DNA of 32,000 bases. Source: Crocosphaera subtropica ATCC 51142. Lineage in GTDB: Bacteria > Cyanobacteriota > Cyanobacteriia > Cyanobacteriales > Microcystaceae. The notes beneath the pieces were generated by a model. That model had not been told where the DNA came from, did no database searches, and saw only the letters and a program-made list of their open reading frames with translations. Shown here one piece after another: positions 1-32,000 of the stretch. The position numbers and the translations under genes were made by a program. Each line of letters begins with the position of its first letter. Within the stretch, counting starts at the first letter, position 1. The stretch lies in contig NC_010539.1 of assembly GCF_000017845.1 (NCBI RefSeq), positions 1-32,000 on the forward strand, read 5' to 3'.

Positions 1-3000
1 CTAGCTACGCCCGTCGAGTAAATTTCCCTGCTGCCCCTCAAAAGTTTCTAAACCCTCGTTAACGGCTTTCTCAACAGCTTGCAAGGCATCTTTTGATATC
101 TCAACCACTTTCTGCCAGCCTTGATTAATTCCTTGTAAAAGACGAACTTTTAGGTGAGGACGGTTTTTATTACCTGATTGCGGATCTAAGTAGACAAGGG
201 TTCCCGGTTGTATCTCCACCCCATCGACTTTTCGTTGTGGGCCCACATATTTGTAGACATCCTGGTTAACCTCAGTGGCTGCGATCGCATCGATTTGTTT
301 TTGTTCAACCGGTTCTAATGCCTTGTACACGGCTTTAGCCTGTTCTGGGTGTTGTTTTTGTACCTGCTTAAGTTCAACCCAGGTGTTACAAGCTAATAGC
401 AGGGACTTTAGTTCATCGAGTGTCGGTGGTGCCGTTTCAGTGGCTTTAGTTAAGGCCGAAATAAAGCGATCGCCATAATCAGGACAAATTGCTCTCAAGG
501 TTTGATCATGAAGCTCGGTTTTTGCACTAACTTCTGACAACAAGGCATCTTGTTCTTCTGTCGTATAGTATCGAGAGTTATTTTCCAAATCAACTAATAC
601 CTTCATTAACCACTCGATATCTGCATTAGTTTTTGGTGGTTGATTTTCAGATTGAGGGGATGGCTCAACCTTTGTAAACGACGCATCATCTAGTTTTGAC
701 TGTGATTGATTGGTAAGTTGATGATTTGGGGGGGTCGATTCTGAGAGAGGGGATGTTGTAGTAGTAGAAGCTGAACGACAAGCACTTTTATTATCTACTA
801 CATTAGATATAATTTTCGAGTACGTTGAGTCATCAATTTTAGCAACTTTTTCTTTAAAGCAAGTCTGGATAGGCATTTCGGCGATTGATACCTCCATCGA
901 ATTACCAGAACTTTGGCAACTATCATCAACTTCTAGATTATTAGAGTTTAATTCAGAAAAACCAAACCGTTGTTCAAAGGGAATATATTTCATTGATTTG
1001 CCTACCCCTTCTAACTTTCCGTAACCATTACCAGCAAGAACTTGAAAATATTTAGTGCGTATTTGGTCAGTGGACATTTTTTTGAGGGCGTTAAAATTTT
1101 TCTTGGCCCAGGAGGCACTAACCCCTTTTTCAGTCTGTTGGTAAACATCGAGAGCTTTAGTATGGATTTTTAGTAAAATTCCTTCTAGCTCATTAGAGGA
1201 GTCGGTATTTGTAAAAATGAGTCGATGTTGACCTAAGTAAAACGAACCCATTTCAATGGCTGCTTTCATAGTTTCCCCATCAATGACTAAATGTGGTTTT
1301 TCTCCTCGTAACAAGGAATTAACTAAATGCAACCATAAGGCCAAGCGAAGGGTGTAACATTCTATTTTGGGGTAAACCAGACTTAAGGCATGGTTATATT
1401 CTCTGATGCCAAAATCCACTAAGGTATGGTTCCATGCTTGGAATAACACCTTAGAATCGTGGTCTAGTAAATATGTCTGTTCGGGTAATTCTCGCATTTG
1501 TTCATAGAGCCACCTTAACTTGTGTTGTAAGTCGGGAACTGCATTTGTTTCTTGGAATAGGTCTAAGTACCGTTTTGGAGCATTCCCAATCGAACACAGT
1601 AAGAACCGGGCCATGTATCCTGATTCGATAAAACCAGAATTATCCATCAACTTAGATAAAGTATCCCATTGGATCGTTCCAGTTTTACTCAACGCTGTTT
1701 TCTCTAGGAATAAATGAGAATCACTACGGTCATAACTAATCGAACTACCATTGAAAAAACTGAGTTCTTGTTCTTTATCGTCTCCCATCCCCCCTTTCTT
1801 ATATTGGTTTAGGCGACGAAAATCACTCGATAACTCATCCATGTATTCCAATAAGCCCCTTGGATTTTCACCATGTATTCTCATCTTGGTGGTGATGGTT
1901 ACATTAGTCATCATGAATCTTTCCCTGGTGGGACTGGGAATATCCCCTGATTTATCCTGTTCATATTCCCGTTTTAAAAGGTTATATTTATCGGCTGCTT
2001 CTGCTTCTAAGTCAATCAATGGTTTAATGATCACTTGTTGCGGTGGTGTCTTGGCTTGTCCTGAGTGGGCCACGTTCCCACTCCAAAAAATCAACGGCTG
2101 TTCATAGCCTCCTGTCCCATTAGCCACCACTGTTGAACTCGTTCCTCCACAAGCGGCTACGACTGGCAGTAGCGTATTAAATAGATACTCCGGGGCTGTT
2201 GGCATCGCATTAGCTGCATCTATCATTAACCCGGCAAAGTCTTTCTCTAAGTATCGGCTTATGTCTAATCGTTGTTGGTAGAGATTCAGGTTCGTTGATA
2301 ATGATGCGATCGCTTCTGCTGTTTCTTCATCTATATTTTCTTCCCTTTCGACGGTTCTGGCCAATAGTTCGATTTCTCGATAGTTGTATCCTGTTTGGGC
2401 GGCTAAGCTGATTAAGGCCATGTACCTTAAGGAATCTTGAGGTAATTCCCTGAGTATTTCTTTTATGGCTTCAAGTAAGTTGATTTTCGGTTTTTCTGAG
2501 CTATTTTTAGTTGCCTCAGTTCCCTGTTGTTGAACCTTGTACTGTGTGTTATTTCTGGGTCTTTGAGGTTGCACCACCTCTTTCCAATACCAACCCCTGA
2601 TACACGCTTCTATGGCTTCTGGTGGGCAACTTGGGTCACTATTCGTCTTTTGGCACCATTGGTATCTTTCATTTTCTTCTGAGGCTGTCATTCCACTACG
2701 TTGACAGAATTCATGGAACAATGCCGTTGCAGAATCACTGTAACTTTGGCCTATGGTTTGTAAATATCGTTCAACCGCGATCAGTTCTAAGCCTATATTA
2801 ATCGCTGTGTCGTTTCGTTTACACCCTTTGGGAACTCCTGTCGTCACCCATTCCCTTACCTCCTTACGGCAACATTGCAGCAATGGAACCGGTGCCGTTA
2901 CAGGAACACTTATCTGTTCAGGATGTCGTGGTAAACTGGACACGCTTAGATTGTCTGGAAACTTGTTTACAAAATCACGGTGGTTGGCTGCTTCTACTAG

Positions 3001-3621
3001 GGGCAGCTCTTCTTTTTGCTCCGGAATGATTGCTCTTAGTTCTTTGTATGTGTAAGTCTTGGCTGATGCAGAGATAATCTTCGTTTGGTTGTAAACAGGA
3101 TTTCCGTTTTCATCGTGGGATATGTGCCATCCCCCTGCTAATCTCATCACACGGGCTGGGTTCTTAATCGAGCGATCGCCATCGGCATATTCGAGGAGGT
3201 CTTTCTGCAACTGTGACCATTTCTCTATGGCAACCGGTTCATCAAATACCCAGTAGGAGTGGATCGATTTCCCACCTGTATCGACTTGAAATGTTGGTTC
3301 AGGTAGGTCTAACGTTTTCCATAACTCCCGTTGGATATCTTTTTCTAGGTCATCATGCTCAATAAAAATTGCATAACCTTGAGTTACATCTGAGTTTTTA
3401 TGACCCCCCCCATTTATAACGAAATAAGCTCCACGGCCTTCTTTTTGATACTGTTCTATCTGTTTCCAGTTGAGTCGATCTGCTTTTCTTCCTGAATCCC
3501 CCTCTTTGCGTGGATCGTCACTTGGGTAGAAAAATCGTAAGTATACAGGTTTGTTGATGTTGTGTCCGAGTAACGTTAACTGACGTTGAACTAAATTGCG
3601 ATCAATTTGTGGAAATTTCAT
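1..3621 (-). CDS. Plasmid/phage-type replication protein: N-terminal archaeo-eukaryotic primase (prim-pol)-like domain plus a large C-terminal helicase-like/unknown region
   Basis: Complete 1206-aa ORF (TAG stop at 1-3). AGGAG lies about 9 nt upstream of the ATG at 3621. The N-terminus carries AEP-like motifs: acidic 'FIEHDD' (H89-D90-D91) and 'DTGGKSIHSYWVF' (H121). A T/S/P/Q-rich linker (SASTTTTSPLSESTPPNHQ...) precedes the C-terminal domain. The gene sits next to a parA module and a 1-kb non-coding region. Confidence 0.6.
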   Translation of the reverse strand: MKFPQIDRNLVQRQLTLLGHNINKPVYLRFFYPSDDPRKEGDSGRKADRLNWKQIEQYQKEGRGAYFVINGGGHKNSDVTQGYAIFIEHDDLEKDIQRELWKTLDLPEPTFQVDTGGKSIHSYWVFDEPVAIEKWSQLQKDLLEYADGDRSIKNPARVMRLAGGWHISHDENGNPVYNQTKIISASAKTYTYKELRAIIPEQKEELPLVEAANHRDFVNKFPDNLSVSSLPRHPEQISVPVTAPVPLLQCCRKEVREWVTTGVPKGCKRNDTAINIGLELIAVERYLQTIGQSYSDSATALFHEFCQRSGMTASEENERYQWCQKTNSDPSCPPEAIEACIRGWYWKEVVQPQRPRNNTQYKVQQQGTEATKNSSEKPKINLLEAIKEILRELPQDSLRYMALISLAAQTGYNYREIELLARTVEREENIDEETAEAIASLSTNLNLYQQRLDISRYLEKDFAGLMIDAANAMPTAPEYLFNTLLPVVAACGGTSSTVVANGTGGYEQPLIFWSGNVAHSGQAKTPPQQVIIKPLIDLEAEAADKYNLLKREYEQDKSGDIPSPTRERFMMTNVTITTKMRIHGENPRGLLEYMDELSSDFRRLNQYKKGGMGDDKEQELSFFNGSSISYDRSDSHLFLEKTALSKTGTIQWDTLSKLMDNSGFIESGYMARFLLCSIGNAPKRYLDLFQETNAVPDLQHKLRWLYEQMRELPEQTYLLDHDSKVLFQAWNHTLVDFGIREYNHALSLVYPKIECYTLRLALWLHLVNSLLRGEKPHLVIDGETMKAAIEMGSFYLGQHRLIFTNTDSSNELEGILLKIHTKALDVYQQTEKGVSASWAKKNFNALKKMSTDQIRTKYFQVLAGNGYGKLEGVGKSMKYIPFEQRFGFSELNSNNLEVDDSCQSSGNSMEVSIAEMPIQTCFKEKVAKIDDSTYSKIISNVVDNKSACRSASTTTTSPLSESTPPNHQLTNQSQSKLDDASFTKVEPSPQSENQPPKTNADIEWLMKVLVDLENNSRYYTTEEQDALLSEVSAKTELHDQTLRAICPDYGDRFISALTKATETAPPTLDELKSLLLACNTWVELKQVQKQHPEQAKAVYKALEPVEQKQIDAIAATEVNQDVYKYVGPQRKVDGVEIQPGTLVYLDPQSGNKNRPHLKVRLLQGINQGWQKVVEISKDALQAVEKAVNEGLETFEGQQGNLLDGRS

Positions 3622-4625
3622 AATTTTTTTCTCCTTACAGTTTTGTGGGTATGGACTGCTGGAGATGCCCGTTATCTAAGGATCATAGCCTTAACTAATG
3701 AGTGACTGTTATTAACGATGTTCCTTATTTGTGATCTCAATCTCTACTATTTCCTTGCAACCAAAGATAGGATTAAAAAGATTTGTATTGGGGAACTGGA
3801 TTATGGTTTTTTCCAGCTTTTGTTGTTGTTGCCGTTCTCATTGACATCAACTGATTACTTTGGTAGTGAGTTCATTCGAGATTAAGACACGATAACAAAG
3901 CATTTCCAGCTTCTTTTCTTCTTTTTTCAACGGAATAGCTACTGCTGTCGACCAATTAAGCTACTAAGACAGAGTTATCTGGTGATTGCCCAGACGTTGC
4001 TCTTATTGATTTTGGCCACAGTCAATAACTATGCAATCGATGTAAGCTTCGGTGACGACAGATGACACTGCTAGAGACGGCTTGGTTGATTGGTTGAATG
4101 ATGTTCTTTCACGCTTAAAAAATAAGTATGAAAAGCATACCTCACCTGATAGTAAGATTTTCAACCCATAAACCTTTTTTCGCTAATTAACGCTTATTTT
4201 TTGCGCGCAAGCCTAAAATTTTGACAAAAAGATTGCCTAGACCACAACTTTCGCTTATGATAGAAGTGTTGTGGACTTAGTGTCGCAGCGTTAACCGCCT
4301 CAAAAAATTCAATGACTTCCTACTCTTCTATAAGTCACCTCCTTTGACGAAACAGAGAGTATCCAGGGAGAAACCGATATCAGAAACGTCCGTCAAACTT
4401 CCCCAAGCCGACGGCGTTTCGCCATTTATATGGTTTCTTTTGTCTGTGATTCTCTGAATGAACATTATCTTGTGCATAAAAGCGTTTAAGATACTAACCA
4501 TTGTACCCCTAAATTACCATTAGGGGACCATTAGAGGTTGCCTGATTTCGCAGAGGCTGTCGTTTTTATCAGCTTCTGTCCTTTTTATCGTGTTTACCTT
4601 GACAAAATCCTAGGTTGATAGTAAT

Positions 4626-4928
4626 TTATCGCTTATCATTTAAAACAGGGATAACTGACAGGCGTGAAACATTACCCCGTCGTCCTTGATGATAACTGAG
4701 ATGACAAGCAGTACAAAGAGGAATAAGGTTAGATGGGTCATTATTTTCTGGAGTAAAGTCAGAATGATGAACTTGCAATGTTCTTGCTTTCCTTTCCTTG
4801 ACCGTTAGTTTTGAGACATCTTCCCCTGGTTTAATACACTGCATCCCACACTTGGCACAACCCCACCCTGCATTGCTTTTAATAGTGTCGGCTATGGTTT
4901 TCCAGTCTTTTGAATATCGAGAGGTCAT
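4626..4928 (-). CDS. HNH endonuclease (small, stand-alone)
   Basis: 100 aa with a CxxC...HH...N...CxxCH pattern: 'GCAKCGMQC', 'LQVHHSDFTPENNDPSNLIPLCTACHLSYH'. This is typical of a beta-beta-alpha-Me/HNH finger. Confidence 0.75.
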   Translation of the reverse strand: MTSRYSKDWKTIADTIKSNAGWGCAKCGMQCIKPGEDVSKLTVKERKARTLQVHHSDFTPENNDPSNLIPLCTACHLSYHQGRRGNVSRLSVIPVLNDKR

Positions 4929-5058
4929 TTACTTACTTATTGCAGTAATGCAGTATTTGAGTGTTTAAGCATTTAATTAATGATATACTACCGTAAATAG
5001 AGAAACTTTGAATCGGTAATTTTCATCAATAATGCAGTAAGGCAGTAAATAAGTAAGT
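4929..5058. promoter_or_regulatory. Divergent HNH/parA control region with GCAGTAA heptad repeats and an 11-bp terminal inverted repeat (candidate partition operator/centromere-like site)
   Basis: GCAGTAA occurs at 4942-4948, 5034-5040 and 5042-5048, with a GCAGTAt variant at 4950-4956. ACTTACTTATT (4931-4941) is the exact reverse complement of 5048-5058. As a result both divergent genes have the same leader, AATAAGTAAGT(A)(A)ATG. Confidence 0.4.
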
Positions 5059-5703
5059 ATGGCAATCATTAGTTTAGTCAATCAGAAAGGGGGGGTATCA
5101 AAGTCAACGACTTCGGTACATCTGGCTTATTGGTTGTTGACACAGCAGAAACAAAAGGTCTTATTAGTAGATGCTGATGGTCAACGGTCTTCATCTCAAT
5201 GGGTTGAGGGGATGGAGGATATCAAGATTTCTCATAAAGTCATTCAAAGTCCTGATGATCTCCTTGAACAAATTCCGACTTTAGCTGCTGATTATGATTA
5301 TGTGATCATTGATGGGCCTGCTAGTTTGTCAGAAGCAACTAGAGCAATCTTGTTTCGTTCCGACTTGGCAGTGATTCCCGTGCAACCAACGGGAGTTGAT
5401 TTGCGATCAGCTTCTGATGCAATGCGGTTAGTCAAACAAGCGCAGTCAGTTAGAGGTGGTTTACCCTTAGCCGTCATCTTTCTCAGTCGAGCGGTTAAAG
5501 GCACAAACTTAAAAAAGGAGGCGATCGCTCTTTTGTCTCAGATTAAAGAGGCCAAGTTATTAAAAACAGTGGTGCATCAAAAACAAGCGATCGCAGATAC
5601 TTCCGGTCAGTCAGCAACTGTATGGGATTTTTCAGGAAAACCGGCGAAAGACTCAGCCCGTGAATATGAACAATTATTTAAGGAGGTGCTGTCATGCCTA
5701 TAA
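5059..5703 (+). CDS. parA: ParA/Soj-family partition ATPase
   Basis: Deviant Walker A 'NQKGGVSKSTT' at the N-terminus and 'LLVDADGQ' (Walker A'/switch). Size of 214 aa. Followed by an overlapping small DNA-binding gene. Confidence 0.85.
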   Translation: MAIISLVNQKGGVSKSTTSVHLAYWLLTQQKQKVLLVDADGQRSSSQWVEGMEDIKISHKVIQSPDDLLEQIPTLAADYDYVIIDGPASLSEATRAILFRSDLAVIPVQPTGVDLRSASDAMRLVKQAQSVRGGLPLAVIFLSRAVKGTNLKKEAIALLSQIKEAKLLKTVVHQKQAIADTSGQSATVWDFSGKPAKDSAREYEQLFKEVLSCL

Positions 5704-6029
5704 AGAAACGTAAAAACTTAGATGATGTTCTAGCTCAAGAATTTGTCTATGGAGACAAGGAAACATCGGAGCAACAACCGATAGAACCAACAGAAGAAAA
5801 TCAATCCGTTGAACTGGTTGAAAGTAAAGAAGCTGTCACGACTGATAAAACATCAATTATGGATAAATTACAACCTATTGAACAAAGAGAAGCGACGAAA
5901 CGATTCACGGTAGATTTGCCTGATTCAATGCACCGTAAATTGTCGATATTATCAGCAAAGACAGGTAGGACTAAGGCTGATATTGTCAGGATGTTGTTAG
6001 ATGATATTTTGAAGGATATTGAAGATTGA
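5694..6029 (+). CDS. Ribbon-helix-helix (CopG/ParG-like) partition or centromere-binding protein
   Basis: Overlaps the parA stop by 10 nt. Acidic disordered N-terminus. The C-terminal 'FTVDLPDSMHRKLSILSAKTGRTKADIVRMLLDDIL' has the beta-strand/helix/helix pattern of RHH proteins. Confidence 0.5.
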   Translation: MPIKKRKNLDDVLAQEFVYGDKETSEQQPIEPTEENQSVELVESKEAVTTDKTSIMDKLQPIEQREATKRFTVDLPDSMHRKLSILSAKTGRTKADIVRMLLDDILKDIED

Positions 6030-6035
6030 GACTAT

Positions 6036-6068
6036 AAGGGGTATGGAAAGAATACTTCCAAACCCCTT
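6036..6068. terminator. Hairpin between convergent genes (possible bidirectional terminator)
   Basis: AAGGGGTATGGAA (6036-6048) pairs with TTCCAAACCCCTT (6056-6068) at 12 of 13 positions, with a 7-nt loop. It lies between the 3' ends of the RHH gene (+) and the CBS-CP12 gene (-). Confidence 0.45.
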
Positions 6069-6095
6069 GATAATATTAAAGTCTGCGAGTAAAGT

Positions 6096-6728
6096 TTAAC
6101 CACTACACCAATTTTCTAGGGTCAAAGTTTCTGCGGCGGAGGGATGTTCTTCGAGATAGGTTTCTAAAGCCGTTTTTTCGGGCTTTTTATTCTGATAAAA
6201 AGAGGCTTCTGCTTCAAGTTCTTCTACTAATAACCAAGCTTCTTGACAAGCTTGTGAATCATGAGAAAACTCTTGACATAGTTTTCGAGCTTGACTAATC
6301 TTCTCTTCAATTTCTTGTTGTAATTGGTCTTCAATGGGATTGTTTAAAAACTCACTTTTATTTAAAATATCAACAATAGAAACAATACCTAAAAGTTCAT
6401 CTTTAATGACTGGAGCGCAACGAATTCCATGATTTTTAAAGAGTTTAGCTGCATATTCAACACCTAAATCTGGATTTAAAACAAGACAAGGTTTGGTCAT
6501 AATTTCGTAAACTCTGACTTGTTTGGGATTTTTACCAGAAGCAATAACTTCATTGACAATATCACTGTCTGTAATAATTCCGTAAGCATCTTGAGGGTGG
6601 CGACGTTGAACAATTAAAGTATGAATTTTTTTGTCTCGCATTAATTTAACAGCCATAGAAACCGTAGCTGAACTGCGAATGGTGATGACATCTTTGGTCA
6701 TAATGTCAGCGACTTTCATCATCATCAA
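6096..6728 (-). CDS. CBS-domain pair fused to a CP12-like C-terminal domain (CBS-CP12 fusion)
   Basis: The N-terminal ~130 aa look like a tandem CBS pair ('VADIMTKDVITI', 'GIITDSDIV', 'VYEIMTKPCLVL', 'LLGIVSIVDIL'). The C-terminus has a Cys pair 'CQEFSHDSQAC' followed by the CP12 core-like 'EAWLLVEELEAE' and 'ALETYLEEHP'. The canonical C-terminal Cys pair appears to be missing. Several Met codons at the start leave the exact start uncertain. Confidence 0.7.
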   Translation of the reverse strand: MMMMKVADIMTKDVITIRSSATVSMAVKLMRDKKIHTLIVQRRHPQDAYGIITDSDIVNEVIASGKNPKQVRVYEIMTKPCLVLNPDLGVEYAAKLFKNHGIRCAPVIKDELLGIVSIVDILNKSEFLNNPIEDQLQQEIEEKISQARKLCQEFSHDSQACQEAWLLVEELEAEASFYQNKKPEKTALETYLEEHPSAAETLTLENWCSG

Positions 6729-6954
6729 TTTTTAACCCATTTTGCTTCAATGTAACATAAACTGGTTTAATGTAAATATTTAAAAAGGATAAAATAAAGC
6801 TTTGTTACAAAAGAAGTTCAAAAAGAAAATACCTTGCTAAATTAAGAGATAAAAGACTCATTTATATTTCTTGGGTTAGATAACATAGTTATTTTGAAGT
6901 CAAGCTAAATTGCACCCAAGAAAAGGTAAACTCGCTTTCTTTGAGGAGAAAAAA

Positions 6955-7050
6955 ATGATTACCTTATTAATTTTATCCTTTATTGCTTTAATAACTTTAA
7001 CCCTGATATTTGAAGTAATCTTTTATAAGGAAGAACATCAATCTTTGTAA
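6955..7050 (+). CDS. Possible 31-aa single-pass membrane peptide (not in the supplied ORF track)
   Basis: ATG at 6955 is preceded by GAGGAG (6943-6948). Translation: MITLLILSFIALITLTLIFEVIFYKEEHQSL*. It ends 10 nt before the next gene's ATG at 7061. A short ORF in AT-rich DNA could occur by chance. Confidence 0.25.
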   Translation: MITLLILSFIALITLTLIFEVIFYKEEHQSL

Positions 7051-7060
7051 CACAGCAGAA

Positions 7061-7543
7061 ATGGAACTAAAACTGATTCCTTTAGAAATACCATCAGGCT
7101 CTAACCTAATTTTAGGGCAAAGTCACTTTATTAAAACCGTAGAAGACTTATACGAGATCATGGTAGGAATTTCGTCTCAAGTCCAATTTGGACTAGCTTT
7201 TTGTGAAGCTTCTGGCGCGAGATTGATTAGAGTGACAGGAAATAACCAAGAATTACAAGAGGTGGCGGTGAAAAATGCTCAGGCACTCTCAGCCGGTCAC
7301 AGTTTTATTATTATGTTAAAAGAGGCTTTTCCCATTAACTTTTTAAACAGTATTAAACAGTGTCCAGAAGTGTGTCGTATTTATTGCGCCACGGCTAATC
7401 CTGTTGAAGTGGTTGTCGCTGAAAGTGAACAAGGAAAAGGAATTTTGGGAGTGATTGATGGTTATTCTCCTCTGGGGGTGGAAACGGAACAAGATATTAT
7501 TGAGAGGCAAGAAATTTTACGAAAATTTGGCTATAAATGTTAG
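7061..7543 (+). CDS. Adenosine-specific kinase-like protein (PF04008-type family)
   Basis: 160 aa. 'ILGQSHFIKTVEDLYE...QFGLAFCEASGARLIRVTGNN...' matches my recollection of the conserved N-terminal block of this small archaeal/bacterial family. Not verified by any search. Confidence 0.5.
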   Translation: MELKLIPLEIPSGSNLILGQSHFIKTVEDLYEIMVGISSQVQFGLAFCEASGARLIRVTGNNQELQEVAVKNAQALSAGHSFIIMLKEAFPINFLNSIKQCPEVCRIYCATANPVEVVVAESEQGKGILGVIDGYSPLGVETEQDIIERQEILRKFGYKC

Positions 7544-7552
7544 CTATTATTA

Positions 7553-7579
7553 AAGGATATTGATAGCTTTGATATCCTT
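7553..7579. terminator. Hairpin downstream of the kinase-like gene
   Basis: AAGGATAT (7553-7560) and ATATCCTT (7572-7579) form a perfect 8-bp stem with an 11-nt loop. The hairpin lies 10 nt after the stop codon and 15 nt before the next start. Confidence 0.3.
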
Positions 7580-7594
7580 AACAATCTTATATTT

Positions 7595-8269
7595 ATGAAG
7601 GTAATACCTTGTTCTGAGCAAAACTTAGATAATGTTCAAATAAACACGGCGGTTATTCAACTGAATGGGAAAGAAGTTACTATCATTCAAATAGTAGATA
7701 AACAAGGATTTCCTTACAGTTGGTTAACCATTGCCGAAGGGTTAGTCAAAGACTCATCATTTAGAGAGTTATGGAATCAAACCTTAGCCGAAATACCGTT
7801 TAATTTTCAATGGAAACCCGTTCCCATACATCCTAAATTTGCTAAAACTTATCCTTTTTTTGCTGTTTTAGTACCTTCATCTTTTCCTCCATCAAATCCT
7901 TCGGCTTACCGTAAATATCTCAACAAACTATCTAATGAAGAATTAATTACAACCTTTCCTAATTTATCAGGCGATGCCCTTTTATTAATTCCTAAAGATA
8001 CAGGCGATTATGGTCATATTGCAGATTTTTGTCGTAATGCAGATGATAAGTTAATTCAAACCTTATGGCAATCGTTTGGAAAATTAACCTATCAAGCTAT
8101 TCTTAATGAAGAGATTCTATGGTGTAATACACATGGTCATGGCGTTCCTTGGATGCACATACGATTTGATGAAACCTTAAAATATGCAGCGTTTCCTCCT
8201 TATGGAACCATTGATGAAACATCTCAAAAAGAATGGTATGAAACGATTTATTTAAAAGTTTTTGAATAA
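7595..8269 (+). CDS. Hypothetical protein (224 aa)
   Basis: Long ORF with no nested competitor. The conserved-looking block 'FPNLSGDALLLIPKDTGDYGHIADFCRNA...WCNTHGHGVPWMHIRFDETLKY' suggests a real domain of unknown function. Confidence 0.5.
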   Translation: MKVIPCSEQNLDNVQINTAVIQLNGKEVTIIQIVDKQGFPYSWLTIAEGLVKDSSFRELWNQTLAEIPFNFQWKPVPIHPKFAKTYPFFAVLVPSSFPPSNPSAYRKYLNKLSNEELITTFPNLSGDALLLIPKDTGDYGHIADFCRNADDKLIQTLWQSFGKLTYQAILNEEILWCNTHGHGVPWMHIRFDETLKYAAFPPYGTIDETSQKEWYETIYLKVFE

Positions 8270-8282
8270 CCATTAATTTTTA

Positions 8283-8354
8283 CTTCTGTGCGATAGCGCC
8301 GGAACGTAGTGAGGAACTTCTGTTCGATAGAGCCGGAGCGGAGCGAGGAACTTC
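8283..8354. repeat. 34-bp tandem direct repeat (2 copies plus 4 nt)
   Basis: 8283-8316 is CTTCTGTGCGATAGCGCCGGAACGTAGTGAGGAA and 8317-8350 is CTTCTGTTCGATAGAGCCGGAGCGGAGCGAGGAA (29/34 identical), followed by CTTC. The repeat is GC-rich relative to its surroundings. It lies between convergent genes, and its last 2 nt overlap the RuvC-like stop codon. Confidence 0.75.
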
Positions 8355-9000
8355 ATAAATGTTGTCCCAAACCACACCACCCACTGTAAGCAATAGCGAT
8401 CGCATCTACTTGCGCGTCTCGTTTCAATGGGTTAAGGTAGAACATTTGTTCGAGTATGTCTGCAATATCTTCTCTTTCGGCTTTAGGATTATCAAGATTA
8501 CTTTTCCAAGTGGCAGGATTTACCATCAGAGGAAGACAACCATGACGATAAGCGACGAGGTTAAGAACGCCTAACACTTGCAGTAATTTAGCGGTTGATG
8601 GGAATTCAGGGTTAATAAAGGTCTTTTCGATCGCAATCTGTGTCGGTTGATAGTCTTTGATAATCTCTTGTAAATCAGCTTCAATTTCTGCTAATCGACA
8701 AGGTAGCGGATCATCGGAATTGGTTGAAATTAAGCCAAAATCAACCATTTGGGGGTCTTCTGTGGTTTCTCCTTCAAGGATAGCCCATCCTAATTGAGAG
8801 ATACTCGGTTTGATGCCTAGCCAACGAGGGGGATGGGAAGTTGAGGGTTTTTCCGCACTTTGATCTAAGGAGATGGCATAAGCTTTTATCTCTTCAACAA
8901 AACATTCAGGAACTCGAATGGCTTTAGTGGGGAGATGATGCCATTGAGTTCGATGAGGGTGAGGTAATGGATGATAATTCGGCATGATTGGAGTGTACAC
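8353..9000 (-). CDS. RuvC-like Holliday-junction resolvase fold protein with a ~58-aa His/Pro-rich N-terminal extension and a substituted first catalytic residue
   Basis: Aligns by eye to E. coli RuvC. 'WLGIKPSISQLGWAIL' matches 'ILGIDPGSRVTGYGVI'. 'LPCRLAEIEADLQEIIKDYQPTQIAIEKTF' matches '[30 protein letters not shown]'. 'RDAQVDAIAIA' matches 'ADAADALAIA'. The Glu and the two C-terminal Asp residues are kept, but D7 is replaced by Lys64. Confidence 0.6.
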   Translation of the reverse strand: MYTPIMPNYHPLPHPHRTQWHHLPTKAIRVPECFVEEIKAYAISLDQSAEKPSTSHPPRWLGIKPSISQLGWAILEGETTEDPQMVDFGLISTNSDDPLPCRLAEIEADLQEIIKDYQPTQIAIEKTFINPEFPSTAKLLQVLGVLNLVAYRHGCLPLMVNPATWKSNLDNPKAEREDIADILEQMFYLNPLKRDAQVDAIAIAYSGWCGLGQHL

Positions 9001-10297
9001 TCAAATAAAGATAAATAGAGTGGTTAACAATATGGATCTTGATTTTTTAATGGTTTCTGGGTTAATGGGAGACGTTCCCCCTGTTGACCCCAACCTTAAA
9101 CAATGGTTGCAACAACAGACGATTACCCAAGAGAGTCCAGGGCGTATTTTTCAAGATTGGCAAAGTTTCTTAGATTTTATTGGCACTGATGGGGCAGAAG
9201 TAACAGGAAAAAATGATTATTTCCCTATGAAACTTTTACCCGAAATTAATGCTTGTCTTAGTCAACCAATTGATATTGATTTGAAACGACCTCAACAGAA
9301 ATCTTATCCTTATATTCATGGACTTTATTTACTGGTGAGATTATTAGGATTAGCTTCTCCTATTCGAGAGGGAAAAAAGTCAAAGTTAATTATCAATCAA
9401 GACTTATTAAAAACTTGGCAGAAGTTAAACGTAACTGAACAGTATTTAATTTTATTAGAAGTTGCGCTCTTTTGGCTTTCAATTGATTATGGAAGTGTGG
9501 CGACTTTTCTTTCAACGTTTAATACTTGGATGAGATTGCCTCAAAAAAAAGTTAAAATCACGAAACAAAATGCGGGTAAATATAATTTAGATTATCTAGA
9601 AACTGTCACCCATTTTGCTCTTTTTGACCTATTTGGTTTGGTTAAATTGGAATCAGGAAAACCCTTACCAGGGAAAGGATGGAATATTACGGCTATTGAA
9701 AAAACGCCTTTTGGAGAAGCGATGATGCAAGTCCTCATTCGCTGTTTTATGAGTCAAGGAAGTTCATTTGTCTCTCATAGGGAGAATCCTTTGATCTATG
9801 GAGAATTCCAACCCTTATTACAAGAGTATTTTCCTGACTATCAACATAAATTTACCATTCCTGACCCCAATGAATCAAGGGAATTAACCGATGGTATTTA
9901 TCAATTTAAAGTCTCATTAGGGAGAGCATGGCGACGCATTCTGCTCAGGGGCGATTCGACGTTAGACCCCTTAGCTGATACTATTTTAAATGCTTTTGAC
10001 TTTGATAAAGACCATCTCTATCAATTTATTTGTAAAAATCGTTTAGGGAAGGAATTTTATATTAATGAGAGATTTTTAGAAGAACCCCCCTATACTGATA
10101 AATTTCTAGTCAAAGAATTACCTTTACAAATAGGAGATACTATGATTTTCCTCTTTGATTTTGGGGATAATTGGCAATTTTCTGTTATGTTAGAAGGGAT
10201 TAATCCCCCTGATAAAGACTTAAAAATACCGATTATTGAAGAAAGTAAGGGCAAGGCTCCAATACAATATGAAGAGTGGGATGACCATGAATATTAA
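8984..10297 (+). CDS. pRiA4b ORF-3-like (PF07929-type) domain protein
   Basis: The C-terminal region 'IYQFKVSLGRAWRRILLRGDSTLDPLADTILNAFDFDKDHLYQF...MIFLFDFGDNWQFSVMLEGI' matches the characteristic plasmid pRiA4b ORF-3 family blocks. The start is more likely the ATG at 9032 (MDLDFLM...), because 8984 overlaps the divergent RuvC-like start. Confidence 0.6.
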   Translation: MIGVYTQIKINRVVNNMDLDFLMVSGLMGDVPPVDPNLKQWLQQQTITQESPGRIFQDWQSFLDFIGTDGAEVTGKNDYFPMKLLPEINACLSQPIDIDLKRPQQKSYPYIHGLYLLVRLLGLASPIREGKKSKLIINQDLLKTWQKLNVTEQYLILLEVALFWLSIDYGSVATFLSTFNTWMRLPQKKVKITKQNAGKYNLDYLETVTHFALFDLFGLVKLESGKPLPGKGWNITAIEKTPFGEAMMQVLIRCFMSQGSSFVSHRENPLIYGEFQPLLQEYFPDYQHKFTIPDPNESRELTDGIYQFKVSLGRAWRRILLRGDSTLDPLADTILNAFDFDKDHLYQFICKNRLGKEFYINERFLEEPPYTDKFLVKELPLQIGDTMIFLFDFGDNWQFSVMLEGINPPDKDLKIPIIEESKGKAPIQYEEWDDHEY

Positions 10298-10331
10298 ACA
10301 TGAGTTAAAAAGGATAAAAAGGGGGGTTGAT

Positions 10332-11204
10332 TTATATATCAATAAACTGACTACTGCCTTCATTGGGTCTAGCGTGTAAATATTTAGAAGTAATGGTCAA
10401 AGATGAATGGCCAAGCGATCGCATCAGGACATCAATATCACAACCATTTTCTAAACTATGACAAGCATGAGCATGACGTAACCAATGAGTAGACGTATGT
10501 TCATTAATTCCTGCTTTTTCTGCGGTCTTTTTAACGATACGATGAAGTTGATGACGGTCTAACCGATTACCAAACCGTGTGGTAAACACCGCCTCTGTTT
10601 TCTGTGAACGAGGAAGCTTCTTTAACTCCTTCCAAAGATTATCACTAATTAAAACCGTCCTAACTTTACCCCCTTTCCCTGTGATAGTCGCTTGTCCCCC
10701 TTGTTTGCGAGGTCGTAAGTCACGCCAGTTGATACTCAGGGCTTCTGTTGCCCTTAGTCCCGTTGCATAAATCAAAGTTAATATTGTGCGATCGCGTCCC
10801 TCCTTGGCCGCTTCAATGAGTGCTTTTACCTCCGGCTGTTCTAAAATTCTTTCGTGTAAAGCATTAACCGAACTAGGGGCTTTAACCGCTTTGGCGATAT
10901 TCAGGGGTAAATAACCAATTTTCCAAGCATAAGAGAATAAACTCTTGATAATGGAGATTTTGAGGGCGATAGAATTTTGAGAATAGTCTTTGATGAATAG
11001 GAGATCAACCCATCGTGTCAAATCTTCTAAGAGGACATTAACTAACGGTTTTTCAACGAAACCGAGAAATTGGTTAACGGTGCGAGCGTAAGTTTTTTGG
11101 GTGCCGAGGCGTAACCCACTTAACCACAATTGGATAACTTGGGTATCGTTATCAACCTCTGTGATAGGGGGATGATAAGTATTTAGGGGTGTCATAGGGA
11201 ACAA
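10332..11204 (-). CDS. Tyrosine recombinase/integrase (XerC/XerD-like)
   Basis: 290 aa. SAM-like N-terminal domain. The catalytic signature is present: 'TGLRATEAL' (Arg), 'GKGGKVRTV' (Lys), 'HWLRHAHA' (His-x-x-Arg), and 'LGHSSLTITSKYLH' (His and the Tyr nucleophile). Confidence 0.85.
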   Translation of the reverse strand: MFPMTPLNTYHPPITEVDNDTQVIQLWLSGLRLGTQKTYARTVNQFLGFVEKPLVNVLLEDLTRWVDLLFIKDYSQNSIALKISIIKSLFSYAWKIGYLPLNIAKAVKAPSSVNALHERILEQPEVKALIEAAKEGRDRTILTLIYATGLRATEALSINWRDLRPRKQGGQATITGKGGKVRTVLISDNLWKELKKLPRSQKTEAVFTTRFGNRLDRHQLHRIVKKTAEKAGINEHTSTHWLRHAHACHSLENGCDIDVLMRSLGHSSLTITSKYLHARPNEGSSQFIDI

Positions 11205-11340
11205 CTAACACAACGATAGAAATGTTTTGTTGTATTTCTTTGACCTTATTCTAATCCCCTTTGTTCAATCTCAGGTAATCGGTTAATATCGTGAAGCGTG
11301 CAGAAGTGGCCACCTTGCTCTTTTTTTAGATGAAAAATTA

Positions 11341-12060
11341 ATGAGAATAACATTCTACGTGAATCGTGTTCCTGGGAATCCATTAAAAGGAAGAGGATGG
11401 ATTGATATCAGGAATTTGGAAGTAGTCAAACGTCTTAATATTCCCATGACAGGAGATTGTACTAATTCTCATATTCAAATTAAGGTAAAGTGTTCCTCAC
11501 CAGAGTATGAAAAGTTCAGACAAAAAGGTTATACTCGTTCAAAGTCGAATGGAATTTCAGTGGGAAAATTTGAAGAAGATTATCTAATGGTTACAGTTGC
11601 TTGTCATAGAGGAAAAGCTGGTGGCAAAAAGTTTCAGGTAATCGAAAAGCGAGAAAATGTAAGCTTGATAGTGCAAAAATCTTTAACCATAGAAGCGGTA
11701 AGGTTTTGGGCAGAAACTTGGGCAAGTGAAGGAGCTTATTTAGTAACTCCAGGAGGAAAAAAGATAGCCATCGAACAAAATAAAGTAATAGAAACTGAAT
11801 ATGTGTATTTGATATATAGTGAAGTTATGAATGCCATAAAAATAGGACGAGCTAAAAACGTAGAAAAAAGATTTACATCTTTGCAAACGGCTCATCCCTA
11901 TCCTTTAAAAATTATTAAAACCTTGAAAGTGTCTGGGAAAAAAGCTGCTATAGATTTAGAAAAACAGTTACATCAACAATTTGCTGATTATAGGTTGTCA
12001 GGAGAATGGTTCAAAGCTTGTGAGGCTTTAATGAATTTTTCTGATGATAAAAATAGCTAA
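11341..12060 (+). CDS. T5orf172/MUG113 (GIY-YIG superfamily) domain protein with an unknown N-terminal domain
   Basis: The C-terminal ~85 aa 'YVYLIYSEVMNAIKIGRAKNVEKRFTSLQTAHPYPLKIIKTL...LEKQLHQQFADYRLSGEWFK' fits the T5orf172 pattern (Y-hY..., KIG.t.n...R...lqt..p, GEWF). Confidence 0.6.
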   Translation: MRITFYVNRVPGNPLKGRGWIDIRNLEVVKRLNIPMTGDCTNSHIQIKVKCSSPEYEKFRQKGYTRSKSNGISVGKFEEDYLMVTVACHRGKAGGKKFQVIEKRENVSLIVQKSLTIEAVRFWAETWASEGAYLVTPGGKKIAIEQNKVIETEYVYLIYSEVMNAIKIGRAKNVEKRFTSLQTAHPYPLKIIKTLKVSGKKAAIDLEKQLHQQFADYRLSGEWFKACEALMNFSDDKNS

Positions 12061-12223
12061 AAGATGCTGAAATGACCTTTAATTAAAGAAAATTAATTGA
12101 GGCTTATAATTCAATTCCGAATGTGATGGAATGACGAGATTTTGTAGCACAATTTTAACTAAGGAGGGGCTTAAAAAATATTGATTCGATGTTATATAAT
12201 TAATAAAAAGTCCTGAAAAAGTT

Positions 12224-13714
12224 ATGAGTCAATCAGTAGTCGTCCCTGATGAATTAGGGGAAATAATAACAGCTGTTATTGAATTTTATCAAGATGCAGT
12301 TGATAAGATAGAGCCAAAAATAGTCTTTTTAGAATTAAGAAAGAATGTAGTGGACTGGGTATCAAGAACTCAGTTAAAAATAGAAGAAAAAGAAATTCAA
12401 GCCACTGGATTAACAAGACAACAGCAAACAGCCTATAAAGAGATGATTAATTTTATTGAGAATAGTTCAGAGCAATACTTTAGGTTGAGTGGATATGCTG
12501 GCACAGGAAAAAGCTTTTTAATGGCTAAAGTAATTGAATGGTTAAAACAAGAAGACTATAAATATTCAGTGGCCGCTCCAACTAATAAAGCAGCGAAGAA
12601 CTTAACCCAAATTGCCCGTAGTCAAGGGATAAAAATAGAAGCGACAACCGTAGCTAAACTTTTGAAACTACAACCGACTATCGATGTTGATACAGGACAA
12701 CAAAGCTTTGAATTTAACTCGGAAAAAGAGTTAGAATTAAAAGACTATGATGTAATCATTATAGATGAATATTCTATGCTCAATAAAGATAACTTTAGAG
12801 ACTTACAACAAGCAGTAAAAGGAGGAGAAAGTAAGTTCATTTTTGTGGGGGATAGTTCACAATTACCACCAGTCAAAGAAAAAGAACCGATTGTAGCTAA
12901 TCATCCTGATATAAGAAAAAGTGCTAACTTAACTCAAATTGTTAGATACGATGGTGAAATAGTAAAAGTAGCAGAAAGTATCAGACGAAATCCACGGTGG
13001 AATCATCAAACTTATCCATTTGAAACAGTGGCCGACGGGACAATAATAAAATTGAATACAGAGGATTGGTTGCAACAGGCTTTGAGTCATTTTGAAAAAG
13101 AAGATTGGTTGAGTAATCCAGATTATGTAAGGATGATAACCTGGAGAAATAAAACAGCAGATAAGTATAATCAAGCTATTCGTGAAGCTTTATATGGGGA
13201 AAATGTAGAACAGTTAGTAGTGGGCGATCGCCTGATAGCAAAGAAACCAGTATTTAGAAGTTTACCAGGGGGTAAAAAGAAAGAGAAAAAGATAATTCTT
13301 AATAATTCAGAAGAATGCAAAGTAATAGAAACTCCCAAAATTAACTATAACGAAAAATATAAATGGGAATTTTATCAAGTAAAGGTAAGAACAGATGAAG
13401 GGGGAATGATTGAGTTAAGAATTCTCACTTCTGAATCAGAAGAAAAAAGACAGAAAAAGTTAAAAGAGTTAGCTAAACGAGCTAGAGAAGAAGAAAATTA
13501 TAGTGAGAAAAAGAAACAATGGGCTATTTATTATGAACTAGATGAGTTATTTGATAATATGGCTTATGCTTATGCCCTGACTTGTCATAAAGCACAAGGA
13601 AGTTCCATCGATAATGTATTTTTATTAGTATCGGATATGCACTATTGTCGAGACAAAACAAAAATGATTTATACTGGATTAACTAGAGCTAAAAAATGTT
13701 GTTATGTAGGTTAG
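12224..13714 (+). CDS. SF1B RecD/Dda-like DNA helicase
   Basis: Walker A 'GYAGTGKSF', Walker B 'VIIIDEYSML', 'FVGDSSQLPPV' (motif III), and the C-terminal 'YALTCHKAQGSSIDNVF' and 'MIYTGLTRAKK' (motifs V/VI). There is a Lys/Glu-rich insertion of the kind seen in Dda-type tower/pin regions. Confidence 0.8.
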   Translation: MSQSVVVPDELGEIITAVIEFYQDAVDKIEPKIVFLELRKNVVDWVSRTQLKIEEKEIQATGLTRQQQTAYKEMINFIENSSEQYFRLSGYAGTGKSFLMAKVIEWLKQEDYKYSVAAPTNKAAKNLTQIARSQGIKIEATTVAKLLKLQPTIDVDTGQQSFEFNSEKELELKDYDVIIIDEYSMLNKDNFRDLQQAVKGGESKFIFVGDSSQLPPVKEKEPIVANHPDIRKSANLTQIVRYDGEIVKVAESIRRNPRWNHQTYPFETVADGTIIKLNTEDWLQQALSHFEKEDWLSNPDYVRMITWRNKTADKYNQAIREALYGENVEQLVVGDRLIAKKPVFRSLPGGKKKEKKIILNNSEECKVIETPKINYNEKYKWEFYQVKVRTDEGGMIELRILTSESEEKRQKKLKELAKRAREEENYSEKKKQWAIYYELDELFDNMAYAYALTCHKAQGSSIDNVFLLVSDMHYCRDKTKMIYTGLTRAKKCCYVG

Positions 13715-13716
13715 TT

Positions 13717-13929
13717 ATGAAAAAATTTAATGATGAGAAACTTATGAGTAAACAAGAATTATTAGAACAAGAAAAACTCTTAGAAATCGAGAGACAACAT
13801 CCTGTTTATCAAGGTATTATTAGTTATCTTTTAGAAGAAGCTTTTAGCGAAGAAAAAGAGCCTCAATATATCAAAAAAGAAGAAATCCATGAATGGCTTC
13901 TCTCTCTTGTAGATGAAAAAGATGACTAA
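13717..13929 (+). CDS. Small acidic hypothetical protein (70 aa)
   Basis: The ATG at 13717 lies 2 nt after the helicase stop (13712-13714). The track's 13696 start would overlap the helicase. The ORF is tightly packed and overlaps the next gene's start. Confidence 0.35.
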   Translation: MKKFNDEKLMSKQELLEQEKLLEIERQHPVYQGIISYLLEEAFSEEKEPQYIKKEEIHEWLLSLVDEKDD

Positions 13930-14404
13930 ATTATCCCCTCGTCAAAGAAAAGTAACTCGTCTTCATAGAATTAGCCATATATTGGACAAAGCCATCCCCA
14001 TTCCAGGGACACAATGGAGAATAGGATTAGATCCCATATTAGGATTAATACCAGGGGGTGGGGACACCATAGCAGGTGTATTATCGGCTTATATTGTTTG
14101 GGAATCAGCAAGAATGGGAGTAAACCGTAAGGTGATTGGGCAAATGGTGGCTAACGTATTGTTAGATTCATTGGCAGGTTCAGTCCCCGTAGTGGGAGAT
14201 GTTTTTGATGTAACCTGGAAAGCTAATGTAAGAAATATCGAATTATTAGAACATCATCTAAACTTTACTCCTGAAAACAAGAAAGTTGACCGACTTTTTT
14301 TGATTGGATTAAGTATAGTTTTAATTCTAATTCTCTTGGGATTTACACTTTTAACATTAGCTTTACTAACGTGGTTATGGCAAAATATTATGGGTAATAA
14401 CTAA
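13913..14404 (+). CDS. DUF4112-like small membrane protein
   Basis: 'WRIGLDPILGLIPGGGDTIAGVLSAYIV...LDSLAGSVPVVGDVFDVTWKANVRN' is the characteristic DUF4112 block. There is a C-terminal hydrophobic helix (LFLIGLSIVLILILLGFTLLTLALLTWLW). An alternative start exists at 13922. Confidence 0.6.
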   Translation: MKKMTKLSPRQRKVTRLHRISHILDKAIPIPGTQWRIGLDPILGLIPGGGDTIAGVLSAYIVWESARMGVNRKVIGQMVANVLLDSLAGSVPVVGDVFDVTWKANVRNIELLEHHLNFTPENKKVDRLFLIGLSIVLILILLGFTLLTLALLTWLWQNIMGNN

Positions 14405-14491
14405 GGTCGTAATTCTAACAAAAATGTCGTAAGATTAGTGGGGAGAGGCATAAATAGAAAGCCAAGTAAAACATCATCCTTCATTATCTAC

Positions 14492-14605
14492 GATATTGTT
14501 ACCGTGCAGAAGTTAGCCGGCCATGCTTCCCCTGTTACCACGGCAAAGTATGATAGGAGAGGGGAGGCAGTTAAGAGAAAAGCGGTGCATAATTTGGGTT
14601 TTTAA
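14492..14605 (+). pseudogene. C-terminal remnant of a tyrosine recombinase gene
   Basis: The in-frame translation 'DIVTVQKLAGHASPVTTAKYDRRGEAVKRKAVHNLGF*' is the conserved extreme C-terminus of phage-type integrases (LLGH.s..TT..Y, with the Tyr nucleophile). The upstream in-frame sequence back to the stop at 14402 has no start codon and no integrase-like sequence. Confidence 0.55.
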
Positions 14606-14708
14606 GTGCCCGCTCGCTTCTTTAGGTAAAAACTTGAAAGTATTTAAGGAAAAATAACAATTTCTACGGTTTCTCCTGCTAAAATCAGATTAAAAGTTGC
14701 TGACTTTT

Positions 14709-15869
14709 TCACGAAAGATAGGGGCGAATTTTTTCAACCGCTACTGTCAGAATGTTAGCCGCTTTCTCAATGTCTTCATCAGTGGTAAATTTGCCAACTC
14801 CAATGCGTAAGGCTCCTTCAATCATCTCATCAGATAACTTTAATGCACGCAATACATGGGAAGGAGTAGCGACTCCCGATGAACAGGCTGCACCCGTAGA
14901 AATGGCTAATTGATGGCGAACTCTGGCGATAATAGCACTATTAGGAATCCCTGGTAGAGAAATATGAAGATTACCTGCAAGGCGAGCGTTTATGTTTCCG
15001 TTAACCTGTAAATCAGGGATTTGCGCTTGTAATAAGGTTTGTAAGCGATCTCGTTGCCTAGCAATCTGCTGTTCATCTTGCTCCATTTCTAATTGACGCA
15101 GACGACAAGCTTCCCCTAATCCCACAATACCAGGGACATTGAGGGTTCCTGAACGCAGTCCTTTTTGATGGCCACCCCCAAAGATAATGGGTTCGAGAGG
15201 ATAGCCTTTTCTCACAACTAATGCGCCAACGCCCTTGGGTCCATAAAGTTTATGGGCAGAAATAGCCAGGTAAGTAATGCCCCAGTCGTTGAAATTGATA
15301 GGAATTTTACCCACAGCTTGGGAGGCATCACAAAGGAAAGGAATATCGTATTGGTGGGCGATCTGACCAATTTTTTCAATGGGGTAAATATTGCCGATCT
15401 CATTGTTGGCTGCCATAACACAGAGAAGGGATAGTCCATCAGCACAGGTATTTTCCAGATTTTCTAAATCTAATCGTCCAAAACCATCAACTTTGAGGTA
15501 AATGAGTTCAGCTTGTCCTTTTTTGGCGAGCATTTGAATGGTGTCTAAAACGGCTTTATGTTCCACGGGAGAAACGGCGATGCGGGGGAGTTTAGGGGAA
15601 TTGATGGCTTGAATATGACCAATAATGGCGAGATTAATGCTTTCCGTTGCACCAGAGGTGAAGATAATGTCTTTGGGGGAAGCCTTAATCAGTTGGGCGA
15701 TTGCTTGACGGGCGTTGTAAACTGCTTTTTCAGCTTCATCGCCGTAGGTGTGGTCAATGCTGCTGGCGTTACCGAAGGCTGTAGTTAAGTAATAAACCAT
15801 TAATTCAGCCACTCTGGGGTCAACGGGGGTGGTTGAATGGTAGTCAAGGTAAATGGGTTGAATTGTCAT
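14709..15869 (-). CDS. Class V aminotransferase-fold cysteine desulfurase (NifS/IscS/DndA-like)
   Basis: 386 aa. 'IYLDYHSTTPVDPRV' at the N-terminus, the PLP-lysine motif 'ISAHKLYGPKGVGAL', 'RSGTLNVPGIVGLGEA', and the catalytic-Cys loop 'STGAACSSG'. The start codon overlaps the stop of the upstream 1841-aa gene (ATGA at 15866-15869). Confidence 0.9.
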   Translation of the reverse strand: MTIQPIYLDYHSTTPVDPRVAELMVYYLTTAFGNASSIDHTYGDEAEKAVYNARQAIAQLIKASPKDIIFTSGATESINLAIIGHIQAINSPKLPRIAVSPVEHKAVLDTIQMLAKKGQAELIYLKVDGFGRLDLENLENTCADGLSLLCVMAANNEIGNIYPIEKIGQIAHQYDIPFLCDASQAVGKIPINFNDWGITYLAISAHKLYGPKGVGALVVRKGYPLEPIIFGGGHQKGLRSGTLNVPGIVGLGEACRLRQLEMEQDEQQIARQRDRLQTLLQAQIPDLQVNGNINARLAGNLHISLPGIPNSAIIARVRHQLAISTGAACSSGVATPSHVLRALKLSDEMIEGALRIGVGKFTTDEDIEKAANILTVAVEKIRPYLS

Positions 15870-18800
15870 AGATTTTGACTTAAATCCTGTTTAATTGCTT
15901 CAGCAACTAAGGAAAATTCTTCATTCGATAAGAATGGCACTTGAGTATATATTAAATCTGATTCCCCTGGTAGTCTTGCGGCTAAATGTCCTTTGCCTAG
16001 AAGACATTCTCCTCCTTTTTGTCCCAAGGAAATTTCGGAAGTTCCTACACTCTCAACTCTTAAGATTAAGCGATTGCCTAAGTTATCTCGAAGCTGCATG
16101 GGAAAGACATTATTATCGGGACGTTGTGCTGCAAAGATTAGATGAATTCCGGCTGCTCTTGCTTTAACTCCTAAGCGTTGTACAGCAGAAGATACAGCAT
16201 TTTTATATTCTTCTACTAACATCCAATCAGCAAATTCATCATGAACTAAAAGAAGAACAGGCAATTGTTTTTCAGCAGAAACTTTTTGATTATAAACCAA
16301 TAAATTATTGACTTTTTGTTCTCTAAATAGTTGATAACGAGAATCCATTTCGCTAACAATTTTTTCAAATACTTCAATGCCTTGATATTGTTCAGTAATG
16401 ATTCCTTCTGTTAAATGGGGTAAGTCTTCTAAGGGGAAATAATCGGTTCCTTGTTTAGCATCAATTAAGTAAATTTTTACCAATTCTGGAGAATTAGTAG
16501 CGCAGACATCTAAGAGAAGATTTCTTAATAAGACTGATTTACCGCTTCCCGTTGCTCCGGCAATTAAAGTATGAGGGGCGTGCTGTTGAAGATGAGCAAA
16601 TTCTTCTCCTAAATTAAGATATAGTAATTCTCCATCAATTTCTTTGACTCCAATGATGAAACTAAGATTAACTCCTGCTTTTAGATTAATTTCTCGTTGC
16701 TTCCATACTTGAGAAAGGGAAATAATTTCTCGTTGGGGACGAGCGATAGAAACGATAATTTCCCCAGGCGCACCTAAGATATTGATGACATTTAACCCAT
16801 GAGTTGTTAATAGACTTGAACGACGAGTTTCAATATCTTTAATATTAAGACGATCTGAGCCTTTAAAACGAATTAAAGCAGCATTAGGGGTTAATCTTTG
16901 TCCTAATACTTTAGCTTGTAAATCATAGCTAATTAGAGCTTTTCGTAGTGTTGAAACGGTTGTTTCTAACCATTTTTTTTCTTGTTGCTCATTGATTTTA
17001 GATTCAGTTTGTTGATTAATCCATGTCGCTAAAGCAGGACTAGCCCAAGTTGTTTGTGTTATATTATTAACTTCTTTCTTTTCCTCATTTTTGTTCTGAT
17101 TTGTATAATTTAATTGATTTAAGTGGTTACTTTGACTATTATAATCAGAAACTCCATTACTATTTTGTTGGGAATTAAAGTCGTTAATAGGATGGTTATC
17201 ATTAGCAGCCTTATTAGGAGTTTTTAACGAATTTATGCTGTGACTAGGATGAATATTTTGAGGAGAAGTAACAAGGGATTGCTTTTGGTTTGAATTAATT
17301 GTTGTTAGATTCTCGTTTTGCAATGTCCTGTTGACTATTGTTTCAGTAGATTCTGTACTTAAACTTTCTATATATGCTATTTTTTCTGATGAAGCTGAAT
17401 CATCAAGAATTGGTAATTCTAAAATAGGATTTACCCAAACCACTCTATCAGCTGGAAATCTTGGTTCTGAAACTGTCCAAGGTTGTTCATTTCCTAATTT
17501 TTCTCGAATAGATGCTAAGGGTTGTTGGTGATGAATAGCTAATACTAATTGACGAACAGTTTCTCGATTAAATATTTCTTGATAACATCTATCTACTTTA
17601 GCAATTGGTATTTGATCGTTACTAACAGAGGTATCGCTAGGTCCAGAGATAAACACATGAGAATACCCTGATAAATCAAGGGGAATCGTGCCGTCTCTAA
17701 CACCTTTTCGCCATTCTTCAATGGAAATTGAATCAGTTGAATTAAATTCAATTCCATCTAATAATAAATCTCCTAAACGAGATAACCATAAATCTCGGTC
17801 AAGTCGCCCTGGACTTACAAATAAAGCATTAGCCATTCGTTCAACGGTATCTCTTAATTGATGTTGAGAACTTTTACGGGCATCATTTAATCCATTTGCT
17901 TCAATATATTTAGCTTCAGAAATAATTATTTTAAGAACAGGTTGCTCATTTTTTATTTGAGGACTGATAGCTAAAATATCAGCAATTCTTCCTTCTTTTT
18001 GTCCTAACCAACTAGCATAGTCATCTAAAAAATACCAACCAACAGGATGTTCTTCTCCTAATTCAGATAATAATAAAGCTTTACTTAATACCACTCCCAT
18101 TAATTCACTGGCATATTTACCACTTTTTGCGGCTCGTAATATAATATCCCCTGAAATGTCTTTAGCTTGCTCAATAAACTGTTCTGCTAACGTTTTGATA
18201 GTGGTTTCATCTAAGTCTAAATTTAAGCTTTCTAAACGGCGTTTGACAAGGACTTGTAACAGGTTCAAAGGAGCATTAGAAGATACTAAAAAATTACGGT
18301 CATCGCTGCGACTTTGTTGATAGCGAATGACATTAACACCTTGATTGATTAATTGTCGTCTTTCGAGTAAATCATCATAATTAACGACCCATTCTCCTAG
18401 ACGATGAACTTCTTTAAATACTGTGCTAGTGTCTTCATCTTGGAAGGAAATCTGTCTTGCAGGAAGAAAATGCTGATTTTTGGCACAATCTAAATCTACC
18501 CGTTTTAAACTACTATAAATGGCATCTAGATAAGTTTGTCCTACAGATGGTTGACTCGGACAGACTAAATAAACCGTCGATTTTAATTCGTCTTTAGCAG
18601 CAGGACGTTTTCTTGAGTAGCGTGTGGGAACGTGCTTGAGAATATCGGGGTTATCGTTAGATAAAGGGGTCGGTTGCCAAACTATTTCTGCTTGTCTGGA
18701 AATAATATCTTGAAGAAAGACAATATCAGCGATTTTTCCGTTAGATGAAGATGATGTGTTCGACATGACGCTGATTCGCAGTCTGGCCATAAAATCGTGA

Positions 18801-21391
18801 GTCCCTTCACTAGCGACAAAAGCATCTGCATCGGTTTGAGAACTTTCTATGAGTTGCTGATACAAATCACTTAATTTGGGGGAATCTCGATGACATAAAA
18901 TGACTTGACAACGAGCTTCATTATAGTTGTCTTGTAATTCACTTAGTTTTGTAATAACTGTTTGGGGAAGTCTAGTGGAGTCACATTGATAAAGAATGAT
19001 ACTCAAATTTGTTTGTTCATGGGGGAGTAATTCGAGGTATCGCTTCATTAAGTCTAGCAGTTTATTGGCTGCCTTTTTGGGGTCTTCATTGGTAGACTGT
19101 TGAGTTATATCTTTTATTGGTTGTTCAAGGAGACTGTAATCATTGACTGTATCAGACAGATAAAGTAATAAAGGTTCATTCCCTTTATAACCTAAACAAA
19201 CTTCGGGATAATAAGGGTGAGTGAGTTCATTTCTTAAATCAGAGAAGAATAAACGGGAATCTCCAAAATTAACGTCTTCTGTTGAAAGAATATGTTTCAG
19301 TAATCCTGAAATTTGGCGGGCTTTAATGCTCAAAGAGGCTAATCTTAAGGGATGCCAAGGCGTAATAATAGCAGCAGGTTTTCCTCGTTTGACTTCCACA
19401 CACCCTAAGCGTAAAATAGGTTCAATTAATTCCACTCGATTAGTATCACCCAGGGCATGATTAAGGAGAGTTTTAAGAAGTTCTTGATAGTCATCGCATT
19501 GGTGGATTAAAACAGGATGGGAAATCCCTTCTTGACTTAACCAACTATTCAGGGCTTTTGTATAAGTTTCTTTAAATTTTCCCCAAGCTTGTTTAATTAT
19601 TTCTGCGGATTCTGAAGATAAGCGATTATCTTGAACTGCCTGTTTAAGAGCCGTAGGAAACAGTTTAGCTAAGTCTTGTTTTCGGTCATATTTACTGACT
19701 AAAGAGCCTCTATCTTGTCGATAAGCAGCCATTAAAGTACCGACATCATCCAGAGAAATTCCTTGAAGACGACCTTTTTTGCTGACTAATTCCCGTGATA
19801 CTTCAGAGATAAGAAAAGGAGAGGGGTTGGAATTAACTAACCGGTTTAAGTCATCATGAAGTTCCATTCCAATACTATTGGGATTTACCTTCCAAATTAA
19901 TTGAATTTTGCTGATTAATTCTTGAGAAAAACAAGAACGAAGTTCTACATAAAATTTGATTTCACAAGCGGCTTTAGCTACAGAAACATTTTTTTTATAT
20001 TTTTTCTTATTTTTCGTTTGTTCATCTTTTAATAATTCATCATATTTAAACAGCCAGTGAGTCTCCCAAGTAATTTCAGGATAGGTTAACTGTTCAATCC
20101 CTCTATACCTTGTACAAAAATATAATCCCATGTCTGCATTGAGTTCTAACCATTTACTTTTACGGGAACTTTTTTGAGTTTTAATAATTAATTGAGTCGG
20201 ATTTTCTTGAGAATCAGCTTGGTCAAAGAGTCGCTCAAAGGCTTGAACTAAACCCACTAAAAAGTCAGTGCATTCGATGGGTTGACCGTAGACAAATTTA
20301 TCCCATTTGGTTTTGAGAGTACGGTCATTTTCTAATTCAGACCGATGGTTATCATAAAATTCTTTGTCTTCTTCGTTAGCTTCTTTGGCTTTTCTTTTCT
20401 TTAATGTTTCTAGATAGTCTAATTCAGATTCGGTTAAACTATCAGGGTATTCATCTTCATAAAATTGTTGGGTTAAACTATATAAGTCGGTTTTTTTTGT
20501 TTTTAATCCACTAAAAATAGCGTGAATATTATCTATTTCCCATTCAAATTTAGTTAAAGCTTTCCCTTGTTCATTCCATTCCGGCGGACTTTTAATGAAG
20601 GCTTGAATAATAGAATGGGCTTGCTCAGGAATGTCTTCTTTAACCTTTTCAAAGGTCGATTGTAACTCACTTTCTTCAATGGGTTTACGGGTAGGGGTTT
20701 GTTTGAGTAACAGACAAGCCCGTTTAGAAACCGCCTGTTGATACTTTTGTTGCCACTTTTGGGCGTGTCCCCAAGTTTTTTGGGGTATGGCTTCAAAATA
20801 CCCCGAATCACGGGGTAAACGTAAGGCAGGTAAAGCCCATCCCAAGGCATTAATGATAGGAACACTTTCTGAGGCGATGCGCTCACGAGTATCCATGACA
20901 TAGTTCGCAAATTGCTCTAAACTGCATTCGCTGGCTGCAAGTAGTCCTTTTAACGCTTTGTTCCAGTATTTTAATTGTTCATCAGGTAAATCTAAGCCCT
21001 CACTGGCCACGTCTACCCAAATTTCAATTTGTTCTTTTAAGAGTCCTGCACCCAAGGCAGAAATATCTTTTAAAGATTGTCCTTGGTCATCGTTAGTATT
21101 AGCTAATAGCAGACAAGGGCGGTCACAGGGAGCATGGCGTAGGTGAACGGTCTTTTCATCGGTTAAAATAGCTTCAGGAAGGTCATATCCTGCCACTAGA
21201 GTGCGAGGAATTTGGATTTTAATGTGGGGAGATAAGTCAGGGGTAGCGAGAATAGACTGACAAATGTTCGTGACTTGTTCTCCTGTTAAACGGTCTAAGA
21301 TAAACCGAGCAACTCCGTCTGAATCCTCTGTATTTAGGGATTCTCTGAGAAATTTTGTCGCTACTTGGCCAATTAAATCAATAGAATCCAT
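15866..21391 (-). CDS. Giant (1841 aa) DptH/DndH-like protein: large N-terminal region, PD-(D/E)xK-like nuclease motif, N/Q/S-rich linker, C-terminal FtsK/SpoIIIE-type translocase motor
   Basis: The FtsK motor is seen directly. 'LTPNAALIRFKGSDRLNIKDIE...GAPGEIIVSIARPQREIISL' is the beta-domain. 'LIAGATGSGKSVLLRNLLLDV' is Walker A (K1618, 16538-16540). 'LLLVHDEFADWM' is Walker B. 'AAGIHLIFAAQRPDNNVFPMQLRDNLGNRLILRV' is also present. The nuclease-like motif is 'ADILAIS...IIISEAKY' (D1138, E1159, K1161; 17909-17980). The DptH call rests on size, position after two coupled genes, and domain content. It was not confirmed by any search. Confidence 0.55.
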   Translation of the reverse strand: MDSIDLIGQVATKFLRESLNTEDSDGVARFILDRLTGEQVTNICQSILATPDLSPHIKIQIPRTLVAGYDLPEAILTDEKTVHLRHAPCDRPCLLLANTNDDQGQSLKDISALGAGLLKEQIEIWVDVASEGLDLPDEQLKYWNKALKGLLAASECSLEQFANYVMDTRERIASESVPIINALGWALPALRLPRDSGYFEAIPQKTWGHAQKWQQKYQQAVSKRACLLLKQTPTRKPIEESELQSTFEKVKEDIPEQAHSIIQAFIKSPPEWNEQGKALTKFEWEIDNIHAIFSGLKTKKTDLYSLTQQFYEDEYPDSLTESELDYLETLKKRKAKEANEEDKEFYDNHRSELENDRTLKTKWDKFVYGQPIECTDFLVGLVQAFERLFDQADSQENPTQLIIKTQKSSRKSKWLELNADMGLYFCTRYRGIEQLTYPEITWETHWLFKYDELLKDEQTKNKKKYKKNVSVAKAACEIKFYVELRSCFSQELISKIQLIWKVNPNSIGMELHDDLNRLVNSNPSPFLISEVSRELVSKKGRLQGISLDDVGTLMAAYRQDRGSLVSKYDRKQDLAKLFPTALKQAVQDNRLSSESAEIIKQAWGKFKETYTKALNSWLSQEGISHPVLIHQCDDYQELLKTLLNHALGDTNRVELIEPILRLGCVEVKRGKPAAIITPWHPLRLASLSIKARQISGLLKHILSTEDVNFGDSRLFFSDLRNELTHPYYPEVCLGYKGNEPLLLYLSDTVNDYSLLEQPIKDITQQSTNEDPKKAANKLLDLMKRYLELLPHEQTNLSIILYQCDSTRLPQTVITKLSELQDNYNEARCQVILCHRDSPKLSDLYQQLIESSQTDADAFVASEGTHDFMARLRISVMSNTSSSSNGKIADIVFLQDIISRQAEIVWQPTPLSNDNPDILKHVPTRYSRKRPAAKDELKSTVYLVCPSQPSVGQTYLDAIYSSLKRVDLDCAKNQHFLPARQISFQDEDTSTVFKEVHRLGEWVVNYDDLLERRQLINQGVNVIRYQQSRSDDRNFLVSSNAPLNLLQVLVKRRLESLNLDLDETTIKTLAEQFIEQAKDISGDIILRAAKSGKYASELMGVVLSKALLLSELGEEHPVGWYFLDDYASWLGQKEGRIADILAISPQIKNEQPVLKIIISEAKYIEANGLNDARKSSQHQLRDTVERMANALFVSPGRLDRDLWLSRLGDLLLDGIEFNSTDSISIEEWRKGVRDGTIPLDLSGYSHVFISGPSDTSVSNDQIPIAKVDRCYQEIFNRETVRQLVLAIHHQQPLASIREKLGNEQPWTVSEPRFPADRVVWVNPILELPILDDSASSEKIAYIESLSTESTETIVNRTLQNENLTTINSNQKQSLVTSPQNIHPSHSINSLKTPNKAANDNHPINDFNSQQNSNGVSDYNSQSNHLNQLNYTNQNKNEEKKEVNNITQTTWASPALATWINQQTESKINEQQEKKWLETTVSTLRKALISYDLQAKVLGQRLTPNAALIRFKGSDRLNIKDIETRRSSLLTTHGLNVINILGAPGEIIVSIARPQREIISLSQVWKQREINLKAGVNLSFIIGVKEIDGELLYLNLGEEFAHLQQHAPHTLIAGATGSGKSVLLRNLLLDVCATNSPELVKIYLIDAKQGTDYFPLEDLPHLTEGIITEQYQGIEVFEKIVSEMDSRYQLFREQKVNNLLVYNQKVSAEKQLPVLLLVHDEFADWMLVEEYKNAVSSAVQRLGVKARAAGIHLIFAAQRPDNNVFPMQLRDNLGNRLILRVESVGTSEISLGQKGGECLLGKGHLAARLPGESDLIYTQVPFLSNEEFSLVAEAIKQDLSQNL

Positions 21392-23077
21392 TTAAGTTTT
21401 CTCCACAGTGTAAGGATTAAGGACATAAGCACAAGCATCGGAAAGGCGTTTGAGTAACCCCAAGGATGCGAGGCGTTGTTCGAGACGTTCTGCATTATCA
21501 GAAAAAGCTTCAAGGTCTGCTTCTTTGCGCTGAATGATGTCAATGGCTTGTTTTTCACCAATTATGAAGCCATATTTTTGATAGAGTGTGTCTAAAAATT
21601 CTTGAAATTCCATCCGTTTTGGGACACAACAAAGTACCAAGGTTTTTAATAGGGAGTCGGTGGGTGCATATCGGGTGCGACGACTTCCCCTGCTCGAAGC
21701 GAGTCCAATTTCTTTTGTCCACTTACTATGAAATTGACCAACGTGCTGTTTATGTCTAGTAATTGCTGAGAGACGAATTTCTTCTAATAGTTCATCGGGA
21801 GAATTACATTTGATTTCATCCTTTTTATAGTAAATTTCTTCTTTGATAATTTCTAAGGCATCTTCTATGGAGTTGGCAGAGTTAAGACAGGTTTGCCATT
21901 CTGGAAGTTGAGACAGTCTTTTTATATAGTGTTCAACCGCTCGTTTACTCAGGTTATTATTGTTTAAAAAGGCATCGGAAGCTAGGTCACGAATAATCGT
22001 TTTTTTGGGAGCAATTATTTCTAAAATTAATTGAGGTTTATCTTGACTATTCAAGGTGGTTGTTGAGTTCAATGAATCTTCATTGGTATTAGCTATAGTT
22101 TCTGACTTAAATAATAGATTTTGTTGACTATTTAAGAGACTTTCTGAGGAGAATCTAGGGTCATCTTCATTATTTAAGACGGCCTTAGCTCGTTTGAGTA
22201 GGTAAATGACTAAATGGACTCCTGTAATAGTAACTAAATGGGGTAAAGAATCATAGTCAGGAAGATGGCAATTAAATAGATTTATCCAATCATTAGCTAA
22301 GTTTTCAAATTCATCAAGATGTTCATAGGGAAGATAGGGAGGACTGCTATCTTTTCCTCTTGGTTTTGTATCAGAATGATCATTAGGTTGAAGGGTAGCA
22401 ACTAATTTATTCCATTTACTCGATTGTTTATGATCTATTATTCCTAATTTTTTTAGATGGGTTAAAATGTCTAATTTTAAAGAACTACGACTAATCATGA
22501 GATAAAGTAATTCTCCATTTCTGGCAAAAAAACGACGGTCATTGCTATAACTATTCTTACTAATTCTTAAATCCTCATAAAGACAATTAACCCCATAGGG
22601 AAAGACAAATTTAGAAGTCCAACGTTTATTACTATCACCTTCAATGGCATTAGATTGAAGAAATCTTACCACTTCTAGAAAGTCCCGAAACCTTATAAAG
22701 CGTTCTTGTAAATAACTAAAGTTAGGGGTGTTAATACCTCCACAATTATCATTCATTAAAGTTAACCATTGTTGCCAACGTTCTTCTTCTGTTGGATATT
22801 CTGCATAAACTGCTTCTAGAAAAGGATTATTAAACAGGATATTTCGTAAATAAAGACGACTATAAGAGGGATATTCTAATTGATGATTTTCAGGTTCAAT
22901 AAAAGCTTGCTCTCTTTCTAATTGTGTTTGAACAATGCCTAAAAATTCTAGAAGGGTTAACCAAGGGGTTTGTTCATCATAAAGACGATGACCCCAAATA
23001 GCTTCATCAACCCACATTTCAGTTTCTCTATGGGTTTTATTATGAGATGTAGGTTTAGGAAGACGTTTTATTATCAT
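21392..23077 (-). CDS. Hypothetical protein, DptG/DndG-like by position (561 aa)
   Basis: Start overlaps the stop of the upstream gene (ATGA at 23074-23077). Its TAA stop directly abuts the ATG of the 1841-aa gene (TAAATG, 21389-21394). I recognised no enzymatic motif. There is an internal S/N/T-rich low-complexity stretch. Assignment is by synteny only. Confidence 0.35.
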   Translation of the reverse strand: MIIKRLPKPTSHNKTHRETEMWVDEAIWGHRLYDEQTPWLTLLEFLGIVQTQLEREQAFIEPENHQLEYPSYSRLYLRNILFNNPFLEAVYAEYPTEEERWQQWLTLMNDNCGGINTPNFSYLQERFIRFRDFLEVVRFLQSNAIEGDSNKRWTSKFVFPYGVNCLYEDLRISKNSYSNDRRFFARNGELLYLMISRSSLKLDILTHLKKLGIIDHKQSSKWNKLVATLQPNDHSDTKPRGKDSSPPYLPYEHLDEFENLANDWINLFNCHLPDYDSLPHLVTITGVHLVIYLLKRAKAVLNNEDDPRFSSESLLNSQQNLLFKSETIANTNEDSLNSTTTLNSQDKPQLILEIIAPKKTIIRDLASDAFLNNNNLSKRAVEHYIKRLSQLPEWQTCLNSANSIEDALEIIKEEIYYKKDEIKCNSPDELLEEIRLSAITRHKQHVGQFHSKWTKEIGLASSRGSRRTRYAPTDSLLKTLVLCCVPKRMEFQEFLDTLYQKYGFIIGEKQAIDIIQRKEADLEAFSDNAERLEQRLASLGLLKRLSDACAYVLNPYTVEKT

Positions 23078-24981
23078 AATTGAATCTCCAAGGTTCTTTC
23101 ATTAGCTATTCCATCGGCATTAAGTTCTAGTAAACGAATAATCATCTCTGAAGCTTCAGTTTCGTCGGCTTCTTCTTCTTTTTGTCTTCTAATATTAAGT
23201 TGTCCTAACAGTCGAGTTTTAAAAGCTAACATATCCTCATAACATTCTTGAGAAAAGTTACTGGGTAATGCTCCTTCTGCAACTCTGTTTAGGTATTCAT
23301 AGCGAGTTAAATTTAATCGGAGTTTTATAGGGTCAACTTCAGGGTGGGAAGATAGAGAAATAATAAAATCGGGAGTATTATGGTCAGTATTTAATTCAAC
23401 TGTGACACTTTCACCTCGTTTTTTAATAACAGAAATATATTCTTCAAAGACTCGACTAATCTTGGCTTGAGAATAACTACCAGATGTTGCTAAAACTAAT
23501 TGATCTTGATTATTTATCAATAATCCGGTAAAGATACGATTGATTCCTTTAACTATTTTAAAAATGAGATATTTAGGAATGGTTTGATTTTGTTTTAATG
23601 GTCTACAGACTTGTTCTAAATAGTCTCCTGCATACTGAAAAGCTGTTAATTCCCATAGTTTTAACTCTGCTACTCTATGCTGAGGAATAGTAAAGAATAA
23701 TCGCTGTCTTTGTGTGTGAAGTATATTTAAGAATTCTTCTTTACTGTCTTGAGAATCATTGCTTTCTAAATAGCTTTTTTGAGCAATACGAAATTGTTGA
23801 TGTGCGCCATAAAAAGTATCTGTTAAGACTAAGTTTTCATAATCTTGTTTTAAGTCCGGGTCATCTTCTCCAAAAATAAGAATATTATCAATATAGTTAC
23901 TGCTTTCTGTACCAATTCCAAAATATCTTAAAGCAACAAAGACATCAGTTTTATTTCGTTTTCTGCTAGAAAGATTTTCTCCAAATAGATTACTATAAGG
24001 ACTAGCTAAATAACCTGTTTTTTGAGTTGTAATTTTAGGAATTTGGTTACAGTTAAGTAATTTATCTTTGACATCAGGATGTCCTAAGATAATATTAGAA
24101 ATAAGGAGAAGTAATTGACGAATAGGAAGATGGGTTCCTTTATGACGAGATAATTCGAGAAGGTCAATAATTCGCTGTCTCATTAACTGTTGGTCATTTT
24201 TTCCATCGAGTCTGGTTTTGTTTTCCCAAATGGGACAGCGTTGCTGACTATCTGTAGGAGTTTGATAGGGACATTGACTACATTCTTCCCAACCAGGATG
24301 ATTTAAAACTGCATCAAGAATGCGAGAAAAGATTTCTTCGTTATTTAAGCGACTTAGGTTATAAAGAAGTAGGTTAAACTCAGGATTTTCTCTTTTTTCT
24401 TCTACCAATAAGGTTTCAATTAATTGACGTGCTTTTTCTATTTGAGGAGTGTTTTCTGCAACGTTCCATGCTTCGATGAGTTGTCCATCATTAGCAGCAA
24501 TTAAGTAAACTTTATCGGTATGATAGGGGTTGATGATCCCTTCTGCTATTTGAGGTAATAGTTGGGTTTTTTCTTCGTCTTGAATGGCACTGAGGTCTTT
24601 TATAATAATTAGAGTTTTTTGTAAGAGTGGTAGTTTATATATTTCTTGATTGGTTTCCCACTCTTCTTTTGACCCTCCTAATTTTTCCCAAATTTCTCGA
24701 CAGCAGAATGTTTTTCCATCTCCTGCTGTTCCGGTGAGAATCACCGATTTAGGGAAGTCAGATTGAAAGTTATCGATTAATTCTTGTAGGTAAGGAGTTT
24801 CAAAACAGATGGGTTGAATTTTGTTTTTCTTTAATGCTCGTTGAATTGCCTCATCATACATATTATCATTACGAGGAATTGGCCCATATTGACGGAGAAA
24901 GGTAATCCATTTTGATTTTTTGAAAGTAGAATTATAATTCATAATTAGAGTAATTAAACTTAAATATATATAACCAATCAC
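23074..24981 (-). CDS. P-loop NTPase, DptF/DndF-like by position (635 aa, or 622 aa from the ATG at 24942)
   Basis: Walker A 'LTGTAGDGKTF' (G84-T91) with a hydrophobic-Asp stretch 'TLIIIKDLS' about 45 aa later. The remaining ~450 aa have no recognisable motif. First gene of the tightly coupled trio. Confidence 0.4.
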   Translation of the reverse strand: MIGYIYLSLITLIMNYNSTFKKSKWITFLRQYGPIPRNDNMYDEAIQRALKKNKIQPICFETPYLQELIDNFQSDFPKSVILTGTAGDGKTFCCREIWEKLGGSKEEWETNQEIYKLPLLQKTLIIIKDLSAIQDEEKTQLLPQIAEGIINPYHTDKVYLIAANDGQLIEAWNVAENTPQIEKARQLIETLLVEEKRENPEFNLLLYNLSRLNNEEIFSRILDAVLNHPGWEECSQCPYQTPTDSQQRCPIWENKTRLDGKNDQQLMRQRIIDLLELSRHKGTHLPIRQLLLLISNIILGHPDVKDKLLNCNQIPKITTQKTGYLASPYSNLFGENLSSRKRNKTDVFVALRYFGIGTESSNYIDNILIFGEDDPDLKQDYENLVLTDTFYGAHQQFRIAQKSYLESNDSQDSKEEFLNILHTQRQRLFFTIPQHRVAELKLWELTAFQYAGDYLEQVCRPLKQNQTIPKYLIFKIVKGINRIFTGLLINNQDQLVLATSGSYSQAKISRVFEEYISVIKKRGESVTVELNTDHNTPDFIISLSSHPEVDPIKLRLNLTRYEYLNRVAEGALPSNFSQECYEDMLAFKTRLLGQLNIRRQKEEEADETEASEMIIRLLELNADGIANERTLEIQL

Positions 24982-25003
24982 AATTTATGATTTAACACTT
25001 TTA

Positions 25004-26728
25004 TTAAGATGTATCTTTCCTTTGTGACCAAATTAGTAAAGCTAGTTCTTCTAATTCAGCTATTTTTAATGAATCAGTTACACAAAATAAATCAATATTT
25101 CCACCAACTTCTTGCTGAAGTTTAGATTTTAGAGTCTTTAAGACTGATTTTCCATAACGATATCTCTCACAATCTTGGTCATACATTTGATAACAGTTTG
25201 AAGCTATTTGTCCATTATTGATTCTTCCGTTACCTTTTTGACGAGATTGTTGTAATTCTATGTCTGTCCGACTATTTATAAACTTTTCTTTCGATTTTTC
25301 AGATTTTTCAGCAGTGGAATTACTGATAAGCTCTTGTATCCTATCTGTTGTTAATTGTGGATATAAAGATTGGATATGTCCAAGATTAATAAAATGAGAT
25401 TCTGCATCTGTTCCAGTTGTTAAAAAGCACAATATATTTGCTCGTTCAATTTTTTCTCTAAAATCGTTTGCTTCATCATCCGTTAAATAATCTCTATCTC
25501 TATGTAATAATATTTTAGTTTGAGAACTATGTTTTCGGATAAAAGCAGCTAAAACTAATGCTGTTTCAACTTTAGTACATCCTTTATATGACCAAATATC
25601 AACTTCATCCATTCTAAACCCTGATGCTTCTAGCAATGTTTCAATAGGTTTAGTGTCTTCATCTTCAGTTAATAAAACACATTTAATATTTTCAGTATTT
25701 AATAATAATTCATCTTTATCTAAAGCTCCAATATCTAGTAAAAGTTGAACAGTATCAAAATCTTTTTCATTTATAATTGTTCCATTCTTTAACCAATATA
25801 TTTTTGTCTTTTCTCGTAACGCATCAAGGAGATGTCTTGAATGAGTAGTTACTATAATTTGTAAATCGCGTTCTTCAGTCAATTTGATTAGCATTTTAGC
25901 TAATTTTCGTTGGTTATTTGGATGTAAATGCGAATCGGGTTCATCTAAAAGTAATATTTGAGGTTTATAAATATTAATATAAGATATAATTTGTATCGCT
26001 TGTAAAACCCCTGTACCAGCTAAATCTATTGGTAAACTATTTTCATCATTGGCTTGAATTTGACAATTAATATAATCATCACGTTCTGGATTAAACTCAA
26101 CAATAACTTTTAAGTCAGGAAATAAATAATTAAAGTCTGATATAAATTGTTTCCATTGTTCTGATTCATTGTGAAGAAGGTAAAGAACATTTCGGAATAC
26201 TTTATTGGCATCTCCTCTAGCAGCTGCCTTTCTAACAATCCCTGGAGTTTTACATTCTTCTACGTCAGGAATACCAGCTAGTCCAGGGACATAAATACTA
26301 TATGGTGTTTCTATGATTTGTAGTCTTTCTCCTAATTCTTTTCCTTCTACTGTAATCGATAAATTTCTATTTCTCCCTTTTCTCACTGTAACAAGAACAT
26401 TTTGTTTTTCTTGATTTTCTTCAAAAGAAATGATAATTGCTTGATCTTTATTTTCAACCAGTTTACCTCCATAGGCCAACGCATAAACATCTCTAAGAGG
26501 CGCATAGATTAGCTGCTGAGGGGATAATGAAGTTGATAATTTTTCATCCTTCCAATTTACATTACTCTGAAGACTAGCTGTTTGACCAACAGATACAGCA
26601 AATTGTATAGCTTGTAGAATGCTACTTTTTCCAGAATTATTTGAACCTACCAAAATATTAACTCTATCAAGGTCTAAAGTTAAATTTTCTAAATTCTTGA
26701 ATCTTTGTATAGTTATTTTGCCAAGCAT
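25004..26728 (-). CDS. OLD-family-like ABC ATPase + Toprim/DUF4435-like nuclease fusion (GajA-like or fused PARIS AriA-AriB-like architecture)
   Basis: The N-terminal half carries Walker A 'VGSNNSGKSS', a signature-like 'LAGTGVLQAIQ', Walker B/D-loop 'ILLLDEPDSHLHP', and H-loop 'IVTTHS'. The C-terminal half carries 'CVLLTEDEDTKP' (Toprim Glu), 'ILLHRDRDYL' (DxD), and 'GTDAESHF'. Confidence 0.7.
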   Translation of the reverse strand: MLGKITIQRFKNLENLTLDLDRVNILVGSNNSGKSSILQAIQFAVSVGQTASLQSNVNWKDEKLSTSLSPQQLIYAPLRDVYALAYGGKLVENKDQAIIISFEENQEKQNVLVTVRKGRNRNLSITVEGKELGERLQIIETPYSIYVPGLAGIPDVEECKTPGIVRKAAARGDANKVFRNVLYLLHNESEQWKQFISDFNYLFPDLKVIVEFNPERDDYINCQIQANDENSLPIDLAGTGVLQAIQIISYINIYKPQILLLDEPDSHLHPNNQRKLAKMLIKLTEERDLQIIVTTHSRHLLDALREKTKIYWLKNGTIINEKDFDTVQLLLDIGALDKDELLLNTENIKCVLLTEDEDTKPIETLLEASGFRMDEVDIWSYKGCTKVETALVLAAFIRKHSSQTKILLHRDRDYLTDDEANDFREKIERANILCFLTTGTDAESHFINLGHIQSLYPQLTTDRIQELISNSTAEKSEKSKEKFINSRTDIELQQSRQKGNGRINNGQIASNCYQMYDQDCERYRYGKSVLKTLKSKLQQEVGGNIDLFCVTDSLKIAELEELALLIWSQRKDTS

Positions 26729-26758
26729 AAAATTTCATGAGATCAATAATAACAGTGA

Positions 26759-27559
26759 TTACAAATGACACACTAAACAAGGCAAATCATCATCCTCCTC
26801 ATCTAAAACCACCTCTAACGCTTCGGATAAAGGTCGATTAGGGGCTGCTTTTTTCTCACGGGCGATCGCCTTCTCATGATTAGCGATAATCTCCTCTTTG
26901 CGTTCCAAAAGTTCTAGTAACGTTTCTCCTTCCGTCCAGGTGTAAGTTCTGCCATCCCTGTGATTAGATTCATATTCCACCGCCTTCGCAAACAAATCAG
27001 GATGTTCTTGGGCTAACATCACCCATTCATATTTGCGTTGGAAGAAACAAAAGAAACAGCCCGAACGACTTCGCCAGCGATAATAATCTGGCAAACCAAT
27101 CCCACTATCCTCTAATAAACGGATAATATCGGCTTTTACTAATCCTCGTTCCTTAAACGGAAAAACAGGCTTAATATTGGGCTTAGTAGAGATGTAACCC
27201 TCTCGATTTTCATCCGCACGAATGCCAATATAGCTAATAGCCTCATCCTCACCCACAAACTCCTCTAACGGCTTAATCTTCATTTTTACCGTACACCAGC
27301 GCATTTTTGGAGAAGGTAATAGACCATCGTGCATCGTTAACCAGTGGTCAAACCCTCGGTTTTCACTGAGATAATGGATTGTGATACCTAGACGGGCTTT
27401 AATGCGGTCAAGATACTCATAGGTTTCAGGGAGTTCTTTGTGAGTGTCACAGAAGAAATACTCCATATCTGGGATTTCCTTGTGCAGTAGTACCGCCAAA
27501 GCTGTGCTATCCTTGCCTCCTGAGAGTCCCAGTATGTGCCTTATTTTCTTTTGTGCCAT
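26759..27559 (-). CDS. Short (266 aa) PAPS reductase / PP-loop ATP-pyrophosphatase family protein (DndC/SspD-related catalytic core)
   Basis: PP-loop 'LGLSGGKDSTALAVLL' (S13-S18) and 'MRWCTVKMKIKPLEEF' (a PF01507-type block). Cys clusters 'SGCFFCFFQ' and the C-terminal 'PCLVCHL'. Contains one HIP1 site (26862-26869). Confidence 0.85.
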   Translation of the reverse strand: MAQKKIRHILGLSGGKDSTALAVLLHKEIPDMEYFFCDTHKELPETYEYLDRIKARLGITIHYLSENRGFDHWLTMHDGLLPSPKMRWCTVKMKIKPLEEFVGEDEAISYIGIRADENREGYISTKPNIKPVFPFKERGLVKADIIRLLEDSGIGLPDYYRWRSRSGCFFCFFQRKYEWVMLAQEHPDLFAKAVEYESNHRDGRTYTWTEGETLLELLERKEEIIANHEKAIAREKKAAPNRPLSEALEVVLDEEDDDLPCLVCHL

Positions 27560-27585
27560 TACGTCCTAAATTCTCCTGGGCTATG

Positions 27586-27614
27586 ATTTTAGCGTTCCCA
27601 ATAATCTGATCCAA
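27586..27614 (-). promoter_or_regulatory. Candidate sigma70-type promoter for the PAPS-reductase-led cluster
   Basis: On the minus strand: TTGGAT (27614-27609), a 17-nt spacer, then TAAAAT (27591-27586). This sits about 27 nt upstream of the ATG at 27559. AGGAG lies 11 nt upstream of that ATG. Weak evidence in AT-rich DNA. Confidence 0.25.
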
Positions 27615-27672
27615 GTAACATCTTTACCGAAAAATTAGTTGAAATGAAAGTATTTAGTAAAAACTTTTACAT

Positions 27673-28257
27673 TCAAGAGGGGATAGAAAGAACATTACAA
27701 ATTTCTCGTCCTTGGATAGTTGTTGTTTTGAGGGGAGAAAACCCATTTTCTTCCCACTGATATGGAGTAATGTCAATTACGTTAGAACCAACTAGGAAAT
27801 TTCCACAATTTATTTTTCCTGTATTAGCTCGATTAGATGTATAGAGAACAAAGCCACTTCCATAAGGTCTTATTTCAATAAAGTTCATCGTTGAAAAAAT
27901 GGGTTTAATTTTTCTTGATTGACTTTCAAAAATGTAGGCATGGGTTGAAATCCCACTTCCACCTCCACTTGACAGTAAAACTACTAAAGCATCTTCTTTG
28001 GAATCATCATTAAAGTCTCTGTACTGAACTTTATCTAATGAAACATAACCCCAATCATCATCTTGATACTGACCTTGTTTGAGGGTTATATTTCCAGAAG
28101 GTCCCATTCCTCCTTCTCTTATTTGGTAAGTAAAATTATTAAAATCTATTTGCCTAATTATTTCTTCGGCATAGCTAGGTGGTACAAGTAAAAATCCTAG
28201 GGAAAAAGAGGTTATTAATCCAGTTAACAATTGATTGTTTTTCATAACTTTGCCCAT
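27673..28257 (-). CDS. Secreted hypothetical protein (signal peptide)
   Basis: N-terminal 'LLTGLITSFSLGFLLVPPSYA/EE' is signal-peptide-like. The mature part begins 'IDFNNFTY' and contains 'FNDDSKEDALVVLLSSGGGSG'. Confidence 0.55.
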   Translation of the reverse strand: MGKVMKNNQLLTGLITSFSLGFLLVPPSYAEEIIRQIDFNNFTYQIREGGMGPSGNITLKQGQYQDDDWGYVSLDKVQYRDFNDDSKEDALVVLLSSGGGSGISTHAYIFESQSRKIKPIFSTMNFIEIRPYGSGFVLYTSNRANTGKINCGNFLVGSNVIDITPYQWEENGFSPLKTTTIQGREICNVLSIPS

Positions 28258-28319
28258 TAATAATTAAGTTTGACTTTGCAACGAAATGCTATTAAGACTA
28301 AAAGTAAAAAGCTTAGCCC

Positions 28320-28889
28320 TTATTGATTTAATAATGTGATTCTACTCAAGAAATTAGTTAAGTCTTGTAGTTCAACTTCACAGTCACATCTAATTGAGAC
28401 TTCTAGTAGTTTTGATTTATCTGGAATGGTTCCTAAAAAAGTCATACTATAACCACTCTCAGAAACTATAATATAGCCAGGATTTCTACTATTTTTATAA
28501 AAAAAATATGTTTTCAAGTCACCATGATAAATATCTAAAATTAGTTCCTTTAAACCTTCTGACTGGTTATTTTCAATTAATCTAATACTTTCGGAATAAC
28601 GACCTGTATGATATTGGGCTATACCACCATTGGCTATACATTCAAGAAATTGGTAATCATTAGGATGAAGAATTTCTACAGAACGGTCTTGTTTCAGCAT
28701 AACTCTATAGTTTTCAGGAATATCAACACTTATTCCAAAACCTTCAAGGTTTAGTCTTCTATAAGTAGGAGAAGGAGATTCATAATTGCCATCAATTTCA
28801 CATAGCACCTCAGCAAAACTTGGTTGAGATAAAAAAGAGACGAATAAGCTAATAGAAGAAAATAAGGTAATAATTGATAAAAATTTCAT
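28320..28889 (-). CDS. Secreted hypothetical protein, paralog of the 28942-29562 gene
   Basis: Signal peptide 'MKFLSIITLFSSISLFVSFLSQPSFA/EV'. Shares the block 'LNLEGFGISVDIPENYRVM' with 'IVLEDFGIKISNIPTNYRAM' in the next gene. Confidence 0.55.
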   Translation of the reverse strand: MKFLSIITLFSSISLFVSFLSQPSFAEVLCEIDGNYESPSPTYRRLNLEGFGISVDIPENYRVMLKQDRSVEILHPNDYQFLECIANGGIAQYHTGRYSESIRLIENNQSEGLKELILDIYHGDLKTYFFYKNSRNPGYIIVSESGYSMTFLGTIPDKSKLLEVSIRCDCEVELQDLTNFLSRITLLNQ

Positions 28890-28941
28890 AATAGCCTTAC
28901 ATTGATGATTTTAAAAATAGGAACACTAAAAAATTAGAAGG

Positions 28942-29562
28942 TTATAGAGTTTTAGAGAGTAAAGTTACATTAGGTAACATACATTTCAAGACTTGTAACC
29001 CTGGCTCTCCTGGATATATATGTATTCCTAATACTTGCTTTCCTGGTATATCTATATAGTAAGCAGCACCATCACCTAGTTCAATTAAGTATCCAGATCG
29101 TAAGTTTCCCAATGAATCTAATATTTTATGCTCTTTCATATAGCCAAGAGAATCTCTATTTTGATGAGCATGATTTAAAATTTCTTCTAAAGATGTTTGT
29201 TCAAAGAATATATAGATGTTAGGATAATCTCCTAGATAATCTGCACGGGAATCATTCGGTTTCTGAAGAACCTCGAATACATCTTGTCTGATAATATCAA
29301 CTCTCTTTAATCCATTGAGACCACTCATTGCTCTATAGTTGGTTGGAATATTGCTAATTTTAATGCCAAAATCTTCCAAAACGATAGTACGGTTAGTTGT
29401 AGCTGCTGGTGTCCCATAAAAGTTGGACAAATTACATTTATCTTTTCCATTTATCTTGACACTGTTAGGAAGAAATTGAGCAGAGGTTTGCTCAAAATAA
29501 CCTAATGTAGTAGACAAAAAGGTTAATATAAACACTAGAAAATACAAATTGCACCGTTTCAT
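28942..29562 (-). CDS. Secreted hypothetical protein, paralog of the 28320-28889 gene
   Basis: Signal peptide 'MKRCNLYFLVFILTFLSTTLGYFEQTSA/QF'. Shares a conserved block and a similar overall layout with the neighbouring gene. Confidence 0.55.
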   Translation of the reverse strand: MKRCNLYFLVFILTFLSTTLGYFEQTSAQFLPNSVKINGKDKCNLSNFYGTPAATTNRTIVLEDFGIKISNIPTNYRAMSGLNGLKRVDIIRQDVFEVLQKPNDSRADYLGDYPNIYIFFEQTSLEEILNHAHQNRDSLGYMKEHKILDSLGNLRSGYLIELGDGAAYYIDIPGKQVLGIHIYPGEPGLQVLKCMLPNVTLLSKTL

Positions 29563-29584
29563 AACTTGTCCTTACCCTCATTAA

Positions 29585-30112
29585 TTAGTCTGGAAAATAA
29601 TTTTTAAGTGGATCGTAGTCAAAAGGAAGCTTATTCCAGTTCCAATAAAAGTCCCAATCACCTGGAAATTGTTCATCTTTGTAATGAATTCGACTAAAAC
29701 CATCTCGACGCATCGTCCAATCAGACCAAGTTGGCCCAGAAAACGAAACGAGGGCTACTTGTGGACAAAAGGGTGCAAGACGTTGAGCTATTTGTAGCAT
29801 CACCCTTTCTCTTTCTCCAGAACCAAACTCTCCTGAAAGGGCAGAAAAACCAATTGAATAGTTACCCTTATAATCTCTAGCGACATCTACAGAGGTTTTC
29901 TCGAAATGTTCACGAGTCGGTTGATATCGTCTTATTTGATTAAAGACTTCAGATGTAATGGTACGACATTCATCGGAAAGCACTTCTATTGATAAATTTC
30001 TTTGAGCTAAAGAAGGAGACACATCAATGATAATTGGCAGGGTTATCAAAGCGGTACTTAGAAACTGTTTGAATGACAAAAATAGAAATTTATGTCTAAA
30101 GAAATTCTTCAT
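29585..30112 (-). CDS. Secreted or membrane-anchored hypothetical protein
   Basis: Hydrophobic N-terminus 'FLSTALITLPIIIDVSPSLA/QRN'. Trp/Asp-rich C-terminus (WSDWTMRRDGF...PGDWDFYWNWNKLPFDYDP). Confidence 0.5.
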   Translation of the reverse strand: MKNFFRHKFLFLSFKQFLSTALITLPIIIDVSPSLAQRNLSIEVLSDECRTITSEVFNQIRRYQPTREHFEKTSVDVARDYKGNYSIGFSALSGEFGSGERERVMLQIAQRLAPFCPQVALVSFSGPTWSDWTMRRDGFSRIHYKDEQFPGDWDFYWNWNKLPFDYDPLKNYFPD

Positions 30113-30123
30113 TTTTTAAATTC

Positions 30124-30831
30124 TTAAAGGTGGGTATCTATAACGATTTTGTGTCCGTAATCAACTCTAACTGTTAATTTCACTTGGGTTTTTGAATTCC
30201 AAAAATCAATATAACAACCAGACCATCCATTTCCACAAGTTAAACAGGGGGCATTACTCTCACAGATGTTTTGATTGCTTGCTGAAACAGCTGTTTCCTC
30301 TTGCGTGACTATCCTAAAACCATTGGTATATAAAAGTTGTTTAGCTTGTGATAAATTCATTCCTGCCTTCAGGTAATTAGGATGTAAGTTATTGCAAAGA
30401 TACCTATTAAGAAGCGTGCTATGGTAAGGATTCAAAACATAATAATCAAACTGGTCAGGTGGTACATTTAGCTCATTAACAAATTCTCCTTCGTAATAAG
30501 TTTTAAAAGCCTTTGCCTGAATAACTTTAACTTGTTTATTAGTAAAATTTTTGGACTGACAACTATCTATTCTTTTTCCTTTGACAGCTAAAGATTGTTG
30601 TTTTTTGTCTGAATCATAGAAAAAGTAAGCAAACTCCGAAGTAACAGAATTGTCAGTTTTTTGAAGACTATTTTTGTTGATTTCTATCCTCACATTAGGA
30701 TGACCAACACTAATCCATTGAGACCCTAAATAACTATTCGTTTGAGCCGATAGCTCCATAGCACTAGAGCTAGACAGGACAGCAGCAATTGTTAACGACA
30801 GAAAAGAGCGCATTGGGTAATTTCTCTCCAT
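30124..30831 (-). CDS. Secreted Cys-containing hypothetical protein
   Basis: Signal-like 'MRSFLSLTIAAVLSSSSAMELSA/QTN' (the start is probably at Met7). Contains a C-terminal Cys cluster 'ICESNAPCLTCGNGWSGC'. Lies 11 nt upstream of the next gene. Confidence 0.5.
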   Translation of the reverse strand: MERNYPMRSFLSLTIAAVLSSSSAMELSAQTNSYLGSQWISVGHPNVRIEINKNSLQKTDNSVTSEFAYFFYDSDKKQQSLAVKGKRIDSCQSKNFTNKQVKVIQAKAFKTYYEGEFVNELNVPPDQFDYYVLNPYHSTLLNRYLCNNLHPNYLKAGMNLSQAKQLLYTNGFRIVTQEETAVSASNQNICESNAPCLTCGNGWSGCYIDFWNSKTQVKLTVRVDYGHKIVIDTHL

Positions 30832-30934
30832 TGAGATGAGACTCAGGAAAAAGAGTGAATAGTTTCACTCAGTTATAAAGTTCCCAAAACAACACTAGAA
30901 CTCTTCAAAATCTAGTCCAATTCACTTAAATCGT

Positions 30935-32000
30935 TTAACGGGCCACCTTTTTAGACTTACCCTTTTGAGATGAGGCTTTCTCTTGAAGCAAACTTACTCC
31001 TTCAAGAGAATTAGTATTTAACACCCTTTCTGTTAATTTCGCTAACACAGCTTGACGAATTTGCTCATTATCTGGCAGAATATCTAAAATTTGCTGAACG
31101 TATTTCTCTACTTTGTCTTCATTACTATTATCTACCCAAACCATCCGATGGGTTTCCTCCCCATCAGGACGAGTAACCGTAATACGTCGTGCTTCAAACC
31201 CGTCCCCCTTAGCGGCCACTTCTTTCTGCAACGCCTCTAAATTCTTAAACCGTCTAGCAATATCCGATAACTTAACCTCAAACCCCGTGACATCCTTATC
31301 TGTCCAAGACTCAGGGGGTTTATCGGAGATCACCATCACCACTGCTTCTAACCATTCTGAATCAGATTTATCCTCATCAGTGGCAACTTGGACAAAACTG
31401 CGTAAATTCCGTTCTACACACTGCCCTGCTAAATAACTCGCCCTTACTCGCAAATCTTCCCGCAGTTGCTTCTCCTGACTGCGTACCCCAAATGCTTCAT
31501 AGAGTAACTTTTGACAGTCGGTTAACAGGGTTTCATAGGCCGTATTAATTTCCCGTAACGCCTGAACTAAGCGAGTCCGCAGGGTTTTAGCAATGGTTCC
31601 ATCCTCTGCTTCTTCGGTTCCAATGGGGTCTAACCCACAAGCAACAGGAAGACTGGTAAAGATCAGTTCATCGGGTTCAACGGTTGTCTGTAATGCTTTG
31701 AGTACCCCTAATGCTTCTTTACCGAGTCGTTGGGTTTGTTTCGTATATGAGGGAAGTTTTTTGACAAATTGATAGAGAGGAGTCACTACAGTTAGTAAGG
31801 TAGCATTTCGTAGTTTACCTGCTTTTTTCAGCTTAGGATTGCGTAAAATGGACTCTAATTCTTTAAATACCTCTGACCGTAACCCCACCACTTCAAAATA
31901 TTTCACCGCAAAGCGAGACGGATCTTTAACCAATAATTCAAAGTGTTCTGCCCCTAAAATGGCAATAAAAGTCCCGTCTTGATATAACCCCACATCATCA
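30935..32000 (-). CDS. C-terminal ~355 aa of a larger protein truncated by the window edge; function unknown
   Basis: The 'start' given in the track (31993) is a GTG. The frame stays open to position 32000 (upstream codons read ...D-D-V-G-L), so the gene almost certainly continues beyond the window. It is helical and charged, with no catalytic motif that I recognise. Confidence 0.6.
   Translation of the reverse strand, partial: DDVGLYQDGTFIAILGAEHFELLVKDPSRFAVKYFEVVGLRSEVFKELESILRNPKLKKAGKLRNATLLTVVTPLYQFVKKLPSYTKQTQRLGKEALGVLKALQTTVEPDELIFTSLPVACGLDPIGTEEAEDGTIAKTLRTRLVQALREINTAYETLLTDCQKLLYEAFGVRSQEKQLREDLRVRASYLAGQCVERNLRSFVQVATDEDKSDSEWLEAVVMVISDKPPESWTDKDVTGFEVKLSDIARRFKNLEALQKEVAAKGDGFEARRITVTRPDGEETHRMVWVDNSNEDKVEKYVQQILDILPDNEQIRQAVLAKLTERVLNTNSLEGVSLLQEKASSQKGKSKKVAR

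Follow-up and report, generated by a model that had tools for sequence, protein, structure and literature searches.

In Crocosphaera subtropica ATCC 51142, a plasmid very probably encodes a phosphorothioate (PT) modification-restriction system of the canonical SspABCD-SspFGH type, which is interrupted by strain-specific insertions and in which an OLD-like protein is encoded as an extra nuclease-type effector. We consider the locus to combine a known system with a possibly undescribed Ssp-associated nuclease. The first-pass annotation had already read this DNA as a sulfur (phosphorothioate) modification-restriction locus, with a gene trio as the restriction module and a desulfurase and a PP-loop enzyme belonging to the same system, and had singled out the OLD-like gene as its unusual element; both views hold.

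Gene content and family assignment

Within the window (the whole stretch of 32,000 nt that was analysed), six co-directional ORFs of 386, 1841, 561, 635, 574 and 266 aa lie on the minus strand, together with five small ORFs and one end of a further ssp gene:

14709..15869, minus strand: sspA, 386 aa, PADLOC DndA (1e-141) and SspA (4e-141), Pfam Aminotran_5
15866..21391, minus strand: sspH, 1841 aa, PADLOC SspH (2344 bits)
21392..23077, minus strand: sspG, 561 aa, PADLOC SspG (3e-187, 621 bits)
23074..24981, minus strand: sspF, 635 aa, PADLOC SspF (5e-233, 773 bits)
25004..26728, minus strand: OLD-like ABC-ATPase with a Toprim-like C-terminus, 574 aa, effector slot, flanked by sspD and sspF
26759..27559, minus strand: sspD, 266 aa, PADLOC SspD (6e-115), Pfam PAPS_reduct, PP-loop
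27673..30831, minus strand: five small ORFs (235, 175, 206, 189 and 194 aa) between sspC and sspD, with signal-peptide-like N-termini
30935..32000, minus strand: sspC, 3' part, PADLOC SspC (PDLC02781, 2e-122)

The tight packing described previously was recovered in full, with gaps of 30 nt between sspD and the OLD-like gene and of 22 nt between the latter and sspF, and with minus-strand overlap motifs at the next junctions, where the sspG start overlaps the sspF stop through ATGA (23074-23077), TAAATG lies at 21389-21394, and the sspA start overlaps the sspH stop through ATGA (15866-15869). The true start of sspF is probably Met14 (ATG 24942) rather than GTG 24981, in which case the gap after the OLD-like gene would be 61 nt; DNA homology with the nearest relative (L006) begins at 24944, by this start.

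The PADLOC models identified the desulfurase as SspA, the PP-loop protein as SspD, and the trio as SspF, SspG and SspH. As annotated earlier, SspF is a P-loop NTPase (Walker A GTAGDGKT at residue 84) and SspH contains an FtsK motor (Pfam FtsK_SpoIIIE, 2.6e-37, residues 1600-1758, with Walker A GATGSGKS at 1612). The trio had been said to mirror DptFGH, which stands by analogy only, since no member matched the NCBIfam or PADLOC Dnd/Dpt F, G or H models at E<=0.01, and the SspFGH models matched instead. SspA is a NifS/IscS-type class-V cysteine desulfurase with the PLP-lysine motif SAHK at residues 204-207, and it holds the same terminal place, after sspH, in three relatives (L006, L009 and L021).

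On the modification side, the reported lack of any DndD-like, SspB or SspC function was contradicted. The ORF at the window end encodes roughly the last 350 residues of SspC, aligning to positions 808-1104 of the 1104-position profile. SspC is the ATPase in the modification module of Ssp systems, of ORC/Cdc6 or BrxC-like type, and its gene continues past this end. Contigs that match the window at 100% identity across 3.4-5.6 kb extend beyond its edge; they carry SspB (DUF4007, 302 aa, 1e-123) just beyond the window, and one of them (L002) encodes the full-length SspC of 1250 aa (1524 bits). A complete sspB-sspC-sspD set is accordingly present on the same replicon, partly in the window. Moreover, the PP-loop protein, confirmed as a PAPS-reductase core with SGGKDS at residues 13-18, had been considered about half the size of DndC/SspD, which is wrong for SspD: residues 7-265 match positions 1-276 of the 277-position model, that is, end to end, and its relatives measure 266-270 aa. 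The SspD proteins of L009, L010 and L021 are 71-87% identical to it. Judged from its sequence, SspD is a PP-loop ATP pyrophosphatase of PAPS-reductase fold, a predicted sulfur-insertion enzyme of normal family length.

Related loci, insertions and integrity of the cluster

Among the 20 SspF-related genome loci surveyed, none shows the exact six-gene arrangement proposed earlier, with the OLD-like gene. The genes sspD and sspA are conserved beside the trio in five relatives (L009, L010, L021, L022 and L023), as had been anticipated, but as parts of the canonical order: sspB-C-D-F-G-H-A is contiguous in Pannus (L009) and in a Blastocatellia MAG (L021), and L022 and L023 hold the same gene set with sspA upstream or not found. 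In L010 the space separating sspD from sspF is taken by an sspE gene, and sspE is also found directly 5' of sspF (SspE scores of 1069-1071 bits) in L006, whose DNA is ~95% identical to positions 14683-24944 of the window, with homology ending exactly at the sspF start. The OLD-like gene occupies the slot that holds SspE in this nearest relative.

Three strain-specific insertion blocks were recognised in the ATCC 51142 cluster; besides the OLD-like gene, the inserted material comprises a toxin-antitoxin pair and the five small ORFs for secreted proteins. The five small ORFs, which start with a hydrophobic N-terminal segment, gave no Pfam or PADLOC matches, are absent from 20 of 20 related Ssp loci and are skipped by the DNA homology with relatives; they are not part of the Ssp system. 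Inserted genes also lie between sspB and sspC, two of them in opposite orientation. Since sspB, sspC and sspD are parted in this way, their coordinated expression is only putative.

These insertions could indicate a decaying, non-functional remnant, in which sspB, sspC and sspD were uncoupled and both modification and restriction were lost. A terminator-like hairpin at 30870-30853, just after sspC, would agree with this, although such sites are no commoner here than in shuffled sequence, and decay does occur in the lineage, since sspD and the 5' part of sspF are missing from the MAG of a sister Crocosphaera (L007). We regard this scenario as unlikely, because the eight ssp ORFs are without exception full length and their catalytic motifs are intact (in SspD, SspA, SspF and SspH, as in the OLD-like protein) and the sspF-G-H-A overlaps are retained. 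Furthermore, SspFGH together with IscS-SspBCD restricts phage, and SspFGH damages PT-free host DNA (PMC8092258); with intact sspFGH here, this reported toxicity argues that modification is maintained, and without it the trio would be unlikely to survive on a plasmid.

The OLD-like protein and its linkage to ssp loci

The OLD-like protein matches the Pfam domains AAA_15, AAA_21 and SMC_N, and no Ssp model is among its best PADLOC matches, which are NsnB, AriA, AbiLi, mad3, Old and GajA. It carries Walker A (GSNNSGKS) and Walker B (ILLLDE) motifs and the invariant residues E355, D411xD413, D441/E443 and K527. Its full-length AlphaFold model (pLDDT 88.9) has the Thermus scotoductus OLD (PDB 6p74) as top Foldseek match (2.7e-13, 542 columns), which is also the best PDB match by sequence (5.7e-15). 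The Toprim assignment made earlier is plausible, and we keep it as a putative domain, but it could not be demonstrated by sequence or fold search: for the isolated C-terminal domain, no model or structure, Toprim ones included, reached significance.

In a neighbour-joining (NJ) tree, all ssp-linked OLD-like proteins fall inside one clade and all unlinked ones outside. Ten of the 11 clade members with readable context are in ssp loci, nine of them as the immediate downstream neighbour of sspD, 28-40 nt away, and one behind sspE. Outside the clade, ssp linkage is absent from all 46 metagenome loci whose upstream flank reaches 900 nt or more, and from P0007, P0012, P0017 and L036. The clade genes always lie within the sspB...sspA frame, and the sspD-OLD pair stays constant while the module behind it changes among three kinds: SspFGH, a set of SF2 helicase (PbeA-like), HATPase_c_3 and DUF2779, or DUF4007-BrxC-PglZ-BrxL. 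As far as we could find, this linkage, mostly directly after sspD, is new. Adjacency at 28-40 nt in nine members and across three modules exceeds what is expected of a random passenger and favours some functional tie.

The first-pass annotation had proposed a compact, undescribed pathway for sulfur marking, with the OLD-like ATPase-nickase standing in for DndD, or for SspB plus SspC, and acting with only the desulfurase and a mini PAPS reductase, coupled to a Dpt-like trio. The tight packing between sspD and sspF, the union of an ATPase with a putative nicking domain, and the retention beside sspD across a clade would all suit such a role, which we nevertheless judge extremely improbable, given that intact sspB and sspC are present on the same plasmid. 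In fact, all OLD-clade loci with enough flank carry sspC, and those reaching further also sspB (both genes in L026, L031, L033 and L037; sspC in L117), close Ssp relatives lacking the OLD-like gene still keep B, C, D and A, and neither the length of SspD nor the family of the trio fits this pathway.

A rival to the preferred reading, which is that of an extra effector in a canonical Ssp system, would couple the OLD-like protein to PT as a component of this Ssp lineage; we hold it only tentatively. In that case the protein might represent a third type of restriction effector for Ssp, restrained by PT-marked DNA, or else a guard set off by phage inhibition of the Ssp or BREX-like machinery, in the way that PARIS responds to Ocr. 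Besides the single clade with ~50 unlinked outside relatives and the persistence of the sspD-OLD pair through module exchange, precedents exist in MADS, with an OLD-type ATPase on the restriction side, and in PARIS, for the sensing of anti-restriction proteins; moreover, no known effector accompanies 83.9% of sspBCD clusters, and further counterparts have been suggested (Wang et al.). On the other hand, the OLD-linked loci all come from a single narrow lineage of SspD (about 78-90% identity), in which loci lacking OLD are scattered among them (L008, L009, L010 and the HL-69 plasmid), a pattern for which a single ancestral insertion with co-inheritance and losses would suffice, and SspD and OLD pairwise distances correlate weakly (r=0.50). 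The clade members (567-584 aa) show no added sensor or other extra domain when compared with relatives at 57-61% identity, which are standalone genes in prophage-like, post-smpB and archaeal contexts. The OLD-like protein was in no case seen as the sole candidate effector, and none of the 20 SspFGH-bearing genome loci has the gene, so SspFGH works without need of it. Our assessment leans modestly towards an autonomous, co-transcribed second defence layer of class 1 OLD type, and gives a PT-reading partner a smaller chance.

Proposed working and comparison with known systems

The sequences show gene identities, layout, breakpoints and the clade-level linkage, whereas biochemical activities, the PT motif, co-transcription and the role of the OLD-like protein we infer, with the steps for SspA-D and SspF-H modelled on the characterised Vibrio and E. 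coli systems; among searchable papers, a literature search returned no PT chemistry or phage data for strain ATCC 51142. SspA would draw sulfur from cysteine, and SspD, with SspB as DUF4007 nickase or DNA-recognition subunit and SspC as ATPase, would place single-strand PT marks on host DNA, as characterised Ssp systems do, while Dnd systems produce double-strand PT (PMC8092258). SspF, SspG and SspH, the last with its FtsK-like translocase, would damage unmarked DNA. The OLD-like protein may act as an additional nuclease-type effector in a variable slot between sspD and sspA, its clade presumably being inherited just behind sspD while the modules downstream are swapped.

The closest characterised counterpart is SspABCD-SspFGH of Vibrio anguillarum FF-93 (Wang et al. 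2021, mBio, PMC8092258), which shares the same seven families (SspA/IscS, B, C, D, F, G and H), the SspF Walker A, the FtsK-like C-terminus of SspH and an sspFGH unit tightly packed beside sspBCD. FF-93 uses iscS, whereas here sspA ends the operon, overlapping sspH; in addition, here inserted ORFs split the modification genes, sspD and sspF flank the OLD-like gene, and the system resides on a plasmid in a cyanobacterial host. The SspABCD-SspE system (Xiong et al. 2020), as summarised in PMC8092258, has the same modification module, and SspE resembles the OLD-like protein in joining an NTPase to a nicking-type nuclease domain, putative in the latter. No SspE (GmrSD_N/GmrSD_C) was found within the window, and the OLD-like protein differs in having an unrelated fold (ABC ATPase plus Toprim-like domain) with no known PT-sensing domain. 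With DndABCDE-DndFGH (DptFGH) the locus shares the logic of a PT mark and a three-gene restriction module toxic without it, including a P-loop protein and a giant translocase-like protein; it differs in the absence of DndB, DndD and DndE and in the family of the trio.

The methylation-associated defence system (MADS) of Pseudomonas aeruginosa is also comparable, being a modification-dependent system with an OLD-type ATPase (MAD3), and MAD3 is required for lethality on methylase loss (bioRxiv 10.1101/2023.03.30.534895). MAD3 matched the OLD-like protein (1e-17), MAD7 the C-terminus of SspG (NCBIfam, 1e-13) and mad8 SspH (1.5e-19), all with scores far under the family cut-offs. The MADS mark is methylation, not PT, and MAD3 (model length 374-427) lacks the C-terminal domain.

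Class 1 OLD nucleases (phage P2 Old and the Thermus scotoductus OLD) share with our protein an architecture in which an ABC ATPase forms the N-terminal part and an alpha/beta domain, bearing conserved acidic residues, the C-terminal part together with a helical tail; its near relatives are likewise found as single genes; identity to 6p74 is about 14%, with a TM-score of 0.34-0.37, and the clade described here is embedded in ssp operons. In Gabija (GajA/GajB) and PARIS (AriA/AriB), OLD-family ABC ATPases serve as defence effectors. Neither a UvrD-type GajB nor a separate AriB was found within the window; some ssp loci of the OLD clade have a helicase gene immediately behind OLD, reminiscent of GajB, but it is SF2/PbeA-like rather than UvrD-like. 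The AriA and GajA models match the N-terminal half of the OLD-like protein.

The ssp genes of the window and beyond its right edge

The locus is a new member of the known SspABCD-SspFGH family on a cyanobacterial plasmid, with one variant feature, a clade of OLD-like proteins linked to sspD. The core result is corrective, since an ordinary SspABCD-SspFGH member had been misread as non-canonical in the first-pass annotation. The sequence-level observation behind that reading held: the six minus-strand ORFs (386, 1841, 561, 635, 574, and 266 aa) are present, as are the minus-strand junction motifs ATGA (23074-23077), TAAATG (21389-21394), and ATGA (15866-15869), and the 574-aa OLD-like gene is flanked by gaps of 22 and 30 nt. 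The non-canonical interpretation did not hold; apart from the OLD-like gene, the members match SspABCD-SspFGH profiles. Gene identities, intact motifs, and layout are direct observations.

Genes of the ssp locus in the window
14709-15869, minus: sspA/DndA; PADLOC SspA 4e-141, DndA 1e-141; Pfam Aminotran_5; SAHK PLP motif
15866-21391, minus: sspH; PADLOC SspH 2344 bits; Pfam FtsK_SpoIIIE at residues 1600-1758; Walker A
21392-23077, minus: sspG; PADLOC SspG 3e-187, 621 bits
23074-24981, minus: sspF; PADLOC SspF 5e-233, 773 bits; Walker A motif
25004-26728, minus: OLD-like gene, 574 aa, without a match to any Ssp model
26759-27559, minus: sspD; PADLOC SspD 6e-115, residues 7-265 on profile positions 1-276 of 277; Pfam PAPS_reduct; PP-loop SGGKDS
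30935-32000, minus: C-terminal part of sspC; PADLOC SspC 2e-122, profile positions 808-1104 of 1104

The SspF, SspG, and SspH genes form one three-gene unit with overlapping or abutting junctions, which had been read as DptFGH-like. Models of the Dnd and Dpt F, G, and H families (TIGR03236-03238 type) were matched by none of the three proteins at E<=0.01, whether in NCBIfam or in PADLOC, in a family search that did return the neighbouring TIGR models for DndA (TIGR03235) and DndC (TIGR03183). Since the SspF, SspG, and SspH models were matched and the Dnd/Dpt ones were not, the trio is SspFGH and only analogous to DptFGH; the two types share Walker A and translocase-like features but no significant sequence identity (Wang et al., 2021, PMC8092258). 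The PAPS reductase described as "mini" has the normal SspD size at 266 aa and matches its profile over the full length. In sspF, the PADLOC match begins only at residue 26 and the orthologue in SU3, a unicellular cyanobacterium, has 622 aa and an ATG start, with DNA homology to the window beginning at 24944; judged from these comparisons, the annotated GTG start is probably wrong and the true start is Met14 (ATG at 24942).

Five assemblies (L001-L005), retrieved via a neighbouring small protein, match the window at 100% identity over as much as 6.4 kb, and one of them (L002) runs past its right end. This contig encodes the full-length SspC (1250 aa, 1524 bits over profile positions 1-1104) and, about 6.3 kb past the window end, an SspB of 302 aa (PADLOC SspB 1e-123, Pfam DUF4007). 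The complete arrangement reads sspB-[DUF433/PIN pair, two small ORFs in the opposite orientation]-DUF3368 fragment-sspC-[five small ORFs]-sspD-OLD-like-sspF-sspG-sspH-sspA. DndB, DndD, and DndE gave no matches in the window or the extended contigs, and the partners are sspB, sspC, and sspD. Every component of SspABCD-SspFGH is present (SspB, SspC, SspD, the cysteine desulfurase, and the SspF/G/H unit). Two findings therefore run against the first-pass reading, namely that the trio is not Dpt and that sspBCD sits on the same replicon; the reported absence of partner genes is an artefact of the window edge and of inserted genes. That the OLD-like protein replaces SspB, SspC, or DndD, as had been suggested, is very improbable.

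By extension from characterised systems (PMC8092258), SspA would supply sulfur, SspB, SspC, and SspD would write single-strand phosphorothioate (PT) marks, and SspFGH would damage PT-free DNA and be toxic without the mark; such toxicity argues that modification still works here despite the insertions. The PT motif in the Ssp cases studied is 5'-CpsCA-3' (PMC8092258), and host single-strand PT together with SspFGH restriction of PT-free DNA has so far been established solely in FF-93 and in constructs tested in E. coli. For Cyanothece/Crocosphaera, the open-access literature yielded no relevant paper on PT.

Inserted genes and plasmid backbone

Other genes between sspB and sspD
Window 27673-30831, minus: five co-directional small ORFs (194, 189, 206, 175, and 235 aa) between sspC and sspD
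L002:1149-1859: DUF433/PIN (DUF5615) toxin-antitoxin pair, inserted between sspB and sspC
L002:1939-3154, opposite strand: two small ORFs (189 and 194 aa) between sspB and sspC, with signal-peptide-like N-termini and no family matches
L002:3480-3689: DUF3368 fragment, 69 aa, C-terminal part of PADLOC PDC-S70, directly before sspC

The five small ORFs between sspC and sspD are strain-specific cargo outside the Ssp system. All five start with signal-peptide-like hydrophobic N-termini and had no family match in Pfam or PADLOC, and the small ORFs were found in none of 20 related Ssp loci. Genes for predicted secreted proteins within a DNA-modification operon are odd. Paralogy among the small ORFs is limited to the 189- and 194-aa pair upstream of sspC, which are 39% identical to each other; an inversion or shufflon, with this pair as inverted copies of the 189- and 194-aa ORFs of the window, was considered and rejected, the sequences being unrelated. 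Comparison with a sister Crocosphaera MAG (L007), which shares the DUF3368 fragment, identified the stretch between sspB and sspC that holds the toxin-antitoxin pair and the two small ORFs as an indel. No notable repeats, direct or inverted, were found to flank the insertions. Promoter and terminator sites were no more numerous than in shuffled sequence, and these scans are therefore uninformative on operon structure.

Genes typical of plasmids occupy the left part of the window; they encode ParA, a DUF3987 protein, an integrase, and PRiA4_ORF3. Beside ParA and the replication genes lies unusual metabolic cargo, a CBS-CP12 fusion protein (6096-6728, minus) and a protein of the adenosine-specific-kinase family (7061-7543, plus). 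At 11341-13714 on the plus strand, next to a tyrosine integrase (10332-11204), two consecutive genes encode a T5orf172/GIY-YIG-domain protein (239 aa) and then a RecD/PIF1-like SF1 helicase (496 aa; PADLOC PDC-M16A 1e-42); this pair may be a defence candidate in its own right.

Related Ssp loci and the effector slot

An SspF scan of reference genomes gave 20 loci, tabulated by tblastn. The six-gene arrangement of the first-pass annotation did not recur among them, as the OLD-like gene was present in 0/20. Uninterrupted sspB-C-D-F-G-H-A was found in Pannus brasiliensis and a Blastocatellia MAG, with two further loci (L022 and L023) similar. SspE and SspFGH occur together in further cyanobacterial relatives, in the order B-C-D-E-F-G-H-A, an arrangement of two effectors reported in 36 genomes (Wang et al., 2021, PMC8092258). 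SspE lies between sspD and sspF in Microcoleus (L010) and immediately upstream of sspF in SU3 (L006); both proteins combine GmrSD_N and GmrSD_C, with PADLOC SspE scores of 1069-1071 bits. SspE coordinates are L006:237-2447, L010:7666-9924, and, in a locus that also has an OLD-like gene, L031:5518-7788.

The breakpoint of replacement is seen directly in the SU3 alignment, in which about 95% DNA identity extends from window position 14683, immediately beyond the stop codon of sspA, up to the probable start of sspF at 24944, where homology ends. Since SspE stands at that very point in SU3, the OLD-like gene fills the SspE slot of the closest relative. In the Crocosphaera MAG L007 (92-94% DNA identity), sspD is missing together with the initial ~94 codons of sspF, and the lost segment is replaced by five ORFs, among them those for an RHH protein and an HNH-domain protein of 390 aa (L007:6932-10001); it is an example of the same system decaying. 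In PLSDB, the sole match was a 78%-identical sspD on plasmid pCHL69-2 of Cyanobacterium sp. HL-69, which has no OLD gene. The sspD-to-sspA region behaves as an exchangeable effector slot, with SspE, SspFGH, a PbeA-like helicase/HATPase/DUF2779 module, brxCZL-like genes, and the OLD-like gene occurring in it across relatives.

The OLD-like protein and its linkage to sspD

The N-terminal half is an ABC ATPase of the OLD/AriA/GajA/MAD3 type (Pfam AAA_15, AAA_21, and SMC_N), with a Walker A (GSNNSGKS) and a Walker B (ILLLDE), the ATPase and Walker motifs being common to OLD-family nucleases. E355, D411xD413, D441/E443, and K527 are invariant in a 40-sequence alignment. The full-length AlphaFold model (pLDDT 88.9) had as best Foldseek match the Thermus scotoductus class 1 OLD 6p74 (2.7e-13 over 542 columns, with a TM of only 0.34-0.37), which was also the best PDB match by sequence (5.7e-15). 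The C-terminal 240 residues are modelled confidently (pLDDT 92) as a four-strand alpha/beta core with a helical tail. Residues 330-574 had no match in Pfam, PADLOC, or a profile search of PDB sequences, and the best OLD structure for the C-terminal domain by itself (6nk8_B) reached only E=0.067, below significance; its putative assignment to Toprim is likely on motifs and model.

Among known systems, Gabija differs in having a UvrD-like GajB partner, whereas the gene here is flanked by sspD and sspF, and GajA models match the ATPase ends only. PARIS has separate AriA and AriB (DUF4435/Toprim) genes in place of a single fused 574-aa protein; AriA matches are limited to the ATPase part, and the C-terminus gave no AriB match. 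Secondary matches to the methylation-associated defence system (MADS) were obtained for the OLD-like protein (MAD3, 1e-17), the SspG C-terminus (MAD7, 1e-13), and the SspH FtsK domain (mad8, 1.5e-19), and this similarity points to a distant relationship between SspFGH and MAD6-8 as restriction modules.

Loci of the ssp-linked OLD-like clade, with identity to the window protein
P0003/L026 and P0008/L032 (63% and 60%): sspB-C-Fic-D-OLD, facing a DUF4007-BrxC-PglZ-BrxL cluster
P0004/L031 (62%): B-C-D-SspE-OLD-helicase-HATPase_c_3-x-sspA
P0010/L033, L034 (61%): B-C-D-OLD-helicase-HATPase_c_3-DUF2779-x-sspA
P0020/L117 and P0029/L037 (57% and 56%): C-D-OLD-DUF4007-x-BrxC-PglZ-BrxL-sspA
P0005/L035, P0013/L120, and P0002/L123 (63%, 61%, and 66%): SspD C-terminus immediately upstream, on short contigs

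Linkage is observed at the level of a clade: in a neighbour-joining tree without bootstrap, every linked OLD protein fell in one clade and every unlinked one outside. The sspD-to-OLD spacing is 28-40 nt in 9/9 direct pairs, and contigs of the linked clade have a GC content of 30-44%. One exception within the clade (P0006/L119) is preceded not by sspD but by a 444-aa DndB-family protein (PADLOC DndB 7e-20, L119:590-1924), still a PT-system-associated family. Unlinked homologues include P0007 (prophage-like), P0012 (after smpB), P0017 (archaeal), and the one at L036. Among the other metagenome loci whose upstream flank measures 900 nt or more, linkage to ssp was found in 0/46; one of them (L105) has only a weak SspE/GmrSD-type match. 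In a plasmid protein search, the OLD-like genes found were all outside the clade, at <=50% identity.

The most probable role of the OLD-like protein is that of an effector, co-expressed from the same strand, with a predicted ATP-dependent nicking or cleaving activity. We lean slightly towards autonomous action; coupling to PT, or a guard role, is appreciably less probable. A bolder reading, no more probable than that, would make the clade an unrecognised integral partner of a (probably cyanobacterial) Ssp lineage, always encoded directly behind sspD within the sspB...sspA frame, and either a third type of PT-dependent effector beside SspE and SspFGH or a guard nuclease triggered by phage inhibition of Ssp/BREX-like machinery. 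In favour of a functional tie, the sspD-OLD pair survives repeated exchange of the downstream genes, and MADS offers a precedent: this system depends on modification, its OLD-type ATPase MAD3 acts in restriction, and its MAD7 and MAD8 have domains in common with SspG and SspH. However, linked loci share one narrow SspD lineage in which OLD-less loci, the HL-69 plasmid included, are interspersed; linked proteins have no additional domain compared with standalone relatives; OLD is nowhere the only candidate effector; and SspFGH loci generally lack it. One ancestral insertion followed by co-inheritance would explain much of the sspD-OLD pattern. SspD and OLD pairwise distances are weakly correlated (r=0.50, 7 pairs of loci) and topologies agree partly, hence co-phylogeny decides nothing.

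No restriction partner is known for about 84% of sspBCD clusters, and more counterparts have been proposed (Wang et al., 2021, PMC8092258); the conserved pairing of sspD with OLD offers a concrete candidate that can be tested. Of the eight OLD-containing systems listed in a 2024 review, none is PT-based, and we found no paper in the open-access literature linking OLD nucleases to Ssp or Dnd. If functional, the link would be the first found there to tie OLD-family nucleases to sensing of DNA-backbone modification.

Two gene sets accompany the clade. A recurrent module lies between the OLD-like gene and sspA (L033:7636-13645; L031:9598-13974) and downstream of OLD in L035, L120, and L121. It consists of an SF2 helicase (PbeA-like, 5e-27), an HATPase_c_3 protein with a MzaB-like N-terminus, a Cas4-like nuclease (DUF2779 protein), and a protein of ~310-324 aa with a weak ZacB match, and possibly represents another set of effectors linked to Ssp that has not been described before. 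Adjoining the OLD-like gene, in or beside the sspB...sspA frame, a cluster of DUF4007, a ~148-aa protein, a BrxC-like protein (1316-1430 aa), PglZ, and BrxL was observed (L117:3349-12685; L037:11859-21068; L026:11238-20314), in agreement with the proximity of sspBCD and brxCZL reported in cyanobacteria (Yuan et al., 2026).

Follow-up and report, generated by a model that had tools for sequence, protein, structure and literature searches.

SspH of a cyanobacterial SspFGH restriction module, with a predicted PD-(D/E)xK-type nuclease domain tethered to an FtsK motor

The ssp genes of the locus

The window analysed here, which comprises the first 32,000 nucleotides of contig NC_010539.1 of Crocosphaera subtropica ATCC 51142, carries the gene run sspF-sspG-sspH-sspA on one strand, preceded by sspD and the 3' part of sspC (Table 1). 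The start and stop codons of these four genes overlap or abut, which indicates translational coupling along the run; sspF and sspG share an ATGA overlap, and the start of sspA overlaps the stop of sspH by 4 nt. The ssp genes are interrupted by five unrelated small ORFs and an extra ABC/OLD-like ATPase. No sspB was found within the window, and if present it would lie past the window end. Promoter and terminator scans gave the same counts as shuffled sequence and were uninformative.

Table 1. Genes, domains and motifs of the ssp locus, in window coordinates
Feature	Residues	Position (nt)	Strand	Basis or remark
sspA, cysteine desulfurase	386 aa	14709..15869	-	PADLOC SspA 468.6 bits, DndA 470.4 bits; Pfam Aminotran_5
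sspH, complete ORF	1841 aa + stop codon	15866..21391	-	ATG start, intact frame
FtsK beta (RecA-like) motor	1551-1841	15869..16741	-	Pfam FtsK_SpoIIIE PF01580, E=2.6e-37
Motor segment AAQRPDNNVFPMQLRDNLGNRLILRV	1754-1779		-	Sensor glutamine and arginine Q1756/R1757 in AAQRP
Walker B in VHDEFADWM	1716-1724		-	D1718/E1719
Walker A AGATGSGKS	1611-1619	16535-16561	-	K1618
FtsK alpha-like domain	1463-1550	16742..17005	-	Sub-threshold Pfam FtsK_alpha match
Asn/Gln/Ser/Thr-rich flexible linker	~1325-1462	17006..17419	-	N/Q/S/T fraction 0.5-0.55
PD-(D/E)xK-type nuclease domain (predicted) with helical lead-in	1040-1320	17432..18274	-	AlphaFold pLDDT 88.2, pTM 0.87
Predicted catalytic core (E1096, D1123, D1138, E1159, K1161, Q1178)	1096-1178	17858..18106	-	Conservation
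IIISEAKY	1155-1162		-	E1159, K1161
GRIADILAIS	1134-1143		-	D1138
N-terminal region, multi-domain, no named family	1-1039	18275..21391	-	AlphaFold pLDDT 80.6, pTM 0.61
sspG	561 aa	21392..23077	-	PADLOC SspG 621.4 bits; stop codon directly abuts sspH ATG
sspF	635 aa as listed	23074..24981	-	PADLOC SspF 772.9 bits, match from residue 26
sspD, PAPS-reductase-like ATP pyrophosphatase	266 aa	26759..27559	-	PADLOC SspD 381.7 bits; Pfam PAPS_reduct
sspC, 3' part		30935..32000	-	PADLOC SspC profile positions 808-1104 of 1104; frame open to window edge

The PADLOC SspH model PDLC02806 matches the 1841-aa protein over its whole length (2343.7 bits, E=0), and all four PADLOC SspH models match it, each of them covering the predicted nuclease domain. 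By profile match and gene neighbourhood the protein is thus recognised as SspH, the large subunit of the SspFGH restriction module, in a cyanobacterial copy. The closest homologue has 97% identity over a 1331-aa query (aa 1-1331), and a second match at 97% identity is a Crocosphaera MAG protein. The gene order recurs in other genomes. For example, the closest relative keeps F-G-H-A in the same order, Chroococcopsis has sspD-F-G-H-A, and a further relative (L003) shows the full order sspB-C-D-F-G-H. Of the partner genes, sspF encodes a Walker A motif (GTAGDGKT, at aa 84), and its translation probably begins at the ATG of codon 14. For this window the outcome is mainly that a known defence gene, which lies in a defence island of a cyanobacterium, is correctly annotated, and the analysis corrects the database label 'DNA translocase FtsK' that is common for the SspH family.

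The FtsK motor and its tether

The C-terminus of SspH is, as judged from its sequence, a true FtsK alpha/beta motor that has neither a membrane anchor nor a gamma domain. Its best solved relatives are the FtsK proteins of Pseudomonas aeruginosa and Escherichia coli (2IUU/2IUS); 2IUU matches at E=1.3e-30 in a search with just the C-terminal fragment, a solved FtsK matches at E=2.6e-28 in a search with the whole protein, and the alignment with E. coli FtsK 2IUS begins at aa 1517. The residues K1618, E1719, Q1756 and R1757 are invariant in 53/53 full-length representatives. An earlier note made from the letters of this DNA had placed the frame and its motifs at the positions confirmed here, and had read the complete FtsK alpha/beta signature from them. 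The motor part of that reading is significant, whereas the alpha domain stays below threshold: its match to Pfam FtsK_alpha, over positions 10-98 of the 101-position profile, has E=0.022 and reaches 15.4 bits where the cutoff is 22.9. A search for membrane-spanning segments found none, the highest 19-residue Kyte-Doolittle mean being 1.47 and located inside the motor. Similarly, the FtsK_gamma domain gave no match at E<=1, and the FtsK alignment stops at aa 1834, 7 residues short of the C-terminus.

The motor is preceded by a low-complexity segment in which N, Q, S and T make up a fraction of 0.5-0.55 of the residues, as measured between aa 1331 and 1470 in windows of 40 aa. This agrees with the Asn/Gln/Ser-rich linker that had been noticed at about nt 17050-17420, and the segment behaves as a variable tether: its sequence is unconserved, its length varies, and no tandem repeat was found in its DNA. 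The span of aa 1322-1472 measures 151 aa here; among 117 aligned sequences that include the window protein, its length varies from 41 to 154 aa with a median of 83. In two relatives (L005 and L003) the gene is split exactly at the linker, so that one protein (1379 and 1444 aa, respectively) bears the predicted nuclease domain and a second, separate one (369 aa in L005) is the FtsK protein. As the two are encoded by separate genes in other lineages, the nuclease part and the motor are separable units.

The predicted nuclease domain

The linker is preceded by a domain for which AlphaFold predicts the canonical alpha-beta-beta-beta-alpha-beta core of PD-(D/E)xK nucleases, with the elements H53-72, E79-82, E100-108, E111-125, H126-153 and E199-210 in model numbering. 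In the order helix-strand-strand-strand-helix-strand, E1096 sits on helix 1, D1138 on strand 2, E1159 and K1161 on strand 3, and S1175 and Q1178 on the second helix. The residues D1138, E1159 and K1161, which span nt 17909-17980, had been proposed earlier as a PD-(D/E)xK-like site, to be doubted if they were unconserved among homologues or fell outside a nuclease fold. They lie on strands 2 and 3 of the modelled core and are invariant, together with E1096, D1123 and Q1178, in 53/53 full-length representatives whose identity within the nuclease domain is only 27-60%. Over a wider set of 150 representatives, E1096 is retained in 118/118, D1138 in 129/130, E1159 in 140/141 and K1161 in 139/141, which is at least 98.5% at each position. 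The spacing to the motor was somewhat underestimated, as D1138 lies 480 aa upstream of K1618 and not about 450.

Taken alone, the pattern D-x(10-30)-[DE]-x-K is uninformative, as the protein contains it 16 times and shuffled versions would be expected to contain it 19.5 times. With hydrophobic strand context required, the motif occurs once, at D1138, against 0.04 expected by chance. A profile search with the nuclease domain over 1.84 billion representatives retrieved 472 proteins; in the full-length matches the domain lies at about residue 1040-1340, and the shorter entries resemble fragments or split versions.

Comparison of the 1040-1330 domain with sequence families returned little, as a Pfam search at E<=10 turned up nothing but a match to DUF7716 without meaning (E=0.043), and no match better than E=0.77 was found when PDB sequences were searched with a profile. 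The structural comparison that the earlier note had proposed yielded a weak list: the nuclease model has no Foldseek match at E<=0.001 in PDB and BFVD, and the best one, HamA 8vx9_A, is not significant (E=0.062, prob 0.66). The weak lists are nevertheless enriched in PD-(D/E)xK nucleases, which include HamA, FokI, McrC, MspJI and Kpn2I as well as the bunyavirus endonuclease, herpesvirus UL24, Mrr, VRR-NUC and Cas4. The assignment of aa 1040-1320 to the PD-(D/E)xK nuclease fold holds up as a prediction from topology and conservation, with no significant structural match, and its fold and invariant residues suggest that the domain acts as a nuclease. No paper was found that names a nuclease domain in SspH; it is absent from the original description (PMC8092258) and from the later literature examined.

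The N-terminal region, aa 1-1039, has no match in Pfam, and its model has none at E<=0.001 in a Foldseek search of the PDB. Rossmann-type SAM-methyltransferase folds recur among the weak matches to the model taken as a whole; the top one, CheR1 5xlx_A (prob 0.99), is insignificant at E=0.13. This region may handle DNA or PT recognition and the binding of partners.

SspH among restriction systems and its proposed action

The SspABCD-SspFGH system was described in Vibrio anguillarum FF-93 (Wang et al., 2021; PMC8092258). There, SspFGH damages DNA that lacks phosphorothioate (PT), renders cells TUNEL-positive and suppresses the replication of phage T4, and all three of its genes are essential; the DNA damage of PT-free cells and the block of phage DNA replication were both shown experimentally, as were the PT-dependent protection of self DNA and the anti-phage activity, in this Vibrio system only, and Southern blots revealed no discrete phage DNA breakage products (PMC8092258). 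The homology reported in that work was limited to the Walker A motif of SspF and the FtsK-like end of SspH (PMC8092258). The protein studied here belongs to the same family as Vibrio SspH by full-length profile and shares its sspF-sspG-sspH order, its linkage to ssp modification genes and the C-terminal FtsK/SpoIIIE similarity known since 2021 (PMC8092258). It differs in that sspA lies downstream of sspH, the cluster is interrupted, the linker is unusually long and the source is cyanobacterial (Crocosphaera-like). The 'translocating restriction effector' suggested earlier from the letters describes the nature of the family well; SspH belongs to a PT-dependent restriction module.

That suggestion came with a pointer to DndH/DptH and did not name SspH. 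Both proteins restrict DNA without PT, and no similarity in sequence between them is detectable. DndH/DptH of DndFGH is a protein of ~1700 aa whose C-terminal end consists of a REase-fold domain and then a HerA/FtsK ATPase (Rakesh, Aravind & Krishnan, 2024; PMC10853773). Like SspH, it works with two partners, of which DndF carries a Walker A motif and DndG binds DNA, and for the DndFGH complex nickase and translocase activities are reported (PMC11662687). SspH likewise places a REase-fold domain before a C-terminal FtsK ATPase, and this common order suggests that it works like DndH, yet it is not proof of DndH membership. No DndH/DptH model in PADLOC or NCBIfam matches SspH, fragment searches at E<=10 included, and the solved DndH C-terminal domain (7ES4) is unmatched in the PDB even at E<=10. 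Moreover, SspH is paired with Ssp (single-strand PT) genes and not with Dnd genes, and DndH carries inactive DAM methyltransferase/target-recognition modules upstream of its nuclease, of which SspH offers only hints in insignificant Foldseek matches (E of at least 0.13). If its N-terminal methyltransferase-like fold is real, SspH could be a very distant relative of DndH.

The explanation that fits these observations best, and which we hold to be very probably correct, is that sspH encodes the large subunit of SspFGH and works with the single-strand PT modification by SspABCD, as a soluble fusion of four parts: an N-terminal part of about 1040 aa, a family-specific PD-(D/E)xK domain, a disordered tether of about 140 aa and an FtsK alpha/beta ATPase. 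By homology to hexameric FtsK, the FtsK domains would assemble on double-stranded DNA as a ring that pumps the DNA at the expense of ATP. The DNA moving past the tethered nuclease domains would be nicked or cut where it lacks the PT marks of the host, while the marks written by SspABCD would protect self DNA, and SspF (a Walker-A NTPase) and SspG would serve as required partners. The data show the identity of the protein, its layout of domains, the conservation of both sites, the arrangement of the operon and the modular relation of nuclease part and motor; catalysis, ring assembly and the mode of PT sensing we infer. The cleavage by SspFGH may be nicking or heterogeneous, as the Vibrio blots lacked discrete products.

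Several other readings may be set against this one. The databases, which name homologues of SspH 'DNA translocase FtsK' or 'FtsK/SpoIIIE domain-containing protein', imply a housekeeping translocase of chromosome segregation, and the motor does match solved FtsK. With cellular FtsK/SpoIIIE it shares the alpha/beta motor, Walker A and B and the sensor glutamine and arginine, and it differs in having neither the anchor nor the KOPS/SRS-reading gamma domain; likewise, the linker of FtsK joins a membrane domain to the motor, whereas that of SspH joins a predicted nuclease to the motor. Since the anchor and gamma domain are missing and the score with the NCBIfam FtsK model is 94 bits where the cutoff is 1566, this reading was rejected; it is also opposed by the ~1460 aa of unrelated N-terminal sequence that match SspH models and by the position of the gene in an ssp operon, and we regard it as very improbable. 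Scarcely any weight is given to a substrate-pumping ATPase of the type VII secretion EccC/EssC-like or conjugative TraB-like kind. NCBIfam does match EccCa (E=7.5e-32), EssC and TraB, and EccC5 is matched in the PDB, but the scores all fall far below the curated cutoffs (EccC/EssC 110.9 against 509.15 and 101.3 against 778.4; another 34.6 against 800), the protein has a single ATPase domain in place of three and no membrane segment, and no secretion or conjugation genes are adjacent. Membership was hence rejected, and the matches reflect the shared FtsK-clade fold.

Unlikely, though less so than these, is that the PD-(D/E)xK-like domain serves as a non-catalytic DNA-binding or PT-sensing module, in which case SspH would be motor and scaffold only, and SspF, SspG or a nuclease recruited from the host would do the damage. 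Such a role would accord with the insignificant structural matches to characterised nucleases and with the Vibrio blots, and related 'HerA/FtsK capture' systems often contain domains of the restriction-endonuclease fold that are inactive (PMC10853773). However, apart from matches to their own families, searches of Pfam, NCBIfam and PADLOC linked neither SspF nor SspG to a nuclease family. The canonical catalytic positions (E, D, ExK and the helix-2 Q) are moreover all invariant across the diverged full-length representatives, whereas inactive PD-(D/E)xK derivatives usually lose catalytic positions.

A broader proposal can be made, to which we assign an even chance: that all SspH proteins carry this hitherto undescribed PD-(D/E)xK nuclease domain as the missing DNA-damaging activity of SspFGH, that the N-terminal part and the nuclease form the constant core, that the FtsK motor is detachable (fused, free-standing, or fused to SspA), and that the family represents a second, independent case, like DndH, in which a nuclease captures an FtsK pump. 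If true, the DNA-damaging activity of SspFGH, a recognised anti-phage system in which that activity has so far had no assigned subunit, would be located in the nuclease domain of SspH. The invariant predicted nuclease site upstream of the invariant ATPase site provides concrete targets for tests of PT immunity, and with the separable halves it offers ways to test how pump and nuclease cooperate in phosphorothioate-based immunity.

A further relation is seen with the MADS system, whose MAD6-MAD7-MAD8 set is a mandatory core of three genes coupled to a DNA-modification module (bioRxiv 10.1101/2023.03.30.534895). MADS uses methylation and not phosphorothioation, and the N-terminal and nuclease parts of SspH are matched by no MADS model. 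In contrast, the C-terminus of SspG matches MAD7 (NCBIfam, E=1e-13), and the mad8 model of PADLOC, 314 positions long, is matched by the motor of SspH (E=1.5e-19), which resembles the split SspH forms with a stand-alone FtsK protein.

Membership of SspH and its predicted nuclease domain

Profile, operon and FtsK end all place the protein in SspH; the PADLOC SspH model aligns with it over its full length (2343.7 bits, E=0). Among the closest homologues, one at 97% identity comes from a Crocosphaera MAG, followed by other cyanobacteria and then Bacillota, with Sutterella among the more distant representatives. The family is already known, and the window gene is an additional member. A 2021 paper already described the resemblance of SspH to FtsK (PMC8092258), and the restriction endonuclease and HerA/FtsK design of DndH appeared in 2022-2024 (PMC10853773); no published naming of a nuclease domain in SspH was found in the accessible literature. 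What is modestly new here is this predicted domain, together with the split and fused forms of the gene.

All the motifs quoted in the earlier note are present where it had placed them, in residues as well as nucleotides. It had read D1138/E1159/K1161 as a PD-(D/E)xK-like core and had set their conservation among homologues as a test. On its own, the pattern D-x(10-30)-[DE]-x-K carries no weight, with 16 occurrences in SspH against 19.5 expected from shuffles; once hydrophobic strand context is required, a single occurrence is left, at D1138, where 0.04 would be expected. Residues 1040-1330 were aligned with 20 homologues and the structure was then predicted with AlphaFold (pLDDT 88.2, pTM 0.87). 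In the model, the elements follow the canonical PD-(D/E)xK order, and the predicted catalytic residues fall where such a core would have them.

A profile search with the domain against 1.84 billion representatives returned 472 proteins. The domain appears specific to SspH, since it lies at about residue 1040-1340 in the full-length matches (~1750-1870 aa); entries of lower length appear to be fragments or split versions. Among the best 150 representatives, the key residues are nearly always kept (E1096 in 118/118, D1123 in 128/128, D1138 in 129/130, E1159 in 140/141, K1161 in 139/141 and Q1178 in 137/140), and all six are invariant in the 53/53 full-length representatives, which are only 27-60% identical to the window's domain. 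The conservation of the D/E/K triad is thereby borne out. Pfam and PDB profile searches with the domain gave no match, and Foldseek gave no significant one, its top hit being HamA, the nuclease of Hachiman (8vx9_A, E=0.062, prob 0.66). PD-(D/E)xK enzymes nevertheless abound in the weak Foldseek lists (FokI, McrC, MspJI, Kpn2I, a bunyavirus cap-snatching endonuclease, herpesvirus UL24, Mrr-like, VRR-NUC, Cas4). A PD-(D/E)xK fold is probable for the domain, which would presumably be catalytically active.

Features of the window and of SspH (aa, protein residues; model, numbering of the nuclease model)
Feature	Position	Strand	Detail
PrimPol/DUF3987 protein	1-3621	-	~1200 aa
ParA	5059-5703
integrase	10332-11204
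T5orf172/MUG113 protein	11341-12060
RecD-like helicase	12224-13714
sspA	14709..15869	-	PADLOC match
sspH	15866..21391	-	intact, ATG start, 1841 codons
sspG	21392..23077	-	PADLOC match
sspF	23074..24981	-	PADLOC match; Walker A GTAGDGKT at aa 84
ABC/OLD-like ATPase	25004-26728	-	574 aa; Pfam AAA_15/AAA_21
sspD	26759..27559	-	PADLOC match
five small ORFs	27673-30831	-	175-235 aa
sspC, C-terminal third	from 30935, past window end	-	PADLOC match
GRIADILAIS	aa 1134-1143		D1138
IIISEAKY	aa 1155-1162		E1159, K1161
Walker A AGATGSGKS	aa 1611-1619		K1618
VHDEFADWM	aa 1716-1724
AAQRPD...	aa 1754-1779
helix	model 53-72		carries E1096
strand	model 79-82		ends at D1123/D1124
strand	model 100-108		starts at D1138
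strand	model 111-125		carries E1159, K1161
helix	model 126-153		carries S1175, Q1178
strand	model 199-210		last core element

Motor, linker and N-terminal region

The earlier note's full FtsK alpha/beta translocase stands for the beta part: Pfam FtsK_SpoIIIE matches aa 1600-1758 (E=2.6e-37), and K1618, E1719, Q1756 and R1757 are invariant in 53/53 full-length 50%-cluster representatives. The alpha profile covers aa 1463-1550 over nearly its whole length at a sub-threshold score (E=0.022), so that an alpha domain there is likely. The best solved relatives are FtsK of P. aeruginosa (2IUU, E=1.3e-30) and of E. coli (2IUS), followed in the match list by EccC/EssC and a conjugative coupling protein. 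The motor is an FtsK-type pump. A cellular FtsK is rejected for lack of both the anchor and the gamma domain, no membrane segment being found in SspH and no gamma domain in the profile search; a type VII ATPase is likewise rejected, as its scores fall far under the cutoffs.

The Asn/Gln/Ser-rich low-complexity linker was confirmed, with 50-55% Asn/Gln/Ser/Thr over aa 1331-1470. Across 117 aligned sequences its sequence is unconserved, and the span aa 1322-1472 measures 151 aa in the window SspH against a median of 83 (range 41-154); no repeat was detected in the linker DNA. One relative (L005:2966-8201) divides the gene at the linker: a 1379-aa protein covers the N-terminal region and nuclease domain (32% identical to aa 3-1298, with a low-complexity tail at its end), and the FtsK alpha/beta part is encoded on its own as a protein of 369 aa (49% identical to aa 1473-1838), with sspA next in line. 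In another (L003), the split gene (8001-14164) comes after sspB-C-D-F-G and consists of a 1444-aa N-terminal and nuclease part and an ORF of 605 aa that combines the motor (43% identical to aa 1469-1825) with an SspA-like segment; the combination could be a genuine fusion or reflect an error of assembly or gene calling. Among the PADLOC SspH models, those with 1255 and 1400 positions stop after the nuclease domain. These short models and the split forms therefore mark the N-terminal region and nuclease domain as the constant core and the pump as a separable partner, which in the window SspH is tethered to that core.

Residues 1-1039 match no Pfam family. Their fairly confident AlphaFold model (pLDDT 80.6) is multi-domain: it has a small alpha/beta unit (aa 1-135) and a further alpha/beta region (about aa 770-1039) that directly precedes the nuclease domain, along with extended helical stretches and inserts rich in beta structure. 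Foldseek returned nothing significant; the recurrent weak matches are Rossmann SAM-methyltransferase folds (CheR1, prob 0.99, E=0.13; MidA, Coq5, BCDIN3D), which may originate from aa 771-1039. If this region has that fold, it is probably inactive because the glycine-rich SAM loop is absent. It (window 18275-19081, -) also holds invariant residues, for example D804, S805, R827, C828, H834, D889 and Q894. DndH is reported to have an inactive methyltransferase and target-recognition domains ahead of its nuclease (PMC10853773), a possible parallel to be taken as a lead only.

Proposed mechanism and related systems

In Vibrio anguillarum, all three sspFGH genes are needed; the module is toxic to cells without PT, whose DNA becomes TUNEL-positive, and under it the replication of T4 DNA is suppressed with no discrete products of breakage (PMC8092258). 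The toxicity is relieved by SspBCD modification and not by dndBCDE (PMC8092258). The FtsK domains would form a ring pumping double-stranded DNA, the tethered PD-(D/E)xK domains would nick or cut unmodified DNA, PT marks would stop or exclude the complex, and SspF and SspG may regulate or target it.

By analogy, SspH would work like DndH: in both, the HerA/FtsK pump comes after a nuclease domain, and F and G proteins serve as partners. However, SspH is not DndH by any sequence test, and it did not match the solved DndH C-terminal domain (7ES4; bioRxiv 10.1101/2025.10.09.681413) even at E<=10. The MADS core, in which MAD6-8 are mandatory (bioRxiv 10.1101/2023.03.30.534895), likewise has SspG-like and FtsK-like parts. 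The SspG C-terminus matches MAD7 (NCBIfam E=1e-13) and the SspH motor (15869-16663, -) the short mad8 model (E=1.5e-19); therefore this core may be the methylation-coupled counterpart of SspFGH.

The ssp operon and its surroundings

The sspF, sspG, sspH and sspA genes are translationally coupled, given the ATGA overlaps at the sspF/sspG and sspH/sspA junctions and an sspH ATG directly adjoining the sspG stop codon. Translation of sspF probably starts downstream of the listed GTG (24943-24981, -); its PADLOC match begins only at residue 26, and codon 14 is an ATG. The sole Ssp gene not seen within the window is sspB. In Chroococcopsis gigantea (L002:5742-16452), sspD-F-G-H-A lie side by side, and neither sspB nor sspC occurs in the 10 kb flanking them on each side; its modification genes are either missing or elsewhere in the genome.

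The ATPase between sspD and sspF gives PADLOC matches to NsnB, AriA and mad3-like, with no family covering its last 245 aa. In this slot, sspF directly follows sspD in Chroococcopsis gigantea, and the closest relative has an SspE-like GmrSD gene ahead of its sspF-G-H-A. The five small ORFs in a row, each with a hydrophobic N-terminus and none assigned to a Pfam family, interrupt the modification cluster between sspC and sspD.

The co-occurrence of integrase, ParA, PrimPol/DUF3987, RecD-like helicase and T5orf172/MUG113 suggests a mobile defence island, and the window, which also holds a CBS-CP12 gene (a cyanobacterial marker), looks like such an island in a cyanobacterium. A ~1200-aa PrimPol/DUF3987 protein is also found near the ssp genes of the closest relative (L001:15016-18615).
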